Shown here piece by piece: positions 1 through 64,000 of a stretch of DNA of 64,000 bases (positions are counted from its first letter, which is position 1; every line of letters begins with the position of its first letter). The stretch covers positions 202,353 through 266,352 of the forward strand of contig OZ241916.1 of the NCBI GenBank assembly GCA_965203865.1. Direction: 5' to 3'. A program made the translations under genes and the position numbers. This DNA comes from Arenicellales bacterium (lineage in GTDB: Bacteria; Pseudomonadota; Gammaproteobacteria; Arenicellales; JAJDZL01). The notes below the pieces were generated by a model. It worked only from the letters and a program-made list of their open reading frames with translations, made no database searches and was not told where the DNA came from.

Positions 1-1
1 C

Positions 2-493
2 GAGGTTCTGATGGATGGCGACCACACGCTGGAGCGGTGCAAGGAAGTTACTTCAGAAGTGCTGACTGCGGTCTACAAGCAATTGGCTGAACAGCGAATC
101 CTGCTTGAAGGGACGATTCTGAAACCGAATATGGTTCTACCGGGAATTGACTGTCCACATCAGGCCAGCGTAGAGGAAGTCGCAGAACAAACTGTTCGAT
201 GCCTGCTTGCGACTGTTCCCCCGGAAGTTCCGGGTATCGCATTCCTGTCGGGAGGGCAATCGGACGAGCTGGCTACACAGCACTTGAATGCAATGAACCA
301 GCTGGACATGAAATTGCCTTGGCGGCTTACATTTTCCTACGGCCGCGCGTTGCAACAAGCACCGATGAAGGCATGGAGCGGCGATGACGAAAACAAGAAA
401 GAGGTTCACAAGCAGGCTCTCCATCGTGCAGCGGTGAACGCAGCTGCCACCAAGGGTGAATATACTCTGGAAATGGACAGCGGGTTGAATTGA
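2..493 (+). CDS. fructose-bisphosphate aldolase class I, C-terminal part (5' end outside window)
   Basis: Frame is open to the window edge. LEGTILKPNMV and AFLSGGQS motifs are typical of Schiff-base class I aldolases. Confidence 0.8.
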   Translation, partial: EVLMDGDHTLERCKEVTSEVLTAVYKQLAEQRILLEGTILKPNMVLPGIDCPHQASVEEVAEQTVRCLLATVPPEVPGIAFLSGGQSDELATQHLNAMNQLDMKLPWRLTFSYGRALQQAPMKAWSGDDENKKEVHKQALHRAAVNAAATKGEYTLEMDSGLN

Positions 494-513
494 GCATTTT
501 GGCAGGCACGGCA

Positions 514-744
514 ATGGTAAGCGTTCGATTTTTCGCCAGTCTGGCCGAACAGGTCGGTACCAGAATTGAAGAGGTTGTAATTGAACCGCAGTGTACAGCG
601 CGGGATGTCTGGAATTTAAGCGTGGGGGACCAAATCGTTCCGGAAAGCATAAATGTTGCGATCAACAAGGAGTACGCTTCCTGGGATTCACCTGTTTCGG
701 AAGGCGATGAGGTGGCGTTTTTTCCAACAGTTACAGGTGGCTAG
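514..744 (+). CDS. moaD: molybdopterin synthase sulfur-carrier subunit MoaD
   Basis: Small ubiquitin-like ORF ending in the diagnostic C-terminal GG (TVTGG), directly followed by moaE. ATG at 514 chosen over the upstream alternative start. Confidence 0.8.
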   Translation: MVSVRFFASLAEQVGTRIEEVVIEPQCTARDVWNLSVGDQIVPESINVAINKEYASWDSPVSEGDEVAFFPTVTGG

Positions 745-746
745 CC

Positions 747-1202
747 ATGCGTGTGGAAATTCTTGAGTCGCGGTTCGACCCTTGGAAAGAAATCACTGAG
801 TTTGAATCTTCCATTCCGCAGGGAAAGCAAGGTGCGACTGCTGTATTCGTTGGTACAATGCGGGATTTTAACGAAGGTGATACAGTCGCTGAACTGGAAC
901 TTGAACACTACGAGGGCATGACAGACCGACACCTGAGTTTTTTGGCCGAAACCCTGTCTAGCCAACACAATCTTGCAGATGTGATGATTTTGCATCGGGT
1001 CGGCAAGATATTTCCTGGAGACCCGATTGTATTGGTGGCAGTCTGGTCGGCACATCGTGCGGCGGCTTTCCAGGCCTGTAGTGCAATAGTCGAAGACTTG
1101 AAGTCAAAAGCCCCGTTCTGGAAGAAAGAGCTTCTGAGGGACGGCCAATTTCGGTGGGTTGAGCACAATACTGAAGGTCCGGGGATGACTCTAAACCAAT
1201 AA
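747..1202 (+). CDS. moaE: molybdopterin synthase catalytic subunit MoaE
   Basis: 151 aa starting 3 nt after moaD. FVGTMRDFNEG and ELEHYEGM are typical MoaE segments. Confidence 0.85.
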   Translation: MRVEILESRFDPWKEITEFESSIPQGKQGATAVFVGTMRDFNEGDTVAELELEHYEGMTDRHLSFLAETLSSQHNLADVMILHRVGKIFPGDPIVLVAVWSAHRAAAFQACSAIVEDLKSKAPFWKKELLRDGQFRWVEHNTEGPGMTLNQ

Positions 1203-1219
1203 ACCGGAGAATTGACAAG

Positions 1220-1525
1220 ATGGATGAACAAACGAAACTGGAAGTAGAAGCAGCGGCATTTCGAAGACTGGTGTCCCATTTTCGAGGACACACTGAGGTG
1301 CAGAACATCGACCTGATGAATCTGGCGAATTTTTGCCGTAACTGCCTGTCAAAATGGTATCGGGCAGCAGCCGAAGAACGCGGGTTTGAGATGAGTTACG
1401 AAGATGCCCGTGAAATCGTCTACGGAATGCCATACTCAGAGTGGAAAAAACTCTATCAGCAGGAAGCGACCGAAGAACAAAAGCAGATTTACGCCGAGAA
1501 GCAGGCGATGAAGCAAGAAGGCTAG
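1220..1525 (+). CDS. DUF1244 family protein
   Basis: AAFRRLVSHFRGHTEVQNIDLMNLANFCRNCLSKWY matches my recollection of the conserved DUF1244 core. Confidence 0.65.
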   Translation: MDEQTKLEVEAAAFRRLVSHFRGHTEVQNIDLMNLANFCRNCLSKWYRAAAEERGFEMSYEDAREIVYGMPYSEWKKLYQQEATEEQKQIYAEKQAMKQEG

Positions 1526-1529
1526 ATTC

Positions 1530-2120
1530 TCAAGCAGTTTTTTTCGCAACAATGTAGCTGAAAGTTTGCGAATCAGGTTTGCAATCGTCGCTGATCGACA
1601 AGATTTCATAGTTCCAAAACAATTTCCCCAGTTCACCAGGGTGTAGAACATATGCGGGATTGAATTTTGGAAGTTCATTGAGAAAATTTCGATTAAAAGT
1701 CTTGAATATCACGTGTCCGCCGGGCTTCAGGCTTTCCTCAATCGCGGGGATAAAATCGCGATTGAGATATTTGAAGCAAATCACCGCATCTGCTGATTCT
1801 GCCGGAAAACGAAACTGGCTTAAATCCGCCGCAAAGGCATGCACTGCAACTTTTGCCTGTTTTGCGCGTCGTTTGCATTCAATCAATGCCAGTTGACTGC
1901 AGTCGACAGCAATTGCGTGGCACTTTTGCTGAGCAAGATAAATCGAGTTGTGGCCAGGTCCGCTGCCTATATCAAACACAATTGATTTTGGTTTCAGAAG
2001 ATTGGCATACGAGACCAGCAGAGTATCGGGCAGGCTGGGAGAGTTGAATTTTTGATATTTTTGGTCCCAGCGTTCTGAATCACGAATCAATCGATTTTCT
2101 CCAGACCAGACTGGTTTCAA
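1530..2120 (-). CDS. class I SAM-dependent methyltransferase
   Basis: VFDIGSGPGHNSIYLA (SAM-binding motif I) and a Rossmann-like layout. The start is uncertain because the annotated start overlaps the moeA 3' end by 41 nt. Confidence 0.7.
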   Translation of the reverse strand: MKPVWSGENRLIRDSERWDQKYQKFNSPSLPDTLLVSYANLLKPKSIVFDIGSGPGHNSIYLAQQKCHAIAVDCSQLALIECKRRAKQAKVAVHAFAADLSQFRFPAESADAVICFKYLNRDFIPAIEESLKPGGHVIFKTFNRNFLNELPKFNPAYVLHPGELGKLFWNYEILSISDDCKPDSQTFSYIVAKKTA

Positions 2121-3366
2121 ACGGCTCTATCCGAACTACTGTTCCTGCGGGCAAGTTTCCCCTATCGAGCGGAAGCACGATGTAGCAGTTTGCACGGCTC
2201 ATCGATGTCAATACGCCAGAGCTTTGGTTGCCAGTAGACTCCACAATTGCGTTGCCTTCAGAGTCGTAGCTGAAAATCCCGCGTTGAAACTCCAGTCGTC
2301 CGGGAATCTTTTTGATTTCCCTGGTACATCGCGCATCAATTTGAATTGGCTGAGACTGGCGCTCGCCTTTCAGTTTTTTCAATGCCGGCTTCACAAATTT
2401 GTCGAAAGTAACCATCACTGACACCGGGTTGCCGGGCAAGCCGAAAAACCTTGCATTGTTGACTTTTCCAAAGGCAAGGGGGCGACCTGGCTTCATGGCT
2501 ACTTTCCAGAACGTTAGCTCACCCAAACTTTCCAGCGCCTGCGCGACAAAATCTGAATCGCCAACGGATGCACCAGCGCAGCTAATGACAATATCGGCTT
2601 TTGAAGCGCCTTCTTTCAATGCTTCCACTGTGTCATCCAATTTGTCCTCCACTACGCCCAAGTCAATCAAGTCAACATGAAGTTCTGTCAGCATCCCAAA
2701 CAAAGTGTAGCGATTGCTGTCGTAAATTTCACCAAGTTCAAGCGTCTTTCCCACTGAACGCAATTCATCGCCGGTGGAAAAAAATGCTACTACCGGTTTA
2801 CGGTAAACCAGAATTTCGCTATAGTTGACCGAGGCGAGAAGACCCAATTCCGCCGTGCCAATAATTTGGCCTCTTCTCAACGCCAATTCACCTTCTGTAA
2901 TGTCCTCGCCCGCTTCGCGAACATGCTGGCCTTGGCGATATGAAATATCTGCAAAATGAATTTGGTCTCCCACCACATTGGTATCTTCCTGAATGACGAT
3001 GGTGTCCAGGTTCTCTGGAATCACTGCACCTGTCAGAATTCTGATGCAGTCGCCGTGCCCGACTTCACCTTGGAAAGGATGTCCGGCAGTTGATGCCCCT
3101 ACGAGTTTCAAATACGATATCTTGCTGTTGGTCAAGTCTTCGAAGTGACAGGCGTATCCGTCCATTGCGGAGTTCCTGTGGGAAGGCACATTAAAACCTG
3201 CCGCTACATCTTCAGCGGCAACGCGGTGAAAAGCATCGCGTATCGGCAGTCTCTCTGTTTCGGCGACGGGATTTACATTCTCCAGAATCTGTCCAAGTGC
3301 ATCTTCGTACAAGGTTGACGTTACTTTTGCATCTTGGCAGCTTTCTTTTGCTTGAACGTCAGGCAT
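2080..3366 (-). CDS. moeA: molybdopterin molybdotransferase MoeA
   Basis: MoeA-like domains ([23 protein letters not shown]). ATG at 3366 overlaps the moaC stop by 8 nt. The longer ORF start at 3480 lies inside moaC. Confidence 0.85.
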
Positions 3367-3841
3367 CGTCTCGTTTCCAGTGCCCTGAGCGCCCCCCGGA
3401 TTTTTCCAGCAGGGATACCGACTGGATTTCCATACCGCGGTCCGAGGACTTGCACATGTCGTAGACTGTAAGCAACGCAATTTCCACTGCCGTCAATGCT
3501 TCCATTTCAACGCCGGTTTTGTCCATGGTCTCCACCGTTGCAACACAGCAGACGCAAGAATTGTCCTTGTCGCATGTCAAATCGACGTTTACATGTGTAA
3601 GGGCAATTGGATGACACAGCGGCACAAGCTCGGATGTGCGTTTCGCGGCCATAATGCCGGCAACCCGGGCAATTCCCAGGACATCGCCTTTTTTGCTTTG
3701 TCCCTGCATAATTGCCTCAAGGGTGGCAGGATTCATAGTGATACGGCCCTGGGCAATTGCCTGTCTGGCAGTTGCCTGCTTGTCACCCACGTTGACCATA
3801 TGGGCTTCTCCCTTATCATTGAAATGTGTAAATTCTGTCAT
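3359..3841 (-). CDS. moaC: cyclic pyranopterin monophosphate synthase MoaC
   Basis: [44 protein letters not shown] and MEALTAV are classic MoaC motifs. Confidence 0.9.
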
Positions 3842-3907
3842 GGCAGTAGAATACAATTCAGTCGTCTGCTGATTTTATCAATTGTTCAACATGATAAACT
3901 TTTGCTT

Positions 3908-4678
3908 ATGGATGATTCCATTTTATTGAGATACAACCGGCAAATTATGCTGCCCGCAGTCGGCATAGAAGGCCAGCAAAAAATCATGGATGCCCGAGTG
4001 TTGATTATAGGACTTGGCGGACTTGGTTCACCGGTTTCGATGTACTTGGCTGCAAGCGGAGTGGGCCACTTGCGCTTGAATGATTTTGACGACGTAGATC
4101 TTTCCAACCTGCAAAGACAAATCGTTCATACTACCAATGCAATTGACAGTCCCAAGGTTGATTCGGCAATTCAAACAATTCGGTCTTTGAACCCCGAAAT
4201 TGAATGCACAGGGGCCAGTGGACGATTGCAAGGAGAAGAATTGGTCACCGAAGTTCAAAACGCTGATGTGGTTGTGGACGCGACCGACAATTTTGACATA
4301 AGATTCGCATTGAATGAGGCATGTGTGAAGACAGGAACCCCGCTTGTGTCGGGTGCAGCCATACGTTTTGAAGGACAGGTAACTGTATTTCGTCCAGATA
4401 CGAACTCCGGCCCCTGTTTTCGGTGTCTGTTCAGTCCAGAAGACGAGCCGGATGAACGTTGCAGCGAAACGGGAATACTGGGTTCGGTTGCGGGTGTGAT
4501 CGGATGTGTTCAAGCGACAGAGGTTCTCAAGATTATTACAGGGGTAGGCGAAACTTTAATTGGTCGACTTCTTCTTTTTGATGCAATTCGCATGGAATGG
4601 CAAGAAATCATTGCATCAAGAGATAAAAACTGCCCGGTATGCGGCAATCGGAAGCAAAATAGCCGTGATGCGGGGTAG
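3908..4678 (+). CDS. moeB: molybdopterin-synthase adenylyltransferase MoeB (ThiF/E1-like)
   Basis: RYNRQIMLPAVG, GLGGLGSP nucleotide loop and CFRC plus CPVC zinc cysteines. ATG at 3908. The upstream part of the 361-aa ORF is antisense to moaC. Confidence 0.85.
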   Translation: MDDSILLRYNRQIMLPAVGIEGQQKIMDARVLIIGLGGLGSPVSMYLAASGVGHLRLNDFDDVDLSNLQRQIVHTTNAIDSPKVDSAIQTIRSLNPEIECTGASGRLQGEELVTEVQNADVVVDATDNFDIRFALNEACVKTGTPLVSGAAIRFEGQVTVFRPDTNSGPCFRCLFSPEDEPDERCSETGILGSVAGVIGCVQATEVLKIITGVGETLIGRLLLFDAIRMEWQEIIASRDKNCPVCGNRKQNSRDAG

Positions 4679-4722
4679 TTAGGGAAAATTTAATTGTTGT
4701 ACTTGCAAAGGAGATTTTTCAA

Positions 4723-5313
4723 ATGGCAGCTGTGAAATCAAGCATGCTGGAGCTGGGCACGCAAGCCCCTGACTTCAGGTTACCAAATACAAATCCAATT
4801 GTGGAACTGGACGAAGTGGCGTTAAGCGATTATTCTTCGGCGAAAGGTGTTTTGGTTGCGTTTATTTGCAATCATTGTCCTTATGTCATTCTGATTAAAG
4901 AGAATTTTGCAAGATTTGCCGAAGAATACCAATCCAGGGGACTGGCTGTTCTGGCAATCAGCTCCAACGATGCGGAAACCCATCCGGCCGATAGTCCAGA
5001 GAAGATGTCGGAGGATGCGGGCAAGTACCATTATACGTTCCCGTATCTATATGACGAATCGCAAGCTGTCGCAAAAGCATACCAGGCTACTTGCACACCA
5101 GACTTTTTCTTATTCGACACCGCTCTTACGCTTGTGTATCGAGGTCAGTACGACGACAGTCGCCCCAACAATGGCAAGAATGTCACTGGAAGAGATCTAC
5201 GCGCTGCGGCGAATTCTGTCATTGCCGGCGAAGCGGTTGCAATTGACCAGATACCGAGCATCGGGTGCAGTATCAAGTGGAAGATCGGCAATGAACCTGG
5301 CTGGTCCCAGTAG
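4723..5313 (+). CDS. thioredoxin-fold thiol-disulfide oxidoreductase (AhpC/TSA-like)
   Basis: CNHCP redox motif in a thioredoxin-like context, 196 aa. Confidence 0.75.
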   Translation: MAAVKSSMLELGTQAPDFRLPNTNPIVELDEVALSDYSSAKGVLVAFICNHCPYVILIKENFARFAEEYQSRGLAVLAISSNDAETHPADSPEKMSEDAGKYHYTFPYLYDESQAVAKAYQATCTPDFFLFDTALTLVYRGQYDDSRPNNGKNVTGRDLRAAANSVIAGEAVAIDQIPSIGCSIKWKIGNEPGWSQ

Positions 5314-5385
5314 TTCCTTGTCAAATAGATTCCCGGTAAGGGCACCAATCTTGTAATTGAACAGTTTGCATCAGGTTTGCAGGGA

Positions 5386-6561
5386 ATGGAGTACGAACCC
5401 GTCCAAATTCAATATGTAATGGCTGTAATTTACTTTGGCGCGGCTGTGCTCGCCACAATCGCGCTGTATACACGCCAAGCCTTGCCAGTTGTCTACATTT
5501 TGCTGGGCATAATAATCGGACCCGGCGGGCTCAAGTTGCTGGCAAACCCCGAACTCGTTGAGCTCTTTGCACACTTTGGCATTATATTTCTCCTGTTTCT
5601 GCTTGGGCTTGACCTGTATCCGCAAAAACTTGTCAATTTATTCAGGTCGGTATCCATCGTAACGTTTACTAGCTCGGTAATTTTCTTTGGGGTTGCGTTT
5701 CTGGTTTGCCTTGCATTTGGTTTTTCCACCCACGAAGCATTGATTGCGGGGATCGCAGCGATGTTTTCGAGCACAATTATAGGACTGAAGCTTTTACCAA
5801 CAACAGTATTGCATCATCGGCATATTGGGGAACTGGTAATTGGTGTACTGCTGCTCCAGGACTTGCTAGCGATTCTTGCGCTGGTCGTATTGAAAGGTAT
5901 GGAGATAAGCATTTCGTTTCAGATGGTGCATTTGTTTCCGATAATTATGCTTCCGCTGCTGGTGTGCGTTGCGTTCTTGCTGGAACGGTATGTAATTCGG
6001 CAGTTGATTATTCAGTTTGAAAAGATTCGAGAGTACGTTTTCGTTGTAACAATTGGATGGTGTCTGGGCATGTCGCAGCTTGCAGTCATGTGCGGCCTTA
6101 GCTATGAAATTGGCGCTTTTACCGCCGGGGTTACCTTGGCCGCATCGCCCATATCCCGCTACATAGCCGAGACGCTTCGACCCATTCGGGACTTCTTCAT
6201 GATCTTGTTCTTCGTGGCTGTCGGAGCTTATATCAACCTGGGAACCGCACTTGATGTCATTGTCCCGGCAATTGTACTGGCCGCTGCCATGCTGGTGGTG
6301 AAGCCTGCAACTTTTCGATTTTTGTTCGAAAGAAACTCGGAGAAAAAGGACACATCCTGGGAAGTGGGATTTCGTCTGGGACAACTGAGTGAATTTTCCA
6401 TTCTTCTGGCATTTCTCGCAGTCAAGCTGACTGACATTGGAAGCGATGCGACTAATTTGATTGTTATTGCAACGGTATTAACATTTATCGGATCGTCGTA
6501 TATTGTAGTGTTTCGATATCCAACTCCAGTTGCAGTATCCGATCATTTGAGACGGGACTAA
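5386..6561 (+). CDS. cation:proton antiporter (CPA2/Kef-type membrane domain)
   Basis: About 390 aa, highly hydrophobic multi-TM protein with GIIFLLFLLGLDL typical of Na/H-exchanger family proteins. The start codon is ambiguous (TTG 5377, ATG 5386 or ATG 5419). Confidence 0.75.
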   Translation: MEYEPVQIQYVMAVIYFGAAVLATIALYTRQALPVVYILLGIIIGPGGLKLLANPELVELFAHFGIIFLLFLLGLDLYPQKLVNLFRSVSIVTFTSSVIFFGVAFLVCLAFGFSTHEALIAGIAAMFSSTIIGLKLLPTTVLHHRHIGELVIGVLLLQDLLAILALVVLKGMEISISFQMVHLFPIIMLPLLVCVAFLLERYVIRQLIIQFEKIREYVFVVTIGWCLGMSQLAVMCGLSYEIGAFTAGVTLAASPISRYIAETLRPIRDFFMILFFVAVGAYINLGTALDVIVPAIVLAAAMLVVKPATFRFLFERNSEKKDTSWEVGFRLGQLSEFSILLAFLAVKLTDIGSDATNLIVIATVLTFIGSSYIVVFRYPTPVAVSDHLRRD

Positions 6562-6587
6562 CCTGCCTTGTTACTTGAATTTACGCA

Positions 6588-7107
6588 TCGGAGATTTTGG
6601 TCGAAATTCTGAACTGTTATAATTAATAGGAACTACAAAAGTCTTTTGACAATCTACATGAAGCGTCACTGACATAATTCAGTGTTGCATACGAGGAAAA
6701 GTTATGTCCCAATCAGATAAAGAATTCGATAATGTAGACTTTGAAGTTATTATTCGAAAAAAACCGAAGATTGATATGAAGCAGGTAAAAGAGGTAAGAG
6801 TTATTCTGGAAGAAATCAGGCCGCTTGGAAAACGCGGATACAACCTAGGTATTCCCTTTACCAAACAGGTGCATGTAGATGATTCGCATCAACCATGGTA
6901 ATGCGTATTTTTTCGTACTAAATTGCCCCCTTTTTTCTTGTCAATTTATTGGCAAAATTGTTGGAATTAGAAAAGCAAGTTGCCTGAATAGCTTGGTGCG
7001 GTAAAGCCAATAGCAAATTGGTAAATGCAAGTGCCAAACTGCTCACATCGGTAACATCAATCCGGCCATAGTTTGCAAATTGCGCGGACGAAGTGCAAGA
7101 CCATTTG
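6588..7107 (+). repeat. direct repeat copy 1 (about 0.5 kb): protease 3'-end remnant + 65-aa ORF + downstream non-coding
   Basis: Aligns by eye at roughly 85-90 percent identity with 7919-8432, a period of about 1330 bp. Confidence 0.85.
6704..6901 (+). CDS. conserved 65-aa hypothetical protein (copy 1)
   Basis: 56 of 65 residues are identical to the ORF at 8036-8233 and the frame is kept open in both copies. AGGA-type SD (gaggaaaagtt) lies before the ATG. Confidence 0.5.
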   Translation: MSQSDKEFDNVDFEVIIRKKPKIDMKQVKEVRVILEEIRPLGKRGYNLGIPFTKQVHVDDSHQPW

Positions 7108-7158
7108 TAATCATGTTATAATTTATATGAAAACTTTAGAATAAGAGTAACTTTGCTA

Positions 7159-8052
7159 ATGACCAATATTTTCGTTCATTCTCCACCAGAAAAAGTTGTT
7201 GAAAGTCGACTTTCAAAGAGAATCAAGGCAATAGAAAAAAGCATGGAAGCCGATGCGATTTCTATTGTTGGTGAATTGACCTATGGTGTTGACGAAATAA
7301 TTCGGAACGAACTGGAAATTCTCAATAGCACCTCCTCTTCTCCAAGAAAGCTTGTAGTTATCGTCCAAACTGGCGGCGGATTTATAGAAGTGGTGCAAAG
7401 AATAGTCGAGACACTCCGACATCACTACGCTGAAGTTGAATTCATGGTGCCAAATTGTGCTATGTCTGCTGGTACTGTACTAGTCATGTCCGGCGATGCT
7501 ATTCATATGGACTATTTTTCTATTCTTGGTCCAATTGACCCGCAAGTACACAATACAAACGATCAGTCGGTTCCAGCACTAGGTTATTTGGAACATTACG
7601 AGCAGTTGATAAAAAAAGCACATGATGGAGAAATGACAACCGCTGAGTTAAGTTATTTCATTGAAAATTTCGACTCTGCCGAGTTATATCAATACGAACA
7701 AGCCCGGCGATTGTCTATTAGTCTCTTGCAAGACTGGTTGGTAAGATACAAGTTCAAAAATTGGAAGAAGACAGAGTCAAGGGGGATTGTAGTTAGTAAT
7801 GAGTATCGGATTGAACGTGCTACCAAGATTGCTGAAAAGTTGAGTAATTCAAACTATTGGCACTCGCACGGACGTGGAATTTCAATGGAAGTGCTGAGAC
7901 GAGATTTGAATTTACGTATTGAAGATTTTGGTCAAAATCCTGGATTGAATTATAATATCAGAAATTACGAAAGTCTTTTGACAACCTACATACAACGTTG
8001 TAATCATAATTTAGTGTTGCATACGAGAGAAAATTATGTCCCAATCAGATAA
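7159..8052 (+). CDS. ClpP-fold serine protease, SDH/S49 family (PF01972-like)
   Basis: VVIVQTGGG ... PNCAMSAGTVLVMSGD ... LGPIDPQ, the layout of S49/SDH ClpP-class peptidases. tataat-like -10 element at about 7124. Confidence 0.7.
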   Translation: MTNIFVHSPPEKVVESRLSKRIKAIEKSMEADAISIVGELTYGVDEIIRNELEILNSTSSSPRKLVVIVQTGGGFIEVVQRIVETLRHHYAEVEFMVPNCAMSAGTVLVMSGDAIHMDYFSILGPIDPQVHNTNDQSVPALGYLEHYEQLIKKAHDGEMTTAELSYFIENFDSAELYQYEQARRLSISLLQDWLVRYKFKNWKKTESRGIVVSNEYRIERATKIAEKLSNSNYWHSHGRGISMEVLRRDLNLRIEDFGQNPGLNYNIRNYESLLTTYIQRCNHNLVLHTRENYVPIR

Positions 8053-8432
8053 AAAATTCGATGATGTAGACCTTGATGCTATTGTTCGAAAAAACCCGAA
8101 GATTGATATGAAGCAGGTAAAAGAGGTAAGAGCTATTCTGGAAGAAATCAGGCCGCTTGGAAAACGGGGATACAATCTAGTTATTCCCTTTACCAAACAG
8201 GTGCATGTGGATGATTCGCATCAACCATGGTAATGCGTATTTTTTCGTACTAAATTGCCCCCTTTTTTTCTTGTCAATTTATTGGCAAAATTGTTGGAAT
8301 TAAAAAAGCGAGTTGCCTGAATAACTTGGCACAGTAAAGCCAATAGCAAATTGGTAAATGCAGGTGCCCAATTGCTCATATCGTTAGCATCAATCCAGCC
8401 ATAGCTTGCAGATTGCGCGGACGAAGTGACAG
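7919..8432 (+). repeat. direct repeat copy 2 (about 0.5 kb)
   Basis: Partner of 6588-7107. Covers the last roughly 130 nt of the protease gene, the second 65-aa ORF and about 200 nt downstream. Confidence 0.85.
8036..8233 (+). CDS. conserved 65-aa hypothetical protein (copy 2), overlaps protease stop
   Basis: The start lies 17 nt inside the protease 3' end, suggesting translational coupling. Paralog of 6704-6901. Confidence 0.5.
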   Translation: MSQSDKKFDDVDLDAIVRKNPKIDMKQVKEVRAILEEIRPLGKRGYNLVIPFTKQVHVDDSHQPW

Positions 8433-8444
8433 GCCAAATTTTCA

Positions 8445-9347
8445 GTGAACACGAGCACTGCGCTTGATGTGATTGTTGCAGGTTGCGGCTATGCAGGTCG
8501 TTTGCTGACACAGAGAATTTCAGCGTCAGGCACCCGCACCGTTGGATTGTCAAGAAGAGTTCAGACTGAATTGCAGAATTTTTCTCATCTGCAGATAGAT
8601 TTGGACAACTTGCGTTGTGCATCGGAAATTGATTGCGAGGGCAAGGTTGTCTACTATCTTGTTCCCCCGCCCAAGTCAGGGAACGTTGATACCCGGCTGG
8701 GAAACTTTCTGGACTCCATCGCTACTGGTGTGCCTGCCAAGTTCATTCTGATTAGTACAACCGGAGTATACGGGAACTGCAATGGCCGGTGGGTTAGCGA
8801 AGAATCGCCTTTGAATCCTCAAGCTGACAGGAGCATCAGACGTGTTGATGCAGAACAAAAAAGTATTCAGTGGTGTGCCAGCAAGAATATAGATCTCACT
8901 ATATTGAGAGTTGCAGCGATTTACGGTCCGGGACGAATTCCGGTAGAACGAATCAGGAAAGGAATTACACTCCCCACGCCTGAATCCTGCGGATTTAGCA
9001 ATCGCATACATGTCAATGACTTGGTTTCAGTTTGCATGGCTGCAGCGAATCCCACGCCAAGCATGATTTACAATGTCTCGGACGGTTTTCCAATGCCCAT
9101 GACCAAATATTACATGCTGGTCGCTGAAATTTGGAATCTTCCGCAGCCGCAAGTATTGGATTTTCAAACTTCGTTGGCAAGTCATAGCCGCTCAATGCAG
9201 AGCTACCTGACCGAATCCAGGAAAATTGACAATCGTCGAATGATGCAAGAATTGAATATTGAACTGGCTTTTCCGGATGCAAGAAAAGGATTGGAATGCT
9301 GCTACAAGGTGGAATCTGGGTTGCACAATGCGCCCGGCGCATCGTAA
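8445..9347 (+). CDS. NAD(P)-dependent epimerase/dehydratase-family (extended SDR) protein
   Basis: N-terminal VAGCGYAG Rossmann loop and 300 aa of SDR-like length. GTG start. Confidence 0.65.
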   Translation: MNTSTALDVIVAGCGYAGRLLTQRISASGTRTVGLSRRVQTELQNFSHLQIDLDNLRCASEIDCEGKVVYYLVPPPKSGNVDTRLGNFLDSIATGVPAKFILISTTGVYGNCNGRWVSEESPLNPQADRSIRRVDAEQKSIQWCASKNIDLTILRVAAIYGPGRIPVERIRKGITLPTPESCGFSNRIHVNDLVSVCMAAANPTPSMIYNVSDGFPMPMTKYYMLVAEIWNLPQPQVLDFQTSLASHSRSMQSYLTESRKIDNRRMMQELNIELAFPDARKGLECCYKVESGLHNAPGAS

Positions 9348-9558
9348 GAAGCATCTCTGGCACAAGATATCAGCACTGAAATTACGGTAGCAGACAGTTG
9401 AAAAGTGATTGCCCAATATCTGAATTTTCAACTTGCTTCGTCAGGGATTTTTGGAGTTTTTAGTATCTTGTTTTTCAAGAACAATGGAGAATATGCCCGT
9501 ACAGGAGTATTATTGGGCAATCGCAAATGGATTCGCCGGCAAGTGAAATGGGTGAAAT

Positions 9559-12500
9559 ATGTCAATTCTACATTCAAAAGAAACACAAGTACTGATTGAA
9601 AGGCTAATTTCGGAGGACGCACGACTTCCGGCGTCGAATCCCGAGATGTTCAAATCATTCGTACGCGAGTACTACCACAAAGTTCCTTTCGACGACTTGA
9701 AGGAGCGCGAACTGATTGACCTGCAGGGTTGTGCTCTTGCTCACTGGAATACCGGTCTGATACGCAAGTCCCGTCAAACAAAAATTCGAGTCTACAACCC
9801 CGATACAGAGCGACACGGGTGGCAGTCGACCCACACAATCATGGAAATTGTGACAGAAGACAAGCCGTTTCTGGTTGATTCGGTAACATTGCTGTTGAAC
9901 CGCATGGGGTTGACGATTCATCTTACAGTGCATCCAATGTTCACAGTTCAGAGGGAAGCCGCCGGGAAACTAAAGAATATAGAACCATCAGAGTTGTCCA
10001 AAACTGGAAGCCGCACAACAGAAACCTATTTGCACGTTGAATTCGACCGCCGAACAAATGCCAAGGAACTGACTAGCATCAAGAAGGAGCTGCAAGACAC
10101 TCTGGACTACATTGATGTTGCCTTTGCCGACTGGTCGACTATGCGCTCCAAGGCACTTGAAGCTGCGGACGACTTTCAAAAATACGCCAGCAAATCCGGT
10201 TCTGAATTCAATGAAGACCAAATTCTGTTTTGCAAGTGGCTTGAAGAAGGAAATTTTGCGTTTCTTGGCTATTGCGAATTGTTGCCGAAGAACAAGAGCA
10301 CTTTTCAACTTGATACAAGTTCCCTGATGGGAGTGCTTCGTAAAGTGGAGGATGTAAGCACAGTTTTTCCGGCTTCGGAACTTGGCAGTGAAACGCACTT
10401 GCAATCACTGTTGATTACCAAGGCGAATACTCGCTCCCCCGTTCACAGGCCCTCTTACATGGATTTGATTACGACGACAAAATATCCGTCGGGCAAAGGA
10501 GTGCGGGTATTTGTAGGACTGTTCGCGTCCACGGCATACAACAGAAGCGCAAAATATATTCCGGTACTTCGTACAAAACTCGAACAGGTGATTAAAAAGA
10601 GCGGCCTGTCGTCGGACAGCTACGATGGCAGGAACATTACGAACATTATGGACACCTATCCCCGGGATATCTTGTTTCGGATTTCCGTAGATGAACTGTT
10701 CTCCGATGTTGCCACAATCATGGAGTTGCAAGAACGGCAAAAAGTTCGCGTCTTGTCACGGCGAGACCGCTATGGTCGCTTTTATTCGGTACTGGTGTAT
10801 TTGCCCCGCGAACGCTATAGTCGCGAACTGCGCGTTCGAATCCAGAATATTCTGATTGAATCCCTGCAAGGCATCTCAGCTGAATTTGATGCCACTTTTA
10901 CAGAATCTGTGCTGGTTCGCATAAATTACACGATTCACACGAATCCAGAGGACCAACCGATTCACTCCGAGGAAGAAATTCATCAGCGAGTTGAGGATGC
11001 GAGCCAAACATGGGAAGACTTGCTGAAAGATGCGATGGTGGAGCGCTATGGGGAAGAAAAAGGGATTTACTATATGGACAAGTATTCAAACTCCTTCAGT
11101 GCCGGCTATCAAGAAGACTTTTCGCCAAGAACTGCGGCCGCCGATGTGCACAGGCTTGAGCAACTGAGCGAAGACCAAGCCATTGGAATCGTACTGTATC
11201 GGCCTTGGACCGACCCTGTAGCAGGAATTCAACTGAAACTGTTCAGCTACGGCAATCCGATTTCTCCGTCTGACGCATTGCCAGTCATCGAGAATATGGG
11301 GCTCCGGGTAATCGAGGGCAGGCCGTATGTCATTCGGGCTGCTGATAGTGTGTGTACATGCATCAACGACTATAGACTGGAGCATGCGGGTCAACTGGAG
11401 TTTGACCTTGACGAGGTGCGAGGTGATTTTGAAGATGCCTTTCTTCAGGTTTGGAACGGCAGGGCGGGCAATGACGGGTTTAACCGATTGATATTAACTT
11501 CGAATTTAACCTGGCGCGAAGTCGTCGTACTGCGAACATACTGCCTGTACTTTCGGCAAATCGGGTTTCCGTACAGCATTGATTATGTGATTCAAACACT
11601 AGTCCAGCATCCGCACATGACAGCTCGTCTCGCAAAACTTTTTGCACTGAGATTTGACCCCAAGGACAAGCAGCAAGACAAAAACTTCGAAAAGCATCTG
11701 AAGTTCGTGGAAAGCCGACTTGAACATGTGCTTAGTCTTGATGAAGATACAATACTTCGAGGCTATATGAACGCCATTCTGTCAACCATTCGAACGAACT
11801 ACTTTCGTACGGACAATCAGGGCAGACCGCTAGACTATCTTTCCTTGAAGATTGATTCAGGCAGTATTTTGCGCATGCCTGAACCGCGTCCGCTGTACGA
11901 AATTTTTGTCTACTCAACCCGGACAGAAGCGATTCATCTGCGAGGCGGGAAAGTGGCCCGGGGCGGTATCCGCTGGTCCGACAGGAAAGAAGATTTCAGA
12001 ATGGAAGTGCTTGGACTGGTAAAGGCGCAAATGGTCAAGAATGCGGTGATTGTGCCGGTTGGCTCCAAAGGCGGATTTATTGTCAAATCACCCCCGGCAG
12101 ATCAATCCGAATTGATGCAAGAAGTTGTCGAGTGCTACAAGACGTTGATTCGCGGCATGCTGGATATTACAGACAATCTCGTAGCTGGCAAAATCGTGCC
12201 GCCCCCGGATGTCAAAAGATACGACGACGATGACCCGTACCTGGTTGTTGCGGCCGACAAGGGAACTGCAACGTTTTCCGATATCGCAAACGAAGTGGCA
12301 GAAGAGTACAACTTCTGGCTTGGAGATGCCTTTGCATCGGGTGGCTCAACCGGCTACGACCACAAGGGCATGGGCATTACGGCAAGAGGCGGATGGGAAT
12401 CCGTCAAGCGACATTTTCGGGAACTGGGCCATGATATCCAAAAAGAGGACTTCACCGTTGTTGGAGTTGGAGACATGGGCGGCGATGTGTTTGGAAACGG

Positions 12501-14382
12501 CATGCTATTGTCGAAGCACATCAAGCTTGTTGGCGCATTCAATCATGCGGAAATATTTTTGGACCCAAATCCTGATATCAAAAAGAGCTATGCGGAGCGA
12601 CAGCGATTGTTCAGCAATCCAGGTGGTTCGGGCTGGAAAAACTATCGCAAAGAACTGATATCCAAAGGCGGCGGAGTGTATGACAGAACCGCGAAAGCCA
12701 TTGAATTGTCATCCGAAATTCAAAAGTTGTTTGGTATCAGGTCAGGCAAGTTAACGCCGAATGAGTTAATCAACACCATGCTTAAAGCCCCTGTAGACTT
12801 GCTATGGAACGGAGGGATCGGAACTTATGTCAAGGCATTGACTGAAACTCATGAAAATACTGCCGACCGGGCGAACGACCCTGTACGAGTTAACGGAGAG
12901 GAATTAAGATGCCGTGTCGCAGGAGAGGGCGGCAATCTTGGTATGACGCAACTCGGCAGAGTTGAATACTGCCGAAATGGCGGGAGATGCTATACAGACT
13001 TTATTGACAATTCAGGGGGTGTGGACTGCTCGGACCACGAAGTCAATATCAAGATACTGCTGAACCATGTTGTGGACGAAGGCGAGATGACAGTCAAGCA
13101 AAGAAACAGACTGCTCGTAGAAATGACAGACGATGTTGCCAGCAATGTCATTGAAGACAACTACGAACAGAGCCAGGCAATCAGCATGATACATGTGCAA
13201 GCATCTTCCAAGCTTCAAGATCATGCCCGGTTCATTCGCGAACTGGAGCGAGAAGGAAAATTGAATCGCGAGCTGGAGTATTTGCCGGACAATGAAGCGA
13301 TTCATGAAAGGGAACTTGAAGATTCGGGGCTGACCTACCCCGAGATTTCCGTACTGCTGGCCTATGCAAAGACTACGCTGTATCAGCAGTTGCTCGATTC
13401 GGATGTTCCAGAAGATGTATTTCTTGGAAATGATCTGAAGAGGTATTTTCCAGAGCGACTGTCGGAGCAGTACGAATATGCCATGCGCAACCATCCGTTG
13501 AAACGCGAGCTTGTAGCGACGCACATAACGAATAACATGCTAAACCGTGTCGGCCCCACTTTTGCGTTTATCATGAATGAGCTGACGCAAGCCGACTATC
13601 CGGAAATTACCCGCGCTTATACTGCCGCCAGAGAAATTTTCAGCATACGGGAAGTATGGCAAGAAATCGAGGCGCTAGACAATGCAATTGAAGCGCAAGT
13701 TCAGATGAAAATGCTCTACTATGCGGGAGGCTTGATTGAACGAGCGACAATCTGGCTACTCAGGCATCGCAAGCTGCCAATTGATGTACAGGCTACAATG
13801 GACTACTATCAGGCAGATATTCAAGCGTTGTCAGCAAGCCTGCCTGCTCCTTTATCGGCAAAGGACCTGCCCGTTTTTGAAAAATCCTTGCAAGAACTGG
13901 CCGACCAGAATGTTCCCAAGGAGCTGGCCCGAAAAGTAGCAGGCTTCATATTTTTGTCTACTGCGCTGGATATTGTGGAAATCTCAAAGCATACTGGAAA
14001 GCCGGTGCCATACGTGGCGGTCGTGTACTTTGAAGTTGGTGCGCGTTTGGACTTGATGTGGATTCGAGACCAGGTGGCGTTGCTTGAAGAGGAGGACCGC
14101 TGGCATAGTCGAGCCAAGTCGAGACTGCGCGACGACATTCATACACAGCAGTATGAGATAGCGAGCGAGGTGGTGGAGAGTTCAAAAAGCAAAATGCCCA
14201 AGCATGCGGTTGCCGGGTGGATTGAAGCCAATGATCTTGGCTATCGCAGATTGATGAATTTGCTGCTGGAACTGAGGACTACCAGCAAAATAGATTTTGC
14301 CACCTTGTCCGTAGCGATCAGCGAGGTGCATTCGCTGAGCAGACGTGTTGGAAGTGCCAAGGAAGATTCAAGAGATTCTTGA
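9559..14382 (+). CDS. gdhB: NAD-specific glutamate dehydrogenase, large (about 180 kDa) bacterial type
   Basis: 1607 aa. The catalytic core VARGGIRWSDR ... KNAVIVPVGSKGGF ... VVAADKGTATFSD is characteristic of the Bac_GDH family. Confidence 0.9.
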   Translation: MSILHSKETQVLIERLISEDARLPASNPEMFKSFVREYYHKVPFDDLKERELIDLQGCALAHWNTGLIRKSRQTKIRVYNPDTERHGWQSTHTIMEIVTEDKPFLVDSVTLLLNRMGLTIHLTVHPMFTVQREAAGKLKNIEPSELSKTGSRTTETYLHVEFDRRTNAKELTSIKKELQDTLDYIDVAFADWSTMRSKALEAADDFQKYASKSGSEFNEDQILFCKWLEEGNFAFLGYCELLPKNKSTFQLDTSSLMGVLRKVEDVSTVFPASELGSETHLQSLLITKANTRSPVHRPSYMDLITTTKYPSGKGVRVFVGLFASTAYNRSAKYIPVLRTKLEQVIKKSGLSSDSYDGRNITNIMDTYPRDILFRISVDELFSDVATIMELQERQKVRVLSRRDRYGRFYSVLVYLPRERYSRELRVRIQNILIESLQGISAEFDATFTESVLVRINYTIHTNPEDQPIHSEEEIHQRVEDASQTWEDLLKDAMVERYGEEKGIYYMDKYSNSFSAGYQEDFSPRTAAADVHRLEQLSEDQAIGIVLYRPWTDPVAGIQLKLFSYGNPISPSDALPVIENMGLRVIEGRPYVIRAADSVCTCINDYRLEHAGQLEFDLDEVRGDFEDAFLQVWNGRAGNDGFNRLILTSNLTWREVVVLRTYCLYFRQIGFPYSIDYVIQTLVQHPHMTARLAKLFALRFDPKDKQQDKNFEKHLKFVESRLEHVLSLDEDTILRGYMNAILSTIRTNYFRTDNQGRPLDYLSLKIDSGSILRMPEPRPLYEIFVYSTRTEAIHLRGGKVARGGIRWSDRKEDFRMEVLGLVKAQMVKNAVIVPVGSKGGFIVKSPPADQSELMQEVVECYKTLIRGMLDITDNLVAGKIVPPPDVKRYDDDDPYLVVAADKGTATFSDIANEVAEEYNFWLGDAFASGGSTGYDHKGMGITARGGWESVKRHFRELGHDIQKEDFTVVGVGDMGGDVFGNGMLLSKHIKLVGAFNHAEIFLDPNPDIKKSYAERQRLFSNPGGSGWKNYRKELISKGGGVYDRTAKAIELSSEIQKLFGIRSGKLTPNELINTMLKAPVDLLWNGGIGTYVKALTETHENTADRANDPVRVNGEELRCRVAGEGGNLGMTQLGRVEYCRNGGRCYTDFIDNSGGVDCSDHEVNIKILLNHVVDEGEMTVKQRNRLLVEMTDDVASNVIEDNYEQSQAISMIHVQASSKLQDHARFIRELEREGKLNRELEYLPDNEAIHERELEDSGLTYPEISVLLAYAKTTLYQQLLDSDVPEDVFLGNDLKRYFPERLSEQYEYAMRNHPLKRELVATHITNNMLNRVGPTFAFIMNELTQADYPEITRAYTAAREIFSIREVWQEIEALDNAIEAQVQMKMLYYAGGLIERATIWLLRHRKLPIDVQATMDYYQADIQALSASLPAPLSAKDLPVFEKSLQELADQNVPKELARKVAGFIFLSTALDIVEISKHTGKPVPYVAVVYFEVGARLDLMWIRDQVALLEEEDRWHSRAKSRLRDDIHTQQYEIASEVVESSKSKMPKHAVAGWIEANDLGYRRLMNLLLELRTTSKIDFATLSVAISEVHSLSRRVGSAKEDSRDS

Positions 14383-14518
14383 CAGTATCCATGTTGCAGT
14401 ATAGATCTTGACTGCTTCCAGACATCGCTCTACACCCCGGTTGAAGCCAATAGCTACCAAACCCCGGTTCACGAAGCTTCGGCATTGATGGAGTTGCAAT
14501 TATCCTTTTCCACCAAAC

Positions 14519-16492
14519 TTATGAAATACCGTACATTCGCTTCCGGTTTTCTGCCCACTCTACCAAAAGCCGATCTGCAGTCAATCCGATAAATGCCACG
14601 CATAGTCCGATCACCAAGCCCTTGCCGCCGTCATTGAACGTTAGTGCGCGAAAGATTTCCTGCGACAGATCCACGGTTCCAATAAAGCCGGCAATCATCA
14701 CCATGAACAACCCGAACATCAGCGTCTGATTGAGTCCCAGCACAATCTCGGGAAATGCAATCGGCATTCGCACTTTCCACATAATTTGCCGCGGAGTGCA
14801 ACCGGATGTAATGGCAGCTTCGATAATGTGCTGCGGTACATTCCTCAGGCCGAACAATGTATATCGGGTAACCGGTATGCCCGCATAAATGATGATGGCA
14901 AATACTGCAGAGACATCATTGATCTGGAACAGCATCACTACTGGTAGCAGATAGATGAACGACGGAAATGTCTGCAACGTATCGCACAGGTTTTGCACCA
15001 ACCGTGTCGCCCAATCCCGCGTTGAGGCCCAGATTCCGATAGGTATGCCGATCAATGCGCAGATTACCAGTGAAACCGTAACCATGTAGACGGTGATCAT
15101 TGCTCGCACCCAGTACCCTGAGGTCGCAATGAACGCCACATACAACGCAACGGTCAGCGCCAGGCGCCAGCCGCCCATTCTCCATCCAAGGCATCCAACC
15201 AAGGCAATGACAGCAAGCCAGGGAATCGCGGTAATGGCATCGCGAACCGGAATCAGAAAATGTACCAGAAAAATATCGCGAAACGCTCCCAGCGTGTCGT
15301 AAAAATTAAGGGTGACATAATCAACGATGGCATCCCAGAAAGTTGATGTGGAAATCGTCAATTCCTGGGGAAACCTGACAACGCCGGAAGTGACAAAAGA
15401 GAGTAGAAATACACCAGCAACCAGTACTATAGACGAGGCGAGCAGAGGATATCGAACCCAAAAAGAACCTTCCTTTTTGTGAACGGGTTCTTTTTCCGCA
15501 ACTGCCTGACTGAAGCGGTCCAGGGCAATCGCGATCAATACGACGGCAATTCCGACTTCAAATGCCTGCCCGATAGCAAGACGCTGAAGTCGGGTAAGCA
15601 AGTCGTGTCCCAATCCCGATTGACCGATGAACGATGCGATGACAACCATTGCAAGGCATTGCATAATTACCTGATTGACACCCAGCATGATTTCAGACCG
15701 GGCTGACGGCAGCTCCACCTTGAACAACATTTGACGAGCGGTGCATCCTGCCATAGTGCCCGCTTCCAGTACTTCCCGAGAAATATTTTTAATGCCAAGG
15801 AGAGTCAACCGCGTCATTGGCGGAAATGCGAATATGATTGTTGCAATCACACCCGCCTTGGAACCAACCCCGAAGAAAATTGCAACAAGAATCAGATAGG
15901 AAAAATGCGGGAGTGACTGTAAAACATTCAGCAACGGCCAGAGTACCGTTTCAAACGATTTCTTCTTGGCTGCAAGAATTCCCAGCGATAAACCAATAAT
16001 GCCGGCCAGCGGTGCGGAAACTGATACCGCCGACAGTGTCTGCATGGACAGCTCCCAAATTCCTCGCTGGCTAAACAATGCAAGATAGAAAAAACACCCG
16101 CCCCCAAGCAATGCCAATCTCCAGCCTTTCAGGTAGTACCCATAAATTGCCGCCAGTCCTACCAGAATCACCCAAGGAATCGGGGACACGCCAATGTCCT
16201 TGAAGCCCTCATGCAACAAGGCCTCCGTAAACTCCAGAGGAATTTCAATTGTGCTGGATATCGAACGCGTGAAGTCGCGGAACGTAAACAGTCCGAACCA
16301 TTCGTATTTTTTCAGGAAACTGACTGCCGCGTTAACCCAGTCGACAAAAGGCACCATGCCCTCAATCGTGGCGCAACCTGCAAGGCAGCTTTTGGGAGGC
16401 GTGATGGCCCAGTCCGGCAAAATCGGACGCAATGCAATCAAAACGCCGAATGGCAATAGTACAAGGAGCGTGCGAATATACTTCGCGTTCAT
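14519..16492 (-). CDS. proW: glycine betaine/proline-type ABC transporter permease (duplicated/fused permease domains)
   Basis: 657 aa with two BPD-transporter permease modules (EAGTMAGCTARQMLFKVELP and EAAITSGCTPRQIMWKVRMP). Adjacent to the ProV-like ATPase. Confidence 0.8.
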   Translation of the reverse strand: MNAKYIRTLLVLLPFGVLIALRPILPDWAITPPKSCLAGCATIEGMVPFVDWVNAAVSFLKKYEWFGLFTFRDFTRSISSTIEIPLEFTEALLHEGFKDIGVSPIPWVILVGLAAIYGYYLKGWRLALLGGGCFFYLALFSQRGIWELSMQTLSAVSVSAPLAGIIGLSLGILAAKKKSFETVLWPLLNVLQSLPHFSYLILVAIFFGVGSKAGVIATIIFAFPPMTRLTLLGIKNISREVLEAGTMAGCTARQMLFKVELPSARSEIMLGVNQVIMQCLAMVVIASFIGQSGLGHDLLTRLQRLAIGQAFEVGIAVVLIAIALDRFSQAVAEKEPVHKKEGSFWVRYPLLASSIVLVAGVFLLSFVTSGVVRFPQELTISTSTFWDAIVDYVTLNFYDTLGAFRDIFLVHFLIPVRDAITAIPWLAVIALVGCLGWRMGGWRLALTVALYVAFIATSGYWVRAMITVYMVTVSLVICALIGIPIGIWASTRDWATRLVQNLCDTLQTFPSFIYLLPVVMLFQINDVSAVFAIIIYAGIPVTRYTLFGLRNVPQHIIEAAITSGCTPRQIMWKVRMPIAFPEIVLGLNQTLMFGLFMVMIAGFIGTVDLSQEIFRALTFNDGGKGLVIGLCVAFIGLTADRLLVEWAENRKRMYGIS

Positions 16493-16493
16493 G

Positions 16494-17516
16494 TCACTTC
16501 TGAAACAGTGTGCTTAGCAATTTCTCCCGCTTCAGCAGACCTACAACTTGATTGCTGGCATCGACAACATTTACATCCTTATTCTGTCTTAATACTTTGG
16601 CGGCGATTTGAATGATCTTGTCATCCTTGGCGATTGAAAACTCGGTATTTGCGTCTTCACCCGGCGGGTCCATAATTGTATATACGGACAGCAACTTGGC
16701 ACGCGGAACATTTTTTGTGAATTCTGCAACATAATCGGTAGCGGGATTTGTAATCAATTCTTCCGCGGTGCCGATCTGCACAATCAAGCCATCGTTCATA
16801 ATGACAATCCGGTCAGCCAGCTTGATCGCTTCGTCAAAATCATGCGTGATGAATACGATTGTCTTGTTCAACATGGATTGCAGGCGAACAAACTCATCCT
16901 GCATCTCCTGACGTATCAATGGGTCCAATGCTGAAAACGGTTCATCCAAAAACCAGATATCAGGTTCCACTGCAAGCGAGCGACCAATCCCCACCCGTTG
17001 CTGCTGACCGCCTGAAAGCTCTCGCGGGTAGTAGTCGCCCCGGCCATGCAAACCAACAATTTCCAGAATTTCGTTTGCTCTTGCTTCCCGTGTTTCGCGA
17101 TCAATCCCCTGCACTTCCAGAGGAAATGCAATATTTTTCAAAACAGTTCGGTGCGGCAACAGGGCAAAATGCTGAAACACCATGCCCATCTTGTGACGAC
17201 GAATATGAATCAGTTCTTTTTGACTGGCCTGCAACAGGTCCACGCCATCAAAAATCACCTTCCCGGCCGTGGGTTCGATCAGTCTCGCCAGACAGCGAAT
17301 TAGCGTGGACTTGCCTGAGCCGCTAAGGCCCATTACAACCAGGATTTCGCCTTCATAAACTTCAAAGCTTGCACCCCGGACAGCGCCGATATACCCCTCA
17401 GACCGAATACTCTCCTCATCAGGCGTACCATTGTGCCGACGCAGAAATTCTTCGGGATGGTGTCCGTAGAACTTGCTTACGTTCTCACAAGAAATCTTGA
17501 TTGCGCGGTTGTTCAT
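16494..17516 (-). CDS. proV: glycine betaine/proline-type ABC transporter ATP-binding protein
   Basis: Walker A GLSGSGKST, signature LSGGQQQRV, Walker B IWFLDEP and a C-terminal CBS-like tail. Confidence 0.85.
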   Translation of the reverse strand: MNNRAIKISCENVSKFYGHHPEEFLRRHNGTPDEESIRSEGYIGAVRGASFEVYEGEILVVMGLSGSGKSTLIRCLARLIEPTAGKVIFDGVDLLQASQKELIHIRRHKMGMVFQHFALLPHRTVLKNIAFPLEVQGIDRETREARANEILEIVGLHGRGDYYPRELSGGQQQRVGIGRSLAVEPDIWFLDEPFSALDPLIRQEMQDEFVRLQSMLNKTIVFITHDFDEAIKLADRIVIMNDGLIVQIGTAEELITNPATDYVAEFTKNVPRAKLLSVYTIMDPPGEDANTEFSIAKDDKIIQIAAKVLRQNKDVNVVDASNQVVGLLKREKLLSTLFQK

Positions 17517-17591
17517 TCAAGACCTATTTCAAAACAACTGAAATTGCCCGAAGTTCAATAAATTCAATGCAGTTCAGCATAGCATAAAAGT

Positions 17592-17631
17592 GTCCAAGCT
17601 GGTTGCCACCTTAAGGACAACCAGCTTGGAC
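17592..17631 (-). terminator. intercistronic stem-loop between proX and proV (attenuator/partial terminator candidate)
   Basis: Perfect 14-bp stem gtccaagctggttg / caaccagcttggac with a 12-nt loop. Confidence 0.45.
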
Positions 17632-17678
17632 CAGATTTGACAATCGTCAACTGTGTGAAGTTGACTCAATTGGTCAAG

Positions 17679-18623
17679 CTAGTTGACCCAGGCTTGCCAT
17701 TTGTCCTTGTGTTCTTCAAGCCAACGATTCGCCGCAGCTTCAACTTCCATTCCTTCGGTGTCCACGTAATTGGACTGCTTCGCAATATCCAGATTGGTGA
17801 AATTTATCTTTTGCGCCACTGCATAGGCTTTCGGATGATTTTCCTTCAGGTTGTGGGAAATGCCGATTTTCAGATAACCGCCTTTGGGGTTGCCGCAATC
17901 GTACAGCATCTCCTTGTTCATGCCCCAGGCTGGGTCCTTGGTGCATTGTGCATCGTAGGTCGGAAATTCCACAAATTCACCTTCGTACAGTGCTTCAATG
18001 AAGTTCGGTGTCCAATTGAATATAACAACTGGCTTGTTCTGCTTGATGCCGGCTTCCAATTCAGCCCAGATAGCCGCCGCGGAGCCTGCATTTTTCACAA
18101 CAAAATTCATGCCGAGCGCTTCCACTTTTTCAGCATCGTGCTTGAGCCAGTCCACTGGCCCGCCGATGAATACACCCTTGCCGTCCGAATCTGCACGCGC
18201 AAACTGATCTGCACAGGCATCCAGCGCTTTCCAGTCAGGCAAGCCCGGACAGGTTTCTTTCACATGCTTTGGATACCACCACTCTTCGCGAGTCTTGGCA
18301 TCGTGTGTCACCAAATCAATTACGCATCCTTCGTTGACAACCTTCTCGAATGACGCACCAAAAGCGCCCTGCCAAACTTCGTGCACGATATCAATATCGT
18401 TCTCGCACATTGACTGATAAACTGTCTGACTGTCTATCGGGATGTATTCGACCTCCTCGCCGACCATCTCGAACAACTTGCCGACAATTTGCGCTCCGAC
18501 CAACTGGCTGGACCAGTTGTGTGTCGGAATCTTAACAGATTGCGCAACTGCGGTGCTGCTCGCAAAAATCAAGGCGATTGCAGCAAAAAGAAAAGAATGC
18601 TTCTTGAAAAATTTATTTTTCAT
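17679..18623 (-). CDS. proX: glycine betaine-type ABC transporter substrate-binding protein
   Basis: Signal peptide MKNKFFKKHSFLFAAIALIFASSTAVA, ProX/OpuAC-like body, upstream of the proV and proW homologs. ATG 18623 is preceded by GAGGA. Confidence 0.8.
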   Translation of the reverse strand: MKNKFFKKHSFLFAAIALIFASSTAVAQSVKIPTHNWSSQLVGAQIVGKLFEMVGEEVEYIPIDSQTVYQSMCENDIDIVHEVWQGAFGASFEKVVNEGCVIDLVTHDAKTREEWWYPKHVKETCPGLPDWKALDACADQFARADSDGKGVFIGGPVDWLKHDAEKVEALGMNFVVKNAGSAAAIWAELEAGIKQNKPVVIFNWTPNFIEALYEGEFVEFPTYDAQCTKDPAWGMNKEMLYDCGNPKGGYLKIGISHNLKENHPKAYAVAQKINFTNLDIAKQSNYVDTEGMEVEAAANRWLEEHKDKWQAWVN

Positions 18624-18769
18624 ATTGAAAGTCCTCAAGTTTAGGTTAGTTGTGAGTAGATTACTACTCTAAAATATATGAAGCGAGAGCAATTTTACTT
18701 GATGTTGGTTGGCTTTGTGATTTCTTATTGGTTTTAACAGATTTTCGACTTATAAAACAGAGATTTATT

Positions 18770-18997
18770 ATGGCAAAAAAATCTTATCACGTAGTATCAG
18801 ATTCCGAAGGTGATTGGAACGTCAAACTTGGCGGTGCTCAACGAAGTATTCGTCATTTCAAAACCAAGAAAGAAGCAATTGACGCCGGTAGAAAAATCAG
18901 CAGAAACCAAGGGGCCGAACTTTTCATTCACAACAAAAATGGCCGAATTTCCAGGCGAGATAGCCATGGTAATGACCCATTTCCACCACGAGGATAG
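18770..18997 (+). CDS. DUF2188 domain protein
   Basis: YHVVSDSEGDWNVKLGGAQRSIRHFKTKKEAIDAGRKISRNQGAELFIHNKNGRI matches the DUF2188 pattern. Confidence 0.65.
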   Translation: MAKKSYHVVSDSEGDWNVKLGGAQRSIRHFKTKKEAIDAGRKISRNQGAELFIHNKNGRISRRDSHGNDPFPPRG

Positions 18998-19044
18998 AGT
19001 TGATTCAATTTAACCAAGCCAAATGAGTGAGCCAAAAATTTGTG

Positions 19045-19986
19045 ATGTGTAAATCAAATAACAATAAATTCAATATTCTGTCGCTAGATGGCGGCGGAGT
19101 AAGGGGAGTCTTTTCAGCTCAGTTGTTGGATTCAATCGATTCGCAACTTGGAATTGATATTTACAAGACGTTTGACCTTATTGTCGGAACAAGTACAGGC
19201 AGTATTGTTGCTGCCTATGTTGCAACTAGGGGAGATATGTCAGAACTGGTAAAGGAATTTGAACAAAATGCTTCAAAAATATTTGCACCCCAATTTCTCT
19301 CGCATGGTTACTTTAAAAGCAGGTATCGCAGTAGCAATTTAGAAAGTTTTCTTAAGGACAAATTTGGAAGTTTAAAACTTGGTCAAATCGACAAACCTTT
19401 GATAATTAATGCTTCAAATGCTAGCACAGGGGAAGTTCATTTGTTCAAGTCCGCATACCAAGAAAAACTACGCAACGGAGACTATTTTCGAGATGGGGAA
19501 GTTTACCTCTATAAAGCAATTCAGGCATCTTGTTCAGCACCGACGTACTTCGACCCTGTGGAGATGTCGGGCGACCTGTTATGCGACGGCGGAATTTGGG
19601 CAAACAATCCGTCAGTTGTCGGGTATGTTGACGCGATCCGAAACTTCAACAGACCTCATGAAAGCATAAGAGTCTTTTCAGTGGGAACAGGGAAAATTGA
19701 TAAATTCTATCTGCCGTCGAAACGCTGGGGACTACTTACAGGTTGGCAACAATCGAAAATTGTGGATTTTGCAATGCTTTGCCAAACTCAGTATGCAGAA
19801 AACTGCATGAAATTGATATTGAGAGAAAACTTTTTTCGTATAAATCCTTCAATTAAAGATTGGGGTCTTGATAATTTCAAACCTATCCCCACATTAAAGA
19901 GTATAGCAAACAACAAGGCGATGAATTTAGCCGAAGAAATCAGAAGATTTTTGACCCCTGAGATAAAGATGGAGGATGAGTTGTGA
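19045..19986 (+). CDS. patatin-like phospholipase (CapV-like effector candidate)
   Basis: GGGVRG oxyanion loop, GTSTG nucleophile elbow and DGG catalytic Asp motif. Confidence 0.85.
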   Translation: MCKSNNNKFNILSLDGGGVRGVFSAQLLDSIDSQLGIDIYKTFDLIVGTSTGSIVAAYVATRGDMSELVKEFEQNASKIFAPQFLSHGYFKSRYRSSNLESFLKDKFGSLKLGQIDKPLIINASNASTGEVHLFKSAYQEKLRNGDYFRDGEVYLYKAIQASCSAPTYFDPVEMSGDLLCDGGIWANNPSVVGYVDAIRNFNRPHESIRVFSVGTGKIDKFYLPSKRWGLLTGWQQSKIVDFAMLCQTQYAENCMKLILRENFFRINPSIKDWGLDNFKPIPTLKSIANNKAMNLAEEIRRFLTPEIKMEDEL

Positions 19987-20885
19987 AACATCATGATTAC
20001 ATGAAAAAATTTTTGGACGACCATGTCAATCTAAATCAATCCAGAATTGATACTCTGAATGGACGAGTTAAATCTATAACGGATTATCTGAGATCAAATT
20101 TTGAAGGTTATCGAAAAGTCAGTACGCAAGGTTCGTACGCCCACGGAACCATCATTAAACCTGTGCAGGAAAATGATGAATTTGATGCAGACATTTTGGT
20201 TTTTATCGAAGATAGCCGATTTAACCCAGATTATTTTTATGAAGATTACGTCAAATTGATATGCGATGTACTTAGGAAGAATGGCGATTACAAAAACCTA
20301 GTAAAACTGAAGACTAGATGTTGCACAATTGATTATGCAAAAGATAGTCACATTGATGTTGTTCCTTGTATTAAGTACAGGGAGCAAATGTTTATCTGCA
20401 ATAGAGATGAAAAAAAATACGAAAAAACTGACGGCGATGGATATAAAGAATGGATAAATGAATGCAATCGAACTGTAGGGGGCGGTAATTTCAAAAAGGC
20501 TACAAGATTGTTTAAATTTTTGCGTGACCACAAGGACAATTTCACAGTCAAGTCAATCTTGTTTACGACCATACTTGGAGAGCAAATATATCGAAATTAT
20601 CTTGGAAGTAGTGGATTCGGAGATTTGACAGAAACATTATTTACTCTGTCAAACAGGGTAAGTACTTGGTTATGGCAAAATCCTGTTGTACCAATTATAA
20701 GAAATCCAGTGTTGCAAGAAGAGGAATTCAGCAGAGACTGGACACAAGAGGAGTACAGAAACTTTTGTGAAAAGTTTAGTAGTTACAATAATATGATTAC
20801 CCATGCATTCCATGAGCCATATCATAATGATAGTGTAAGGAAATGGCAAAATATATTTGGAAATGAATTCGGTAAATTGCGCTAG
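19983..20885 (+). CDS. SMODS / CD-NTase-like nucleotidyltransferase
   Basis: Pol-beta NTase signature QGSYAHGT ... EFDADILV ... SHIDVVP and a basic helix RLFKFLRDHK as in CD-NTases. Start (GTG 19983 or ATG 20001) overlaps or abuts the patatin stop. Confidence 0.7.
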   Translation: MKHHDYMKKFLDDHVNLNQSRIDTLNGRVKSITDYLRSNFEGYRKVSTQGSYAHGTIIKPVQENDEFDADILVFIEDSRFNPDYFYEDYVKLICDVLRKNGDYKNLVKLKTRCCTIDYAKDSHIDVVPCIKYREQMFICNRDEKKYEKTDGDGYKEWINECNRTVGGGNFKKATRLFKFLRDHKDNFTVKSILFTTILGEQIYRNYLGSSGFGDLTETLFTLSNRVSTWLWQNPVVPIIRNPVLQEEEFSRDWTQEEYRNFCEKFSSYNNMITHAFHEPYHNDSVRKWQNIFGNEFGKLR

Positions 20886-21221
20886 ACCCGAATACACCCA
20901 AAGTTATTGCAGGAGCAATCATGTCGCTTGGAGCATTTGTGTATAAACTTTACTCAATTAAAATAGTTAGATTCGCTTCTCGCGAAATAGGGAGGAAAAT
21001 TCCATCAACTGTGGCATCTACTATTCCTTGAGGATACTGTTCCATCAAGTAACGTAAGTGTTTATACGAATTATTCACATTAATATTCACCAAGCTGTCC
21101 AGATGAATTGTATGTACAGACCTTGCAGAGGCAAATTTGAACACCAAGTCTGGTGAATAGCATTTTCAGCGATTTCAATCTGTTCAACAGTCAGTTTGCC
21201 GATTGTTGTTGAAACTGGTTA

Positions 21222-21689
21222 TCAATCCAAGTTTGCATACTGCAAAGGCAGTGCGGTGGTGTATTTAATCCGTTCCATTGCAAAACTTGAGCTTACATCA
21301 GTGATGTCAACGGCCGCAACGAGACGCTTGTAGAACTTGTCGAACTCCTCAATGTTGGGAACGACAACACGCATCAAGTAGTCGATTTGTCCGCTCAGCC
21401 TGTAGAATTCCACGACTTCGGGGAAACTCACGACTGCTTTTGAGAACCTCTCTGTCCATTCCGCATTGTGCTGGTTGGTTCGAATTGCAACGAAGACATC
21501 AACCCCAAGATTCAACTTGTCCCGATTGAGCAGGCTAACCTTGGCTTGAATCACGCCATCGCTTTCAAGTTTTCGAATACGCCTCCAGCACGGCGAGGTG
21601 CTCAGGTTTGCCTTTTCGGCAATGTCCCGGATGGGCATTTCGCCATCCTGTTGCAAGCAGTCCAGAATTTTGAGATCTATTGAATCCAT
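21222..21689 (-). CDS. Lrp/AsnC family transcriptional regulator
   Basis: IDLKILDCLQQDG ... IRDIAEKANLSTSPCWRRIRKLESDGVI HTH plus a RAM/AsnC_trans C-terminal domain. Confidence 0.85.
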   Translation of the reverse strand: MDSIDLKILDCLQQDGEMPIRDIAEKANLSTSPCWRRIRKLESDGVIQAKVSLLNRDKLNLGVDVFVAIRTNQHNAEWTERFSKAVVSFPEVVEFYRLSGQIDYLMRVVVPNIEEFDKFYKRLVAAVDITDVSSSFAMERIKYTTALPLQYANLD

Positions 21690-21989
21690 GAATTTTTCCT
21701 CCTCCCAATAGATGTATGATTGGAACAAAGATATCAAAATTGTTGAGCTTTATGCAAGTATTTTCTTGTTTTTATCAGGTTAATCGACTTAGTGTTCCAA
21801 ATTACAAGGTAAATATTGGAAAAACATGCTGAGATGTACGCCGGGCATTGCCGCCGCAATGCCCGCTCCCTGATTTTTGAGAGGGTGCTTTCCGATCTTG
21901 AGAATTTCCTGAATAGGGGAGTTTCAAGATTAGCGAATTGAATCAACTTATGCAGTCGGAGATAGAAGTGGCAGTAAATTATTGAACAA

Positions 21990-23198
21990 TCATTCTGTTG
22001 GCGATGCTGGATAAATTGTCAAGCACAATTCATCACCTTTCAATTCATACTTAGGTTCCACTCCACTCAATTCCTTGCTTTCTCGAATAATTATTCCCAC
22101 ACCTTCACCCCTTCTGTCCATAAAACCGCTTCTAGCTATCTGATTACTTACCGTGTTGTTCAACTTTACCTCTGACAATAAGCGTGTCAATAGTTCATTG
22201 CGAGCACATTGGTTATAAATCAATCCATCAATTGTCAAAGAATCGACTAATCCTCCAGGAGAATAGATTTCCAGCCTGTCTGAGAACATGAACAAGCGAA
22301 TTTTGGCTCCATGCTTGGAATAGTCCCGATGCACAACCGCATTAACGATCGCTTCAAAAATTGCTCGCATACTGTATTGAGGCAAGTCCTCCCTCAACGT
22401 TGATTTTTTCGCAGAAACGAGGCTGTTGGTCATAACGAACGAAAGAGCATCCAAAACCTGCTTGTCCAATGGGCCATAAATGTCTTTGGCATCAACTTGA
22501 TAGTTTGCATCTTTGTAGATGCCGCCGTAATGAACAGCACAAATATAGCCGTTGGGTATGAACTCCTCTGGTGATTCGCAACACATTAACACTCCTGCTA
22601 CTGTTGCTCTTATATCTCCCCTTTCTTTAACTAGCAGATGTCGTTTCATCAGCACCGATTCGATAGGTTCTTGTTCCGAAAAGTATATAAACCGCCTGTA
22701 TAGTTGTTCGTTTAAGTTGTAAAATTGCGTAAGTGGTACTGCTTGGCGGTCAAATGGAATATTACGCCCTTGGGAGCGTTCTTGCGAAAGGCGGATTAAC
22801 AGGTCGGGGGGAAATTCCATCCTGCTACTTCCCTGGCGCATGAGGTATCCGCTAGGACTTTTGTGAATGAATAAACTACGAGGCACTTCAACTTTCAGTA
22901 TCAACTTATCATCTATCCTAATAATTTCGGTTATGGTTCTAACCGATGGACTAATGCTGTCTTTGCCGACCTCGACGGCAATATTCTCCACTTTATCGGC
23001 TTTACCCGAAGGAATGCCAACAATGTTTCTGTTATCAGAAACACCGACAACAATTACTCCGCCAAATGAGTTTGCAAACGCCGCTATTTCATCTGCAAAA
23101 CTATTTCGGTTCCAATTTGTTAATTCCTGCTTGAATCCGATTGTAGAATCCTCTCCGAGAGAAATCTTATCAAGCAGTTCGGATACGCTGTTAATCAT
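21990..23198 (-). CDS. AlbA_2 (Schlafen-like) + HATPase_c_4 putative DNA-binding ATP-binding protein
   Basis: N-terminal GEDSTIGFKQEL ... FANSFGGVIVVGVSD (AlbA_2-type divergent AAA). The C-terminal half resembles the HATPase_c_4 transcription-regulator module (AIVNAVVHRDY). Confidence 0.65.
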   Translation of the reverse strand: MINSVSELLDKISLGEDSTIGFKQELTNWNRNSFADEIAAFANSFGGVIVVGVSDNRNIVGIPSGKADKVENIAVEVGKDSISPSVRTITEIIRIDDKLILKVEVPRSLFIHKSPSGYLMRQGSSRMEFPPDLLIRLSQERSQGRNIPFDRQAVPLTQFYNLNEQLYRRFIYFSEQEPIESVLMKRHLLVKERGDIRATVAGVLMCCESPEEFIPNGYICAVHYGGIYKDANYQVDAKDIYGPLDKQVLDALSFVMTNSLVSAKKSTLREDLPQYSMRAIFEAIVNAVVHRDYSKHGAKIRLFMFSDRLEIYSPGGLVDSLTIDGLIYNQCARNELLTRLLSEVKLNNTVSNQIARSGFMDRRGEGVGIIIRESKELSGVEPKYELKGDELCLTIYPASPTE

Positions 23199-23936
23199 TG
23201 TTTAGACCTGTCAGGATGAATTCGCTTGTACCTTTGTTCAAATGCCTATTGCTCGCCTTATTTTTTTTTGCAGATGATTTATTAGTTGTTAGTTCAGTAT
23301 TTTCCAATTGACCAGTTGAAGTATCGTCATTTGCACGAGTGCGCCAAGTGCGGTCGTCAAGTTTCGCCGAAGGCCGGTACAGAGGCATGAAAAAGTTTGA
23401 TATAAGTTCCTTGGCAGCGAAGCCTACCGCGATACCGCCAAACGCCAAAATGCCGGTAATGCTGAATCCGAGGGTCTGCATTGCAACTAAAGTGGCAGTT
23501 ATCACAATGACAAGGCGTAGCACTTTCGCGAGGGCATCAAGATTCGCCTAGTTGTAGGGTTCGCCGCGGGCTGTCTTTTTTGGATATAAGTTTTCTCCAG
23601 ATTTTTAACGAGCCGGATAAAGAACCAGCCCATCGCTGCAATAATCGCTACAGACCGGATTGGCGGGACTGCGACAAAAATCTCTGCGTTGGTTTCGAAA
23701 TGAATAATGTCAATGGCAAGCGAAACTCCCGCAATCCAGATAATCAAGCCTGCAGGTTTTTGAAGTGCCGTAACAAGCGCATCGTCCCACATGGATTTTG
23801 TTTTTTGCGATTTTCCTGCAATATACTTGAACATGTATCTTCGAATCTCACTTGCAACAGCAGTTAGTGCCAGAGTGATAAATATCTGGAATACCCAAGG
23901 GTTTACTGTGAAAACTTCAATTATTCGATCAATCAT
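23191..23936 (-). pseudogene. MscS-family mechanosensitive channel remnant (frameshifted, 3'-truncated)
   Basis: Two overlapping ORFs carry the N-terminal TM module and the pore helix region (TLGFSITGILAFGGIAVGFAAKELISNFF). The beta/cytoplasmic domain is missing and the reading frame decays where the AlbA_2 gene begins. Confidence 0.6.
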
Positions 23937-24450
23937 CTTTATCCTTCTTACTGAACTTTGAACTAATAGCCATTAAGATGGCATCTTTATCCAAATTTTT
24001 ACTGAGCTGGATAAAGAACCAGACCAGTGCTGCAACGATCGCTATAACCTCAATTATCAGCACTGCGGCTGAAATCTCTTCGTTGGTTTTGAAGTGGATG
24101 AACTGAAGGACGAAAGAGATTCCCACAATCCAGATAATCAAACCCGCAGGTTTTTGAAGTGCGGTAACAAGGGCGGCTTTCCACAGGGATTCTTTCCTTT
24201 GCGATTTTTCTTCAAGATACTTGAACAAGTGTCTCCATGCCTTACTTGCAAAAACAGTCAGTGCCAGAATGGCAAGTACTGGAAATACTTTGATGAATAT
24301 TTTGATAAATGCCCCTAATGATTCGGCAAATCCTTTGATAAATAACACTAATGCTGGGACAAATCCTTTGATAAATATAAATAATCCCTGTAACATCAAA
24401 CCAATTCCTGAAAAAAATTCCCCAAAAAGTTCCATTACTTCATTCATCAT
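23929..24450 (-). CDS. membrane protein, paralog of MscS N-terminal module (copy 2)
   Basis: Shares SLW.AALVTALQKPAGLIIWIVG ... WFFI core with 23502-23936 and 24440-24979. Ends in KKDKDD. Confidence 0.45.
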   Translation of the reverse strand: MMNEVMELFGEFFSGIGLMLQGLFIFIKGFVPALVLFIKGFAESLGAFIKIFIKVFPVLAILALTVFASKAWRHLFKYLEEKSQRKESLWKAALVTALQKPAGLIIWIVGISFVLQFIHFKTNEEISAAVLIIEVIAIVAALVWFFIQLSKNLDKDAILMAISSKFSKKDKDD

Positions 24451-24979
24451 CTTTATCCTTCTTATTGAACTTCGAACTAATAGCTGTTGAGATGGCTTTG
24501 AACCTCGAACTAATAGCCGTCAAGATGGCTTTTTTATTCAAATTTTTATTGAACCGGATAAAGAACCAAGCCAGTGCTGCAATGATCGCTATAGACCGGA
24601 TTGCCGCAACTTCGGCCAAAAACCATGCGTTGGTTTTGGAGTGAATGAATTCAAGGGCGAACGAGACCCCCACAATCCAGATAATCAAACCTGCTGGTTT
24701 TTGAAGTGAGGTAACAAAGGCGTTCCAGAGGGATTCTTTATTTTGCGATTCTTGTTCAAGAAATTCGAACAAGAATCTTCGGATATTACTTACAACAGCA
24801 GTTAGCGCCAGAATGATTAATACTAGGATTATCAAGATTAATACCATGATAAAATCTTGGAGTTCCTCGATACATACCTGTAATTCCTGTAATTTCGAAA
24901 TAACTCCCATAAGAAAATCAATAACTCCCATAAGGAAATCAATAACCCCTCTAAGAAAATCATTTATTCCATCAATCAT
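24440..24979 (-). CDS. membrane protein, paralog of MscS N-terminal module (copy 1) with internal short tandem repeats
   Basis: Same conserved core. The N-terminus contains GVIDFLM repeats (24-nt DNA repeats at about 24895-24970). The C-terminus contains a duplicated AISS.F segment and ends in KKDKDDE. Confidence 0.45.
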   Translation of the reverse strand: MIDGINDFLRGVIDFLMGVIDFLMGVISKLQELQVCIEELQDFIMVLILIILVLIILALTAVVSNIRRFLFEFLEQESQNKESLWNAFVTSLQKPAGLIIWIVGVSFALEFIHSKTNAWFLAEVAAIRSIAIIAALAWFFIRFNKNLNKKAILTAISSRFKAISTAISSKFNKKDKDDE

Positions 24980-24997
24980 TTTTACTTTCTTATTGAA

Positions 24998-25780
24998 CTA
25001 TGCGTACAGTGAGTCAAGGAGTACATCCGGTTTTTCCGACATGATTGTATGGCCGACTCGAGGAATGACTACAACTTCAGAAAATTTTAGCGAATCTACC
25101 GAGTCTCGGGTTGCGCACACTGGGGTTAGCATATCTCTTTCACCGAGAATCAGCATAGTTTGGTATTGAATTTTCCGTGCAGACTTGATTCCGTTTCTGT
25201 AGTCGTTGCTGGCATTGCGATCATTGTACAAAACCCCAGGTGAACCTCTTTCAAACAGGCGTGTCAATCCGCCGATCATCCACATTCCCGGTGTATCGCA
25301 ACCACCAAAATGGGCAGATGGGCTATGCCCCCAGGCAGTAAGCATGTCAATAGCTTCATGATCATTCGATTTGGCAAGATTCAGCAGTTCATCCGTAACA
25401 GTCACGGGAGTTGCAGTTCCGACGAGTACAAGTTTTTCTGCTCGTTCAGGATACTTTGCGGCGGCTTCCAGTACGACTAAAGAACCCATGCTATGTCCTA
25501 TAAAAACAGCGCTGGACAGATTCAATTCGTCCAGAAGCTCCTTTAGCCAATCCGCATAAGCGCCAATCGTAGGCAGCGGTTCTCCCGTGGAACGACCATG
25601 TCCAGGCAGGTCGACAGCAACAACATTCAATCCGTGCCGGGCAAAATATCGCGCCTGCAAAGTCCAGACAGTGTGGTCCAGCGATGCACCGTGTACAAAC
25701 AGCACAGAAGGAAGATCAGGATTGATTTTCTTTCCGGCAGTAAATGCGTACGCGGTCTCGCCTTGAACTCCAATTCTCAT
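24998..25780 (-). CDS. alpha/beta-fold hydrolase
   Basis: VLFVHGASLDH, DLPGHGRS and the GHSMG nucleophile elbow. ATG at 25780 chosen. Confidence 0.8.
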   Translation of the reverse strand: MRIGVQGETAYAFTAGKKINPDLPSVLFVHGASLDHTVWTLQARYFARHGLNVVAVDLPGHGRSTGEPLPTIGAYADWLKELLDELNLSSAVFIGHSMGSLVVLEAAAKYPERAEKLVLVGTATPVTVTDELLNLAKSNDHEAIDMLTAWGHSPSAHFGGCDTPGMWMIGGLTRLFERGSPGVLYNDRNASNDYRNGIKSARKIQYQTMLILGERDMLTPVCATRDSVDSLKFSEVVVIPRVGHTIMSEKPDVLLDSLYA

Positions 25781-25796
25781 ACTACAAGATTCTTGC

Positions 25797-25997
25797 TCAC
25801 TTTTTGATGCGCTGGGAAGCTCGCAAACCGGTTTCCAAGTCTTCCACCAAGTTATCTGGATCTTCCAGCCCGACCGAGAGCCGGACCAAACCTTCGGAAA
25901 TTCCGGCAGATTCGAGGGCTTCGGCATCAAGCCGGTGATGGGTAGTGGAAGCAGGGCGAATTACCAGCGATTTAGCACCCCCCGTTGGCATGCTCAA
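25797..25997 (-). pseudogene. C-terminal fragment of a Cys/Met-metabolism PLP enzyme (O-acetylhomoserine sulfhydrylase/cystathionine synthase-like)
   Basis: GGAKSLVIRPASTTH ... GISEGLVRLSVGLEDPDNLVEDL covers only the last roughly 60 aa of this family. The upstream part is replaced by the repeat at 25988. Confidence 0.7.
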
Positions 25998-26055
25998 TCA
26001 GATCATTACGTGGTATTATAAGACAATCCTTATTTTAATTTGGATGCATGTTTTA
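25988..26055 (+). repeat. IS1595-associated end-like repeat, copy A (solo)
   Basis: GCATGCTCAATCAGATCATTACGTGGTATTATAAGACAATCCTTA ... matches 41724-41790 and the reverse complement of 45672-45730. Confidence 0.7.
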
Positions 26056-26079
26056 TTAATTAAAAATGGAGAAATTATT

Positions 26080-26184
26080 ATGGCTAAATCTAGTAGTGGC
26101 TCTAAATCAGGTCCGTCTAACGCACCTAGTAGGACGGGCAATCCTTCTGGCGGAGGTCGTGGAAATAACCCCCCAAAAAGATAA
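26080..26184 (+). CDS. micro-ORF, 34-aa Gly/Ser/Pro/Lys-rich peptide (copy 1)
   Basis: GGAG SD 8 nt upstream and a strong terminator downstream. The paralog at 26502 shares NAP ... PSG ... RGNNPPK. Confidence 0.5.
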   Translation: MAKSSSGSKSGPSNAPSRTGNPSGGGRGNNPPKR

Positions 26185-26210
26185 GGTTAAGTTGCACATT
26201 TCCTATGAAT

Positions 26211-26245
26211 AGAGTAGCCCGAAGTTTTTTCGGGCTACTCTTTTT
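26211..26245 (+). terminator. Rho-independent terminator after micro-ORF 1
   Basis: agagtagcccgaa / ttcgggctactct stem followed by TTTTT. Confidence 0.8.
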
Positions 26246-26501
26246 AGCAGTAGATGTTTTTCAACATCCCAAAAAAATGTCTATCTTCTAATTAGTTTGT
26301 CATGGCATGCAATGGAACAGCATCAACGAATATCTTAAGTAGATACTCGCAAAAAAACTACGACTTAAAAACTGAACGATTCGATAAGTATTTTTGCAGA
26401 TGAAATTGAAAATTAATTCTTGTAGAGTAAAAAAAACTTTCTTGCGTACTCGTATAATCTATTTCTTATGTGTTTTTTTACATTTTTATGGGAGGATGTA
26501 T

Positions 26502-26612
26502 ATGCCTACATCAAAAACTGGTTCCAAACCAAAACCGCCGCCTAACGCACCTGCTAAGAAGCAGTACAGGCCTTCTGGTAAATATCGTGGAAATAATCCG
26601 CCAAAAAAATAA
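26502..26612 (+). CDS. micro-ORF, 36-aa Lys/Pro-rich peptide (copy 2)
   Basis: GGAGG SD 6 nt upstream and a terminator-like hairpin downstream. C-terminal RGNNPPKK is shared with copy 1. Confidence 0.5.
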   Translation: MPTSKTGSKPKPPPNAPAKKQYRPSGKYRGNNPPKK

Positions 26613-26638
26613 GGTTAAGCCGTACATCTACTATGAAA

Positions 26639-26672
26639 GGGCGGCCCGAAATTTTTCGGACCGCCTTTTTGA
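26639..26672 (+). terminator. Rho-independent terminator after micro-ORF 2
   Basis: ggcggcccgaaa / tttcggaccgcc stem (one mismatch) followed by a T-run. Confidence 0.65.
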
Positions 26673-27034
26673 TAGTAAATACTTGCCAACTTCCCGAAAA
26701 ATGCCTATCTTCTAATTTAGTTCGTTATGGCCTACAGCGGAACGACATCAACGGACATCTTAAGTGGATGCCAGTGGAAAACTACAACTTAAAATTCTTG
26801 CAGGTGCAATTGAAAATTAATTCTCGTACAGTCAAAAATTCATGCAGAATTAAATAGTGTTGCAAAAAAGCAACACAAATGTATTGACCTATTGCAATAT
26901 TGAATCATATTTATAGCAATAGAAAAGAAGTTCTATTATCATTCCCCCAAGAGTAATCAAGGAACATCATCAGTTCCAAGATTACTTTCAATTGTTAACT
27001 TAAATTAATTAATTAATTTTAGAGGATTTTTCAA

Positions 27035-28030
27035 ATGAAGAAAAAATTACTTGTTATTGCTCTCGCAAGCCTATTGAGTGCGCCCTCAATTGTCTTTGCG
27101 CAGGCAACCTGGTACGGCTCGTTCCGCGCCGGCGTGGAAAGTGCGTCCGGCGAGACCACCCTGAACTCGAAGGGGAGTCGCTGGGGCGTGAAGGGCTCGA
27201 ACGAGATTTCCGACGGCCTGACGGCGGTGTACCGCTATGAAGAGGCGCTGGACCTGAGGACCGCCACGCTGGGCGCCGGCAACCGGCTGTCCTATGTGGG
27301 CCTGTCCGGCGGGTTCGGAACATTGACCATGGGCCGCGTCTGGGGCGCCGAGTACAACTCGACCGGCGCAATTACAGACAACTCCTACTTCTACGGCGAC
27401 AGCCTCGGCAGCTACAGAATCGGGCCTGCGCTTTCGTACGCAGTGTCGGCCGGCCCTGTGAGCATGCAGCTTGACGCCGTCATGGCGGGCGGAAATACCC
27501 CGATGGACACTGACAACGATGCGGATACTCCCGATGTCAACACTCGAGACACCAAGACGGTTGACCAGGTTCTGTTCGGTCTTTCGGCGGACTTCGGCAG
27601 CGGCAAGGTGGCGGTTTCGTACCGTGCGAACAGCACCGTTCCTGCGGTGAAGGACACCAACATCACGGCTGCCGGGCAGTTCACCTTCGGCGCCACCCGG
27701 GTCTATCTGGGCTATTCGCAGTTCAAAGAGCCTGACGACAACGATAGTGGTACAGAAGGCGTGCAGACTCGAAAGACGACTGGCACATTTGCTGGAATCG
27801 GCGGTTCTTTCGGCGACACTGGCCTGTCGTATCTGATGCAGGTGACGCAGAGGAAGCAGGAGACTGGCGGGACTGCTGCGGCGGCCAAGCCGACTCCTAT
27901 TCTGCTGAGCATTGCGAAGTCGCTTGGAGGTTCATCCACGATTATTCTGGAAGGCGTGACCAACAACAAGACCTTCGCTGGTGCGAAGCAAAAAGCAACA
28001 GTAGGGCTTATACTGAAAGTCGATTTCTAG
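27035..28030 (+). CDS. Gram-negative general porin (copy 1, intact signal peptide)
   Basis: Signal peptide MKKKLLVIALASLLSAPSIVFA, N-terminal ATWYGSFRAG, alternating beta-strand pattern and terminal VDF (C-terminal Phe). Confidence 0.85.
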   Translation: MKKKLLVIALASLLSAPSIVFAQATWYGSFRAGVESASGETTLNSKGSRWGVKGSNEISDGLTAVYRYEEALDLRTATLGAGNRLSYVGLSGGFGTLTMGRVWGAEYNSTGAITDNSYFYGDSLGSYRIGPALSYAVSAGPVSMQLDAVMAGGNTPMDTDNDADTPDVNTRDTKTVDQVLFGLSADFGSGKVAVSYRANSTVPAVKDTNITAAGQFTFGATRVYLGYSQFKEPDDNDSGTEGVQTRKTTGTFAGIGGSFGDTGLSYLMQVTQRKQETGGTAAAAKPTPILLSIAKSLGGSSTIILEGVTNNKTFAGAKQKATVGLILKVDF

Positions 28031-28268
28031 TTGGAAATCTTAGCAACAAGAAAAGCGGGGTGCATGCACCCCGCTTTTTTTTGTCGAAAATCATGGTAAA
28101 TGATGATATTCGCCTTGCATGGATTGCAAGAGGGCAATGTCGGTGAAAAATCGCCGCGAAAAATTAATAAACAAAGCCAATTGCTTGCAAGTCTGGCCCA
28201 AGCTGGCGATTCAAGGCAAATGCCAAGTATCTTGTTTTGAGTCAAGCAAGATTGAATGGTCCCGTCCG
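27073..28268. repeat. left arm of roughly 1.2 kb inverted repeat (porin body + terminator + about 230 bp downstream)
   Basis: Reverse-complement match to 28588-29829, with two divergent internal blocks. Confidence 0.85.
28045..28073 (+). terminator. Rho-independent terminator after porin 1
   Basis: agcggggtgcatgcaccccgct palindromic stem plus a T8 run. A mirrored copy lies at about 28750-28778 for porin 2. Confidence 0.85.
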
Positions 28269-28587
28269 GTACAGAAAATATTTAGCTGCTTCACCGCACT
28301 TTGCAGCGTGTACCGCCTTGAAAGAAGAGTCATATTCAGTTTTATATTGATGCAGGACTGTTTTCATCAACGGTCGTTAGTAGAGTCGAGTTATGCGCTA
28401 GCCCCAGTGATTTACGAAGCCGAAGTAGTAGAGAGACCAGCATTCTTCATTAACATGTTCGCGCAGTCAGATGCTAGAAATGGCAACCAGACTCCAAGGA
28501 AGGAGTACTAGGTACTGCTAGAATTTTCTATTGCTTCAATCAATACCGGCAATAGATGAAAACCAAACTCTGCCCTCTGCGGCAAGA

Positions 28588-29829
28588 TGGGACAATTCAA
28601 TGTTGCTTGACTTGAACAGCCAGTTTCGGACCAGACTTGCAAGCAGCTTGCCTGCCTGTTAAATTTTTTCGCGGCGATGGTTTACCGGCATTGTTGTCTT
28701 GCAGTCCATGCCAGGCGAATATCATCATTTGCCATGATTTTCGGCAAAAAAAAGCGGGGTGCATGCACCCCGCTTTTCTTGTTGCTAAGATTTCCAACTA
28801 GAAATCGACTTTCAGTATAAGCCCTACTGTTGCTTTTTGTTTCGCACCAGCGAAGGTCTTGTTGTTGGTCACGCCTTCCAGAATAATCGTGGATGAACCT
28901 CCAAGCGACTTCGCAATGCTCAGCAGAATAGGAGTCGGCTTGGCTGTCCCACCAAACTCCTGCTTCCTCTGCACCACCTGCATCAGATACGACAAGCCAG
29001 TGTCGCCAAAGGAACCGCCAATTCCAGCGAATGTGCTGGTCGTCTTTTGAACCTGCGTGCCGTCTGCGTCATCATCTTGGTCGCCTCCGCTAGGCGTTTT
29101 CTTCTGCGAATAGCCGAGATAGACTCGAGTGGCGCCGAAGGTGAACTCACCCGCAGCCGTGATGTTGGTGTCCTTAAACGCAGGAGTAGTGCTGTCCGAA
29201 TCGTACGAAACCGCCACCTTGCCACTGCCGAAGCCCGCCGAAAGACCAAACAGAATGCGGTCAATCGACTTGGTGTTTACGGTATTATCGTCGTCGGGAT
29301 AATTGATACATCTGGTTTCAGCTGTGACACTAGCTCCGGTACCACAATTATCTGGGCCTTCGCCGTTACCTTGACCATGAACGTGGTCTCCTCTATCTCT
29401 CGCTCCATTGCCCGCCATGATGGCATCAAGCTGCATGCTCACAGGGCCAGCGGACACTGCATACGAAAGTGCAGGACCGACTCTGTAGCTGCCGTGGCTG
29501 TTGCCGTAGAAGTAGGAGCCGTCTGTAATCGCACCGGTCGAGTTGTACTCGGCGCCCCAGACGCGGCCCATGGTCAGCGTTCCGAACCCGCCGGACAGGC
29601 CCACATAGGACAGCCGGTTGCCGGCAGACAGCGTGGCGGTCCGCAGGTCCAACGCCTCTTCATAGCGGTACACCGCCGTCAGGCCGTCGGAAATCTCGTT
29701 CGAGCCCTTCACGCCCCAGCGACTCCCCTTCGAGTTCAGGGTGGTCTCGCCGGACGCACTTTCCACACCGGCGCGGAACGAGCCGTACCAGGTTGCCTGC
29801 GCAAAGACAATTGAGGGCGCACTCAATTG
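28588..29829. repeat. right arm of roughly 1.2 kb inverted repeat
   Basis: Partner of 27073-28268. Confidence 0.85.
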
Positions 29830-29886
29830 GGGAAATTGGCTTCTGTAGAATGCACTCCCAAATTGTTTAAATGGCACAGGATTCAT
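28798..29886 (-). CDS. Gram-negative porin (copy 2, divergent loops, atypical N-terminus; possibly silent cassette)
   Basis: From LSAPSIVFAQATWYGS onward it is near-identical to copy 1 except in two loop blocks. Upstream of the repeat boundary the N-terminus (MNPVPFKQFGSAFYRSQFPQ) lacks a normal signal peptide. The ORF could also start at 29955. Confidence 0.6.
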   Translation of the reverse strand: MNPVPFKQFGSAFYRSQFPQLSAPSIVFAQATWYGSFRAGVESASGETTLNSKGSRWGVKGSNEISDGLTAVYRYEEALDLRTATLSAGNRLSYVGLSGGFGTLTMGRVWGAEYNSTGAITDGSYFYGNSHGSYRVGPALSYAVSAGPVSMQLDAIMAGNGARDRGDHVHGQGNGEGPDNCGTGASVTAETRCINYPDDDNTVNTKSIDRILFGLSAGFGSGKVAVSYDSDSTTPAFKDTNITAAGEFTFGATRVYLGYSQKKTPSGGDQDDDADGTQVQKTTSTFAGIGGSFGDTGLSYLMQVVQRKQEFGGTAKPTPILLSIAKSLGGSSTIILEGVTNNKTFAGAKQKATVGLILKVDF

Positions 29887-30062
29887 GAGTTTCTTGAAAA
29901 TTATTTGACTTAATAGGGAATTGTTTATAATAATGAGAATTATTATCATTTTCATATAAGATTTTAACTGTTTCGCAAGCAGAGTAAAACAGAATTAGTC
30001 AGAAAAAGGTGCCTATAGTTTGAGTCTTGTTGTCAATATACTATTGATGAGGACTATACATA

Positions 30063-30959
30063 ATGAAAAAGCAATTTCTGGCTTTTGCTGTAGTTTTGCT
30101 ATTCAGCACGCCTTCAATAACTTTTGCCGAGGTAGTTTGGTACGGATCTTTTGCTGGCGGCATTAAATCTGAAGATGGAGAAACTACATTCAGTGACTAC
30201 AGTTCCGTCTGGGGTGTTGAAGGGGCCACTGAAATATCACCTGGTTTGTCGGCCATTTTTCAATTCGAAGCATTCCTGGATTTGGCGAATGCCACTATCA
30301 ATCCTGAAGATGACGAAGGAGTCCCCGGTGCGGGATTGGCCTATGTAGGTCTTTCCGGAGGATTCGGAACTCTTGCAATGGGTCGCTTGATTGCGGCACC
30401 CGATCTGGTTACCGGAATCATTGATAATTCGCTGGAATGGGGCGAGGGGCCTGACGCAGCCGAATTGGATTCGGTGCTATCCTATGCAGTAGATGCGGGA
30501 CCAGCCAGTATTCAGTTGGATTTGGTAATGGATTCAGGTGAGGAAACCTTGGACAGAACACTTTTTGGTTCCAGTTTTGAATTTGGTAGCGGCGGCGTTG
30601 CTTTATTCTACGACAAAAACAAATCAGAATTTACTGAAACAGGATTAGCCGCTGAGCAGGCTGTTGGTCCGGTTCGATTGTATCTGGGTGGAATTCAGAA
30701 CAAACCAGAAGAAGGCACTAAAACGACGAACTACTTCTTTGGCTTTGATGGCTCTATTGGCGATTCAGGATTGACATATCTTGTACAGGCCACCCGAAAG
30801 AAAGACGTAACCGGCAAACCAACACCTATAGTTTTAAATTTGACAAAAGAACTCGGCGGCAGTAGTGCAATCACTTTCGAGGCAAAAACTAATGACAAGG
30901 ATGATGAGGGCGCAAAAATAAAGACAGCGGCTGGAATTGCCTTGATAGTAGACTTCTAA
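30063..30959 (+). CDS. Gram-negative porin (third, divergent paralog, host-like composition)
   Basis: Signal peptide MKKQFLAFAVVLLFSTPSITFA, then EVVWYGSFAGG ... LIVDF. Confidence 0.8.
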   Translation: MKKQFLAFAVVLLFSTPSITFAEVVWYGSFAGGIKSEDGETTFSDYSSVWGVEGATEISPGLSAIFQFEAFLDLANATINPEDDEGVPGAGLAYVGLSGGFGTLAMGRLIAAPDLVTGIIDNSLEWGEGPDAAELDSVLSYAVDAGPASIQLDLVMDSGEETLDRTLFGSSFEFGSGGVALFYDKNKSEFTETGLAAEQAVGPVRLYLGGIQNKPEEGTKTTNYFFGFDGSIGDSGLTYLVQATRKKDVTGKPTPIVLNLTKELGGSSAITFEAKTNDKDDEGAKIKTAAGIALIVDF

Positions 30960-30980
30960 TACGTTGATCGAAAATTAAAA

Positions 30981-31007
30981 AAGGGACGGAGTGCCGTCCC
31001 TTTTTTA
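30981..31007 (+). terminator. Rho-independent terminator after porin 3
   Basis: aagggacgg agtg ccgtccctt stem followed by a T-run. Confidence 0.8.
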
Positions 31008-31034
31008 TTTATGAGCAATTTATTCTCATTGCTT

Positions 31035-31586
31035 TCAATGATTTCTGGTTTGATATTTTCCTTTTTCATCTTCACGAAAAGTCACAAGGCTGTGCAGAGG
31101 AATGGGTGCCAATTTTTCTCGCCCGCCTAAATCAATCAATTCGATAATTGCAACGCACTCGTGTACTTGACCCCCAAGATTGGCCACCAATTCAACAGAT
31201 GCACTCAAAGTTCCTCCGGTCGCGACCACATCGTCGACAACAAGTATTTTTTGTTCACTTGCAATTGCATCCACATGAATTTCCAATCCGCTTTTTCCGT
31301 ATTCAAGAGCGTATTGGGTTGAGACAGTTTTACCCGGTAGTTTGCCTTGTTTGCGTATGGGAATCAGTGGAAGATTCAGAAGATACGCCAGCACTGAACC
31401 AAAAACAAATCCTCTGGCCTCGACCACTGCAACTCCTTCTACATTAGTACCCTCATAGCGTTGATGCAGCTGGTTGATGCAATACCTTGCTGCTTGGGGA
31501 TTTTGTAGCAATGTTGTAATGTCGCGAAATCGAACGCCTTCAACAGGATAGTTCAATACAGTGCGAATCGTGGACTTTACATCCAT
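31035..31586 (-). CDS. apt: adenine phosphoribosyltransferase
   Basis: PYPVEGVRFRDIT-like N-terminus and the PRPP-binding loop ILVVDDVVATGGT. Confidence 0.9.
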   Translation of the reverse strand: MDVKSTIRTVLNYPVEGVRFRDITTLLQNPQAARYCINQLHQRYEGTNVEGVAVVEARGFVFGSVLAYLLNLPLIPIRKQGKLPGKTVSTQYALEYGKSGLEIHVDAIASEQKILVVDDVVATGGTLSASVELVANLGGQVHECVAIIELIDLGGREKLAPIPLHSLVTFREDEKGKYQTRNH

Positions 31587-31673
31587 TAGGAAGCACAAAA
31601 CTACATTTGATTAAAGTTCAGTTCTTTTCAGTAGAAACTCAGCAATTGCTTTATGTTTTGAGCTTAACCAGTA

Positions 31674-33020
31674 CTATGTTCCCAAGACATCAATAGTAGC
31701 CGCGCGAAGAATTGCGCACAACCGGTCTATTTCATCATTTGTAATAACAATTGGCGGTGCAATGCAAAAAACATCTCCGCGAACTCGGCTAAATAATCCT
31801 CTTTCAATAGCAGCACTCAGAACTTTGTCTCCGATTTTGTCTTCGGCGGGGAATGGTTCCTTGGTTGACCGATCCTTTACATACTCAACACCTGCAATCA
31901 AACCCAGTCCTCGAATATCTCCAACATGAGGATGGTCCCCAAGTGCAGTATTCAGATTTTCCATTAGTCTGTTGCCTTTATCTGCAGCTTGGGCAGGAAA
32001 GTCTTCGCGTTGCACCAAGTCCAGCATGGCCAGCGCAACCGCACTTCCAATCGGATGTGCACTGTATGTATAGGCATGCATGAAAGGTTCTGATTTTTCA
32101 TCGAAAACCGACGCAATTTTGTCATTCACTCCGGTTCCGCCGAATGGAAAGTATCCGGAAGTGATTGCTTTGGCGAAATTGATCATATCCGGTTCAACCC
32201 CCCAATGATTCAACGCAAACATTTCACCGGTTCGGCCAAAACCCGTAATCACCTCGTCTGCCACAAAAAGCACTTCATACTTGTCGCAAATCTCACGAAT
32301 CCGGGGGAAATAGTCGTCTTGAGGTGCGATAACACCACCCGACCCCTGTACTGGCTCTGCGATAAACATTGCCACAGTCTCCGGTCCTTCTGCCAATATT
32401 GCTTTTTCAAGTTCGTTTGCCGCCGCAACACCTTGGGAAACGCTCGTATCAGTTTGCTCGTACCGATAGGGGTAAGGGGAAGGAATAAACGCAAAGCCTG
32501 GAATACGCGGTTCAAACAAGGGCCAATATGCGGGAATTCCCGTAGCACACATTGCAGCAAACGTCACTCCGTGATACCCGAACATTCGGGAAATGACTTT
32601 CGTCTTATCCGGCTTGCCGCATAATTTCCAATAGTATCTTGATATTTTTAACGAGGTATCCGTTGCTTCACCGCCGCCAGAAGTCAGGAAAAAACGATTG
32701 ATTGACGGGTACATCAACTCTGCGAGTTGAGTTCCCAGTTGTATCGCCTTGTCATTTGAGCTTCCTATGTATCCTGAAGCATACGGTAGTCTTGCATACT
32801 GCCCTGTTGCAGCATCCTTGAGCTCCTGTGCACTGTGTCCAGCGGTATTGTTCCACAATCCCGCAAGTCCGTCGATGTACTCTTTTCCATCAGAGTCAAT
32901 GAGAGTTGAACCCCGCCCTTCAACCCAAATTCTTGCGTTTTTGTGGGCAGAGTTTATATGCAGCGGATGAATCAAGTGTCCGCTGTCTTGTGCTAGCAAT
33001 GCTGAACTGGTACTGGCCAT
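31674..33020 (-). CDS. class III (omega-type) pyridoxal-phosphate aminotransferase
   Basis: 448 aa. LFVADEVITGFGRTG and the FAKAITSGY Lys motif are typical of aminotransferase class III. Confidence 0.85.
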   Translation of the reverse strand: MASTSSALLAQDSGHLIHPLHINSAHKNARIWVEGRGSTLIDSDGKEYIDGLAGLWNNTAGHSAQELKDAATGQYARLPYASGYIGSSNDKAIQLGTQLAELMYPSINRFFLTSGGGEATDTSLKISRYYWKLCGKPDKTKVISRMFGYHGVTFAAMCATGIPAYWPLFEPRIPGFAFIPSPYPYRYEQTDTSVSQGVAAANELEKAILAEGPETVAMFIAEPVQGSGGVIAPQDDYFPRIREICDKYEVLFVADEVITGFGRTGEMFALNHWGVEPDMINFAKAITSGYFPFGGTGVNDKIASVFDEKSEPFMHAYTYSAHPIGSAVALAMLDLVQREDFPAQAADKGNRLMENLNTALGDHPHVGDIRGLGLIAGVEYVKDRSTKEPFPAEDKIGDKVLSAAIERGLFSRVRGDVFCIAPPIVITNDEIDRLCAILRAATIDVLGT

Positions 33021-33094
33021 AATGAACTATCTCGTATTAAATTGTTGAATTTGAATGTTTATGTGAACTTTTCTGCAATTTAACAAATCGCAGA

Positions 33095-33784
33095 CTATCT
33101 TGTTATTTCGACTGTTGCAACAGGGCCTTGCCATCTATGCTTATCCGGGTCAAGCGCTGAGCCCTCTCCGCCCATAATTCCTGGATGCCGCTCAATACTC
33201 CCTTCTATTGAAACACCTGTTATGCCTGATGCGGATAGATTCGCCTGACCGCTTGGATCTGCTGGTATGCCGGGAGTATTTGGAACACCTCCGCCAGTAA
33301 TTTGCTCGTCATTGGCTTCTGTGCCTGCATCTATTGCATATAGTTCTTGAATCCCATCGCGGATTAATATGTTATCCAAAGCGACAAAACCATCGTTTGT
33401 TGGCAAAATCATGGCAATCATCGACATTCTTGTATTCGAACTGTCAAGTTCAACTGATACAGATTCACCTGGACCGAGCAATCCATTCGCCGGATTTTCA
33501 ATGACCTGTGCATTTTCGAATGACATTGCGATTGGAGCGATATTGCCTCCCTCGGCAACTGCCTGCAATTGCTCCGATGCTACCTTTCCGAATGTGAACA
33601 TACCAGTCTCAAGCATACCGTGCCCTGCAATCAAAATTGGAGTCAGATAAGCATTTGGAGTTACATTGGTTATGCTAACTTTAACGCTTCGCATCATCAT
33701 ATCTTCTTTGCTTCCGTACATGGCGGTGCATGCACTAAGCATAGCGCTAGCCAGCAAAAAGAAAGCAATGATATATTTTTTCAT
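33095..33784 (-). CDS. spondin_N domain lipoprotein
   Basis: Lipobox MKKYIIAFFLLASAMLSAC. MIAMILPTNDGFVAL and AIDAGTEANDE resemble bacterial spondin N-terminal domain proteins. Confidence 0.55.
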   Translation of the reverse strand: MKKYIIAFFLLASAMLSACTAMYGSKEDMMMRSVKVSITNVTPNAYLTPILIAGHGMLETGMFTFGKVASEQLQAVAEGGNIAPIAMSFENAQVIENPANGLLGPGESVSVELDSSNTRMSMIAMILPTNDGFVALDNILIRDGIQELYAIDAGTEANDEQITGGGVPNTPGIPADPSGQANLSASGITGVSIEGSIERHPGIMGGEGSALDPDKHRWQGPVATVEITR

Positions 33785-33991
33785 AAACAACTCCCGGAGA
33801 ATGAAAAAAATTAAAGATTGGGATCCTACAATCAAGGCAATATCATAACATGCAAGGCAAAATTAATTAGATTAAACAACAACTTCTAGCCAATTTGGAG
33901 AAGATAAGCCAAGTTGTTCTCAAAATGATCTTCAATTTAGAAGATATCAAGGGGAATAACCTGCAGAGCGTAAATCCTTATTGGTACCGTT

Positions 33992-34816
33992 TTATGGTAA
34001 TAGTTTAGGAACCCCGCATCCCTTCCAATTCAATTTCTCACATTCACGGGCCGCTTGCTTGACTATTTTTAGTTGACTCTTGGTCAGTTTACTTTCAATT
34101 TTCTGAATTAATTCAAATGATGCCAATATCCCCCCGGAATGCGCTGCAATTGATGACCAAAGATATGCTCGGCGAAGTAATTCAAATGAATCATAATTTG
34201 TGAAATAAAGCAATCCCAGATTGTATTGTGCCTCAGCAAGTCCCTGCTTTGCCGCAAGCCTGTACCATTTCACCGCTTTTTGCTGGCTTCGGGCAACTCC
34301 TACTCCTTTGTCGTACATCAATCCGAGATTGTATTGTGCCTCAGCAAGTCCCTGATCCGCCGCAAGTTTGTACCATCTCGCCGCTTCTAGCTTGTCCCGG
34401 ATAATTCCTTCTCCTTTGTCGTACTTTAATCCCAGATTGTATTGTGCCTCAGCAAGTCCCTGCGCCGCTGCACGCTTGAACCATTTCACCGCTTCTCGCC
34501 GGTTCCGGTCAACTCCTACTCCTCTGCCGTACATCACTCCCAGATGGAATTGTGCCTCAGCAATTCCCTGCACCGCTGCCCGCCTGAACCACCTAGCTGC
34601 TTCTCGCTTGTCCCGGACAACTCCTTCTCCGTCGTAGTATATCAATCCGAGATGGTATTGTGCCACAGCATCTCCTTGCTCAGCACTTTCAAATAATTGA
34701 GTCAATACTTCGCTGTATTCTATATTTTCATGGGAATTGGCTACTCTAGACCCAATACCGTAATGCAAAATAATTAAGCTCGCAAAAATAACGATAACCA
34801 ATCTATTCATAGTCAA
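33992..34816 (-). CDS. Sel1-repeat (TPR-like) protein, secreted
   Basis: Repeated AEAQYNLGLMYDKGVGV ... A.KWY..AA.QG units, five or more in total, with an N-terminal hydrophobic signal. Confidence 0.85.
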   Translation of the reverse strand: MTMNRLVIVIFASLIILHYGIGSRVANSHENIEYSEVLTQLFESAEQGDAVAQYHLGLIYYDGEGVVRDKREAARWFRRAAVQGIAEAQFHLGVMYGRGVGVDRNRREAVKWFKRAAAQGLAEAQYNLGLKYDKGEGIIRDKLEAARWYKLAADQGLAEAQYNLGLMYDKGVGVARSQQKAVKWYRLAAKQGLAEAQYNLGLLYFTNYDSFELLRRAYLWSSIAAHSGGILASFELIQKIESKLTKSQLKIVKQAARECEKLNWKGCGVPKLLP

Positions 34817-34881
34817 GCAACTCCAAGATTAACTGCGTTGTATTTCAGGCCCATTACCCAATTTCCTTTGTGCCTATACAC

Positions 34882-35088
34882 TTACATCAGCCTAACTGTA
34901 ATAGGAGCATGATTCACAGTGGTTTTCAAAAGCCTATCGGGCAATTGGCTATTCCAGTGCCAGCGGTTGAACCAGTATAGAAACTCGTTGACATGCTCCT
35001 GATTATACATTTTTGGGGTCTTCAGGGTTTTGTGTGGCTGAATTCGATTAGTGCATAGTATATAGTGAAAAGGAGAAGAATGGTACAC
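34882..35088 (-). mobile_element. IS1595-family transposase C-terminal remnant (divergent)
   Basis: VNEFLYWFNRWHWNSQLPDRLLKTTVNHAPI parallels YVDEFVLRFNRRF ... LLGRLLQAAVDHVPI at 45871-46119. Confidence 0.55.
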
Positions 35089-36189
35089 AACAAGGGAGGC
35101 AGTGGATATGGTGAATGCGGATTCGCCGGTGGAGCGGATTCAGCGGTACCGGTTCACTGACAAGAAATTGTGGGGTGACGCTCCTGATGCATTGCAAAAA
35201 TCCGTAGCACTGCCAAGGCATTGGTTCGAAACTCGTATCCCGGCACCAAGCGCAGAAATTGCAAAGCAACTGGATTTGAACAAAACACAAGTTCATACTT
35301 GGTTAAAATGCAGCAAACTTGAAGGTAGAGTAATCAGGAAGACTAGTCCTGTGCGTTATTCTGTTCCTGAAGATGGCAAGAAGCAGAAGTCTCTTCAGGG
35401 TCTTTGATATGCACACTCAACTTCGGTGCTCTGCATTCAAGAATGCTGATTTACTTGATTCGTCTGGCTGACCATCCTCTGAATTTAGCCTAGTTGGAAA
35501 TTAACATCGAAACCGATCTTAACATTCAACTGGCGGCATTTTTGATTGGGTGAATTGGATGGTAGATTACAGACGATGGAAGCGTAAGCGGTGGTTCTCC
35601 AACTTGCCGGATCAAATATGGACCTCAACCGTAATTCACTACCGCAAATTCCGCCACTTTTTGAAATGATTCGTCAACTTTAACGAGTTCTCTGTCATAG
35701 AATACGACCCATTTACCCCGATGCTCTGTCTCGAGTACTCCAAGCATCCGTCATATGTTTCAATATTCTCCAATAATGTGGCAATCATTGCCCAGCCTCC
35801 TAATACTACTTTCACTCTATCACATTTGTGGAATGTTGACAAAGTTATATACGGGTTCAAACAATATGCGACTTAGTCAACTGTTGTCAGTCGCCTCAAC
35901 ACTATGGAGAAAATCGTACGGGAACGAGGTGGTGGTAGATGTCTCCGACTTCAGCGGGGGAAAGGGTCAGCCGGAAACACTATTCTGAAACGCGTTCCTC
36001 CGAAAGTGGTTCCGGGGGAACTTCGGACTCATCTGGAGCATTTTGCTCCAAAATCAAGGGCACCAAGTAAAGTAGGATTCCTGCGGAAGTCAGTAGTGCA
36101 GTAGCAGCTGCCCAAATGGTTTGCCGCGATCTACTTGATGGGAGCTGACAAGGGCGGGATTTTGGCTCAACGGCTTTCCAAGATGATAG

Positions 36190-36320
36190 GCATGCCTTGG
36201 TCAACCGCCGATCGAATGTTGAGGAATATATCGCCGATTCTAGGAACCTCAGTTGCCGGACCGATTGCTACAGGCCGCCGTTGCCCATGTGCCGATTCAG
36301 GCTTTCCTTACTATAAGATC
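36190..36320 (+). mobile_element. IS1595-family 3'-end remnant
   Basis: The DNA aligns with 45965-46090 (cgccgattc ... cctcagttgc ... catgtgccgattc.ggctt.cctta). Confidence 0.55.
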
Positions 36321-36391
36321 AAAAGAATTAAATTTGCAACTGTGAACAAGTTCCTTAGTGCAGTTTCTTTCGAATATTTACAATTTTCTTG

Positions 36392-36595
36392 CTACATTGT
36401 ATTTGCATTCCCGGTTGCAATTACTTGTGCTCTGACAGCCTCAGAGTTCGCATTGGTTATGGAATTATTAATGTCTGACACCGCAGATTTTGCAGTGCAA
36501 TCCTCTGTCAATCCCATTGAATCCGGGCAGTTATGCGTGCAGGCACTAATAAAAAAGCACATGGATATTGATAAAACACCAAATAAAGATTTCAC
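36392..36595 (-). CDS. small putative lipoprotein
   Basis: MKSLFGVLSISMCFFISAC lipobox-like signal. No homolog recognised. Confidence 0.3.
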   Translation of the reverse strand: MKSLFGVLSISMCFFISACTHNCPDSMGLTEDCTAKSAVSDINNSITNANSEAVRAQVIATGNANTM

Positions 36596-36767
36596 TTCCT
36601 TCTCCTATACTTGTAGAGTTACAATTTGCACTACTTCCAATAATATCATGTTGCAACATCTTTCAACAAAACAATTTTCACAATATGCCGGAAATCTCTG
36701 TCCCTTGTTGCAAGTAAATCCTGAACTGATACCAAAGAATCTTGTTCAATTGGTCTGTGATGAACTT

Positions 36768-38008
36768 GGGAATTATATACAATGATAACCAATTGCCATG
36801 ATTAGAACTTATACATATACTGCCAAGCTTTCCAGGGACTGCCACAGAAATTTGGAGGAGTTTCTGAATCAGGAGACACTCTTGTGGAACTGTGCCTTGC
36901 AGGAAAGAATAGATGCTTACAAGAAGCAGGGCATAGGTATTTCTTATCTTGACCAGCAAAAGTCCTTAACCCAAATAAGGGGAGAAGACGAGTGGTTCGG
37001 CAAGTTTCATTGTTCATCCCAAAGAACTTGCTTAAGAAGACTGGAGAAAGCTTTCAAGCGGTTTTTTGATAGAGTCAAGAAAGGGGAGAACCCGGGGTTT
37101 CCAAGGTTCAAGTCAAGGAACAGGGGAATCAAGTCTTTTGAAACAGACTCTTTTCGTATTCACAAGGCAGGACCTTGGCACTGTATCCGAATAAAAGGAA
37201 TTGGAAAATTCAAATTCAAGGGTGAGTTAAAAGGGGAAGCCAAGGTACTTAGGATAGTAAAGACTCCTATAAGGATTAAGATTCAGTTGGTTTGCGAGCT
37301 TGCGGATGTACAAGTAGAGGATGAAAGAAGTCCTATAGGCATAGATGCCGGAGTCTTGAATAGAATTACCTTGTCCAATGGAGTGCAATTTCCTAAAAGG
37401 AGTGTAAATAGAACCAAATTAAAGTCCTTGCAGAAAAGAGTTTCAAAGTCTGTAAAAGGTTCCAACAGCAGGAAGAAGAAAGTACTGGCCTTGCAAAAAG
37501 AATGGCAGAGAGTCGGAGAGAAGAACAAAGGATACCTACATGAACTAACCAGTTCCTTAATCAAGAACTACACTTCCAAGTTTTATGTAGAAGACTTAAG
37601 AATTGAAAACCTAACCAAGAAAGGAAAAGTTTATAAAACAGGAATGAATCGTTCCATTCTGGAACAAACGTGGGGAGACTTTAATTTTATGCTAAGCTAC
37701 AAGGCTGAAAGTGCCGGTGGCTTCGTATCTAAAGTTTCTCCTAAGTTTACATCCCAAACTTGCTCCAACTGCGGGCATAAGCCTGATGAGAAGACAGGCT
37801 TGTCTGTACGCATGTACGAGTGTCAATCTTGTGGCTACAAGAAAGACAGGGATGTAAACGCAGCAATAAATGTTCTTCGTGTCGGGTTGACTGGCACTTT
37901 GGGCGGGATGCCCGAAGCACAGGAAGAAGGAAGACTTAACGCATTCGCTGGAATGCCCACTGCGCAGAACAGTATACAGTGGTCTGGTTATCAATGTATA
38001 TAAGTCCC
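36768..38008 (+). mobile_element. stand-alone TnpB element (IS1341/PATE-like), copy 1
   Basis: About 23-bp imperfect terminal inverted repeats GGGAATTATATACAATGATAACC / GGTTATCAATGTATATAAGTCCC. No tnpA. Confidence 0.7.
36798..38003 (+). CDS. tnpB: RNA-guided endonuclease TnpB (IS200/IS605-family OrfB)
   Basis: RuvC-I IGIDAGV, RuvC-II FYVEDL, zinc finger CSNCGH ... CQSCGY and RuvC-III DRDVNAAINV are all intact. Confidence 0.9.
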   Translation: MIRTYTYTAKLSRDCHRNLEEFLNQETLLWNCALQERIDAYKKQGIGISYLDQQKSLTQIRGEDEWFGKFHCSSQRTCLRRLEKAFKRFFDRVKKGENPGFPRFKSRNRGIKSFETDSFRIHKAGPWHCIRIKGIGKFKFKGELKGEAKVLRIVKTPIRIKIQLVCELADVQVEDERSPIGIDAGVLNRITLSNGVQFPKRSVNRTKLKSLQKRVSKSVKGSNSRKKKVLALQKEWQRVGEKNKGYLHELTSSLIKNYTSKFYVEDLRIENLTKKGKVYKTGMNRSILEQTWGDFNFMLSYKAESAGGFVSKVSPKFTSQTCSNCGHKPDEKTGLSVRMYECQSCGYKKDRDVNAAINVLRVGLTGTLGGMPEAQEEGRLNAFAGMPTAQNSIQWSGYQCI

Positions 38009-38057
38009 ATAAACTTTAATCCTGTTAAATCAACCAACTCATAATACACAGTATTCC

Positions 38058-38861
38058 ATGTCATTGAATTCAGCCTCGGTCGAATCTGCAAACGACAACT
38101 CAATTGGCTTGTCAGAAACTGACATTGCCAAATTTGCCCGCGACGGCTATCTTGTCGTTGAAAATCTCTGTCCGTTTGATACTTGCGACAAAATGACAGC
38201 TATTGTTGAACGGTCCTTGGAACCCGCAATTGCCCCCGTAGAGTACGAAGCCGATCTTCGCTACCCGGGTTCACCATCTACGCGAAGTGCACCGGGTGGA
38301 AACACATCGCGCAGATTACTACATGCGTTCGCGAGGGACGAAGTGTTTCGAAAATGGGCAACAAGTCCTGTTGTTGTGGACAGGGTCCGAAGTTTGATGA
38401 AATGCCGCGATGTTCAGTTCAGTCAAAACCACCACAATTGCATTATGACCAAGCATCCTGGCTATGGAAGCTCAACTGGTTGGCATCAGGATATTCGATA
38501 CTGGTCATTCGACCGACCCGAACTCGTGACAGTTTGGCTTGCTCTTGGAGACGAATACAAGGAAAACGGTTGCCTCACTATAATTCCCGGGTCTCATCGA
38601 ATGGACTTTGACAGAGGGCAATTTGATGCGGCACTATTTGTTCGAGATGACTTGGAAGATAATCGTCTACTTTTCAAAACTGCTGAAAACATGACATTGA
38701 AAAAGGGAGATGCATTATTCTTTCATTGCCGATTGATTCACTCGGCCGGACGAAACTATACAGATTCCATAAAGTATTCTGTAGTATTTACTTATCATGC
38801 GAAGGAAAATCGCCCCATCGCTAGTACAAGGTCGGCGAAACATCCTGAAATCGACTTGTAG
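38058..38861 (+). CDS. phytanoyl-CoA dioxygenase (PhyH) family Fe(II)/2-oxoglutarate oxygenase
   Basis: GWHQDIRYW (HxD) and the later FFHCRLIHSAGRN His/Arg motif. Confidence 0.8.
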   Translation: MSLNSASVESANDNSIGLSETDIAKFARDGYLVVENLCPFDTCDKMTAIVERSLEPAIAPVEYEADLRYPGSPSTRSAPGGNTSRRLLHAFARDEVFRKWATSPVVVDRVRSLMKCRDVQFSQNHHNCIMTKHPGYGSSTGWHQDIRYWSFDRPELVTVWLALGDEYKENGCLTIIPGSHRMDFDRGQFDAALFVRDDLEDNRLLFKTAENMTLKKGDALFFHCRLIHSAGRNYTDSIKYSVVFTYHAKENRPIASTRSAKHPEIDL

Positions 38862-38871
38862 AATTCTCATC

Positions 38872-39081
38872 ATGAAATATTTCGCAATACTGCTCTATCC
38901 TGCGGCCGGGATTATTCTTTTGTGGATGTGGGCAAAAGTTAGAAAAAAGAAACTTGACCAGATTGTGGATGAAGCATCCGACGAACACCATACCCTTCTC
39001 AAAATTGCTGAATACCATCCTTACGGGGGGAGTCAAGCAGAATACCGCCAGTGGATGAAGGACTATTCAGACAAGCACTAA
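38872..39081 (+). CDS. small membrane protein (hypothetical)
   Basis: One N-terminal TM helix (FAILLYPAAGIILLWMW) followed by a charged tail. No homolog recognised. Confidence 0.3.
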   Translation: MKYFAILLYPAAGIILLWMWAKVRKKKLDQIVDEASDEHHTLLKIAEYHPYGGSQAEYRQWMKDYSDKH

Positions 39082-39091
39082 AGAGACTATT

Positions 39092-39883
39092 GTGTCAGCC
39101 ACAGTTCATACATTTTTGGAACACAAGAGAAAGGGTACAAAGTTCGCCTGCCTGACTGCCTACAGCTACTGTGAGGCAGTAGCGGCAAGTGAAGCAGGTG
39201 TTGAACTCTTGCTGGTTGGAGATTCCTTGGGAATGGTTATACAAGGTCACGATAGCAGTTTACCGGTTACGACTGAAGATGTGGCCTACCATGTAAAGTG
39301 TGTCCGGCGAGGAAATCGGGGTGCGTTACTTATGGCAGACTTGCCTTTCATGACCTATTACTCGGAAAACGCCACTTTGGAAAATGCAGCAGTACTGATG
39401 CGAGAAGGAGCGCAGATTGTAAAACTTGAAGGGGGTGCATGGCTTGCTGAATCTACCCGACTTCTAGTACAGCGCGGTGTTCCTGTATGTGCTCACATGG
39501 GACTAACGCCGCAATCTGTCAATCACCTTGGTGGTTACCGAGTTCAGGGGCGCGATCCGGAGAAAGCAAAGAGGATGATTAATGAAGCCCTGTTTTTGCA
39601 AGAAGCGGGGGCCAGTTTTATTTTGCTTGAATGCGTGCCAATGTCACTCGGACAGCAAATTACGCAAGAATTGGATATCCCAGTTATCGGGATTGGTGCA
39701 GGGCCTCACACAGATGGTCAAATTATGGTTATGCACGATTTGCTAGGCCTTTATCCCGGAAAATCTGCAAAGTTTGTCAAGAATTTTCTTTCTGGCAACA
39801 ATAGCATCCAATCAGCAATTAAGCAATTTGCAACAGATGTTCGCAACGGCGATTTCCCGCTGGAAGAACATTGCTACCTATGA
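39092..39883 (+). CDS. panB: 3-methyl-2-oxobutanoate hydroxymethyltransferase
   Basis: LLVGDSLGMV, KLEGG and IPVIGIGAG motifs. GTG start. Confidence 0.9.
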   Translation: MSATVHTFLEHKRKGTKFACLTAYSYCEAVAASEAGVELLLVGDSLGMVIQGHDSSLPVTTEDVAYHVKCVRRGNRGALLMADLPFMTYYSENATLENAAVLMREGAQIVKLEGGAWLAESTRLLVQRGVPVCAHMGLTPQSVNHLGGYRVQGRDPEKAKRMINEALFLQEAGASFILLECVPMSLGQQITQELDIPVIGIGAGPHTDGQIMVMHDLLGLYPGKSAKFVKNFLSGNNSIQSAIKQFATDVRNGDFPLEEHCYL

Positions 39884-40446
39884 ATCAAGTGCAAACCAAT
39901 CCCGAAAACAAAAAAGTTCTTTGGACCGTCGGGCATGGTAATCTTGGTTTTGCAGAATTTGTTGAATTGCTGGAGCACTATCCTATAGACACATTGGTAG
40001 ATATTCGAGCCTATCCCAAATCAACTCGCAACCCGCACTTTAATCAAGAACATTTACACTCTGAACTGAACGACAAGGGAATTAAGTATCACTGGGCGGG
40101 CAGACAACTTGGTGGAATGCGCAAACCCCAAAATAATTCTCCGCACATTGGATTGTCGGGGTCATTGCAAGCATATGCAGACCATATGGGAACACAGGGT
40201 TTCAAGAATTCTGCAAATCAACTAGTCCGCTTGGCAGAGAATAAAAAAATCGTTTTGCTATGCGCAGAGTTGCTATACACAGATTGCCACAGGTCATTAT
40301 TATCTGATTACCTCACTGAAAAACACTGTCGCGTATTTCATATTCTCAACAAAGACAGTATTACCGAGCATAAGCGTACTCAATCAATGCGCTTGGTATC
40401 GGGCGAAATCGTATATAACAGAGGAGTGCTTGAAGTCTTTGTATAA
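39880..40446 (+). CDS. DUF488 family protein
   Basis: TVGHGN ... LVDIRAYPKSTRNPHFN ... GIKYHWAGRQLGG pattern. ATGA overlap with the panB stop. Confidence 0.7.
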   Translation: MNQVQTNPENKKVLWTVGHGNLGFAEFVELLEHYPIDTLVDIRAYPKSTRNPHFNQEHLHSELNDKGIKYHWAGRQLGGMRKPQNNSPHIGLSGSLQAYADHMGTQGFKNSANQLVRLAENKKIVLLCAELLYTDCHRSLLSDYLTEKHCRVFHILNKDSITEHKRTQSMRLVSGEIVYNRGVLEVFV

Positions 40447-40682
40447 GGTTTAGAGCAGGACTAAAGATTTAAACAAGTACTTTGCCAGAAGTATTTTTTG
40501 GTCAAATACTTGAATTTCTCTCTCGTATCCTTTTTTGGTGAAGTTTCTAGCGAAAACGAGGGACAAGTAGAGGTAACACTGAACCTGATGAATTTTATAA
40601 ATCTAGCTTAGAAAAATTGGAGTATGTTAAAACATGTTCAAAAAGGTACGCGTCACATTCAATGAATTAGGAGTATTTTGTG

Positions 40683-41195
40683 ATGGCAACCCAGCAAATT
40701 AGAAATGCAGTATGGCAGGAATATTTGGACGCTGCTCGTCTTTCACGATATTGCGATGCTTTAGCAAATCGTTATGCCAGGCTTCATAACTTCTTCAGAC
40801 TACTTATGTGCCTTCCCCTTTTAGTGGGTATTTCGTTCTTGCTGGATTTGTTGCCTAACATAGTGGAGATAGCGATAGGAGCGGTAGTTGTAATAGCGGT
40901 TGTAATAGACGCGATATTTAATATTGGAGAAAAAGCGTATGTGCTATCGCGGGCAAGTCGTGAATGCAACAAATTGGAAGATGATTACAAAATCCTATGG
41001 CTATCAATGGAAACTGACAAATTAGTTGACAAAGAAATTCTGGAGGAAATCAGCCAATTAACGAAGAAATTAGAGGAAATAGCTGTGGAAACTGATGCAG
41101 TTGGAATTACAACTGATAAAAATTTGAATATTAAATGTGCAGCCGAAGCTTACAGGAATTTGGAAAAAAGGTATGAATACTCTCATCGAACCTAA
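40683..41195 (+). CDS. two-TM membrane protein with C-terminal coiled coil (SLATT-like? hypothetical)
   Basis: N-terminal helix, two adjacent hydrophobic helices (LLMCLPLLVGISFLLDLL and IAIGAVVVIAVVIDAIF), then a helical acidic tail. Confidence 0.4.
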   Translation: MATQQIRNAVWQEYLDAARLSRYCDALANRYARLHNFFRLLMCLPLLVGISFLLDLLPNIVEIAIGAVVVIAVVIDAIFNIGEKAYVLSRASRECNKLEDDYKILWLSMETDKLVDKEILEEISQLTKKLEEIAVETDAVGITTDKNLNIKCAAEAYRNLEKRYEYSHRT

Positions 41196-41321
41196 AAGAA
41201 TTGAGTTCACATAAAAACACTCGAACAGAGGATAAAGTTAAATCATCTTATTCTGTATGACCATGAGCGAGATATTTGAAGAACATACAGCGTTTAAGTT
41301 TTCAAACTAAAAAAGAGAGAA

Positions 41322-41723
41322 TCACGAAGAAAAAGGCGGCAAGATTGAATGAGAAACATAAAGACGAATTAGCACATGATCAACGGCGGCTTGCAACAAT
41401 CGACCCGGCAACTGAGGTTCCCGGAATCGGCGATTGAAGCGCCGATCATCTCGGAAAGAATGCGCAAACCATTTGGGTTGTAGCAAACGCGTATGCTCGA
41501 AAACCGTACCGGCTGTCGGCGAAACTTGATGACCGCACTCGGCACACTCATGCAAATAACGATGTTTCAGCTAGTAGGACTTGTTGTGACTGCATTTCGG
41601 GCAGATGAATCCGTTTTTCCAGCGGAGCCGGCTCAACTCTTCCAGCCAAGCCACCTGAATCAGGTACTTCTGTGTCTATTCAGAAAATTGACAGGGCTCT
41701 GCTGCATTTGAAATTTCCTCGCT
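41322..41723 (-). mobile_element. IS1595-family transposase remnant (Zn-ribbon N-terminus fused to C-terminal tail, DDE core deleted, stops present)
   Basis: CAECGHQVSPTAGTVFEHTRL ... KWF plus FNRRFREPQLPGRLLQAAVDHV. The upstream frame contains RWKNGFICPKCSH with in-frame stops. Confidence 0.7.
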
Positions 41724-41790
41724 AGCATGCTCAATCAGACCGTTAAGTGGTATTGCAAGACAATCCTTAATTGGATTTAGATGCATGTTT
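41724..41790 (+). repeat. IS1595-associated end-like repeat, copy B
   Basis: Matches 25988-26055 and the reverse complement of 45672-45730. Confidence 0.7.
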
Positions 41791-41840
41791 AACATTATTC
41801 CGTTATCCCATTGATTCGGGTCATGACACAAAGACAGTCT

Positions 41841-43175
41841 TTATTCGTTAACTGCAATCAGAATTGCGGCAATTCGACGTGCTGTATCAGTAAAGTACTG
41901 TACTTCATCTATACTGAGTTTGCGGTTTAGGATTTGAAACTCTCTGTAAGATAACCATTTTTTCAAAACTTGGTAACCACCAATATTGTAGTTCCATACA
42001 GCGGCGGGTACATTTTTCCAGAACGCATGGTCATTGAGATAAATATCAAAAGTTGATTCTCCTAGAACATGCAAAATTTTTTCAGGAATGACCTTCAACT
42101 CATTTGCTGTGTAGTCTCGTTCTATTGCATCCCCTTTCCCCGGTACAACACCCTTGGGGCCCTGTCGCCCCCATCCGATGTTTACAGTAAAATCTTGGCT
42201 CTGCATATTCTTTCCCGATTTTGTTGATGCCACCGCGATTGACTTGACTTCAGGTCGCAATACCCTTTTTGTAACTCCTGAAACTCCCGTTTCTGAATCA
42301 AGAAGATTTGCTAATTCTCGCCCTTTTGAAACTGATTTTTGAAATATTTCTACGGCACCTTTTAGTTTGCCGTTTGGCCAACCCGGAAGTGGAAGTCTTG
42401 GCCAATCCAGACCTAACGCATCTTTGTTTGATTCAAGATATTCAGGACTGTGTAGAGTGAAAATTGCAAAATAAAATAAATCCTCTACTCTAGCATGAAT
42501 ATTTTTCAAATAGATTTGCGCTTGTGCCGAAAGATTTGGTCGAACATTAAATTCACCATCATTATTACAAATTCCATTGTCATCTAACCATAGAGGAAAC
42601 ATTGCTGTGCCAAACTCAATTAAATGAATCGATGCCATGTACTGCGTAACACTTGCTTGTGGTTGTGCCGCATCCTTTCTCAGATGTGATGAAGAAGATA
42701 ACCAAAGGTTCCCTTCAAATATATGCGGTTTGTACTTAGGGCGACTTCTATTCAACAATTTAGAATCCCCTTCCCAATAAAGCCAACGAATATCGAATGG
42801 ATGGTAAGTGTACCGAATAAATCCTTTATTGTCTGGGCCGCCGCGTGTAATAAGGTCACGTCGCACAGCGAAAAAGCCTTCTTGGTTGGCTACATATTTC
42901 ATCGCCGATGAATATTTATTTTTGAGTTCTTCATTACTTATTCCATCATCAAAATAATCAGTTATACGAGTTTTCAACTTATTTTCATCGACATCCATCA
43001 AAAACGAGTCTCGACCCGTTTGAACTCCAGAAAAGTAAACTGGAAAAATGTCGGGAAGTGATGGCCAATCAAACCACTTCTTGCTTAATGATGTTGAAAC
43101 AAATGGCAAGCCAAGCGACAGATCAGGTTTGAAACTTTTATACATTGACCCAGGTTTCATTTCTGCTGTTCGCAT
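41841..43175 (-). CDS. Type ISP/IIG restriction-modification C-terminal target-recognition module (downstream part of split gene)
   Basis: YHPFDIRWLYWE and the overall layout resemble the Type_ISP_C specificity domain. In frame with 43197-45215, separated by a single TGA. Confidence 0.65.
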   Translation of the reverse strand: MRTAEMKPGSMYKSFKPDLSLGLPFVSTSLSKKWFDWPSLPDIFPVYFSGVQTGRDSFLMDVDENKLKTRITDYFDDGISNEELKNKYSSAMKYVANQEGFFAVRRDLITRGGPDNKGFIRYTYHPFDIRWLYWEGDSKLLNRSRPKYKPHIFEGNLWLSSSSHLRKDAAQPQASVTQYMASIHLIEFGTAMFPLWLDDNGICNNDGEFNVRPNLSAQAQIYLKNIHARVEDLFYFAIFTLHSPEYLESNKDALGLDWPRLPLPGWPNGKLKGAVEIFQKSVSKGRELANLLDSETGVSGVTKRVLRPEVKSIAVASTKSGKNMQSQDFTVNIGWGRQGPKGVVPGKGDAIERDYTANELKVIPEKILHVLGESTFDIYLNDHAFWKNVPAAVWNYNIGGYQVLKKWLSYREFQILNRKLSIDEVQYFTDTARRIAAILIAVNE

Positions 43176-43196
43176 TAGTTGAGCGCCTTTTCCCTG

Positions 43197-45215
43197 TCAC
43201 CAAAGATTTCGGAACTCAACTGTATTAGTTGGCGAATAATCCGGGGACCGAATTAGAGTTGTAATTGCTGTGCCCACCGTGATTCCGGGTGAGGTATCTG
43301 TGGCAAATATACTTTCATCTGGTTCGCCGTCAGGGGTTTTCCCACCCGTTCGGGTGCCCCCGTTGAGGCAGTCTATTCGAATTACATTGAATGAATCAAG
43401 AAACCTCTCTCTCATGACAGCAAATGATTTATGGTCCAACCATGAGTAGTTAGAAATGAAGCAAACAATTCCCTGCCCAGTTTTTTCAGTGATGCGGCGT
43501 TCTGCCATGCGAAAGAAACGAATGTACAAATCTTGCAAGCCTCGGATTTTCGATGTCTTTACTCGATTACCTTTTCGATAGACCTCCAATAATTGTTGCT
43601 CTTCTTCAACAGCTACACCAGCAAATCCATCATAAGGAGGATTGCCTAAAATTACGAGAATTGGCACCTCCAGCTTTATATGTTCCGCCTTGTCTCGCTC
43701 CTCTTCCAATTCTGGAATAGCCAATGATTTTATCTTTGTCTTTTCCCATCCTGTTAATGCATTTGTCAAAAACACCTGTACTCGGCTAGTTTCATCATCG
43801 CCAAGCGGTGCATCAAGAGCTTGCATCGTCAATCCGATTTGCAAATGTGCAACAACAAATGGTGCAGGCATAATTTCAAATCCGAATACACGCTCAGTTG
43901 CCGCTTGCTTGACTTTGGCAGCGACCAATGCAGATGGGTCGCGTTCGCGAAGATTTTCTTCAATACGACGCAACACCTCTGAAATATAGGCTCCGGTTCC
44001 ACAACAAGGGTCGAGTATATAGACGTTTTCCCCCGCAAGACCATCTTCCACATTCAAATCTTCCTTAAGCGCCTTATCCACTCGGGCAACCATGTATTTT
44101 ACGACTTCAGGCGGGGTATACCAAACACCGAATTCCTTTCGGAGTTTTGGGTCAAATGCCGCAAGAAACGGCTCATAAAAATATTGCACTGCATCTCCTT
44201 CGCTGAACTTTGAAAAAAATGAAACTTTGTCAACTCTATCCAAAGCATTAGCGGTCCAATCCATTACTTCTGCAAGTCCGTATGGCTGTAAACGACCTGG
44301 GTCTGACAATTGTTGGAATAGTGCGCTAAGCACCGGGGTGCGCAAATACCATGCAGACTCTCGCCAACTAAAATTGTCTGTTCTGTATCCCCCGGAAAAT
44401 AGCGGCTCTTGGTCTTTTTTTACACCCACTCGCGCCCATAAAACCCATGCTGAGAACAACCCGTAGAACAAAGTCTGTATAAATGTAGAGTGAAAAAATC
44501 GTTTGCCCTTCTTTTCATCGAATCGCAATCCTAGTGATTCTTCTAATGCGTTGCGCACAGTTTCAAGCATAGGTGAATCATCTGCCATTTCAACGCGTGC
44601 TAGTCCATCGCGTGCATACGAAGCGAGCAACCAAGCAACATCTTTTGGATCAGTCAGAACTGATTGCTGACAAATCACACGAGTAATGTATTCAAATAAT
44701 GGTAACCCTACCTTTCGGGCAAACTTACGCGGTTGCTTCAACAGAGTATCAAATTCTTCTTCATTATCAGCCAGCAGAAAAGTTTCAGAATCTACTCTTT
44801 CCGATGAATTGTTTGAATATGAGGTAATTAACCTAAACTCGCGAAAATTTGTAATCAAAACAAGCTTGTAGTGGCTCCAGTAAAGATTTATTTGATCGCT
44901 GGCCGATATTGTTTCAATGTTCTCCCTTGCAGATTTGATTTCGACGATTCCACGCTCTGGTATCTGACCGTCACGGGGTTTCCCTTGTTGAATCTGACTT
45001 GTTGTATACAAACCAATATCCGGATGCCCTGCACCTTGGTCAGCAAGTTCGCCAACACAAAACACCTTGGGGCGCACCGTTGAACCGATGGCATTGATAA
45101 ATTTTATGAGCGGCTCATAGTTTGAACGCTCATCGGTAGAACCACCGGACAGGCGAATTTTTCGTAATCCATCAAAATATTCTTCGACTATTTTCACCGC
45201 TTTTGAACTATTCAT
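43197..45215 (-). CDS. Type IIG/IIL-like restriction-modification enzyme, nuclease + N6-adenine methyltransferase part (upstream part of split gene)
   Basis: N-terminal PD-(D/E)xK-like HPDIGLY ... GIVEIKS. Methylase motifs YFYEPFLAAFDPKLRKEFGVWYTPPEVV, ILDPCCGTGAY (motif I) and LGNPPY (motif IV). Confidence 0.8.
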   Translation of the reverse strand: MNSSKAVKIVEEYFDGLRKIRLSGGSTDERSNYEPLIKFINAIGSTVRPKVFCVGELADQGAGHPDIGLYTTSQIQQGKPRDGQIPERGIVEIKSARENIETISASDQINLYWSHYKLVLITNFREFRLITSYSNNSSERVDSETFLLADNEEEFDTLLKQPRKFARKVGLPLFEYITRVICQQSVLTDPKDVAWLLASYARDGLARVEMADDSPMLETVRNALEESLGLRFDEKKGKRFFHSTFIQTLFYGLFSAWVLWARVGVKKDQEPLFSGGYRTDNFSWRESAWYLRTPVLSALFQQLSDPGRLQPYGLAEVMDWTANALDRVDKVSFFSKFSEGDAVQYFYEPFLAAFDPKLRKEFGVWYTPPEVVKYMVARVDKALKEDLNVEDGLAGENVYILDPCCGTGAYISEVLRRIEENLRERDPSALVAAKVKQAATERVFGFEIMPAPFVVAHLQIGLTMQALDAPLGDDETSRVQVFLTNALTGWEKTKIKSLAIPELEEERDKAEHIKLEVPILVILGNPPYDGFAGVAVEEEQQLLEVYRKGNRVKTSKIRGLQDLYIRFFRMAERRITEKTGQGIVCFISNYSWLDHKSFAVMRERFLDSFNVIRIDCLNGGTRTGGKTPDGEPDESIFATDTSPGITVGTAITTLIRSPDYSPTNTVEFRNLW

Positions 45216-45671
45216 AGTAGGATTTCCCGTTGTTCAACCGAGTAAATTAGGTTTCAAATACAGATAGGTAAGCAAATAGTGAAGGATACAACCCTTATCC
45301 TGGTGACCATGCTCTGACAGCAAGTTTGATTATATATGAATGTACGGTCAAAGCGAGTCCGAACCTCTTTCGCATTTTCAATATCAACGGTGTGATGCGC
45401 GTGTGTCTCCGAAAACTGGCGAATCAAAACAACTCTAGGTAAGACAACCTGATTTTGATTATGCTGAAATTGTTAGCCGGCTACTGTTCATGCGTCAGCA
45501 CTTCAATAGCGACCTTAACCTTCTTCCGCTACTAATAATTTTTTGGCAAAACACTAACCAAAGTATCGTCTTTACTTGCAGAATGTATTGAGTCAATGAA
45601 ATCATCTTCGGCCAATTGAAAACAATTCAACCCCCTGTTCAAACTCAGCAACTCGCGCTGTTGTTTATTGG

Positions 45672-45730
45672 AAACCAAATCCAATTAAAGGCTGTCTTGT
45701 AATACCCCTTAACGATCTGATTGAGCATGC
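45672..45730 (-). repeat. IS1595-associated end-like repeat, copy C
   Basis: The reverse complement matches copy B, including the adjoining CCTCGCTAGC. Confidence 0.7.
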
Positions 45731-46119
45731 TAGCGAGGACTTACTATCATTTTGCAAATTAATTTTGCGGTGCTTGTGCGGTCAAGTCTCAAATTTCCCG
45801 CGGCTTTCGCCACACTCCTGCGAGTTCTCGTTCTTGGCACGGTTTTTTTTCGCCTCCTGACCCGGACAAAGTGGATGAATGGCTTCCGAAGGTTCATATT
45901 GTCACCAGCAATTTCAAGAGTTTTCTGGCGGGCACCTTCCACGGGGTATCGCATCGATACCTTCGGGAATATGTTGACGAATTTGTGCTCCGCTTCAATC
46001 GCCGATTCCGGGCACCTCAGTTGCTGGGTCGATTGTTGCAAGCCGCAGTTGATCATGTGCCGATTCGGGCTTCCCTTAATTTAGCTTGGATGCATGAAAT
46101 TCTAAATAAGAGGAGTTGA
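45731..46119 (+). mobile_element. IS1595-family transposase remnant (C-terminal about 80 aa only)
   Basis: HRYLREYVDEFVLRFNRRFRAPQLLGRLLQAAVDHVPI. Confidence 0.7.
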
Positions 46120-46219
46120 AAATTTTTTCTGTGGTTTCGTTAAATAATATAATCCCTTAACATCAAAAGCCGTTTTGGCATTACATTTGTTTAAATTAAC
46201 TATCTCAATATGAAGAAAA

Positions 46220-46879
46220 ATGATTTTTGGAATTGGACGAAAAACCGACATGCCGGCTCCTGAAGATTCTCTTCCGGGTAGAGAATCGCCGATTGCAACT
46301 TCTGTTCATCACTATGTGAATGGTAATCAATTGGCTCCGCCGTACCCAGAACAAACAGAACTTGCAATGTTTGCAGGTGGCTGCTTTTGGGGAGTAGAAA
46401 GAAAATTTTGGAAATTGGACGGGGTTCATGTAACCGCAGCGGGCTACTCTGCCGGCCACACGCCAAATCCGACCTATTCGGAACTTTGTACTGGCATGAC
46501 TGGCCACAACGAAGTCGTCAGAGTCGTATTCTTTCCTGGGAAAATCTCATATGAAGAACTGTTAACCATGTTCTGGGAATGTCACGACCCTACCCAAGGA
46601 ATGCGACAGGGAAACGATGTGGGAACTCAATACAGGTCTGGAATCTATACCTACGGGGATGCTCAGCATCAACTGGCATCAAAGTCAAAGCAAAACTATC
46701 AGTCGTCCTTGCGTGTAAGCGGGTTTGGCCCGGTCACAACTGAAATTCAACCGGCTTCTGAATTCTATTTTGCCGAACCTGAGCATCAGCAGTATCTTGC
46801 CAAGAACCCGAACGGCTACTGTGGACTGGGCGGCACGGGAGTTTGCTATGTCGATGGCGTAGGGTCAGCCGTCGCCTGA
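46220..46879 (+). CDS. msrA: peptide-methionine (S)-S-oxide reductase
   Basis: The GGCFWG active-site motif and downstream conserved GHNEVVRV. Confidence 0.9.
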   Translation: MIFGIGRKTDMPAPEDSLPGRESPIATSVHHYVNGNQLAPPYPEQTELAMFAGGCFWGVERKFWKLDGVHVTAAGYSAGHTPNPTYSELCTGMTGHNEVVRVVFFPGKISYEELLTMFWECHDPTQGMRQGNDVGTQYRSGIYTYGDAQHQLASKSKQNYQSSLRVSGFGPVTTEIQPASEFYFAEPEHQQYLAKNPNGYCGLGGTGVCYVDGVGSAVA

Positions 46880-46887
46880 ATCTTTTA

Positions 46888-48546
46888 TCACAGCGGACAC
46901 ACAATTTCTCCCAGTCTTTTTGTCAAGCGAATATTTTCATCATAGTCGACTGGCACAACTACAAGACTGGGGCCGCTTTCTGCAAACGCAGATTCCAGCA
47001 CTGGAACAAGATCGGTAGACCGTTCCACTTCGTGTCCATGCCAACCGAAAGCTTGCGCCAGCATTTTCCATTTCGGATTCCCGAAACTTAAGTCTGTATG
47101 CCTGCCAAACTGATTCGCTTGCTTCCACGCGATCAGTCCGTACGCATTGTCTTCCCAAACCATGACAACGATATTGGAGTTCAATCTGCGAGCGGTTTCC
47201 ATTTCCTGTACATTCATCATAAAACCTGCATCTCCGCAAATCGCCAGGATCTTCTGGTCCGGAAACACCAAATCGGCCGCGATTGCACCCGGCAACGCAA
47301 ATCCCATGGAGCAGAACCCATTCGGAATCAGGCAAGTATTCGGTTCGTGGCAATGGTAGTGACGCGCAATCCACATCTTGTGCGCACCCACATCTGATAA
47401 CAGAATGTCTTTCGGCCCCATTACTTTCCGCGTATCCCACAGAATTTTCTGCGGCTTGACAATTCCTTCTGTTTGATCGTTCTTGAATTCTTCAAAATCC
47501 GCTTTCATTTCACGACGGGTTGCTGCTTGCTGCTTCAGATCAAAATTCAGTTTCCCTGTTTTTTCAACACGAGAATTCAACATCCATAGCGTATGCGCCA
47601 AATCCCCGACAACTTCCAACTGGGGTCGATAGTGACTGTCAATTTCGGCAGGCAAAAAGTCAATGTGCAAGATATTCTTGTCTTGACCGGGGTTCCACAA
47701 GTGGGGATGATATTCAACCATGTCATATCCAAGGGTGATAATCAAATCGGAAGCATCCAGGGCACAGGCAACCAAATCTTTCGCACCTAGCCCAATTGTG
47801 TAGAGGCAGTAATCTGCTTCCATGTCAACGCAGCCCTTTGCCATGAATGTGCTGACCACTCCAACTCCGGTTTTTTCGCAGAATTTACGAAGCTGAATCG
47901 AAGCTCGCCTTCGGATGCAACCATTGCCGGCAAGAATGATTGGCCGTTTTGACCGTTGAATGTGTTTAAATGCCTGATCAATGATCTTGTCGTCGGGTAC
48001 TGCGCGTCTGAATCGCTTTACCCGAAGGGGTGGCGTGCTGGTTTTCATTTTTGCGATGTCTTCGGGCAATTCGACAAGTGTTGCCCCAGGTTTTTCAATC
48101 TTTGCGAGACGTACCGCCTTGCGTACAATTTCAGGAATACTGTCAGGATGCTGAATTTGCTGCGCCCACTTTGTAACAGGTCGGTACATGGCAACAACAT
48201 CCATGATTTGATGCGATTCCTTGTGAAGCCGAGTGGCGGCTCCTTGACCCGTCAGCACTAGCATGGGCGCACGGTCCATGTTTCCGTCTGCAACGCCGGT
48301 TATCAGATTTGTCGCACCCGGTCCCAATGTTCCCAAGCAACCCGCCACATGCCCTGTAAGTCGTCCATATGCCTCTGCCATAAATGCTGCACCTTGCTCG
48401 TGTCGACAAAGAATGAACCTGATTTTCTCGGAATCTTCCAGGGAAAGCATGAAGTGGGCGTTTTCCTCGCCCGGAACTCCGAAGATATACTCCACACCTT
48501 CTTCTTCCAGACACTTGACGAACAGGTCGGATGCTTTCACTGTCAA
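46888..48546 (-). CDS. acetolactate synthase-like thiamine-diphosphate enzyme (large subunit type)
   Basis: 552 aa. N-terminal VEYIFGVPGEEN, the ThDP motif GDAGFMMNVQEMETA ... N and a central FAD-like domain. Confidence 0.8.
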   Translation of the reverse strand: MTVKASDLFVKCLEEEGVEYIFGVPGEENAHFMLSLEDSEKIRFILCRHEQGAAFMAEAYGRLTGHVAGCLGTLGPGATNLITGVADGNMDRAPMLVLTGQGAATRLHKESHQIMDVVAMYRPVTKWAQQIQHPDSIPEIVRKAVRLAKIEKPGATLVELPEDIAKMKTSTPPLRVKRFRRAVPDDKIIDQAFKHIQRSKRPIILAGNGCIRRRASIQLRKFCEKTGVGVVSTFMAKGCVDMEADYCLYTIGLGAKDLVACALDASDLIITLGYDMVEYHPHLWNPGQDKNILHIDFLPAEIDSHYRPQLEVVGDLAHTLWMLNSRVEKTGKLNFDLKQQAATRREMKADFEEFKNDQTEGIVKPQKILWDTRKVMGPKDILLSDVGAHKMWIARHYHCHEPNTCLIPNGFCSMGFALPGAIAADLVFPDQKILAICGDAGFMMNVQEMETARRLNSNIVVMVWEDNAYGLIAWKQANQFGRHTDLSFGNPKWKMLAQAFGWHGHEVERSTDLVPVLESAFAESGPSLVVVPVDYDENIRLTKRLGEIVCPL

Positions 48547-48576
48547 TATCCCTGAATTTCAGCCCATCCCAAGAGA

Positions 48577-50127
48577 TCAGTGGATTGATTCCGATCTTGC
48601 TCGAGCAGGCAATGTGGCAAAAGTTGGTGGTTCGCACCCAGTATCACAGCATTGCCCCGGTTGGGATGCCGTCGCTTCAGATTCTTGATGAACACCGCGG
48701 TCAATCAGACGCTGTACAAGTTCTGACTTTTCTTCTACTGGATACTGTCGATAGATTTCACGCTTCATGGCTTCCGGCGAGCCACCGCCATGAACGCTAA
48801 TTACCGAGTACCATGCACCGGAGTGAGAAGCTGTTAAATCCTCCAGCAGTCTGGCAACTGATGCCCTTCTGCTCGGTGGTATGTCCGGACTCGCCGAAAT
48901 CAACGAGTCCAGCTTGCCCATTGTAGCGGGATTGTGGTCCTCCTCGGGGTGTGGGAGGGTAACAATTAATCCTCCGGATACTGTATTTGCAATTCTATGC
49001 ATGTCGAATATTGAATGAGCAAGCATCAGCTTGCCGATATTGGAGTAAACAGCGTCTGGCTCACAATTTCCGGCTTCGGTATACCTGCTGTAGACCGATG
49101 CAGAGACTCCGCACGAATAGAAGCCTTCAACTGTTTTAATCAACTCCACCATTGACTCCCGCAAGTGTGGTTCCGCTTCAATATTCAGGCCATTGGTTTC
49201 AATCATCATGGCCGATGCTCCAATGAGCAGGTCGCCGAATCCGGCCCTTGCACCGATACAGGTATGGCGATGGTGATTGGCGTAAGTTTTTGTGAGATGC
49301 CCGGAATGTTCCCATTCTCCACACATAAACACCCGGTCGTACGGCACAAATACATTTTCAAACACGCAAACTCCTGTGGACTGTCCGAAGCGGCTGCTGA
49401 ATTGCGCGCCAGGTTCACCGGGGCGCCCGGCAGGTCGGGCGATTATTGTGAGTCCTGCCGCATCAATTGGCACGAGACATGCTACAGCGAAATCCTTGTC
49501 TTCCCGTGTCATGGTGCGACCGGGCAGTACAAACAGTTCGTGGACATAGGGTGCTGCGGTTACGATGGCCTTCACGCCTGATATTTCGATTCCGTCAGGT
49601 CGTCGATTTACAATTTTTACATAACTGTCTTGCCGGGGCTGGGCACTCGGGCGTAAAGAACGGTCCCCTTTTGCATCAGTCATTGCAATTCCGACTGTCA
49701 AATCCTCGTCCTGGATCCTGTGCATCTGCTCAATGAGTCGTTGCTGGTACTCTGTCCCGAATTCGGAATCCAGGAGATGCGTTGACTGATACAGTGCATT
49801 GAGACCGTCCATTGTAAGATAGCGCATTGCACATCCGGTAATTTGGCAAACTGCACGAACATATTCAAGTTTTGCCAACAAGTCGTCGCTATTCTGATTT
49901 ATGTGTGCAAATCGGTTTACTGTTCTTCCGGAAGTGTGCTGTTTGGCCAGTGCGTAATTCCGATGATTTTGTTCCATTGCAAAGTCATATGTCATCGCGA
50001 TTGCATTGATACCGGGCTTCAATAACGGATGTTCGACTACACTGTCCACCCTCGCCCCTTGAACATAAATATTCGGGCTGTATTCACGCAACGACTCGCA
50101 ATAGTCCCCGGATGTCATCAAATTCAT
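48577..50127 (-). CDS. 4-hydroxyphenylacetate 3-hydroxylase / 4-hydroxybutyryl-CoA dehydratase (HpaB/AbfD) family protein
   Basis: Family-like length and segments (VVEHPLLKPGINA, CQITGCAMRY, HHRHTCIG). ATG 50127 is preceded by AGGAG. The C-terminal roughly 40 aa tail is atypical. Confidence 0.65.
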   Translation of the reverse strand: MNLMTSGDYCESLREYSPNIYVQGARVDSVVEHPLLKPGINAIAMTYDFAMEQNHRNYALAKQHTSGRTVNRFAHINQNSDDLLAKLEYVRAVCQITGCAMRYLTMDGLNALYQSTHLLDSEFGTEYQQRLIEQMHRIQDEDLTVGIAMTDAKGDRSLRPSAQPRQDSYVKIVNRRPDGIEISGVKAIVTAAPYVHELFVLPGRTMTREDKDFAVACLVPIDAAGLTIIARPAGRPGEPGAQFSSRFGQSTGVCVFENVFVPYDRVFMCGEWEHSGHLTKTYANHHRHTCIGARAGFGDLLIGASAMMIETNGLNIEAEPHLRESMVELIKTVEGFYSCGVSASVYSRYTEAGNCEPDAVYSNIGKLMLAHSIFDMHRIANTVSGGLIVTLPHPEEDHNPATMGKLDSLISASPDIPPSRRASVARLLEDLTASHSGAWYSVISVHGGGSPEAMKREIYRQYPVEEKSELVQRLIDRGVHQESEATASQPGQCCDTGCEPPTFATLPARARSESIH

Positions 50128-50207
50128 ACAAGATTCTCCTTCATTTCCACCGCAATTCTCTGCAAGCAATCAAGAACAAAAAAACAAATGATAAACGCAT
50201 CGCAGTT

Positions 50208-51668
50208 TCAAGATTGGTTGCTTATGCCAATACTATTCGCGCGGGTATTGAATTCTTTCGAACTCTTTTTAAAAATCATGCGCACTCTGAGTCCAGGGTG
50301 ATTGTCTTCCAATTTCAATTCTGCATCATGAACGCCCGCAACCGCAGAAACAAGACTCAGGCCAAGCCCGTTGCCCGGTGTCGACCGGCTATTCTCCATC
50401 CGGTATAGCCTTTGGAATACTTTTTCGTGTAATTCACACGGTATCCCCGGGCCGCTGTCCGTCACTGCAATTTCAATTCTGTCCTTCGATTCGGAAGTGG
50501 ATAGACAAATCTTTCCCTGATCGGGTGTGTACTTGATCGAATTGTCGATCAAGTTTACCAGTGCCTGAAATACAAGATCTCGGTCAGCTAACAGATTTAT
50601 GTTTGAGTCAATTGATTCAGTCTTGATCGAGATGGATTTTTCTTCAGCAACCGGCCCGTAGAGCTCGACCACATCGTCAATAAGCCTTCCGAGTTCAAAG
50701 TTGGAAAATAAATGAGCGGCGCTCTTTGTTTCAATACTTGCAATTCTCAAAAGCGCAGAACAAGTCGAAAGAAGCGAATCGGCTTCGTAAATAGATTGCT
50801 CAATCATATTCTGATAATCTGTTCCTCGCTTGTTTGGATTTCGGCTGTATTCAAGCGCCAGTTCCAATTGATGCTTCAACCGCGTCAAGGGTGTTCTTAA
50901 GTCATGTGCGATATTGTCCGAAACCTGTTTTATGTCGTACATTAACGATTCTACTCGCTCAAGCATTGCATTGAAATTCAGGCACAGCTTGTCAAATCCG
51001 TCGCCGCTTTGGTCAGAATGAATACGCTGTGTCAAGTCCCCCGCCATTACTATTCTGCAAGTAGAGTTGATTGTCTCAAGTCGTCGGGCAACAATCTTGC
51101 TACACAGGAGAGCTCCGATAATTGCGAGTATGATTGTTATTCCAGCACTCCACAAGAGAATTGCAAAATACTTGTCTTTCAGATTTTCAAGAAACTGGAT
51201 ATCACGCCCCACCAGAAGCAGAAATCTGTCTCCAATAGGTACAATAAAAGCGCGAATTAGGTGAGTTTCATCTTTGTTTGGTCCGAATCCCCTGAGTAGA
51301 AATTCATCCCGCCCTCTTGAACCGATTATTTTGAGCGGCATTCTTTCTATATTGCCGGCAATTCGTTCCCCGTCTAATTTGGCGAACAGATAAATGGACG
51401 GGTCACTCGGCATTCTATAGTTGGTGCGATCTATAACAGCTTGGCCCAAGTTTGCAAAAGGCATAATTTGCCAAGGATTCGAGCTGAATTTCAGCAAGCC
51501 GGACAGATCCTCTTTAATTACATCGTCAACTTGCTTATTCATGGACTGAAATGACAGCCAGTAGATAAAAACCATGAGTCCAATTGTAGAAATTCCGAAT
51601 AGCGTAGCGTAAACTGTCGCTAGTAGAAATGTTGAACTTTTCAGGCGTCTGTTTAAGGACTTCAGCAT
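50208..51668 (-). CDS. sensor histidine kinase (HAMP-HisKA-HATPase)
   Basis: H-box AHDLRTPLT, N-box DNSIKYTP and G-box GNGLGLSLV, with two TM segments at the N-terminus. Confidence 0.9.
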   Translation of the reverse strand: MLKSLNRRLKSSTFLLATVYATLFGISTIGLMVFIYWLSFQSMNKQVDDVIKEDLSGLLKFSSNPWQIMPFANLGQAVIDRTNYRMPSDPSIYLFAKLDGERIAGNIERMPLKIIGSRGRDEFLLRGFGPNKDETHLIRAFIVPIGDRFLLLVGRDIQFLENLKDKYFAILLWSAGITIILAIIGALLCSKIVARRLETINSTCRIVMAGDLTQRIHSDQSGDGFDKLCLNFNAMLERVESLMYDIKQVSDNIAHDLRTPLTRLKHQLELALEYSRNPNKRGTDYQNMIEQSIYEADSLLSTCSALLRIASIETKSAAHLFSNFELGRLIDDVVELYGPVAEEKSISIKTESIDSNINLLADRDLVFQALVNLIDNSIKYTPDQGKICLSTSESKDRIEIAVTDSGPGIPCELHEKVFQRLYRMENSRSTPGNGLGLSLVSAVAGVHDAELKLEDNHPGLRVRMIFKKSSKEFNTRANSIGISNQS

Positions 51669-51711
51669 TGACAGTACAGATGTAGAAGGATGCGTGTTCC
51701 TAGTCTTTTTG

Positions 51712-52407
51712 CTAGGCCTCCCTGCACTTGTCGGACTTCATTGTCATCATGTACCCTGAACCGCGTACGGTGTGAATCAGCGAGCAGTCAAATTCTTTGT
51801 CAACCTTTGCCCTGAGGCGCGAAATGTGTACATCAATAATACTGGTTTGCGGGTCAAAGTTGTAATCCCAGACTTTTTCCAACAGCATGGTTCGAGTAAC
51901 AATTTGACCACTGGACCTCATTAGCACTTCGAGAATACGAAATTCTGTTGGCAGAACGTCTATGTTTTGCCCCGCGCGCTTGACCTCTCGCGTCAGCAGA
52001 TTCAGTGTCAAATCGTGAACAGTGAGTTGCGTAACTGTTGCTGGAGCATCGACACGCCGCACAATTGCTTCAAGTCGAGCAAGCAACTCGGAAAAAGCAA
52101 AGGGCTTGGCAAGGTAGTCGTCGCCCCCAACTTTCAGTCCCTCGACCCGGTTTTCAAGATTGCCCAAGGCACTTAGAACCAGAACCGGTGTATTGATTTT
52201 TTTTGAACGCAGTTTTTGTACAATCTCCAGCCCTTCCACTTCGGGAAGCATCCGGTCGACTATAAGTGCATCGAATTCTTCCGTACTGGCCCGATGAAGT
52301 CCGTCAAGTCCTTTATCAGCCACTTCTGCTCTATGGCCAGACTCCGCCAATCCTTTTGCAATGTATGACGATACGCTACTATCGTCTTCAATTACTAAAA
52401 TTCTCAT
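51712..52407 (-). CDS. OmpR/PhoB-family response regulator
   Basis: MRILVIEDD receiver start and a winged-helix C-terminus (IHTVRGSGYMM). Confidence 0.9.
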   Translation of the reverse strand: MRILVIEDDSSVSSYIAKGLAESGHRAEVADKGLDGLHRASTEEFDALIVDRMLPEVEGLEIVQKLRSKKINTPVLVLSALGNLENRVEGLKVGGDDYLAKPFAFSELLARLEAIVRRVDAPATVTQLTVHDLTLNLLTREVKRAGQNIDVLPTEFRILEVLMRSSGQIVTRTMLLEKVWDYNFDPQTSIIDVHISRLRAKVDKEFDCSLIHTVRGSGYMMTMKSDKCREA

Positions 52408-52652
52408 ATGGCAATCTTCAATTTGGGTTTCAACCTTGACACAAAAAACTTGATCCTGTGCAATTATTGCTAACTGTACCAAACCTGCAATTATTCTCAT
52501 TCATGTTCAATCATAAAACATTGTAAAGCAAAATTCAGTGGTTTGAATGTGAAATTACCTGTATACCTCCAAAAAAACCGCCGGAAAACACTGTTGAATA
52601 TATTTCCCGGCGGAAACTCTGTACCAGAAAAAGAGAGGATAATAACTATTAA

Positions 52653-53895
52653 TGGGAATTATATACATTGATAACCAGACCACTGTATACTGTTCTGCGC
52701 AGTGGGCATTCTAATGAATGCTTTAAGTCTTCCTTCTTCCTGCGCTTCGGGCCTCCCGCCCAAAGTGCCGTTCAACCCGACACGAAGAACATTTATAGCA
52801 GCGTTTACATCCCTGTCTTCAGCATAGCCACAAGCTTTGCAAAGATAAGTCCTATCGCTTAGTTTTATCTTTGTATCCGGCTTGTTTCCACAGTTGGAGC
52901 AGACCTGGGATGTAAACCTGGGATTGACTTTAGATACGAAGCCACCGGCACTCTCAGCCTTGTAGCTTAGCATCTCATTAAAGTCTCCCCAGGTCTGGTC
53001 AAGTATTGACCTGTTTAATCCTGTTTTACAGCTACCGCCAGTAGCTGTCATATTCTTAACTTTCAAGTCTTCCACGTAAAACTTGGAAGTGCAGTCTTTC
53101 ACTAAACTTGCAGTCAGCTCGTGCAAGTAGCCTTTGTTTCTTTCCCTTGCCCTCTGCCACTCTTTATTCAAAGACAGAATCTTCTTTTTTCTGCTGTTTG
53201 AACCCTTTACAGACTTGGAAACTTTATTCTGTAAAGTTCTTAGTTTGGTTCTGTCTACATTCCTTTTAGGAATTTGCACTCCATTGGACAAGGAAATCCT
53301 GTTTAAGACTCCAGCATCCACTCCTACAGGAGCTCTTGCATCCTCTACTTGTACATCCGGAAGCTGACAAACCAGTTGTAGCTTAACTCTAATTGGAGTC
53401 TTTACTATCCTAAGTATCTTGGCTTCTCCCTTTAGTTTTCCTTTATACCTGAACTTTCCAATTCCTTTTACCCGAATACAGTTCCAGGAAACTGCCTTTT
53501 TTATCTTAAAGTCGCTTGTCTCAAAAGACTTGACTCCCCTGTTCCTCGACTTGAACCTTGGAAATCCTGGCTTCTCCCCTTTCTTTACTCTATCAAAAAA
53601 CCGCTTGAACGCCTTGTCCAGCCTTCTTAAGCAGGTTCTTTGGGACGAACAATGAAACTTCTCAAACCACTCGTCTTCTTGCCTTATTGTTGTTAAGGAC
53701 TTTTGCTGGTCAAGATAGGAAATTCCTATATTCTGCTTCTTGTAGGCATCTATTCTTTCCTGCAAGGCACAGTTCCACAATAGTGTTTCCTGATTCAGAA
53801 ACTCTTCCAAGTTTCTATGACACCCTTTGGAAATCTTTGCAGTGTATGTATAAGTTCTAATCATGGCAATTGGTTATCATTGTATATAATGTCCC
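52653..53895 (-). mobile_element. stand-alone TnpB element, copy 2
   Basis: Same terminal inverted repeats and same ORF-to-end geometry as copy 1. Confidence 0.7.
52659..53864 (-). CDS. tnpB: RNA-guided endonuclease TnpB (second copy)
   Basis: 401 aa, roughly 85 percent identical by eye to 36798-38003. VGVDAGV, FYVEDL, CSNCGN ... CKACGY and DRDVNAAINV are intact. Confidence 0.9.
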   Translation of the reverse strand: MIRTYTYTAKISKGCHRNLEEFLNQETLLWNCALQERIDAYKKQNIGISYLDQQKSLTTIRQEDEWFEKFHCSSQRTCLRRLDKAFKRFFDRVKKGEKPGFPRFKSRNRGVKSFETSDFKIKKAVSWNCIRVKGIGKFRYKGKLKGEAKILRIVKTPIRVKLQLVCQLPDVQVEDARAPVGVDAGVLNRISLSNGVQIPKRNVDRTKLRTLQNKVSKSVKGSNSRKKKILSLNKEWQRARERNKGYLHELTASLVKDCTSKFYVEDLKVKNMTATGGSCKTGLNRSILDQTWGDFNEMLSYKAESAGGFVSKVNPRFTSQVCSNCGNKPDTKIKLSDRTYLCKACGYAEDRDVNAAINVLRVGLNGTLGGRPEAQEEGRLKAFIRMPTAQNSIQWSGYQCI

Positions 53896-53902
53896 CTATT
53901 AA

Positions 53903-55417
53903 TCAGGAAACCGCAACAGTCATAAATCGACTGCCGCCTTCCCGCTCAATCAGCATCAGAATATTTTTCTTGCCGCTGTTCGCAGCACTGCTGATTCTGT
54001 CTTGAGCATCTTTCACGGAGTCCACAGCATTGCGATTGACACTTTTGATAATATCGCCAGGTCTGATTCCGGATTCCGCTGCAGGACTGCCGGGCTCGAC
54101 TTCCAATACAATTACACCTTCTGTATCTTGGTCGATGCCGTACCTTTCGCGATTCGCATCATTCAGCTCGGCAAGCTTGAAACCCATGGTGTCCGCTTCA
54201 TCAGGCTTCTTGTTCATACTGGACATTTGAGTTTCATCTCCGTTTGTTTCCATCGAACTGACTTTTACTGTAACAGGAATCACTTTGCCATCGCGCCAGA
54301 CTTCAACCTTTACTTCCGTTCCGGGCTTCGTGGCTCTGACGACTTGAGGAAGCTCCGGCACCCGTTCTATCTTCTGATTGTCGTACGAAACGATAATATC
54401 GCCCACCTGCAATCCGGAACTGGAGGCAGGACTGTTTTCGATAACCTGGGCAATCAGGGCGCCTTTTGGATCTTCAATCTGCATGACTTCAGCAATTTCA
54501 GGCGTTATCGGCTGAATTGCAACTCCAAGCCAGCCTCGTTTTACTTGGCCATCTTCAATCAAGGTGTCCGATATTTCCCGAGTCAGCGCCGACGGGATTG
54601 CAAACGCAACGCCGGCATTCAACCCGGTTCGGGAGAATATCATTGTATTGACACCGATGACTTCGCCTTGAAGATTGAATAGCGGACCTCCTGAATTGCC
54701 TTTGTTTACAGCCGCATCGATTTGTATCAATTCAATGCCGGACTCTCTGGATACAACGCGTTCCTTGCCTGAAATGACGCCCACTGAAACCGAATGTGTC
54801 AAACCAAACGGGGTGCCAACTGCAATAACCCAGTCGCCAACTCTTGAATTCTTTGAATCTCCGAATTTGGCGTAATGCAGCGGTTCGTCTGCATCGATCT
54901 TCAAAACTGCCAAATCAGTCAACCGGTCAATACCGACTACTTCGGCAATATATTCTTCACCGTCATCCAGAGTTACTTCAATTTGCTCGGCTTCATCAAC
55001 TACATGAGCATTTGTTACAATGTATCCATCTGGATGAATAACAAAGCCTGACCCAGCACCCATCATGGGCGGGGAAAATTCTCTGGGCTGTTCGCCTTGG
55101 CCGCGATTCCAATCGAAAAACTTTTCCATGTCGGGAAATGGTTCAAAGAATTTCTTGAATCTTTCATCGAAACCACCGTAATAGTCGACTTCCTGCTGAA
55201 CCTTGGAGACGGTAATCATTACGACGGTCGGTGTGATTTCTTCCACTACGTCGGCGAAACCGTTCTGCACTCCAGCAATGCCGCTACTATTCGCATTGGA
55301 ATCTGCCATTACAAATTCACCAGGTCGCAGTGCAATGACTGCCAAGGCCACCGCAAATACAACCAGGAGCGAAGTTGCGATCGATATGTTTTTGAATTTG
55401 TTGGTCTGTAAAATCAT
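53903..55417 (-). CDS. periplasmic serine endoprotease DegP/DegQ (HtrA family)
   Basis: Trypsin-like catalytic GNSGGPL, His/Asp context (TNAHVV, DLAVLKI) and two PDZ domains. Confidence 0.9.
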   Translation of the reverse strand: MILQTNKFKNISIATSLLVVFAVALAVIALRPGEFVMADSNANSSGIAGVQNGFADVVEEITPTVVMITVSKVQQEVDYYGGFDERFKKFFEPFPDMEKFFDWNRGQGEQPREFSPPMMGAGSGFVIHPDGYIVTNAHVVDEAEQIEVTLDDGEEYIAEVVGIDRLTDLAVLKIDADEPLHYAKFGDSKNSRVGDWVIAVGTPFGLTHSVSVGVISGKERVVSRESGIELIQIDAAVNKGNSGGPLFNLQGEVIGVNTMIFSRTGLNAGVAFAIPSALTREISDTLIEDGQVKRGWLGVAIQPITPEIAEVMQIEDPKGALIAQVIENSPASSSGLQVGDIIVSYDNQKIERVPELPQVVRATKPGTEVKVEVWRDGKVIPVTVKVSSMETNGDETQMSSMNKKPDEADTMGFKLAELNDANRERYGIDQDTEGVIVLEVEPGSPAAESGIRPGDIIKSVNRNAVDSVKDAQDRISSAANSGKKNILMLIEREGGSRFMTVAVS

Positions 55418-55557
55418 TTTATTTGCCCTCTAAATCTCACTTGGATTTAAATTAAAACTCAATTCAATTATGGATATTATGGTGTAACCATATTAAATAG
55501 AGTTTGCCACAAGATTAAATTTTTTCAATGTTTCATGCATTTGATATTCCGTGAAAA

Positions 55558-57368
<1,811 letters not shown>

Positions 57369-57386
57369 TCGCTCGACTTTCCCTGT

Positions 57387-58082
57387 TTAGCCAGAATTTT
57401 CAATTTGCTTTAGAAACGGAATGGTTACGCGGCGGTGCTGCTCCAAAGTAGTGCTGTCAATCCGGTCCAGCAAGTTTAGCAATGTGTGCATATCTCTTGC
57501 ATATCTCTTCAAGGCGAAACGCGCCACCGGTTCGTCGATTTGAATACCGCGCCGCGAAGCGCGCTTCATTAGTATTTTGATCTTGTCATCATCGGAAACG
57601 CTACTGAGTTTGAAAATTTCCCTTGAATACAGTCTGCTCATCAGGTCTGGCAAATGAAATTCAATGGATTGGGGCGGCGCATTGGCAGTGAGTATTAATC
57701 TGGTATTTTGGACTTGGGTGATTTCAAACAATGCCATAATTTGCTTTTCCCAGGCCATGCTACCAGCTACGCGATGCACATCGTCAATACAGATTAAGGT
57801 AGTAGCATCCAGTTCGTCCAGGAACTGGGGTTCCAAGTCTGGACTACCCAAAGGGATGTAGTAACTATTTTCGACGTGCTTGCATGCAGAATAGAGCAAA
57901 TGCGTTTTCCCAACTCCTCTGGGCCCCCATATATAGGCTACTTTGCCGATTGACTCGCCATCCAGCATCCGGCGAATGAACTTTACAACATGATGGTTGT
58001 TCGACGAAAGGTAATTGTCGAATGTTGCATTATCAGTAATAACGACGGGCAGGATTCCTTGCCTGTTCATCGCTTTTCCCAT
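57387..58082 (-). CDS. hda: DnaA regulatory inactivator Hda
   Basis: AAA+ Walker A GPRGVGKTHLL and DnaA-like domain III length. The start is ambiguous (58082 or 58070). Confidence 0.8.
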   Translation of the reverse strand: MGKAMNRQGILPVVITDNATFDNYLSSNNHHVVKFIRRMLDGESIGKVAYIWGPRGVGKTHLLYSACKHVENSYYIPLGSPDLEPQFLDELDATTLICIDDVHRVAGSMAWEKQIMALFEITQVQNTRLILTANAPPQSIEFHLPDLMSRLYSREIFKLSSVSDDDKIKILMKRASRRGIQIDEPVARFALKRYARDMHTLLNLLDRIDSTTLEQHRRVTIPFLKQIENSG

Positions 58083-58089
58083 TCTTCGT

Positions 58090-58659
58090 TTAAGCAGATT
58101 TTTCTGGAGACTCTTTCGAGCTTGGCTTAATTGCCCAAACCCAGACATACTGTGCACCGCTTGCAATGGTTGTGATCACGACTGCATACAGAAGCACAAC
58201 ACTGGATCCGGGAATAAAGTTCCAGACCGAATTTTCCAATAACACAGATATCACAAGCGAAATCTGAAAAACAGTATTCAACTTGCTCATAATTGTGGGA
58301 AGCATTGGAATGTCTCCATCCAGATACATCAGCACCATGTAGCCTCCTACGATGATGATATCCCTGAATATGACAAGAGTAACTAGCCAAAATGGGATTA
58401 ATCCCAGCCAAACAAGCATGCAGTATGCTGAAATTATGATAATTTTGTCTGCCAGCGGATCCAGGTGAGCCCCTAGCTCGGATACAAAGTTGAACCGTTT
58501 TGCGATATACCCGTCAAGGCCATCTGTAATTCCTGCAAGTATGAATACAATCAATGCCAGTTCATAATTGTTGTCGCGTAACAGCAATATCAGTACTGGT
58601 GCCGCCAAGATTCGCAACAGGGTGAGCAGGTTTGGAATTTGGGATGCTATCGCGTACAT
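58090..58659 (-). CDS. pgsA: CDP-alcohol phosphatidyltransferase (PgsA-like)
   Basis: DGLDGYIAKRFNFVSELGAHLDPLADK is the CDP-alcohol phosphatidyltransferase signature. Confidence 0.8.
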   Translation of the reverse strand: MYAIASQIPNLLTLLRILAAPVLILLLRDNNYELALIVFILAGITDGLDGYIAKRFNFVSELGAHLDPLADKIIIISAYCMLVWLGLIPFWLVTLVIFRDIIIVGGYMVLMYLDGDIPMLPTIMSKLNTVFQISLVISVLLENSVWNFIPGSSVVLLYAVVITTIASGAQYVWVWAIKPSSKESPEKSA

Positions 58660-58933
58660 TGCATAGATATCAAGTCAAGAATTTCACAGTATAAAAGTAT
58701 ATGTTAGATTCAAGTTGCTGTTCGTGTACCTTGAATCAATTCAAAGCAATCTATTATAAAAAGTGTCTTCGTACACAAGTAGTTGACCTTGAAAAACTGT
58801 AATTTTTTTGAACGATGGTTTAATTCTCTTGAAGAAAGTGGAGGTCCAAGCAGTCAATCAAATGTGATGTACAATAGCATGAAAAAAAATTGTACGAAAC
58901 TCGAAAAGAACTTCATGGGTTGAATCCATTCAT

Positions 58934-60325
58934 ATGAAAGAAAAACTTTGTAAATTTGTGTTATCTGATATTCGTTGTTTTGAAGGAAAACAGGAATTTA
59001 ATTTGCGGCCTTTGACATTTCTTGTTGGCGAGAATAGCACCGGCAAGTCTACTTTATTGGGTTGTATTCAGATACTTGGTGATTTCTTAGGTTTTAATAA
59101 AATCTTAAGTACATACCATATGGAGAATCTTAACTTCAATCGTGCTCCATATGAAATGGGGGCGTTTGCTGACATTGTGAGAAAAGGAAACAGTAACTCC
59201 ACACAATCAAATAGTTTTCAACTTGGCTTTGAATTTCCGAACGGGAACGAGGAAAATTTGAAAATACTACTTCATATGCGCGAGCGAAAGAATGGTTCTG
59301 AACCTTTTATTAGTACTTTCAGAATAATTTTTCAGGATGTCGAGATTTACTGGAGAGCAGCGGCAAATCGAAAAATTACTCGCCCCAAAGTTGCTAGTAT
59401 GCAACCAAAGGGTAATCGTAAGGTTTTCAAAATTGAAGCATCGAATTGTGGTAGTTTTTTAAGATACTTAGAACTAGGAATATATATAGAAGATTTATCT
59501 CAAAGTGATTCTGACGATAAAAATGAAGACCGTACTGCACTAATAGATGTTCTTAAAAAGAAAGTTTTTAAGAATGAATCTAAAGGAAATTTGGAGCACA
59601 AAGATGGAGTTAGTCATGGAATAATTACCCCGCCACACCACAACTATGAATTCAAGAGTTTTGCACCAATTCGGTCTAAACCCCAGCGAACCTATGACCC
59701 TGTTGCGGAATTTCAAGACCACGAAGGAAATGAAATGGCCAACTTTTTGGTAAATTTGTACCGTTCATATCCTAAGAGGTGGAAAAAACTCAAATCTAGT
59801 TTGGAAGAATTCGGTAAATCTTCTGGATTGTTCAAAGAAATAAATGTGAGAACTTTAAGTGGGTTTGTTAGTGACCCGTTTCAAATACAGTTCAAAGTTC
59901 ACGATGAATCTATAGTCAATCTAATTGATATCGGCTATGGAGTAAGCCAAATTCTTCCGATACTAGTTCGAATTTTTGACAGAGAGACAAATCGCACATT
60001 CCTAATGCAGCAACCTGAGTTGCATCTCCATCCGAGAGCCCAAGCAGAATTTGTCTCTTTGCTTATAACATTGTACAAAGACGTATCTCTCTCATATATC
60101 ATTGAAACTCATAGTGACGCAATGATAAATAGAGCCAGAATTGAAATAATGAAGGGCAATTTATCTCCACAGGATGTTTCACTAATTTATTGTGAACCTA
60201 GTGAAAATGGTGTCAAGGTTCATAATATTGAATTTGACGACCAAGCCAACATGCTATCCGTGCCACAAGGTTTTCGTAACTTTTTTCTAAAAGAGTCAAA
60301 CCGACTTCTTGGAATGGAGGATTAA
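58934..60325 (+). CDS. AAA_15/AAA_21-type ATPase with DUF3696-like C-terminus
   Basis: Walker A VGENSTGKSTLLG, IRSKPQRTYDP, Walker B region LMQQPELHLHPRAQ and IIETHSD. Confidence 0.75.
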   Translation: MKEKLCKFVLSDIRCFEGKQEFNLRPLTFLVGENSTGKSTLLGCIQILGDFLGFNKILSTYHMENLNFNRAPYEMGAFADIVRKGNSNSTQSNSFQLGFEFPNGNEENLKILLHMRERKNGSEPFISTFRIIFQDVEIYWRAAANRKITRPKVASMQPKGNRKVFKIEASNCGSFLRYLELGIYIEDLSQSDSDDKNEDRTALIDVLKKKVFKNESKGNLEHKDGVSHGIITPPHHNYEFKSFAPIRSKPQRTYDPVAEFQDHEGNEMANFLVNLYRSYPKRWKKLKSSLEEFGKSSGLFKEINVRTLSGFVSDPFQIQFKVHDESIVNLIDIGYGVSQILPILVRIFDRETNRTFLMQQPELHLHPRAQAEFVSLLITLYKDVSLSYIIETHSDAMINRARIEIMKGNLSPQDVSLIYCEPSENGVKVHNIEFDDQANMLSVPQGFRNFFLKESNRLLGMED

Positions 60326-60328
60326 TCC

Positions 60329-60760
60329 ATGTGTGTCATCATTGATGTAAACATGTATGATGACTATCTCAGGAATAAACACCTAAAACCATTGAAAGAT
60401 TGGATAGAAAGTGGTTCGAGCAAGATAGCATATTCGTCATATGAAAAATTCGATAGAGAGCTAAGAAATCATTCCGAAATGCATACGCAAATTAATACTT
60501 ATCGTGAGATTGGATTACTAAAAGTTGTCAATAAAAAGGATGTTGCCAGTAAAGTAAGGGAATTGGAGAGTGTACAACTGAAATCAGATGACGCTCATAT
60601 ATTAGCACTAGCACTAGCAGGTAATATTCGATTGTTAACTACAAAAGATGGACGTTTACAACAGGATTTTAAAGAGTTGATAGGTAAGGGAAAACTTAAA
60701 GGCAAGGTATACCAATACAGTAATCATACTCACCTATTAACGCAAAACAGGTGTCCTTAA
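60329..60760 (+). CDS. small PIN-like domain protein
   Basis: VIIDVN at the N-terminus and SDDAHILALALAGNIRLLTTKDGRLQQDF, which resembles the PIN acidic-residue pattern. Starts 3 nt after the ATPase stop. Confidence 0.55.
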   Translation: MCVIIDVNMYDDYLRNKHLKPLKDWIESGSSKIAYSSYEKFDRELRNHSEMHTQINTYREIGLLKVVNKKDVASKVRELESVQLKSDDAHILALALAGNIRLLTTKDGRLQQDFKELIGKGKLKGKVYQYSNHTHLLTQNRCP

Positions 60761-60930
60761 TAACAAATGCAAACATAGTTGAAATTTTCATATATGTCTT
60801 GACACCTTATTTGAGAACTTTAGAAAGAATCTGCTTCCCATCGTAATTTAATATACATCACGAATACGGCATGCCTCATTGTTGCCTGCTGAATATAGTG
60901 AGCAATTGAAGGAAAAAAACAAGCTTGAAG

Positions 60931-62016
60931 ATGAATAAGGCACAATCATTGTCTGAACACTTCAGGAATGAGGCTTCCTCCGGCACAACTGCTTCAAGCT
61001 ACAAAGATTCAGGGGTGGATATAGAAGCGGCAGACAGGTTCGTTGAGTCAATTGCCCCGCTTGCCAAACGCACTTTCAGAGCCGAGTGCATGGGTACAAT
61101 TGGCGGTTTTGGCGCTTTGTTTGAAGTTCCCGGGGGCTACAAAAATCCTGTGCTGGTTAGCAGCACAGACGGTGTGGGGACAAAACTCAAGATTGCATTT
61201 GAACTGCAACAGCACAATACCATTGGAATTGATCTGGTAGCAATGTGCGTAAATGATATTGTTGTTCATGGGGCAGAACCATTGTATTTTCTGGACTATT
61301 TCGCTACAGGCCGACTGGATGCAGGTGTTGCCCGCGATGTTGTCGAAGGGATTGGCAAGGGTTGTGAAATTTCCGGATGTGCATTAATCGGGGGTGAGAC
61401 TGCAGAAATGCCCGGAATTTACGCTTCGGACGAATATGACTTGGCGGGTTTCGCAGTCGGTATTGTTGAGAAAAAAGGAATTATTGACGGAGCAGACATT
61501 CAATCAGGTGATGTCATAATCGGAATTTCGTCTTCGGGGTTTCATTCCAACGGCTATTCTCTGATTCGGAAAATCCTGCATGACCAGGAAACATCTCTGA
61601 CGCAAAAAGTTGGAAAAAACAGCATTGGAGACTTCTTGATGCAACCAACTACAATTTATGTTCCTGCGTTGCTTGAAATTTTTAAGGAAGTACCAGTTCA
61701 TGGCATGGCTCATATCACTGGCGGTGGCATCCCCGGAAATATCAAACGCGTAGTTCGAGACGGTCTGACTGCACGAATTTTTACTGATTCATGGACTCGG
61801 GAACCGATGTTTACGTGGCTGCAATCTGTTGGAAAAATTCCGGATGACGAAATGCTGGCTACCTTTAATTGCGGGATTGGATTCGTGGTTGTAGTTCCGC
61901 AAGATAGCGAGCAAGCAGTTAAAGCCAAGCTTGAAGCGCACGAGTTGAACGCTTTCACCATTGGTGAAATAATTAAAGCAGAAACAACGAACAGAGTTGA
62001 ATTGATCCATGAGTAA
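60931..62016 (+). CDS. purM: phosphoribosylformylglycinamidine cyclo-ligase
   Basis: STDGVGTKL and the GGETAEMPG motif. Confidence 0.9.
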   Translation: MNKAQSLSEHFRNEASSGTTASSYKDSGVDIEAADRFVESIAPLAKRTFRAECMGTIGGFGALFEVPGGYKNPVLVSSTDGVGTKLKIAFELQQHNTIGIDLVAMCVNDIVVHGAEPLYFLDYFATGRLDAGVARDVVEGIGKGCEISGCALIGGETAEMPGIYASDEYDLAGFAVGIVEKKGIIDGADIQSGDVIIGISSSGFHSNGYSLIRKILHDQETSLTQKVGKNSIGDFLMQPTTIYVPALLEIFKEVPVHGMAHITGGGIPGNIKRVVRDGLTARIFTDSWTREPMFTWLQSVGKIPDDEMLATFNCGIGFVVVVPQDSEQAVKAKLEAHELNAFTIGEIIKAETTNRVELIHE

Positions 62017-62698
62017 CCAGCGCACCAGAATCGTAGTTCTCGCATCCGGAAAGGGTTCGAATCTGCAAGCTATTATTGACCAGATTAAAACAGGCAGTTT
62101 GAATGTCGAAATAGTGGCAGTTGTAAGTGATGTTGAAGATGCTTTTGCGCTGTCCAGAGCAGAAAAGGAAAAAATCCCCCGGGAATTTGTCAACCCAAAA
62201 AGATTTCCAGACAAGCAAGCCTACGACGACGAGCTAGTCAGAATTGTCAGGCACTATCGGCCTCACTTGGTTGTACTGGCAGGGTTTATGCGTATTTTGA
62301 CTAAAAGTTTTGTTGACCAGTTCGAATCAAGAATCATGAACATTCATCCGTCCTTGCTTCCAAAATACAAGGGGCTGAATACGCATCAACGCGTACTGAA
62401 TGCCAATGAAAAGTTCCACGGGGCAACTGTTCACTTCGTTGTGCCAGAACTTGATGCCGGCCCTGTAATTGTACAGGCCGAAGTGGAAGTCAAGTCCGGC
62501 GACACCAGCCTGAGTTTGCAAAATCGAGTGCATTCTTGCGAGCATGTAATCTATCCGCTGGCAATTCAGTGGTATTCTGAAAACAGACTGAAAATCTTTG
62601 ATGGAAAAGTTTTATTGGATGGCGAAGAGTCGCCAGGTCAATTTATCCGATGTCATTCAAACGGAAATTCCTGTGGAAATTGCTGTCAGATGTCTTAG
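62009..62698 (+). CDS. purN: phosphoribosylglycinamide formyltransferase
   Basis: VVLASGKGSNLQAI and NIHPSLLPKYKGL motifs. Overlaps the purM stop by 8 nt. The C-terminal roughly 20 aa is atypical. Confidence 0.9.
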   Translation: MSNQRTRIVVLASGKGSNLQAIIDQIKTGSLNVEIVAVVSDVEDAFALSRAEKEKIPREFVNPKRFPDKQAYDDELVRIVRHYRPHLVVLAGFMRILTKSFVDQFESRIMNIHPSLLPKYKGLNTHQRVLNANEKFHGATVHFVVPELDAGPVIVQAEVEVKSGDTSLSLQNRVHSCEHVIYPLAIQWYSENRLKIFDGKVLLDGEESPGQFIRCHSNGNSCGNCCQMS

Positions 62699-62708
62699 TC
62701 TTCGCACA

Positions 62709-63410
62709 GTGCCCTTGCTGGCTATCTGTGCATTTCTGGCCACGCTAACCATTTTTACTGTTCGCGCTAGTGAAGCGCAATCAGAGCTAGAGCTTCGTGT
62801 TGCCTACGAAGTCTTCTATAAAGGCATGTCAGCAGGAAGAAGCTACAGGACGATTGTCCAAAACGGTGACGAGTATAGAGTGGAGAATAAAATTGAACCG
62901 AATTCGCTTGCAGCATTTTTCGGGTCGCAGTCCTACAAGCAAATTTCGGTCTTTGAGTTTAAACAGAAAGAAATTATTCCGAAACGATTTTCAATCGAAA
63001 GTGCCAAGGTGTCAGAATCAATGAGCGGAGAGTTCGATCGGAACAGTGGAATTTTAGCACTTGCTGGCGGTGATATCCTTTCCCTGCCAACGGTCCCATC
63101 CTACGACATTGAATCCTGGTATGCCTCTCTGATTTTGACTCCGTTGAACGAATTGCAGGGTGACTATATTAGTATTATCGAAGACAAGAATTTTCGGAAT
63201 TATGTCTATACCGATCTTCAGCCGGAACAAATTGATACTAGCTTGGGAACAGTGCAAAGTTTGCGAATCACCATGAAGAATGTCAATGACAGTGGTCGTT
63301 GGTTCACCATCTGGGTAGCTCCCGAATTCAACAACATTCCGATACGGATAGTGAAATTCAAAAATAAAAAACCCAATTTGACATTCGAGATCCTTGACTT
63401 TGCTGTTTAA
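62709..63410 (+). CDS. DUF3108 domain protein (secreted)
   Basis: Signal-like PLLAICAFLATLTIFTVRASEA after GTG 62709, and a beta-rich body in the usual position downstream of purN. The ORF track start 62598 would overlap purN by 100 nt. Confidence 0.6.
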   Translation: MPLLAICAFLATLTIFTVRASEAQSELELRVAYEVFYKGMSAGRSYRTIVQNGDEYRVENKIEPNSLAAFFGSQSYKQISVFEFKQKEIIPKRFSIESAKVSESMSGEFDRNSGILALAGGDILSLPTVPSYDIESWYASLILTPLNELQGDYISIIEDKNFRNYVYTDLQPEQIDTSLGTVQSLRITMKNVNDSGRWFTIWVAPEFNNIPIRIVKFKNKKPNLTFEILDFAV

Positions 63411-63477
63411 ACCAGTTTTCGCAATAAAAAAACTGGTCTAAATTTTGCAATTCGGCATTTCACTAACCGAATTCCTG

Positions 63478-64000
63478 TCAACTTTCCAGTTTCTCCTCAG
63501 CCGAGTCGAATTTCAAGTCAAGTGAATCGCCTTTAACTACAACGTGAAGCTTGCCGCCATTCACCAATTTTCCGAAAAGAACTTCATCCGCAAGCTTTTT
63601 CTTGATATTTTCTTGAATCACCCGCTCCATGGGACGCGCCCCCATCGTGCTGTCAAATCCTTTTTCTGCAAGCCACTCCCGTGCTTTCTTGCTTACCGTG
63701 AACTCTACTCCCTTATCTGCCAACTGTTGTTCCAGTTCCATTAAAAATTTGTCAACAACAAGCAGTATGGTATCCATCTCCAACGCCTTGAAGCGTATAA
63801 TCGCGTCAATTCGATTCCGAAATTCAGGGCTAAACCTGCGTTGAATCGCCGGCATGTCATCAATTGAATGGTCCTGCTCCATGAACCCGATGGAGGATCG
63901 TGAAATTTCAGTTGCTCCTGTATTCGTTGTCATGATGATTACAACATTGCGAAAATCGGTCTTTCGGCCGTTGTTGTCCGTTAATGTACCGTAGTCCATT
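63478..64000 (-). CDS. clpA: ATP-dependent Clp protease ATP-binding subunit ClpA, C-terminal part (5' end outside window)
   Basis: LTDNNGRKTDFRNVVIIMTTN, FRPEFRNRID-like and MGARPM (ClpB_D2-small) segments. The ORF is open to the window edge. Confidence 0.9.
   Translation of the reverse strand, partial: MDYGTLTDNNGRKTDFRNVVIIMTTNTGATEISRSSIGFMEQDHSIDDMPAIQRRFSPEFRNRIDAIIRFKALEMDTILLVVDKFLMELEQQLADKGVEFTVSKKAREWLAEKGFDSTMGARPMERVIQENIKKKLADEVLFGKLVNGGKLHVVVKGDSLDLKFDSAEEKLES

Follow-up and report, generated by a model that had tools for sequence, protein, structure and literature searches.

Two oppositely oriented porin genes were found at 27035-29826 of the window (the whole 64-kb stretch of DNA that was analysed), and their coordinates are collected in Table 1 together with those of the associated features. 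A two-porin inverted repeat with arms of about 1.2 kb had been described in the first-pass annotation and was borne out by a repeat search, which placed the arms at approximately 27070-28266 and 28586-29830. In addition to the paired 5' blocks (421 nt), the search recovered the pieces 27532-27733/29092-29293 (82% identity), 27736-27876/28943-29083 (82%), and 27843-28163/28665-28985 (321 nt, 90%), as well as further pieces at 28159-28199/28628-28668 and 28240-28266/28586-28612. For a 32-mer taken from the junction, exactly two occurrences were counted in the window, compared to an expectation of zero from shuffles. The palindromic terminators reported for both arms proved to be identical bidirectional hairpins. 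No family match was obtained for the spacer ORF at 28119-28511 in the NCBIfam/Pfam profile scan, and an Rfam search over 24000-32000 gave no match above threshold. An assembly artefact was rejected, as the exact proteins sit on a 3.15-Mb contig and the architecture recurs in independent assemblies.

Table 1. Features of the porin locus, in window coordinates
Feature	Position	Strand	Remarks
Promoter-like hexamer pairs upstream of copy 1	26884-26939	+	weak, consensus match only
Expression-site-specific leader	27022-27070	+	GAGGA 27022-27026, ATG 27035, first 12 signal-peptide codons (MKKKLLVIALAS)
Copy 1, predicted expressed porin	27035-28030	+	331 aa; Porin_4/Porin_1; signal peptide cleaved after VFA
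Conserved 5' block, copy 1	27070-27490	+	95% identical to 29410-29830; GC3 0.8-0.9
Dyad at 5' homology boundary, expressed copy	27071-27092	+	22 bp, CTATTGAG-TGCGCC-CTCAATTG; one arm mismatch
Variable block 1, copy 1	27491-27571	+	predicted extracellular loop L4
Variable block 2, copy 1	27722-27784	+	predicted extracellular loop L6
3' homology past copy 1 stop	28031-28266	+	terminator hairpin 28051-28078
Unique spacer between arms	28267-28585	.	319 nt; from repeat search; inverted relative to expression flank in related scaffold L001
3' homology past copy 2 stop	28586-28797	-	terminator hairpin 28750-28777
Copy 2, putative silent porin cassette	28798-29826	-	intact ORF, LSAPSIVFA to ...KVDF; without own start context or signal core
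Variable block 2, copy 2	29035-29103	-	L6
Variable block 1, copy 2	29254-29409	-	long L4 loop with two Cys
Conserved 5' block, copy 2	29410-29830	-	
Dyad at 5' boundary, silent copy	29808-29829	-	22 bp, CAATTGAG-TGCGCC-CTCAATTG; perfect 8-6-8
Silent site A flank	29830-30062	.	unrelated to expression leader; doubles as promoter region of divergent porin at 30063
Third porin paralog	30063-30959	+	50% identical; own signal peptide; no dyad; GC3 0.40

Both copies were assigned to the general diffusion porins. Copy 1 scored 74.3 bits against Porin_4 (cut-off 27) and 49.5 bits against Porin_1, and copy 2 scored 76.5 and 45.1 bits, respectively. The AlphaFold model (pLDDT 85.8) is a 16-strand barrel in which L3 folds inward and the C-terminal residue is Phe, both copies ending in ...KVDF, and its Foldseek matches were OmpT/OmpU, Omp32, PorB, and OmpF (E 1e-12 to 1e-15, TM about 0.7). 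The limits of the two divergent blocks were confirmed in both copies, and the proposal that these blocks are surface loops agrees with the structural modelling, which places them in the predicted extracellular loops L4 and L6. When mapped onto the model, the variability and all indels are confined to L1, L4, L5, L6, L7, and L8, with almost invariant periplasmic turns; L1, L5, and L8 are also among the segments that vary in relatives. The two cysteines that had been noted only in the long loop of copy 2 are encoded at 29344-29346 and 29308-29310, with none in copy 1, and the pair is also conserved in the porins P0005, P0009, P0011, and P0012.

The 5' ends of the two copies differ. Copy 1 carries a Sec signal peptide composed of MKKK, the core LLVIALASLL, and the AxA-like VFA, and upstream of the repeat boundary its sequence is MKKKLLVIALASL, where the ATG is preceded at a distance of 8 nt by a Shine-Dalgarno sequence (GAGGA). 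The hexamer pairs further upstream (TTGACC-16-CATATT and TTTATA-18-TATTAT) lie in an AT-rich region and are hence suggestive only. It had been claimed that the repeat boundary falls inside the signal peptide, and the alignment agrees: homology begins at ATTGAGTGCGCCC, codon 14 of copy 1 (LSAPSIVFA), at 27074 in copy 1 and 29826 in copy 2. Beyond this point copy 2 reads ...KKLMNPVPFKQFGSAFYRSQFPQ, with neither a Shine-Dalgarno sequence nor a hydrophobic signal core, in keeping with the earlier remark that it lacks a start context. The canonical signal peptide was likewise found in copy 1 alone, the best 10-residue Kyte-Doolittle window reaching 3.05 compared to 1.22 in copy 2. The copy 2 ORF is nevertheless intact, with a dN/dS of 0.3. 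Its suspected role as a silent cassette is thus supported by a missing start context combined with an intact ORF under selection, and copy 2 appears to be a structurally silent yet intact, selected cassette.

It was also considered whether copy 2 is expressed independently from a non-standard N-terminus (e.g. a start at M24, MNPVPF...), which would make the two genes co-expressed paralogs with different loops. In three related genomes the copy 2 ORF extends without a stop through the 43 codons that precede the junction, and promoter-like minus-strand matches occur at 29900-29988 in the AT-rich site A flank, from which copy 2 might be transcribed. However, no candidate start is preceded by a Shine-Dalgarno sequence, no hydrophobic core lies within 25 residues of the cleavage site, and stop codons occur 3-17 codons upstream of the junction at the other silent sites, leaving independent expression highly improbable. 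The third porin, which is divergent from copy 2 and was absent from the first-pass annotation, stands outside the cassette set because it has no dyad and an ordinary GC3.

Porin copies on the chromosome and in relatives

The source contig (3,147,672 bp) was found to contain four porin bodies and one leader. These are P0121 (copy 1), P0006 (identical to copy 2), and P0001 and P0004, two signal-less copies that lie beyond the window, are known from proteins alone, and were provisionally assigned to flanks B and C by their N-terminal residues. The two-gene switch that had been proposed is contradicted by this arrangement, in which a single expression site is accompanied by at least three silent cassettes, the copies forming two convergent pairs approximately 35-45 kb apart. 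One expression locus accompanied by several promoter-less, 5'-truncated copies was likewise encountered in three related genomes: one expression copy and three silent copies on PANK22 scaffold_17, one and four in the Arenicellales MAG OZ241380 (all within 16 kb), and one and at least two on ctg394252.

The signal-less copies of these relatives all begin at one common junction, and their loop segments are mosaic between sites. Across relatives, different bodies were found at one and the same site, following a shared leader in some cases and a shared silent-site flank in others. The leader stands before different porin bodies in L001 and L002, and L003, L007, and L008 have different bodies attached to the silent site A flank although its sequence is 97-100% identical. 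The copies are thus mosaic, with conserved blocks flanking variable segments that the model predicts to be surface-exposed. It was noted that the DNA upstream of expression sites carries different insertions between genomes. Fold-back contigs (L007 and L091, from one sample) were also observed and may be orientation variants or, equally, artefacts.

Fifteen cassettes were read, of which 11 are silent; every one has an uninterrupted frame between the junction and ...VDF, and their dN/dS values are 0.16-0.48; a pseudogene reading was ruled out by the intact ORFs together with these ratios. Many more distant porins occur in full-length and signal-less forms, the latter starting at LS[AV]PS. No match was found in the plasmid and phage collections, and the metagenome scan returned only distant full-length relatives (38-56%), in which the dyad symmetry varies.

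Exchange between copies and its probable mechanism

The evidence for exchange is wholly comparative and comes from genomes that are 86-96% identical. With L6 excepted, copy 1 is 97% identical to the distant silent copy P0001; residues 14-237 are identical bar one residue, after which the two differ in L6. Because such a near-duplication cannot arise by reciprocal inversion, the relation points to duplicative gene conversion. Furthermore, P0003 and P0002 have their middle and 3' parts in common, a Cys-loop body occupies the expression site in P0012, and a short-loop body occupies silent site A in P0007. Compared to PANK22, the window is inverted relative to the expression flank from approximately 28698 to beyond 64000, with the 319-nt spacer flipped, and the bodies of this pair are too mosaic for the exact events to be ordered. 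OZ241380 and ctg394252 differ by an inversion of approximately 16 kb between two porin pairs. Since two pairs of related genomes thus differ by inversions (16 to at least 35 kb) that end in porin pairs, recombination between porin copies does happen.

The break points of these inversions are located on the 3' side of the porin pairs, outside the 5' blocks, and the expressed body is therefore unchanged by them. This qualifies the earlier proposal that the interval between the 5' blocks is inverted by recombination. Such an inversion is mechanically possible, the constant part (27035-27070) being located outside the would-be invertible interval (27074-29826), but it would be one of several possible exchanges, and inversion of 27074-29826 is probably not the main route.

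The base composition of the locus was also distinctive. The porin bodies have a G+C content of 0.57-0.59 and a GC3 of 0.65-0.71, with a G+C of 0.45 for the window, and GC3 in the 5' block (0.8-0.9) exceeds that of the neighbours (0.36-0.53). Between species, synonymous divergence was reduced (pS 0.34 compared to a background of 0.72-0.82). Together, the high GC3 and low synonymous divergence may be read as signs of frequent recombination, and the high GC3 could in part reflect the codon bias of a highly expressed gene. In the recombining block, GC3 of up to 0.9 and strongly reduced synonymous divergence may be a signature of GC-biased gene conversion, and the locus offers a natural case for how cassette homology is preserved.

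We consider it probable, from the layout and the comparisons described above, that the locus serves porin variation, with a single expression site and a set of silent cassettes, and that homologous recombination drives it. Copy 1 supplies the predicted promoter, the ribosome-binding site, and the first 12-13 signal-peptide codons. Copy 2 and at least two further chromosomal copies are full-length bodies that start at the same point of the signal peptide and would be neither made nor exported alone. The near-identical 5' block of approximately 420 nt and the conserved 3' block with its terminator bracket the loop-encoding segments, and through homologous recombination between these blocks the expression site would receive either loop segments or entire bodies. 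Non-reciprocal gene conversion would be the main route. Because the copies are in inverted orientation, reciprocal crossing-over would also flip the intervening DNA, amounting to 2.75 kb for copies 1 and 2 and tens of kb for other pairs. The outcome would be a population with different porin surfaces. The selective agents are likely to be phages or other porin-loop binders; exchange presumably proceeds at a useful rate within a lineage, with RecA-type recombination as the presumed engine.

It was also considered whether the locus has no role in variation and contains ordinary duplicated porins, the signal-less copies being inert remnants and the similarity a product of recent duplication with some ectopic recombination. 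Recombination between inverted repeats is to be expected in any genome, the exchange evidence is comparative only, and no recombinase is located nearby. Against this, 11 of 11 silent copies read intact and are under purifying selection, and the junction and the layout of one leader with many bodies are kept across lineages whose housekeeping genes are synonymously saturated. The differences are moreover concentrated, according to the model, in surface loops. We regard the inert-remnant explanation as improbable.

A further alternative is that the 22-bp dyad is where recombination starts, either site-specifically or at a DNA structure, through a recombinase or nuclease encoded elsewhere. Whole bodies would then be exchanged between the expression site and silent sites of opposite orientation in the style of shufflons or Mycoplasma vsa, homologous recombination merely adding mosaicism. 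In all copies from four lineages the position of the dyad coincides exactly with the homology boundary; the dyad is perfect in the silent copies and is lacking in the non-participating paralog at 30063. Window-type and OZ241380-type dyads differ by exactly four substitutions, which form two compensating pairs, one of them joining a Ser>Thr replacement to a silent change in a Pro codon (CCC>CCG). Across 23 junctions, 90% of cells were paired compared to 20-47% with the partner slid, a control in which relatedness between the sequences is left in. In three pairs both partners have changed, and the observed covariation score was reached by none of 500 shuffles, with relatedness uncorrected. On the other hand, distant full-length family members retain 3-7 of the 8 arm pairs, so the symmetry is partly inherited codon usage for L-S-x-P-S, and the hairpin is weak (-5.5 kcal/mol). 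The between-genome inversions do not break at the dyad, and the mosaic bodies require homologous exchange in any case.

The search for an enzyme also bears on this alternative. No serine or tyrosine recombinase gene was found in the 64-kb window, where an NCBIfam/Pfam scan of most long ORFs, the four at 56757-60760 apart, returned only two TnpB genes, nor beside the copies in OZ241380, PANK22, and ctg394252. A trio of tyrosine recombinases was observed beside one copy in L009 and looks like a separate mobile element. The dyad was further compared with the 26-bp cross-over site of the Din family (TTC---AAAC- -A -GTTT---GAA), and a Din-family site was rejected, as CAATTGAGTGC|GCCCTCAATTG has neither the AAACC/GGTTT arms nor an AA/GA core. 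Recombination initiated at the dyad in this way is accordingly held to be unlikely. The conservation of the dyad is, however, unexplained by plain homologous recombination. Somewhat tentatively, we note a small chance that the dyad serves as a dedicated signal for recombination and sets the 5' limit of each cassette across an order of marine Gammaproteobacteria, either because an unlinked recombinase or nuclease binds or cleaves it or because it forms a hairpin or cruciform at which exchange starts. If this were true, the locus would represent programmed, phage-driven surface variation in free-living bacteria, with an enzyme and site outside the described invertase families.

Comparison with known variation systems

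To our knowledge, systems with an expression site and silent cassettes are almost entirely found in host-restricted pathogens, and immune evasion is the usual interpretation there. The same logic would here apply to a classical general porin, and the lineage concerned (Arenicellales and relatives) is marine and environmental. If switching takes place, free-living bacteria would have in this locus a built-in means of altering a receptor for phages or a channel for nutrients. The locus is also an example of how large chromosomal inversions are driven by repeated surface genes.

In Neisseria pilE/pilS, Anaplasma msp2, Treponema tprK, and Borrelia vlsE, an expression site is accompanied by promoter-less, 5'-truncated donors, conserved blocks flank variable surface-exposed segments, and transfer is mosaic and duplicative. 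The porin locus similarly appears to combine one expression site, several promoter-less 5'-truncated donors, and mosaic loops. However, the bacteria that have those systems are host-restricted pathogens, and the proteins varied are pilins, lipoproteins, or members of other outer membrane protein families, whereas the gene here encodes a classical 16-strand general porin, and its donors are complete bodies in convergent inverted pairs rather than short cassettes. In Mycoplasma vsa, vsp, and vpma, a single promoter and 5' end are joined to alternative silent bodies through a recombination site in the 5' end of the gene. The likeness lies in one promoter and signal-peptide region serving alternative silent bodies, but the Mycoplasma proteins are lipoproteins with a locus-encoded tyrosine recombinase, and no recombinase was found beside the porins.

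Inversion systems offer a second set of parallels. In Campylobacter fetus sap, RecA-dependent inversion between opposed homologs changes the expressed body, and in the phage Mu G segment and plasmid shufflons a constant 5' part is joined to alternative 3' parts. The porin locus resembles these in its opposed homologous genes with conserved 5' regions, between which an inversion would change the expressed body. It differs from sap, where all homologs are complete and the promoter itself is carried by the segment that inverts, and from Mu and the shufflons, which have adjacent invertases and short specific sites. In a survey of gene-altering programmed inversions, the word "porin" is absent from the text (PMC9881135). 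The inversion model for Dichelobacter nodosus omp1A-D involves 26-bp nix sites of the Din family (Hin/Gin-like), e.g. TTTCCCAGAAGC AA CCTTAAGTAAAA (PMC3241671). In contrast, the dyad described here has no similarity to the nix consensus, and no invertase gene lies nearby.

The porin locus of Brucella also bears comparison. Its omp2a and omp2b genes are in opposite orientation a few hundred bp apart, with only one expressed, and their diversity is attributed to segmental gene conversion with the silent partner, concentrated in the surface loops L3, L5, and L8 (PMC7050475). The Arenicellales locus likewise appears to contain an oppositely oriented porin pair of which only one is expressed and which is homogenised and varied by gene conversion. 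Brucella omp2a is a complete gene, whereas the silent copies here are truncated at their 5' end, inside the signal-peptide codons, at one fixed, dyad-marked junction. Brucella also has two copies compared to at least four in two pairs here, and up to five in relatives, and large chromosomal inversions between pairs distinguish the present locus. Finally, Brucella is an intracellular pathogen, whereas the host of these porins is an environmental marine gammaproteobacterium. Taken together, these comparisons suggest that the Arenicellales locus is a variation on known systems, namely Brucella omp2a/b, Dichelobacter omp1, and pilE/pilS.

Porin cassettes and their junction

The repeat search resolved the facing porin genes into four main inverted pieces (see the table), with two further short inverted pieces carrying the arms on to 28266 and 28586 around a unique spacer of 319 nt. 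The products of the expressed gene (copy 1) and of the signal-less cassette facing it (copy 2) both match porin profiles. In the pairwise alignment, homology starts at ATTGAGTGCGCCC, which corresponds to codon 14 in copy 1 and, for copy 2, to the matching position in the minus-strand ORF 28798-29955. The 32-mer at this junction occurs exactly twice within the window, against an expectation of zero. The repeat exists and lies where the first-pass annotation placed it; the annotation was also right about the two poorly aligning blocks, the identical terminator hairpins and the two Cys codons in copy 2. It was noted that the porin bodies have a G+C of 0.57-0.59, compared to 0.45 for the whole window, and a GC3 of 0.65-0.71 that reaches 0.8-0.9 in the 5' block, compared to 0.40 in a third porin and 0.36-0.53 in neighbouring genes. 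Neither this composition step nor the third porin is mentioned in the annotation.

Coordinates of the porin genes, the inverted repeat and neighbouring features
Feature	Position	Orientation	Details
Copy 1	27035-28030	+	331 aa
Copy 2	28798-29826	-	
Third porin	30063-30959		50% identical, own signal peptide
Inverted repeat piece	27070-27490 / 29410-29830	inverted	421 nt, 95% identity
Inverted repeat piece	27532-27733 / 29092-29293	inverted	82%
Inverted repeat piece	27736-27876 / 28943-29083	inverted	82%
Inverted repeat piece	27843-28163 / 28665-28985	inverted	321 nt, 90%
CBASS pair	19027-20885		patatin-like cGAMP-activated phospholipase and CD-NTase
Schlafen/AlbA_2 and HATPase_c_4 protein	21990-23198		
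Three ORFs	23502-24979		no family match
Hydrolase gene	24998-25930		
Tandem duplication	26113-26840		unit about 425 bp; repeat families D2-D4, D8, D9
Small ORFs of the duplication	25945-26184, 26394-26612		basic Gly/Pro-rich peptide ending RGNNPPK(R/K)
ORF upstream of first TnpB gene	36135-36785		no family match
TnpB genes	36798-38003, 52659-53864	opposite strands	401 aa each; IS200/IS605-type RNA-guided nuclease
Type ISP restriction-modification gene	41841-45215		two ORFs, 43197-45215 and 41841-43175

In copy 1, GAGGA sits 8 nt before the ATG, and the signal peptide consists of MKKK, the hydrophobic core LLVIALASLL (Kyte-Doolittle 3.05) and VFA/QA. The sequence of copy 2 ahead of the junction is ...KKLMNPVPFKQFGSAFYRSQFPQ. 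No Shine-Dalgarno sequence was found at its candidate start codons and no hydrophobic core within 25 residues of its cleavage site, where the best Kyte-Doolittle window was 1.22. The AT-rich flank at the chromosomal position of copy 2 (site A, flank 29830-30062) also serves the divergent third porin as its promoter region. Because consensus promoter matches lie on both strands of this flank, copy 2 may be transcribed from it; to judge by its upstream sequence, export could hardly occur.

Further copies were found by protein search. Proteins identical to copy 1 and copy 2 are both encoded on a contig of 3,147,672 bp, which also holds two further porin bodies without a leader, P0001 (N-terminus MLQTRQ-LSAPS...) and P0004 (beginning at the junction). 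The nearest match in the species collection was the Arenicellales MAG OZ241380 (76% identity), which carries one expression copy and four silent copies, all inside 16 kb. On scaffold_17 of the related genome PANK22, the expression copy P0003 faces the silent P0002, and 25 kb off the silent P0005 faces a silent 321-aa copy; on ctg394252, a single expression copy is accompanied by at least two silent copies. Among the best 120 hits, full-length forms (MKK...) were found alongside signal-less forms beginning L-S/T-x-P-S, seven of which are on a single 1.14-Mb contig. In all 15 cassettes with readable DNA (11 silent ones among them), the frame runs unbroken from the junction through to the final ...VDF; dN/dS is 0.16-0.48, and the cassettes are maintained rather than decaying. 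The first-pass reading of an expression locus with a silent cassette is supported, to be widened from a two-gene pair to a multi-cassette system.

It was also observed that a convergent silent pair, 67 nt apart, lies between hpaB and a histidine-kinase gene in OZ241380 (L004, 10001-12026). These two genes adjoin each other in the window (48577-51668), so silent pairs occupy different chromosomal sites between species.

Loop variation and exchange between copies

Copy 1 was modelled with AlphaFold from an alignment of 56 sequences (mean pLDDT 85.8), and the model resembles solved structures of general porins with 16 strands, namely V. cholerae OmpT/OmpU, Omp32, PorB and OmpF (TM about 0.7). With strand counting that starts at L3, the loop that carries a helix (residues 104-127), and proceeds outward, the first variable block is the 28-residue connection L4 (residues 150-177) and the second is L6 (residues 233-245). 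Among 13 close cassettes, mean variability was 0.34 in L4 and 0.40 in L6, compared to 0.11 in strands, and several periplasmic turns showed no variation at all. All indels fall at predicted external loops, after residues 37, 152-167, 201, 234-242, 280 and 312. The proposal that the divergent blocks are surface loops therefore holds in the model.

The bodies appear in several combinations with their flanks. One leader precedes three bodies (copy 1, P0003 and P0012, the last having Cys in L4 and an insertion in L5), and one site-A flank adjoins a Cys-loop body (the window, L003 and L007), a short-loop body (L008) and a 435-aa body (L091). This flank is 97-100% identical among L003, L007 and L008, while their bodies fall to 11-87% in places. 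In the facing pair of PANK22, the middle and 3' parts are common to P0003 and P0002, and the 5' third of P0003 resembles P0004. Copy 1 and the distant silent P0001 are identical but for one residue over residues 14-237, beyond which they differ through L6 and at one residue in L7. Two bodies this alike cannot arise by reciprocal inversion, whereas duplicative conversion with a mosaic end can produce them.

Inversions between genomes were also found. The PANK22 segment L001 aligns with the window in plus sense from the expression flank through copy 1 (26795-28219) and in minus sense over 59989-64000, just 6 kb from its porin; L003 belongs to the same scaffold, is read in the same sense, and matches 28698-43097 in minus sense. 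Relative to the expression flank, PANK22 is thus inverted over everything between the 3' end of copy 2 and a point past the end of the window, and the unique spacer is likewise flipped. The far end of this inversion lies at another porin pair, silent site B, which adjoins methyltransferase, CoaE, MnmA and ClpS/ClpA genes. Between OZ241380 and ctg394252, which are 94-96% identical, the silent partner facing the expression copy has a HepT/nucleotidyltransferase flank in one and a histidine-kinase flank in the other, a difference that corresponds to an inversion of about 16 kb between porin pairs. Recombination between porin copies has repeatedly rearranged these chromosomes. In both inversions the expression body is still colinear with its own flank, and the break points fall at the 3' side of the pairs and outside the 5' blocks, which fits general homologous recombination wherever homology permits. 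The switch suggested in the first-pass annotation, an inversion between copies 1 and 2 through their 5' blocks, would be possible as a mechanism, and is not the event that these two inversions demonstrate. Such an inversion is probably secondary to gene conversion.

Two low-coverage long-read contigs of sample ERZ25070167, L007 (2.88x) and L091 (1.24x), each carry inverted copies of the site-A flank to either side of a porin pair (1-12705 and 1-11383), around a centre that is not palindromic. The repeated flank spans 2-5 kb (spondin, aminotransferase, apt and porin). L091 has an IS21 between its two porins; L007 has one body of copy 2 type and another that is found at site C, a further silent site, in PANK22 (dS 0.034). 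These fold-backs could be merged reads of two orientation variants, a true fold-back duplication or an inverted-repeat chimera, and were not counted as evidence.

At the nucleotide level, synonymous sites are saturated between the window species and OZ241380 in apt, aminotransferase, panB and hpaB (pS 0.72-0.82), compared to a pS of 0.34 for the porin 5' block. The high-GC3 stretches lie at 27125-27480 and 29420-29780, and a like contrast is seen in the five OZ241380 cassettes. Three explanations fit the low pS and high GC3, which do not separate them: selection that preserves homology, GC-biased gene conversion, and cassette transfer between species. Together these features are a candidate signature of GC-biased gene conversion.

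The junction dyad and the neighbourhood

A 22-bp near-palindrome sits at the exact start of homology. In the window lineage it reads CAATTGAG-TGCGCC-CTCAATTG in silent copies and CTATTGAG-TGCGCC-CTCAATTG in the expression copy, and in the OZ241380 lineage CAACTGAC-TGCGCC-GTCAGTTG. The four differences between the silent window-lineage form and that of OZ241380 make two compensating pairs, one combining a Ser>Thr codon change with a synonymous Pro CCC>CCG. In a third lineage (L009) the dyad is CTGAG...CTCAG. Pairing was seen in 90% of cells across the 23 distinct junctions, compared to 20-47% with the partner slid by 1-3 columns; three of eight dyad pairs change on both sides, and the observed covariation score was reached by none of 500 shuffles. 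The symmetry is absent from the third porin, which is outside the cassette set. The dyad is taken as a real conserved feature. A special role for it is weakened by distant full-length relatives, which keep only 3-7 of the 8 arm pairs, by the weak hairpin (-5.5 kcal/mol), and by the two results that follow.

A Din-family site, including the nix sites of D. nodosus, was rejected for the dyad, which is unlike the consensus. A scan of most of the window's long ORFs, not including four at 56757-60760, and of the surroundings of the copies in three related genomes turned up no recombinase gene. It was noted that in L009, a more distant lineage, three adjacent tyrosine-recombinase genes adjoin one signal-less porin copy, and another such copy is followed by a group II intron reverse transcriptase (1387-4845 and 11832-13247).

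Several other features lie near the porins. The CBASS pair sits between OpuAC and AsnC and looks like an inserted defence module, because these genes are almost adjacent in the related locus L002. Most of 21990-24979, together with the subsequent hydrolase gene, has no counterpart in L002, and the stretch therefore resembles an island lying immediately 5' of the porin expression site; in L009, an unrelated contig, a silent porin copy has a Schlafen/AlbA_2 gene as its immediate upstream neighbour. The tandem duplication, each unit with a small ORF, directly precedes the porin promoter region. The Type ISP gene is a single 1124-aa ORF on a related scaffold, and its split form may represent phase variation, a frameshift or a pseudogene.

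Relation to known systems

The logic of one expression site with 5'-truncated donors is that of pilE/pilS, msp2, tprK and vlsE, and a join in the signal-peptide region is likewise found in Mycoplasma vsa/vsp/vpma. The system closest in kind is Brucella omp2a/omp2b, in which the two porin genes have opposite orientations and are separated by about 830 bp, omp2b alone is expressed, and segmental conversion with the silent partner gene generates diversity in the loops (PMC7050475). Dichelobacter nodosus omp1A-D offers a precedent, with several variant major outer-membrane-protein genes for which an inversion switch at Din-like sites has been proposed (PMC4196234, PMC3241671). The word "porin" appears nowhere in the text of a systematic survey of gene-altering inversions (PMC9881135). 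The present system differs from all those compared: its porin bodies are complete, with the cut at one fixed point in the signal peptide; it has three or more donors, arranged as convergent pairs; a conserved dyad marks the cut; no recombinase is linked to it; and its host is environmental. A special role for the dyad, if it had one, could lift the system beyond a variant of known ones.

Follow-up and report, generated by a model that had tools for sequence, protein, structure and literature searches.

What a pair of AT-rich genes is doing between two blocks of housekeeping genes, and whether it belongs to a named defence system, is the question raised by this locus of an Arenicellales bacterium. 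A preliminary description of the sequence had read the pair as a DUF3696-like ATPase gene followed by a gene for a free-standing PIN-like protein, and proposed a horizontally acquired, unnamed candidate defence or abortive-infection module. Our favoured answer, to which we give a probability of about 0.68, is that the cassette is a self-contained two-gene abortive-infection-type anti-phage module with the architecture of HEC-03, acquired horizontally by one Arenicellales lineage in the intergenic region between the divergent pgsA and purM, a defence role being suggested by the precedent of HEC-03 and by the genomic context. The window is, throughout, the whole stretch of 64,000 nucleotides that was analyzed.

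The cassette at the pgsA-purM junction

The elements of the cassette and of its borders are the following:

58660..58933, no strand: AT-rich intergenic region from pgsA (minus strand) to gene 1, GC 0.32-0.33
58861-58888 and 60892-60919, no strand: 28-nt imperfect A-rich direct repeat (71%)
58934..60325, plus strand: gene 1 ORF, 463 aa, TAA stop at 60323-60325
60316..60320, plus strand: GGAGG Shine-Dalgarno for gene 2, read within the last codons of gene 1
60329..60760, plus strand: gene 2 ORF, 143 aa, ATG at 60329
60761..60924, no strand: AT-rich intergenic region from gene 2 to purM, GC about 0.34

The two co-oriented genes are separated by 3 nt, a gap that holds no small ORF, and a GGAGG placed within the 3' end of gene 1 points, as far as the sequence can be read, to translational coupling of gene 2. 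The ORF coordinates and the 3-nt spacing given at the outset were correct, as were the motifs VGENSTGKSTLLG, IRSKPQRTYDP, LMQQPELHLHPRAQ and IIETHSD quoted for gene 1 and VIIDVN and SDDAHILALALAGNIRLLTTKDGRLQQDF quoted for gene 2. The cassette is neighboured by hda-like and pgsA-like genes on the minus strand and by purM and purN on the plus strand, and synteny together with the Pfam labels in a sister contig confirmed these housekeeping identities. The AT-richness first estimated by hand is also real: GC is 0.363 in gene 1 and 0.345 in gene 2 versus 0.437 in pgsA, 0.458 in purM and 0.450 in the whole window, that is, 0.35-0.36 against 0.44-0.46. The promoter of the cassette is presumably located in the region 58660..58933, where one sigma-70-like match lies upstream of gene 1 (58683-58710, plus strand); promoter-like sites at the cassette are not in excess, with 6 found versus 8.7 expected from shuffled sequence. 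No intrinsic terminator was detected in 60761..60924, where the scan did not rise above the shuffled expectation.

The cassette is a low-GC insertion at the pgsA-purM junction, and the supposition of a horizontally acquired insertion held when the junction was compared among relatives: both genes are absent there in 26 of 26 species-level Arenicellales relatives, and the only carriers of the cassette are three near-identical metagenomic lineages. Since the intergenic flanks gave no meaningful alignment with the empty sites of the relatives, the exact end-points of the insertion cannot be set. When the borders of the cassette were searched for terminal repeats and target-site duplications, only the 28-nt imperfect direct repeat came up, which is probably due to chance. 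Searches of plasmids and sequenced phages by tblastn brought up no close family member, gene 1 giving distant DUF3696-type matches only and gene 2 nothing; copies of the pair are present on viral or prophage contigs. The cassette evolves fast. The dN/dS of gene 2 is 0.55-0.78 versus 0.03-0.21 in the flanking genes, at a dS similar to that of the flanks, and gene 1 has evolved as a mosaic with a hypervariable region. The dN/dS of both genes lies below 1, and relaxed selection, instead of diversifying selection, could account for the raised value of gene 2.

The ATPase and the PIN protein

Gene 1 matches Pfam AAA_15 (6.8e-20) and AAA_21 (9.5e-17), the latter carrying in Pfam the label of a putative AbiEii/Type IV TA domain. 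Its best PADLOC match is NsnB (2.7e-42, full length), followed by PDC-M55A (1.2e-38), HEC-03B (5.7e-26) and AriA (6.7e-21), with weak matches to PtuA (about 1e-10), GajA (4e-9) and Old (5e-11); the families with the nearest PADLOC profiles are all defence ATPases. In Foldseek, the AF2 model (pLDDT 80.7) matched Rad50 and SMC heads and PtuA, and more than 5,400 homologues exist. Judged by these profiles and this model, gene 1 encodes an ABC ATPase without a fused nuclease, from the NsnB-like, DUF3696-type superfamily, in line with its first likening to the ABC/SMC-like ATPases of Septu, PARIS, Gabija and OLD. The label DUF3696-like proved valid at the superfamily level only, on account of distant plasmid homologues annotated DUF3696 and of homology to the NsnB and HEC-03 ATPases; Pfam DUF3696 itself matched neither gene 1 nor any of its 120 closest relatives. 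A paralogue of gene 1 (P0016) is encoded in the same genome. The functional elements of the two proteins are:

59027..59053, plus strand: Walker A / P-loop GENSTGKST of gene 1, aa 32-40; G32, N34, T36, G37, K38 and T40 invariant in 120 homologues
59390..59880, plus strand: hypervariable middle part of gene 1 (about aa 153-315), corresponding to the insert region of the ABC fold, delimited by identity to the sister locus L001, conservation and pLDDT
59999..60034, plus strand: non-canonical Walker B FLMQQPELHLHP of gene 1, aa 356-367, with Gln-Gln in place of the ABC Asp-Glu
60104..60118, plus strand: H-loop ETHSD of gene 1, aa 391-395; E391, H393 and S394 invariant
60152..60322, plus strand: C-terminal tail of gene 1, aa 407-463, highly conserved and modelled at pLDDT 92-96 as a beta-hairpin and a helix
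60344-60346 (D6), 60458-60460 (E44), 60590-60592 (D88), 60647-60649 (D107) and 60665-60667 (D113), plus strand: predicted catalytic residues of gene 2, from conservation

The P-loop and the H-loop of gene 1 are intact. In the Walker B, 120 of 120 homologues have Q359, Q360, P361 and E362, and with this Gln-Gln pair the ATPase might carry out no ATP hydrolysis at all, which makes a motor or switch role of gene 1 uncertain. The middle region shows a DNA identity to the sister locus of 71-83%, versus 95-99% in its flanks, and both the family conservation and the pLDDT of aa 153-315 are low; it is a candidate trigger-sensing surface. The C-terminal tail occupies the position of the Menshen DUF3696 tail and, by analogy with the AF3 models of NsnB-NsnC (PMC12065111), would dock the PIN protein. 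Gene 1 is predicted to be the sensor and regulator of the pair and gene 2 its effector nuclease.

The AF2 model of gene 2 (pLDDT 94.1) has an alternating beta/alpha topology, and Foldseek ranks VapC and other PIN proteins at the top of its PDB matches, with probabilities up to 1.00. The closest structures are the VapC PIN toxins 5x3t_B, 3zvk, 3h87 and 5h4g, at a TM of 0.5-0.63 and an identity of 12-19%, a likeness at fold level only; Utp24, an RNA-processing PIN protein, is also among the fold matches. Taken alone, gene 2 scores 22.6 bits against Pfam PIN, under the cut-off of 23.6, and since this lone match is sub-threshold the PIN assignment is drawn from the family profile and the structure model: PIN PF01850 is matched by 57 of 80 relatives (best 3.9e-11), the Pfam calls on most family members not being confident. 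On this basis gene 2 is confidently modelled as a single-domain PIN fold with the characters of the PIN superfamily, and the fold with conserved acidic residues expected from inspection was recovered. The 80 diverse relatives all share D6, D88, D107, D113, C2 and C142, and 75 of them have E44. The variable positions of gene 2 lie within aa 8-85. A word-indexed search, with 2 relatives, would have made gene 2 an orphan, a reading ruled out by the 1,063 cluster representatives (50% identity) of an exhaustive profile search, nearly all of them stand-alone proteins of about 140 aa. Gene 2 had zero matches among PADLOC models at E<=1 and no Toprim or HNH match; its family profile gave spurious eL39 and ferritin matches alone against PDB sequences, and the fold search in BFVD returned nothing significant.

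Linkage and neighbourhoods of the pair

The ATPase and PIN genes form a conserved operon. An ATPase gene lies directly upstream, on the same strand, at 20/20 testable metagenomic loci retrieved via gene 2 with a 13-sequence subset of its family alignment; the co-occurrence of the two families proposed as a check was found. Seven loci were retrieved via the ATPase; five have an intact PIN gene (L002, L030, L053, L055 and L056), and in the other two (L001 and L054) it is reduced to the first ~24 codons, most of gene 2 and of the downstream spacer being deleted in L001. The genes of homologous pairs are separated by up to 13 nt or have overlapping reading frames. On viral contigs a PIN gene accompanies six of the seven QQPE-type ATPases, the seventh being at a contig edge, and among these distant relatives QQPE ATPases go with a PIN partner and those of EQPE type without. 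No third gene recurs beside the pair. The PIN gene never turned up without the ATPase, whereas the ATPase does occur without the PIN gene, a pattern that fits a toxic effector restrained by the ATPase; the PIN losses in L001 and L054 show the module to be dispensable.

In about half of the neighbourhoods sampled, the surrounding genes are housekeeping genes and do not form a defence island. At L030, L031 and L053 the pair is embedded between mod and res of Type III R-M systems, at L055 it adjoins Wadjet and at L053 it is found beside Abi_alpha and MNT-HEPN genes; this company supports the earlier suggestion of a candidate defence module.

The same linkage could be that of a toxin-antitoxin or addiction module, in which a PIN toxin is held by an ATPase antitoxin or chaperone and the pair serves selfish persistence or the stabilization of the locus without phage sensing. 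VapBC is the natural comparison: VapC PIN toxins are the nearest structures to the gene 2 model, which keeps the acidic catalytic set, and the terminal cysteines are invariant in the gene 2 family. The tight coupling of the genes as in TA operons, a PIN gene that is never alone and an ATPase that outlives its loss, the housekeeping neighbourhoods at many loci and the Pfam label of AAA_21 as a putative AbiEii/Type IV TA domain are all in keeping with such a module. However, VapB is a small DNA-binding antitoxin (AbrB, RHH, PHD or HTH), whereas the gene upstream of gene 2 encodes an ABC ATPase of 463 aa that lacks a DNA-binding antitoxin domain. Moreover, HEC-03, equivalent in architecture, protects against phages, several pairs lie inside R-M systems or adjoin Wadjet or Abi genes, and the hypervariable insert of the ATPase is more sensor-like than antitoxin-like. 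We regard a purely selfish module as unlikely, bearing in mind that TA and abortive-infection roles can coexist.

The housekeeping flanks of several loci also bear on a third reading, a housekeeping or stress role in RNA/DNA metabolism that involves no genetic conflict, for example with an SMC/RecF-like ATPase guiding the PIN nuclease. Rad50 and SMC heads are indeed structural neighbours of gene 1, and PIN nucleases also process RNA, as Utp24 exemplifies among the matches of gene 2. Such a role is difficult to reconcile with the patchy distribution of the pair, absent in 26 related species and deprived of its PIN gene in close relatives, with the foreign composition of the cassette and its fast, mosaic evolution, with copies on viral or prophage contigs and within R-M systems, and with nearest profiled families that are all defence ATPases; it appears quite improbable.

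Relation to HEC-03 and Menshen, and a proposed mechanism

The preliminary description could name no system in which an ATPase of this type has a free PIN protein as its partner. That statement does not stand: HEC-03 is exactly such a pair, and the NsnB protein of Menshen is predicted to dock a PIN-like domain. HEC-03 (Hma-embedded candidate 03, in PADLOC-DB) consists of a gene for a DUF3696-type ABC ATPase and then an overlapping gene for a VapC-like PIN protein; HEC-03 of P. cichorii protects E. coli from phages, both genes being needed, and its ATPase has, unlike VapB, no DNA-binding antitoxin domain (Payne et al. 2024, bioRxiv 10.1101/2024.01.29.577857). The present cassette has the same gene order, an ATPase of about 460 aa and then an abutting or overlapping stand-alone PIN protein of about 140-160 aa, adjacent and co-oriented with no other gene. 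The ATPases have in common the P-loop, an R-rich substitute of the Q-loop, a GxG signature, xQPExHLHP and (E/T)HS(E/D), and homologous pairs of the present family are also embedded inside other defence systems. The HEC-03 ATPase model PDLC04148 (HEC-03B) matches residues 21-447 of gene 1 at 5.7e-26, third in rank after NsnB and PDC-M55A. However, in BLASTP the two ATPases align over the C-terminal 174 residues at 28% identity (E 3e-18) with the N-terminal halves unaligned, and the Walker B is EQ in HEC-03 and QQ in gene 1. The PIN model PDLC04147 matches 1/80 relatives, at 6e-4, but not gene 2, hhalign of the HEC-03 PIN against the gene 2 family gives a probability of 69.5% over 42 columns, and the first catalytic residue, Asp in gene 2, is apparently Glu (VVETN) in the HEC-03 PIN when the unaligned sequences are read by eye. 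With no PADLOC match for gene 2 and an ATPase identity of 28%, function is transferred by architecture and not by orthology.

Menshen (NsnABC) is said to have been introduced by Millman et al. in 2022. Its NsnB is the best profile of gene 1 (2.7e-42, full length); the two ATPases depart from the ABC canon in an analogous manner, with a degenerate Walker B, Arg for the Q-loop Gln and GxG for SGG, and the downstream partner has in both cases a PIN-type fold, compare the N-terminal domain of NsnC. NsnB is predicted by AF3 to dock this PIN-like domain via its DUF3696 tail (Li et al. NAR 2025, PMC12065111); the domain is inactive and fused to a separate C-terminal nuclease, and cases of domain loss have been noted in Menshen (PMC12065111). 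By contrast, gene 2 is one 143-aa PIN domain with its catalytic residues kept, the Walker B is EN in NsnB and QQ in gene 1, and Pfam DUF3696 gives no match to the gene 1 tail. The NsnC models matched no member of the gene 2 family, which lacks the two-domain form of NsnC, and no adjacent NsnA (ParB-DUF262 plus ParBDB) accompanies the pair: neither phmmer with two DUF262 probes nor a search for the DGQQR motif gave a match in the window or in L001-L052, and the precomputed Pfam labels of L053-L056 contain no DUF262, L057-L068 being outside the scan.

These data bear on the possibility that the pair is a non-functional remnant of Menshen in which nsnA was lost and nsnC cut down to its PIN-like N-terminal domain. 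The rank of NsnB, the PIN-like start of NsnC and the domain loss on record (PMC12065111) would suit such a decay. Yet more than 30 independent loci keep the two-gene form, those scanned being free of DUF262/NsnA, and almost all of the 1,063 PIN cluster representatives stand alone, at a length of about 140 aa. The gene 2 family, which no NsnC model matches, retains a D-E-D-D set absent from all NsnC inPIN domains, and both genes are under purifying selection (dN/dS <1). The two-gene conservation, the catalytic set, the missing NsnC matches and the purifying selection largely refute a decayed Menshen, which we consider extremely improbable.

PARIS (AriA-AriB) and Septu (PtuA-PtuB) likewise combine an AAA_15/AAA_21-type ABC ATPase with a separate nuclease effector, gene 1 is matched by AriA and PtuA both in profile and in structure, and in both systems an oligomer of the ATPase sequesters or regulates the nuclease (summarized in PMC12065111), a logic likely to apply to the present pair. 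Their effectors are Toprim/DUF4435 (AriB) or HNH (PtuB) proteins rather than PIN, their ATPases are only weakly similar to gene 1 (E 1e-9 to 1e-21) with a different Walker B, and neither as partner nor fused does the cassette contain the Toprim/DUF4435 or HNH nuclease of PARIS, Septu, Gabija or OLD. Two further catalogued candidates were discarded as identities of the pair: PDC-M55, a candidate with three genes, has an A model that mainly covers the C-terminal half of gene 1, and PDC-M11A is weakly matched by 9/80 gene 2 relatives (best 1.9e-5).

From profiles and alignments the pair is only a distant relative of HEC-03 and Menshen and falls outside strict membership in each. The word unnamed holds in part: the architecture already has a name in HEC-03, but the family itself is missed by the HEC-03 and Menshen models, gene 2 having no PADLOC match, the ATPase 28% identity and NsnA being absent. 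It is a widespread sister family of a known defence kind that current defence-gene catalogues miss, which opens no new category of system and contradicts nothing in current understanding. The PADLOC models tried overlook at least 1,063 PIN cluster representatives (50% identity), each apparently with its own ATPase, and new profiles for the gene 2 family would raise the counts of defence systems in environmental genomes.

For the anti-phage module that we favour, we propose a release model. In the model, the NsnB-like ATPase oligomerizes and its conserved C-terminal tail keeps the PIN protein in an inactive complex. A phage-derived cue would then be sensed by the variable insert region of the ATPase. 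Binding of ATP, possibly with slow hydrolysis given the Gln-Gln Walker B, would switch the complex and release or activate the PIN nuclease, which would cut RNA in the manner of VapC (tRNA, rRNA or mRNA) and halt the infected cell. Both the RNA target and the direction of the regulation are what we infer for the pair.

Within one ATPase superfamily HEC-03 (EQ, active PIN), the present family (QQ, active PIN) and Menshen (EN, inactive PIN with an added nuclease and NsnA) constitute a natural series. It is conceivable, though we hold it doubtful, that the family of QQPE ATPases with active PIN partners is the evolutionary link between HEC-03 and Menshen. The active PIN would then combine the roles of tail-docking piece and effector, the origin of the inactive PIN adaptor of NsnC would lie in a partner of this kind to which a second nuclease had been fused, and the QQ Walker B would be a natural 'EQ-trapped' nucleotide-binding switch and not a hydrolysing motor, the level or occupancy of ATP gating the release of the nuclease. 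The series could be used to learn how nuclease effectors are held back and set free by ABC ATPases, and whether ATP hydrolysis is needed at all.

Cassette layout and acquisition

The cassette located between pgsA and purM is an ABC ATPase-PIN module gained by horizontal transfer, best filed as HEC-03-like with an NsnB-like ATPase and belonging to a widespread, currently unprofiled family; it does not qualify as a new category of system. The ORF listing agrees with the coordinates that the preliminary description gave for both genes, all the motifs it quoted are found in the translated ORFs, and the flanks are the housekeeping genes it named: the minus strand carries hda and pgsA, the plus strand purM and purN. 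The main features are:

58934-60325, plus strand: gene 1, the ABC ATPase, an ORF of 463 aa
60329-60760, plus strand: gene 2, the PIN protein, an ORF of 143 aa
60316-60320, plus strand: Shine-Dalgarno GGAGG for gene 2, within the final codons of gene 1 and 8 nt ahead of the gene 2 start
58090-58659, minus strand: pgsA-like gene, from the ORF listing

At the junction of both genes, GGA ATG GAG GAT TAA tcc ATG, the placement of the GGAGG inside the end of gene 1 indicates that their translation would be coupled. The AT-richness noted earlier is real, with a GC content of 0.363 in gene 1 and 0.345 in gene 2 versus 0.437 in pgsA, 0.458 in purM and 0.450 in the whole window. An imperfect, A-rich direct repeat of 28 nt (71% identical, ending in AAAAAAA) brackets the cassette, with one copy a short distance ahead of gene 1 (58861-58888) and the other just before the start of purM (60892-60919). 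It could be a piece of the purM leader duplicated at insertion, but its small size and low complexity make a chance origin likely. The listed hda-like ORF (57387-58166, minus strand) begins with a TTG codon, encodes 259 aa and shares 77 nt with the 3′ end of pgsA. As the Hda called in a sister contig has 227 aa and no such overlap, the true hda start is probably further downstream.

The host is a member of an uncultured lineage of the Arenicellales (Gammaproteobacteria). Each of the 26 species-representative relatives analyzed (PgsA 59-80% identical) has purM and pgsA side by side in divergent orientation, separated by about 120-250 bp except for about 850 bp in one of them, and neither cassette gene has a match in any of the 26. 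Only three metagenomic contigs have the cassette at this junction, all of them from the host's own narrow lineage (PgsA 98-99% identical on the contigs that include pgsA): L002 contains both genes, L003 the end of the ATPase gene and gene 2, and L001 an intact ATPase gene with gene 2 reduced to its first ~24 codons. Therefore, the proposed horizontal insertion, to which the low GC content also points, is supported; the cassette is not a conserved occupant of the junction. The exceptional spacer (L007:5140-5992) has an ordinary GC content of 0.43, none of its ORFs exceeds 65 aa, and it is possibly the scar of an earlier insertion or a non-coding element.

Within the lineage the cassette flanks are 95-99% identical at the DNA level, while identity falls to 71-83% in the middle of gene 1 (59390-59880) relative to L001 and to about 80% in the 5′ half of gene 2 relative to L002. 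In pairwise comparisons gene 2 had a dN/dS of 0.55-0.78 and gene 1 of 0.18-0.30, against 0.03-0.21 in hda, pgsA and purM. Given that the flanking genes have dS values similar to those of gene 2, the high dN/dS of gene 2 reflects fast evolution in place. It is in residues 1-85 that 39 of its 50 variable positions lie, the catalytic C-terminal half being nearly fixed. The dS of gene 1 relative to L001 is 0.40, whereas the flanking genes have values 2-4 times lower (0.09-0.18). The excess is concentrated mid-gene, which suggests that this segment was replaced by recombination with a diverged allele and did not simply diverge in place.

The ATPase and the PIN protein

Gene 1 had been described as a DUF3696-like AAA ATPase. 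The ATPase assignment holds (Pfam AAA_15, 6.8e-20; AAA_21, 9.5e-17), whereas the Pfam DUF3696 model gave no match. Its best PADLOC-DB match, over the full length, is NsnB, the ATPase of the Menshen system (2.7e-42), followed by PDC-M55A (1.2e-38), HEC-03B (5.7e-26) and AriA (6.7e-21). The family is large, with more than 5,400 matches at about 45% identity across the full length. Among 120 homologues the P-loop GENSTGKST is invariant, SFAPIRSKPxRTY is conserved where the Q-loop is placed, the signature motif is GYG instead of SGG, and ETHSD forms the H-loop. The Walker B reads FLMQQPExHLHP; at the site where ABC ATPases carry Asp-Glu, 120/120 have Gln-Gln. The AlphaFold2 model (pLDDT 80.7, pTM 0.84) shows an ABC fold of the SMC/Rad50-head type, whose C-terminal tail (aa 407-463), a beta-hairpin and a helix, is well ordered. 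Foldseek matches include the heads of Rad50 and SMC proteins as well as PtuA from Septu and retron complexes, and among solved structures a class 2 OLD protein, 6p74_A, is closest in sequence (3.9e-7). On the same 3,147,672-bp contig, outside the window, a paralogue (P0016, 473 aa, 48% identical to gene 1) may belong to a second system of this kind; HMM scans detected no second copy inside the 64-kb window.

Gene 2 by itself gives a partial, sub-threshold Pfam PIN match (22.6 bits, cut-off 23.6) and no match to the PADLOC models, and a word-indexed search found two relatives only. An exhaustive profile search recovered 1,063 cluster representatives, 265 of them at E ≤ 1e-10, nearly all stand-alone proteins of about 140 aa aligned end to end. 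This family of at least 1,063 PIN cluster representatives has been overlooked by defence catalogues, which gives it value for annotation. An alignment of 80 sequences shows no variation at M1, C2, D6, D88, D107, D113 and C142, and 75 of them keep E44; D6/E44/D88/D107/D113 read, from the alignment, as the canonical PIN acidic set. Pfam PIN is matched by 57 of the 80 (best 3.9e-11). The AlphaFold2 model (pLDDT 94.1, pTM 0.88) has an alternating beta/alpha topology, and in the PDB it is matched best by VapC-type PIN toxins: 5x3t_B (E 8.8e-4, probability 1.00), 3zvk, 3h87, 5h4g (TM 0.60) and 1v96 (TM 0.63). Taken together, these results confirm gene 2 as a PIN protein, the minimal PIN fold first read from its sequence, with predicted catalytic activity. 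Cys2 (60332-60334), directly after the start Met, and the penultimate Cys142 (60752-60754) are each present in 80/80, and the nearby His133 in 63/80; this pattern suggests a putative disulfide or metal site joining the termini. The HEC-03 PIN likewise ends in C-P-A-H-G-C.

A conserved operon and its relation to named systems

A metagenome scan with a gene 2 alignment yielded 22 loci with relatives 25-38% identical, in which both families were then checked by HMM. A gene 1-family ATPase lies immediately upstream on the same strand in all 20 that can be assessed, the other two of the 22 beginning at a contig edge; the ATPase stop and the PIN start are at most ~13 nt apart, or the reading frames overlap. 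A second sample was drawn from the ATPase side, independently of gene 2. Here, an intact PIN ORF directly follows the ATPase in L053, L055 and L056 (spacing of 9-11 nt) and in L030 (overlapping the ATPase stop), and in L054 the PIN gene is down to its first 24 codons. No third gene recurs across the homologous loci. Genes 1 and 2 thus form a conserved two-gene operon. Truncation of the PIN gene to about 24 codons beside an intact ATPase was seen at two independent loci (L001:9345-9416 and L054:7346-7489), so it arose at least twice. Among distant relatives on IMG/VR viral contigs (L057-L068), the Walker B variant tracks the partner: of seven QQPE-type ATPases (420-570 aa), six are followed by a gene 2-family PIN ORF, the seventh being cut short by the end of its contig, while none of the five larger EQPE-type ATPases (530-580 aa) has one.

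The preliminary description proposed an unnamed defence module. The two-gene ATPase-PIN cassette and its insertion stand; the statement that such a pair fits no named system does not, since HEC-03 and Menshen both pair this ATPase type with a PIN. HEC-03, from Pseudomonas cichorii, consists of a 'DUF3696 domain-containing protein' (gene 322707-324092, implying ~461 aa) and an adjacent VapC-like PIN of 157 aa, with a 14-nt gene overlap (Payne et al. 2024, bioRxiv 10.1101/2024.01.29.577857). It shares the ATPase-then-PIN architecture, but the resemblance is distant: the ATPases are 28% identical across 174 C-terminal residues (E 3e-18), the PIN families align with an hhalign probability of 69.5% over 42 columns, and gene 2 has no match to the HEC-03 models. 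Judged by eye, the tested HEC-03 ATPase has REPPKRDY, GFG and EQPE at the sites corresponding to the gene 1 motifs.

Menshen has three components (Li et al. 2025, PMC12065111). NsnB departs from the ABC consensus at Walker B (EN), Q-loop (R) and signature (GxG) (PMC12065111); gene 1 departs at the same three motifs, with Arg likewise replacing the Q-loop Gln. NsnB carries a DUF3696 tail, and a pair of these tails is predicted to grip the PIN-like domain at the N-terminus of NsnC; this domain no longer has its D-E-D-D residues and has a separate nuclease fused to it; NsnA (ParB-DUF262) is always present (PMC12065111). In contrast, the PIN of the window is single-domain with intact catalytic residues, and scans of the window and of loci L001-L052, like the precomputed Pfam labels of L053-L056, revealed no DUF262 (NsnA) protein. 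Menshen loci were gathered through DUF262 neighbourhoods (PMC12065111), so NsnA-less pairs would be missed. The cassette is therefore a strict member of neither system; by analogy, its working logic would be most like that of HEC-03, and the family is a possible evolutionary bridge between both.

Working model and genomic surroundings

We propose a model in which the ATPase oligomerises and its conserved C-terminal tail probably keeps the PIN nuclease inactive, the variable insert region being the likely sensing surface. Nucleotide binding would switch the complex, releasing or activating the PIN, which would then cut RNA and abort the infection. The PIN gene was never seen without the ATPase and was twice truncated beside an intact one (L001, L054), an asymmetry consistent with a toxic effector that its partner holds in check. 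Hydrolysis-dead E-to-Q mutants are used to trap SMC and ABC heads; the invariant Gln-Gln resembles them and suggests, by analogy, a binding switch and not a motor. The invariant Glu of QQPE could nevertheless be a substitute base for hydrolysis.

In three loci the pair sits between the mod and res genes of Type III R-M systems (L030:3708-5004, L031:3-2971, L053:524-10515), and L053 additionally contains Abi_alpha and an MNT-HEPN pair. In L030 there are also fragments of another gene 1-family ATPase (3708-4219), and of mod only a C-terminal piece; L031 has an extra distant ATPase ORF (1490-2971). These R-M loci look like hotspots with turnover of embedded defence genes. The L055 pair adjoins Wadjet (JetB, JetC, JetD), and further neighbours match Type IIG R-M, HEC-01A, PD-Lambda-5 and Dsr1. 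Other pairs, that of the window included, lie among housekeeping genes. No close members were found on the sequenced plasmids or phages searched; distant ATPase-PIN pairs are present on IMG/VR contigs.
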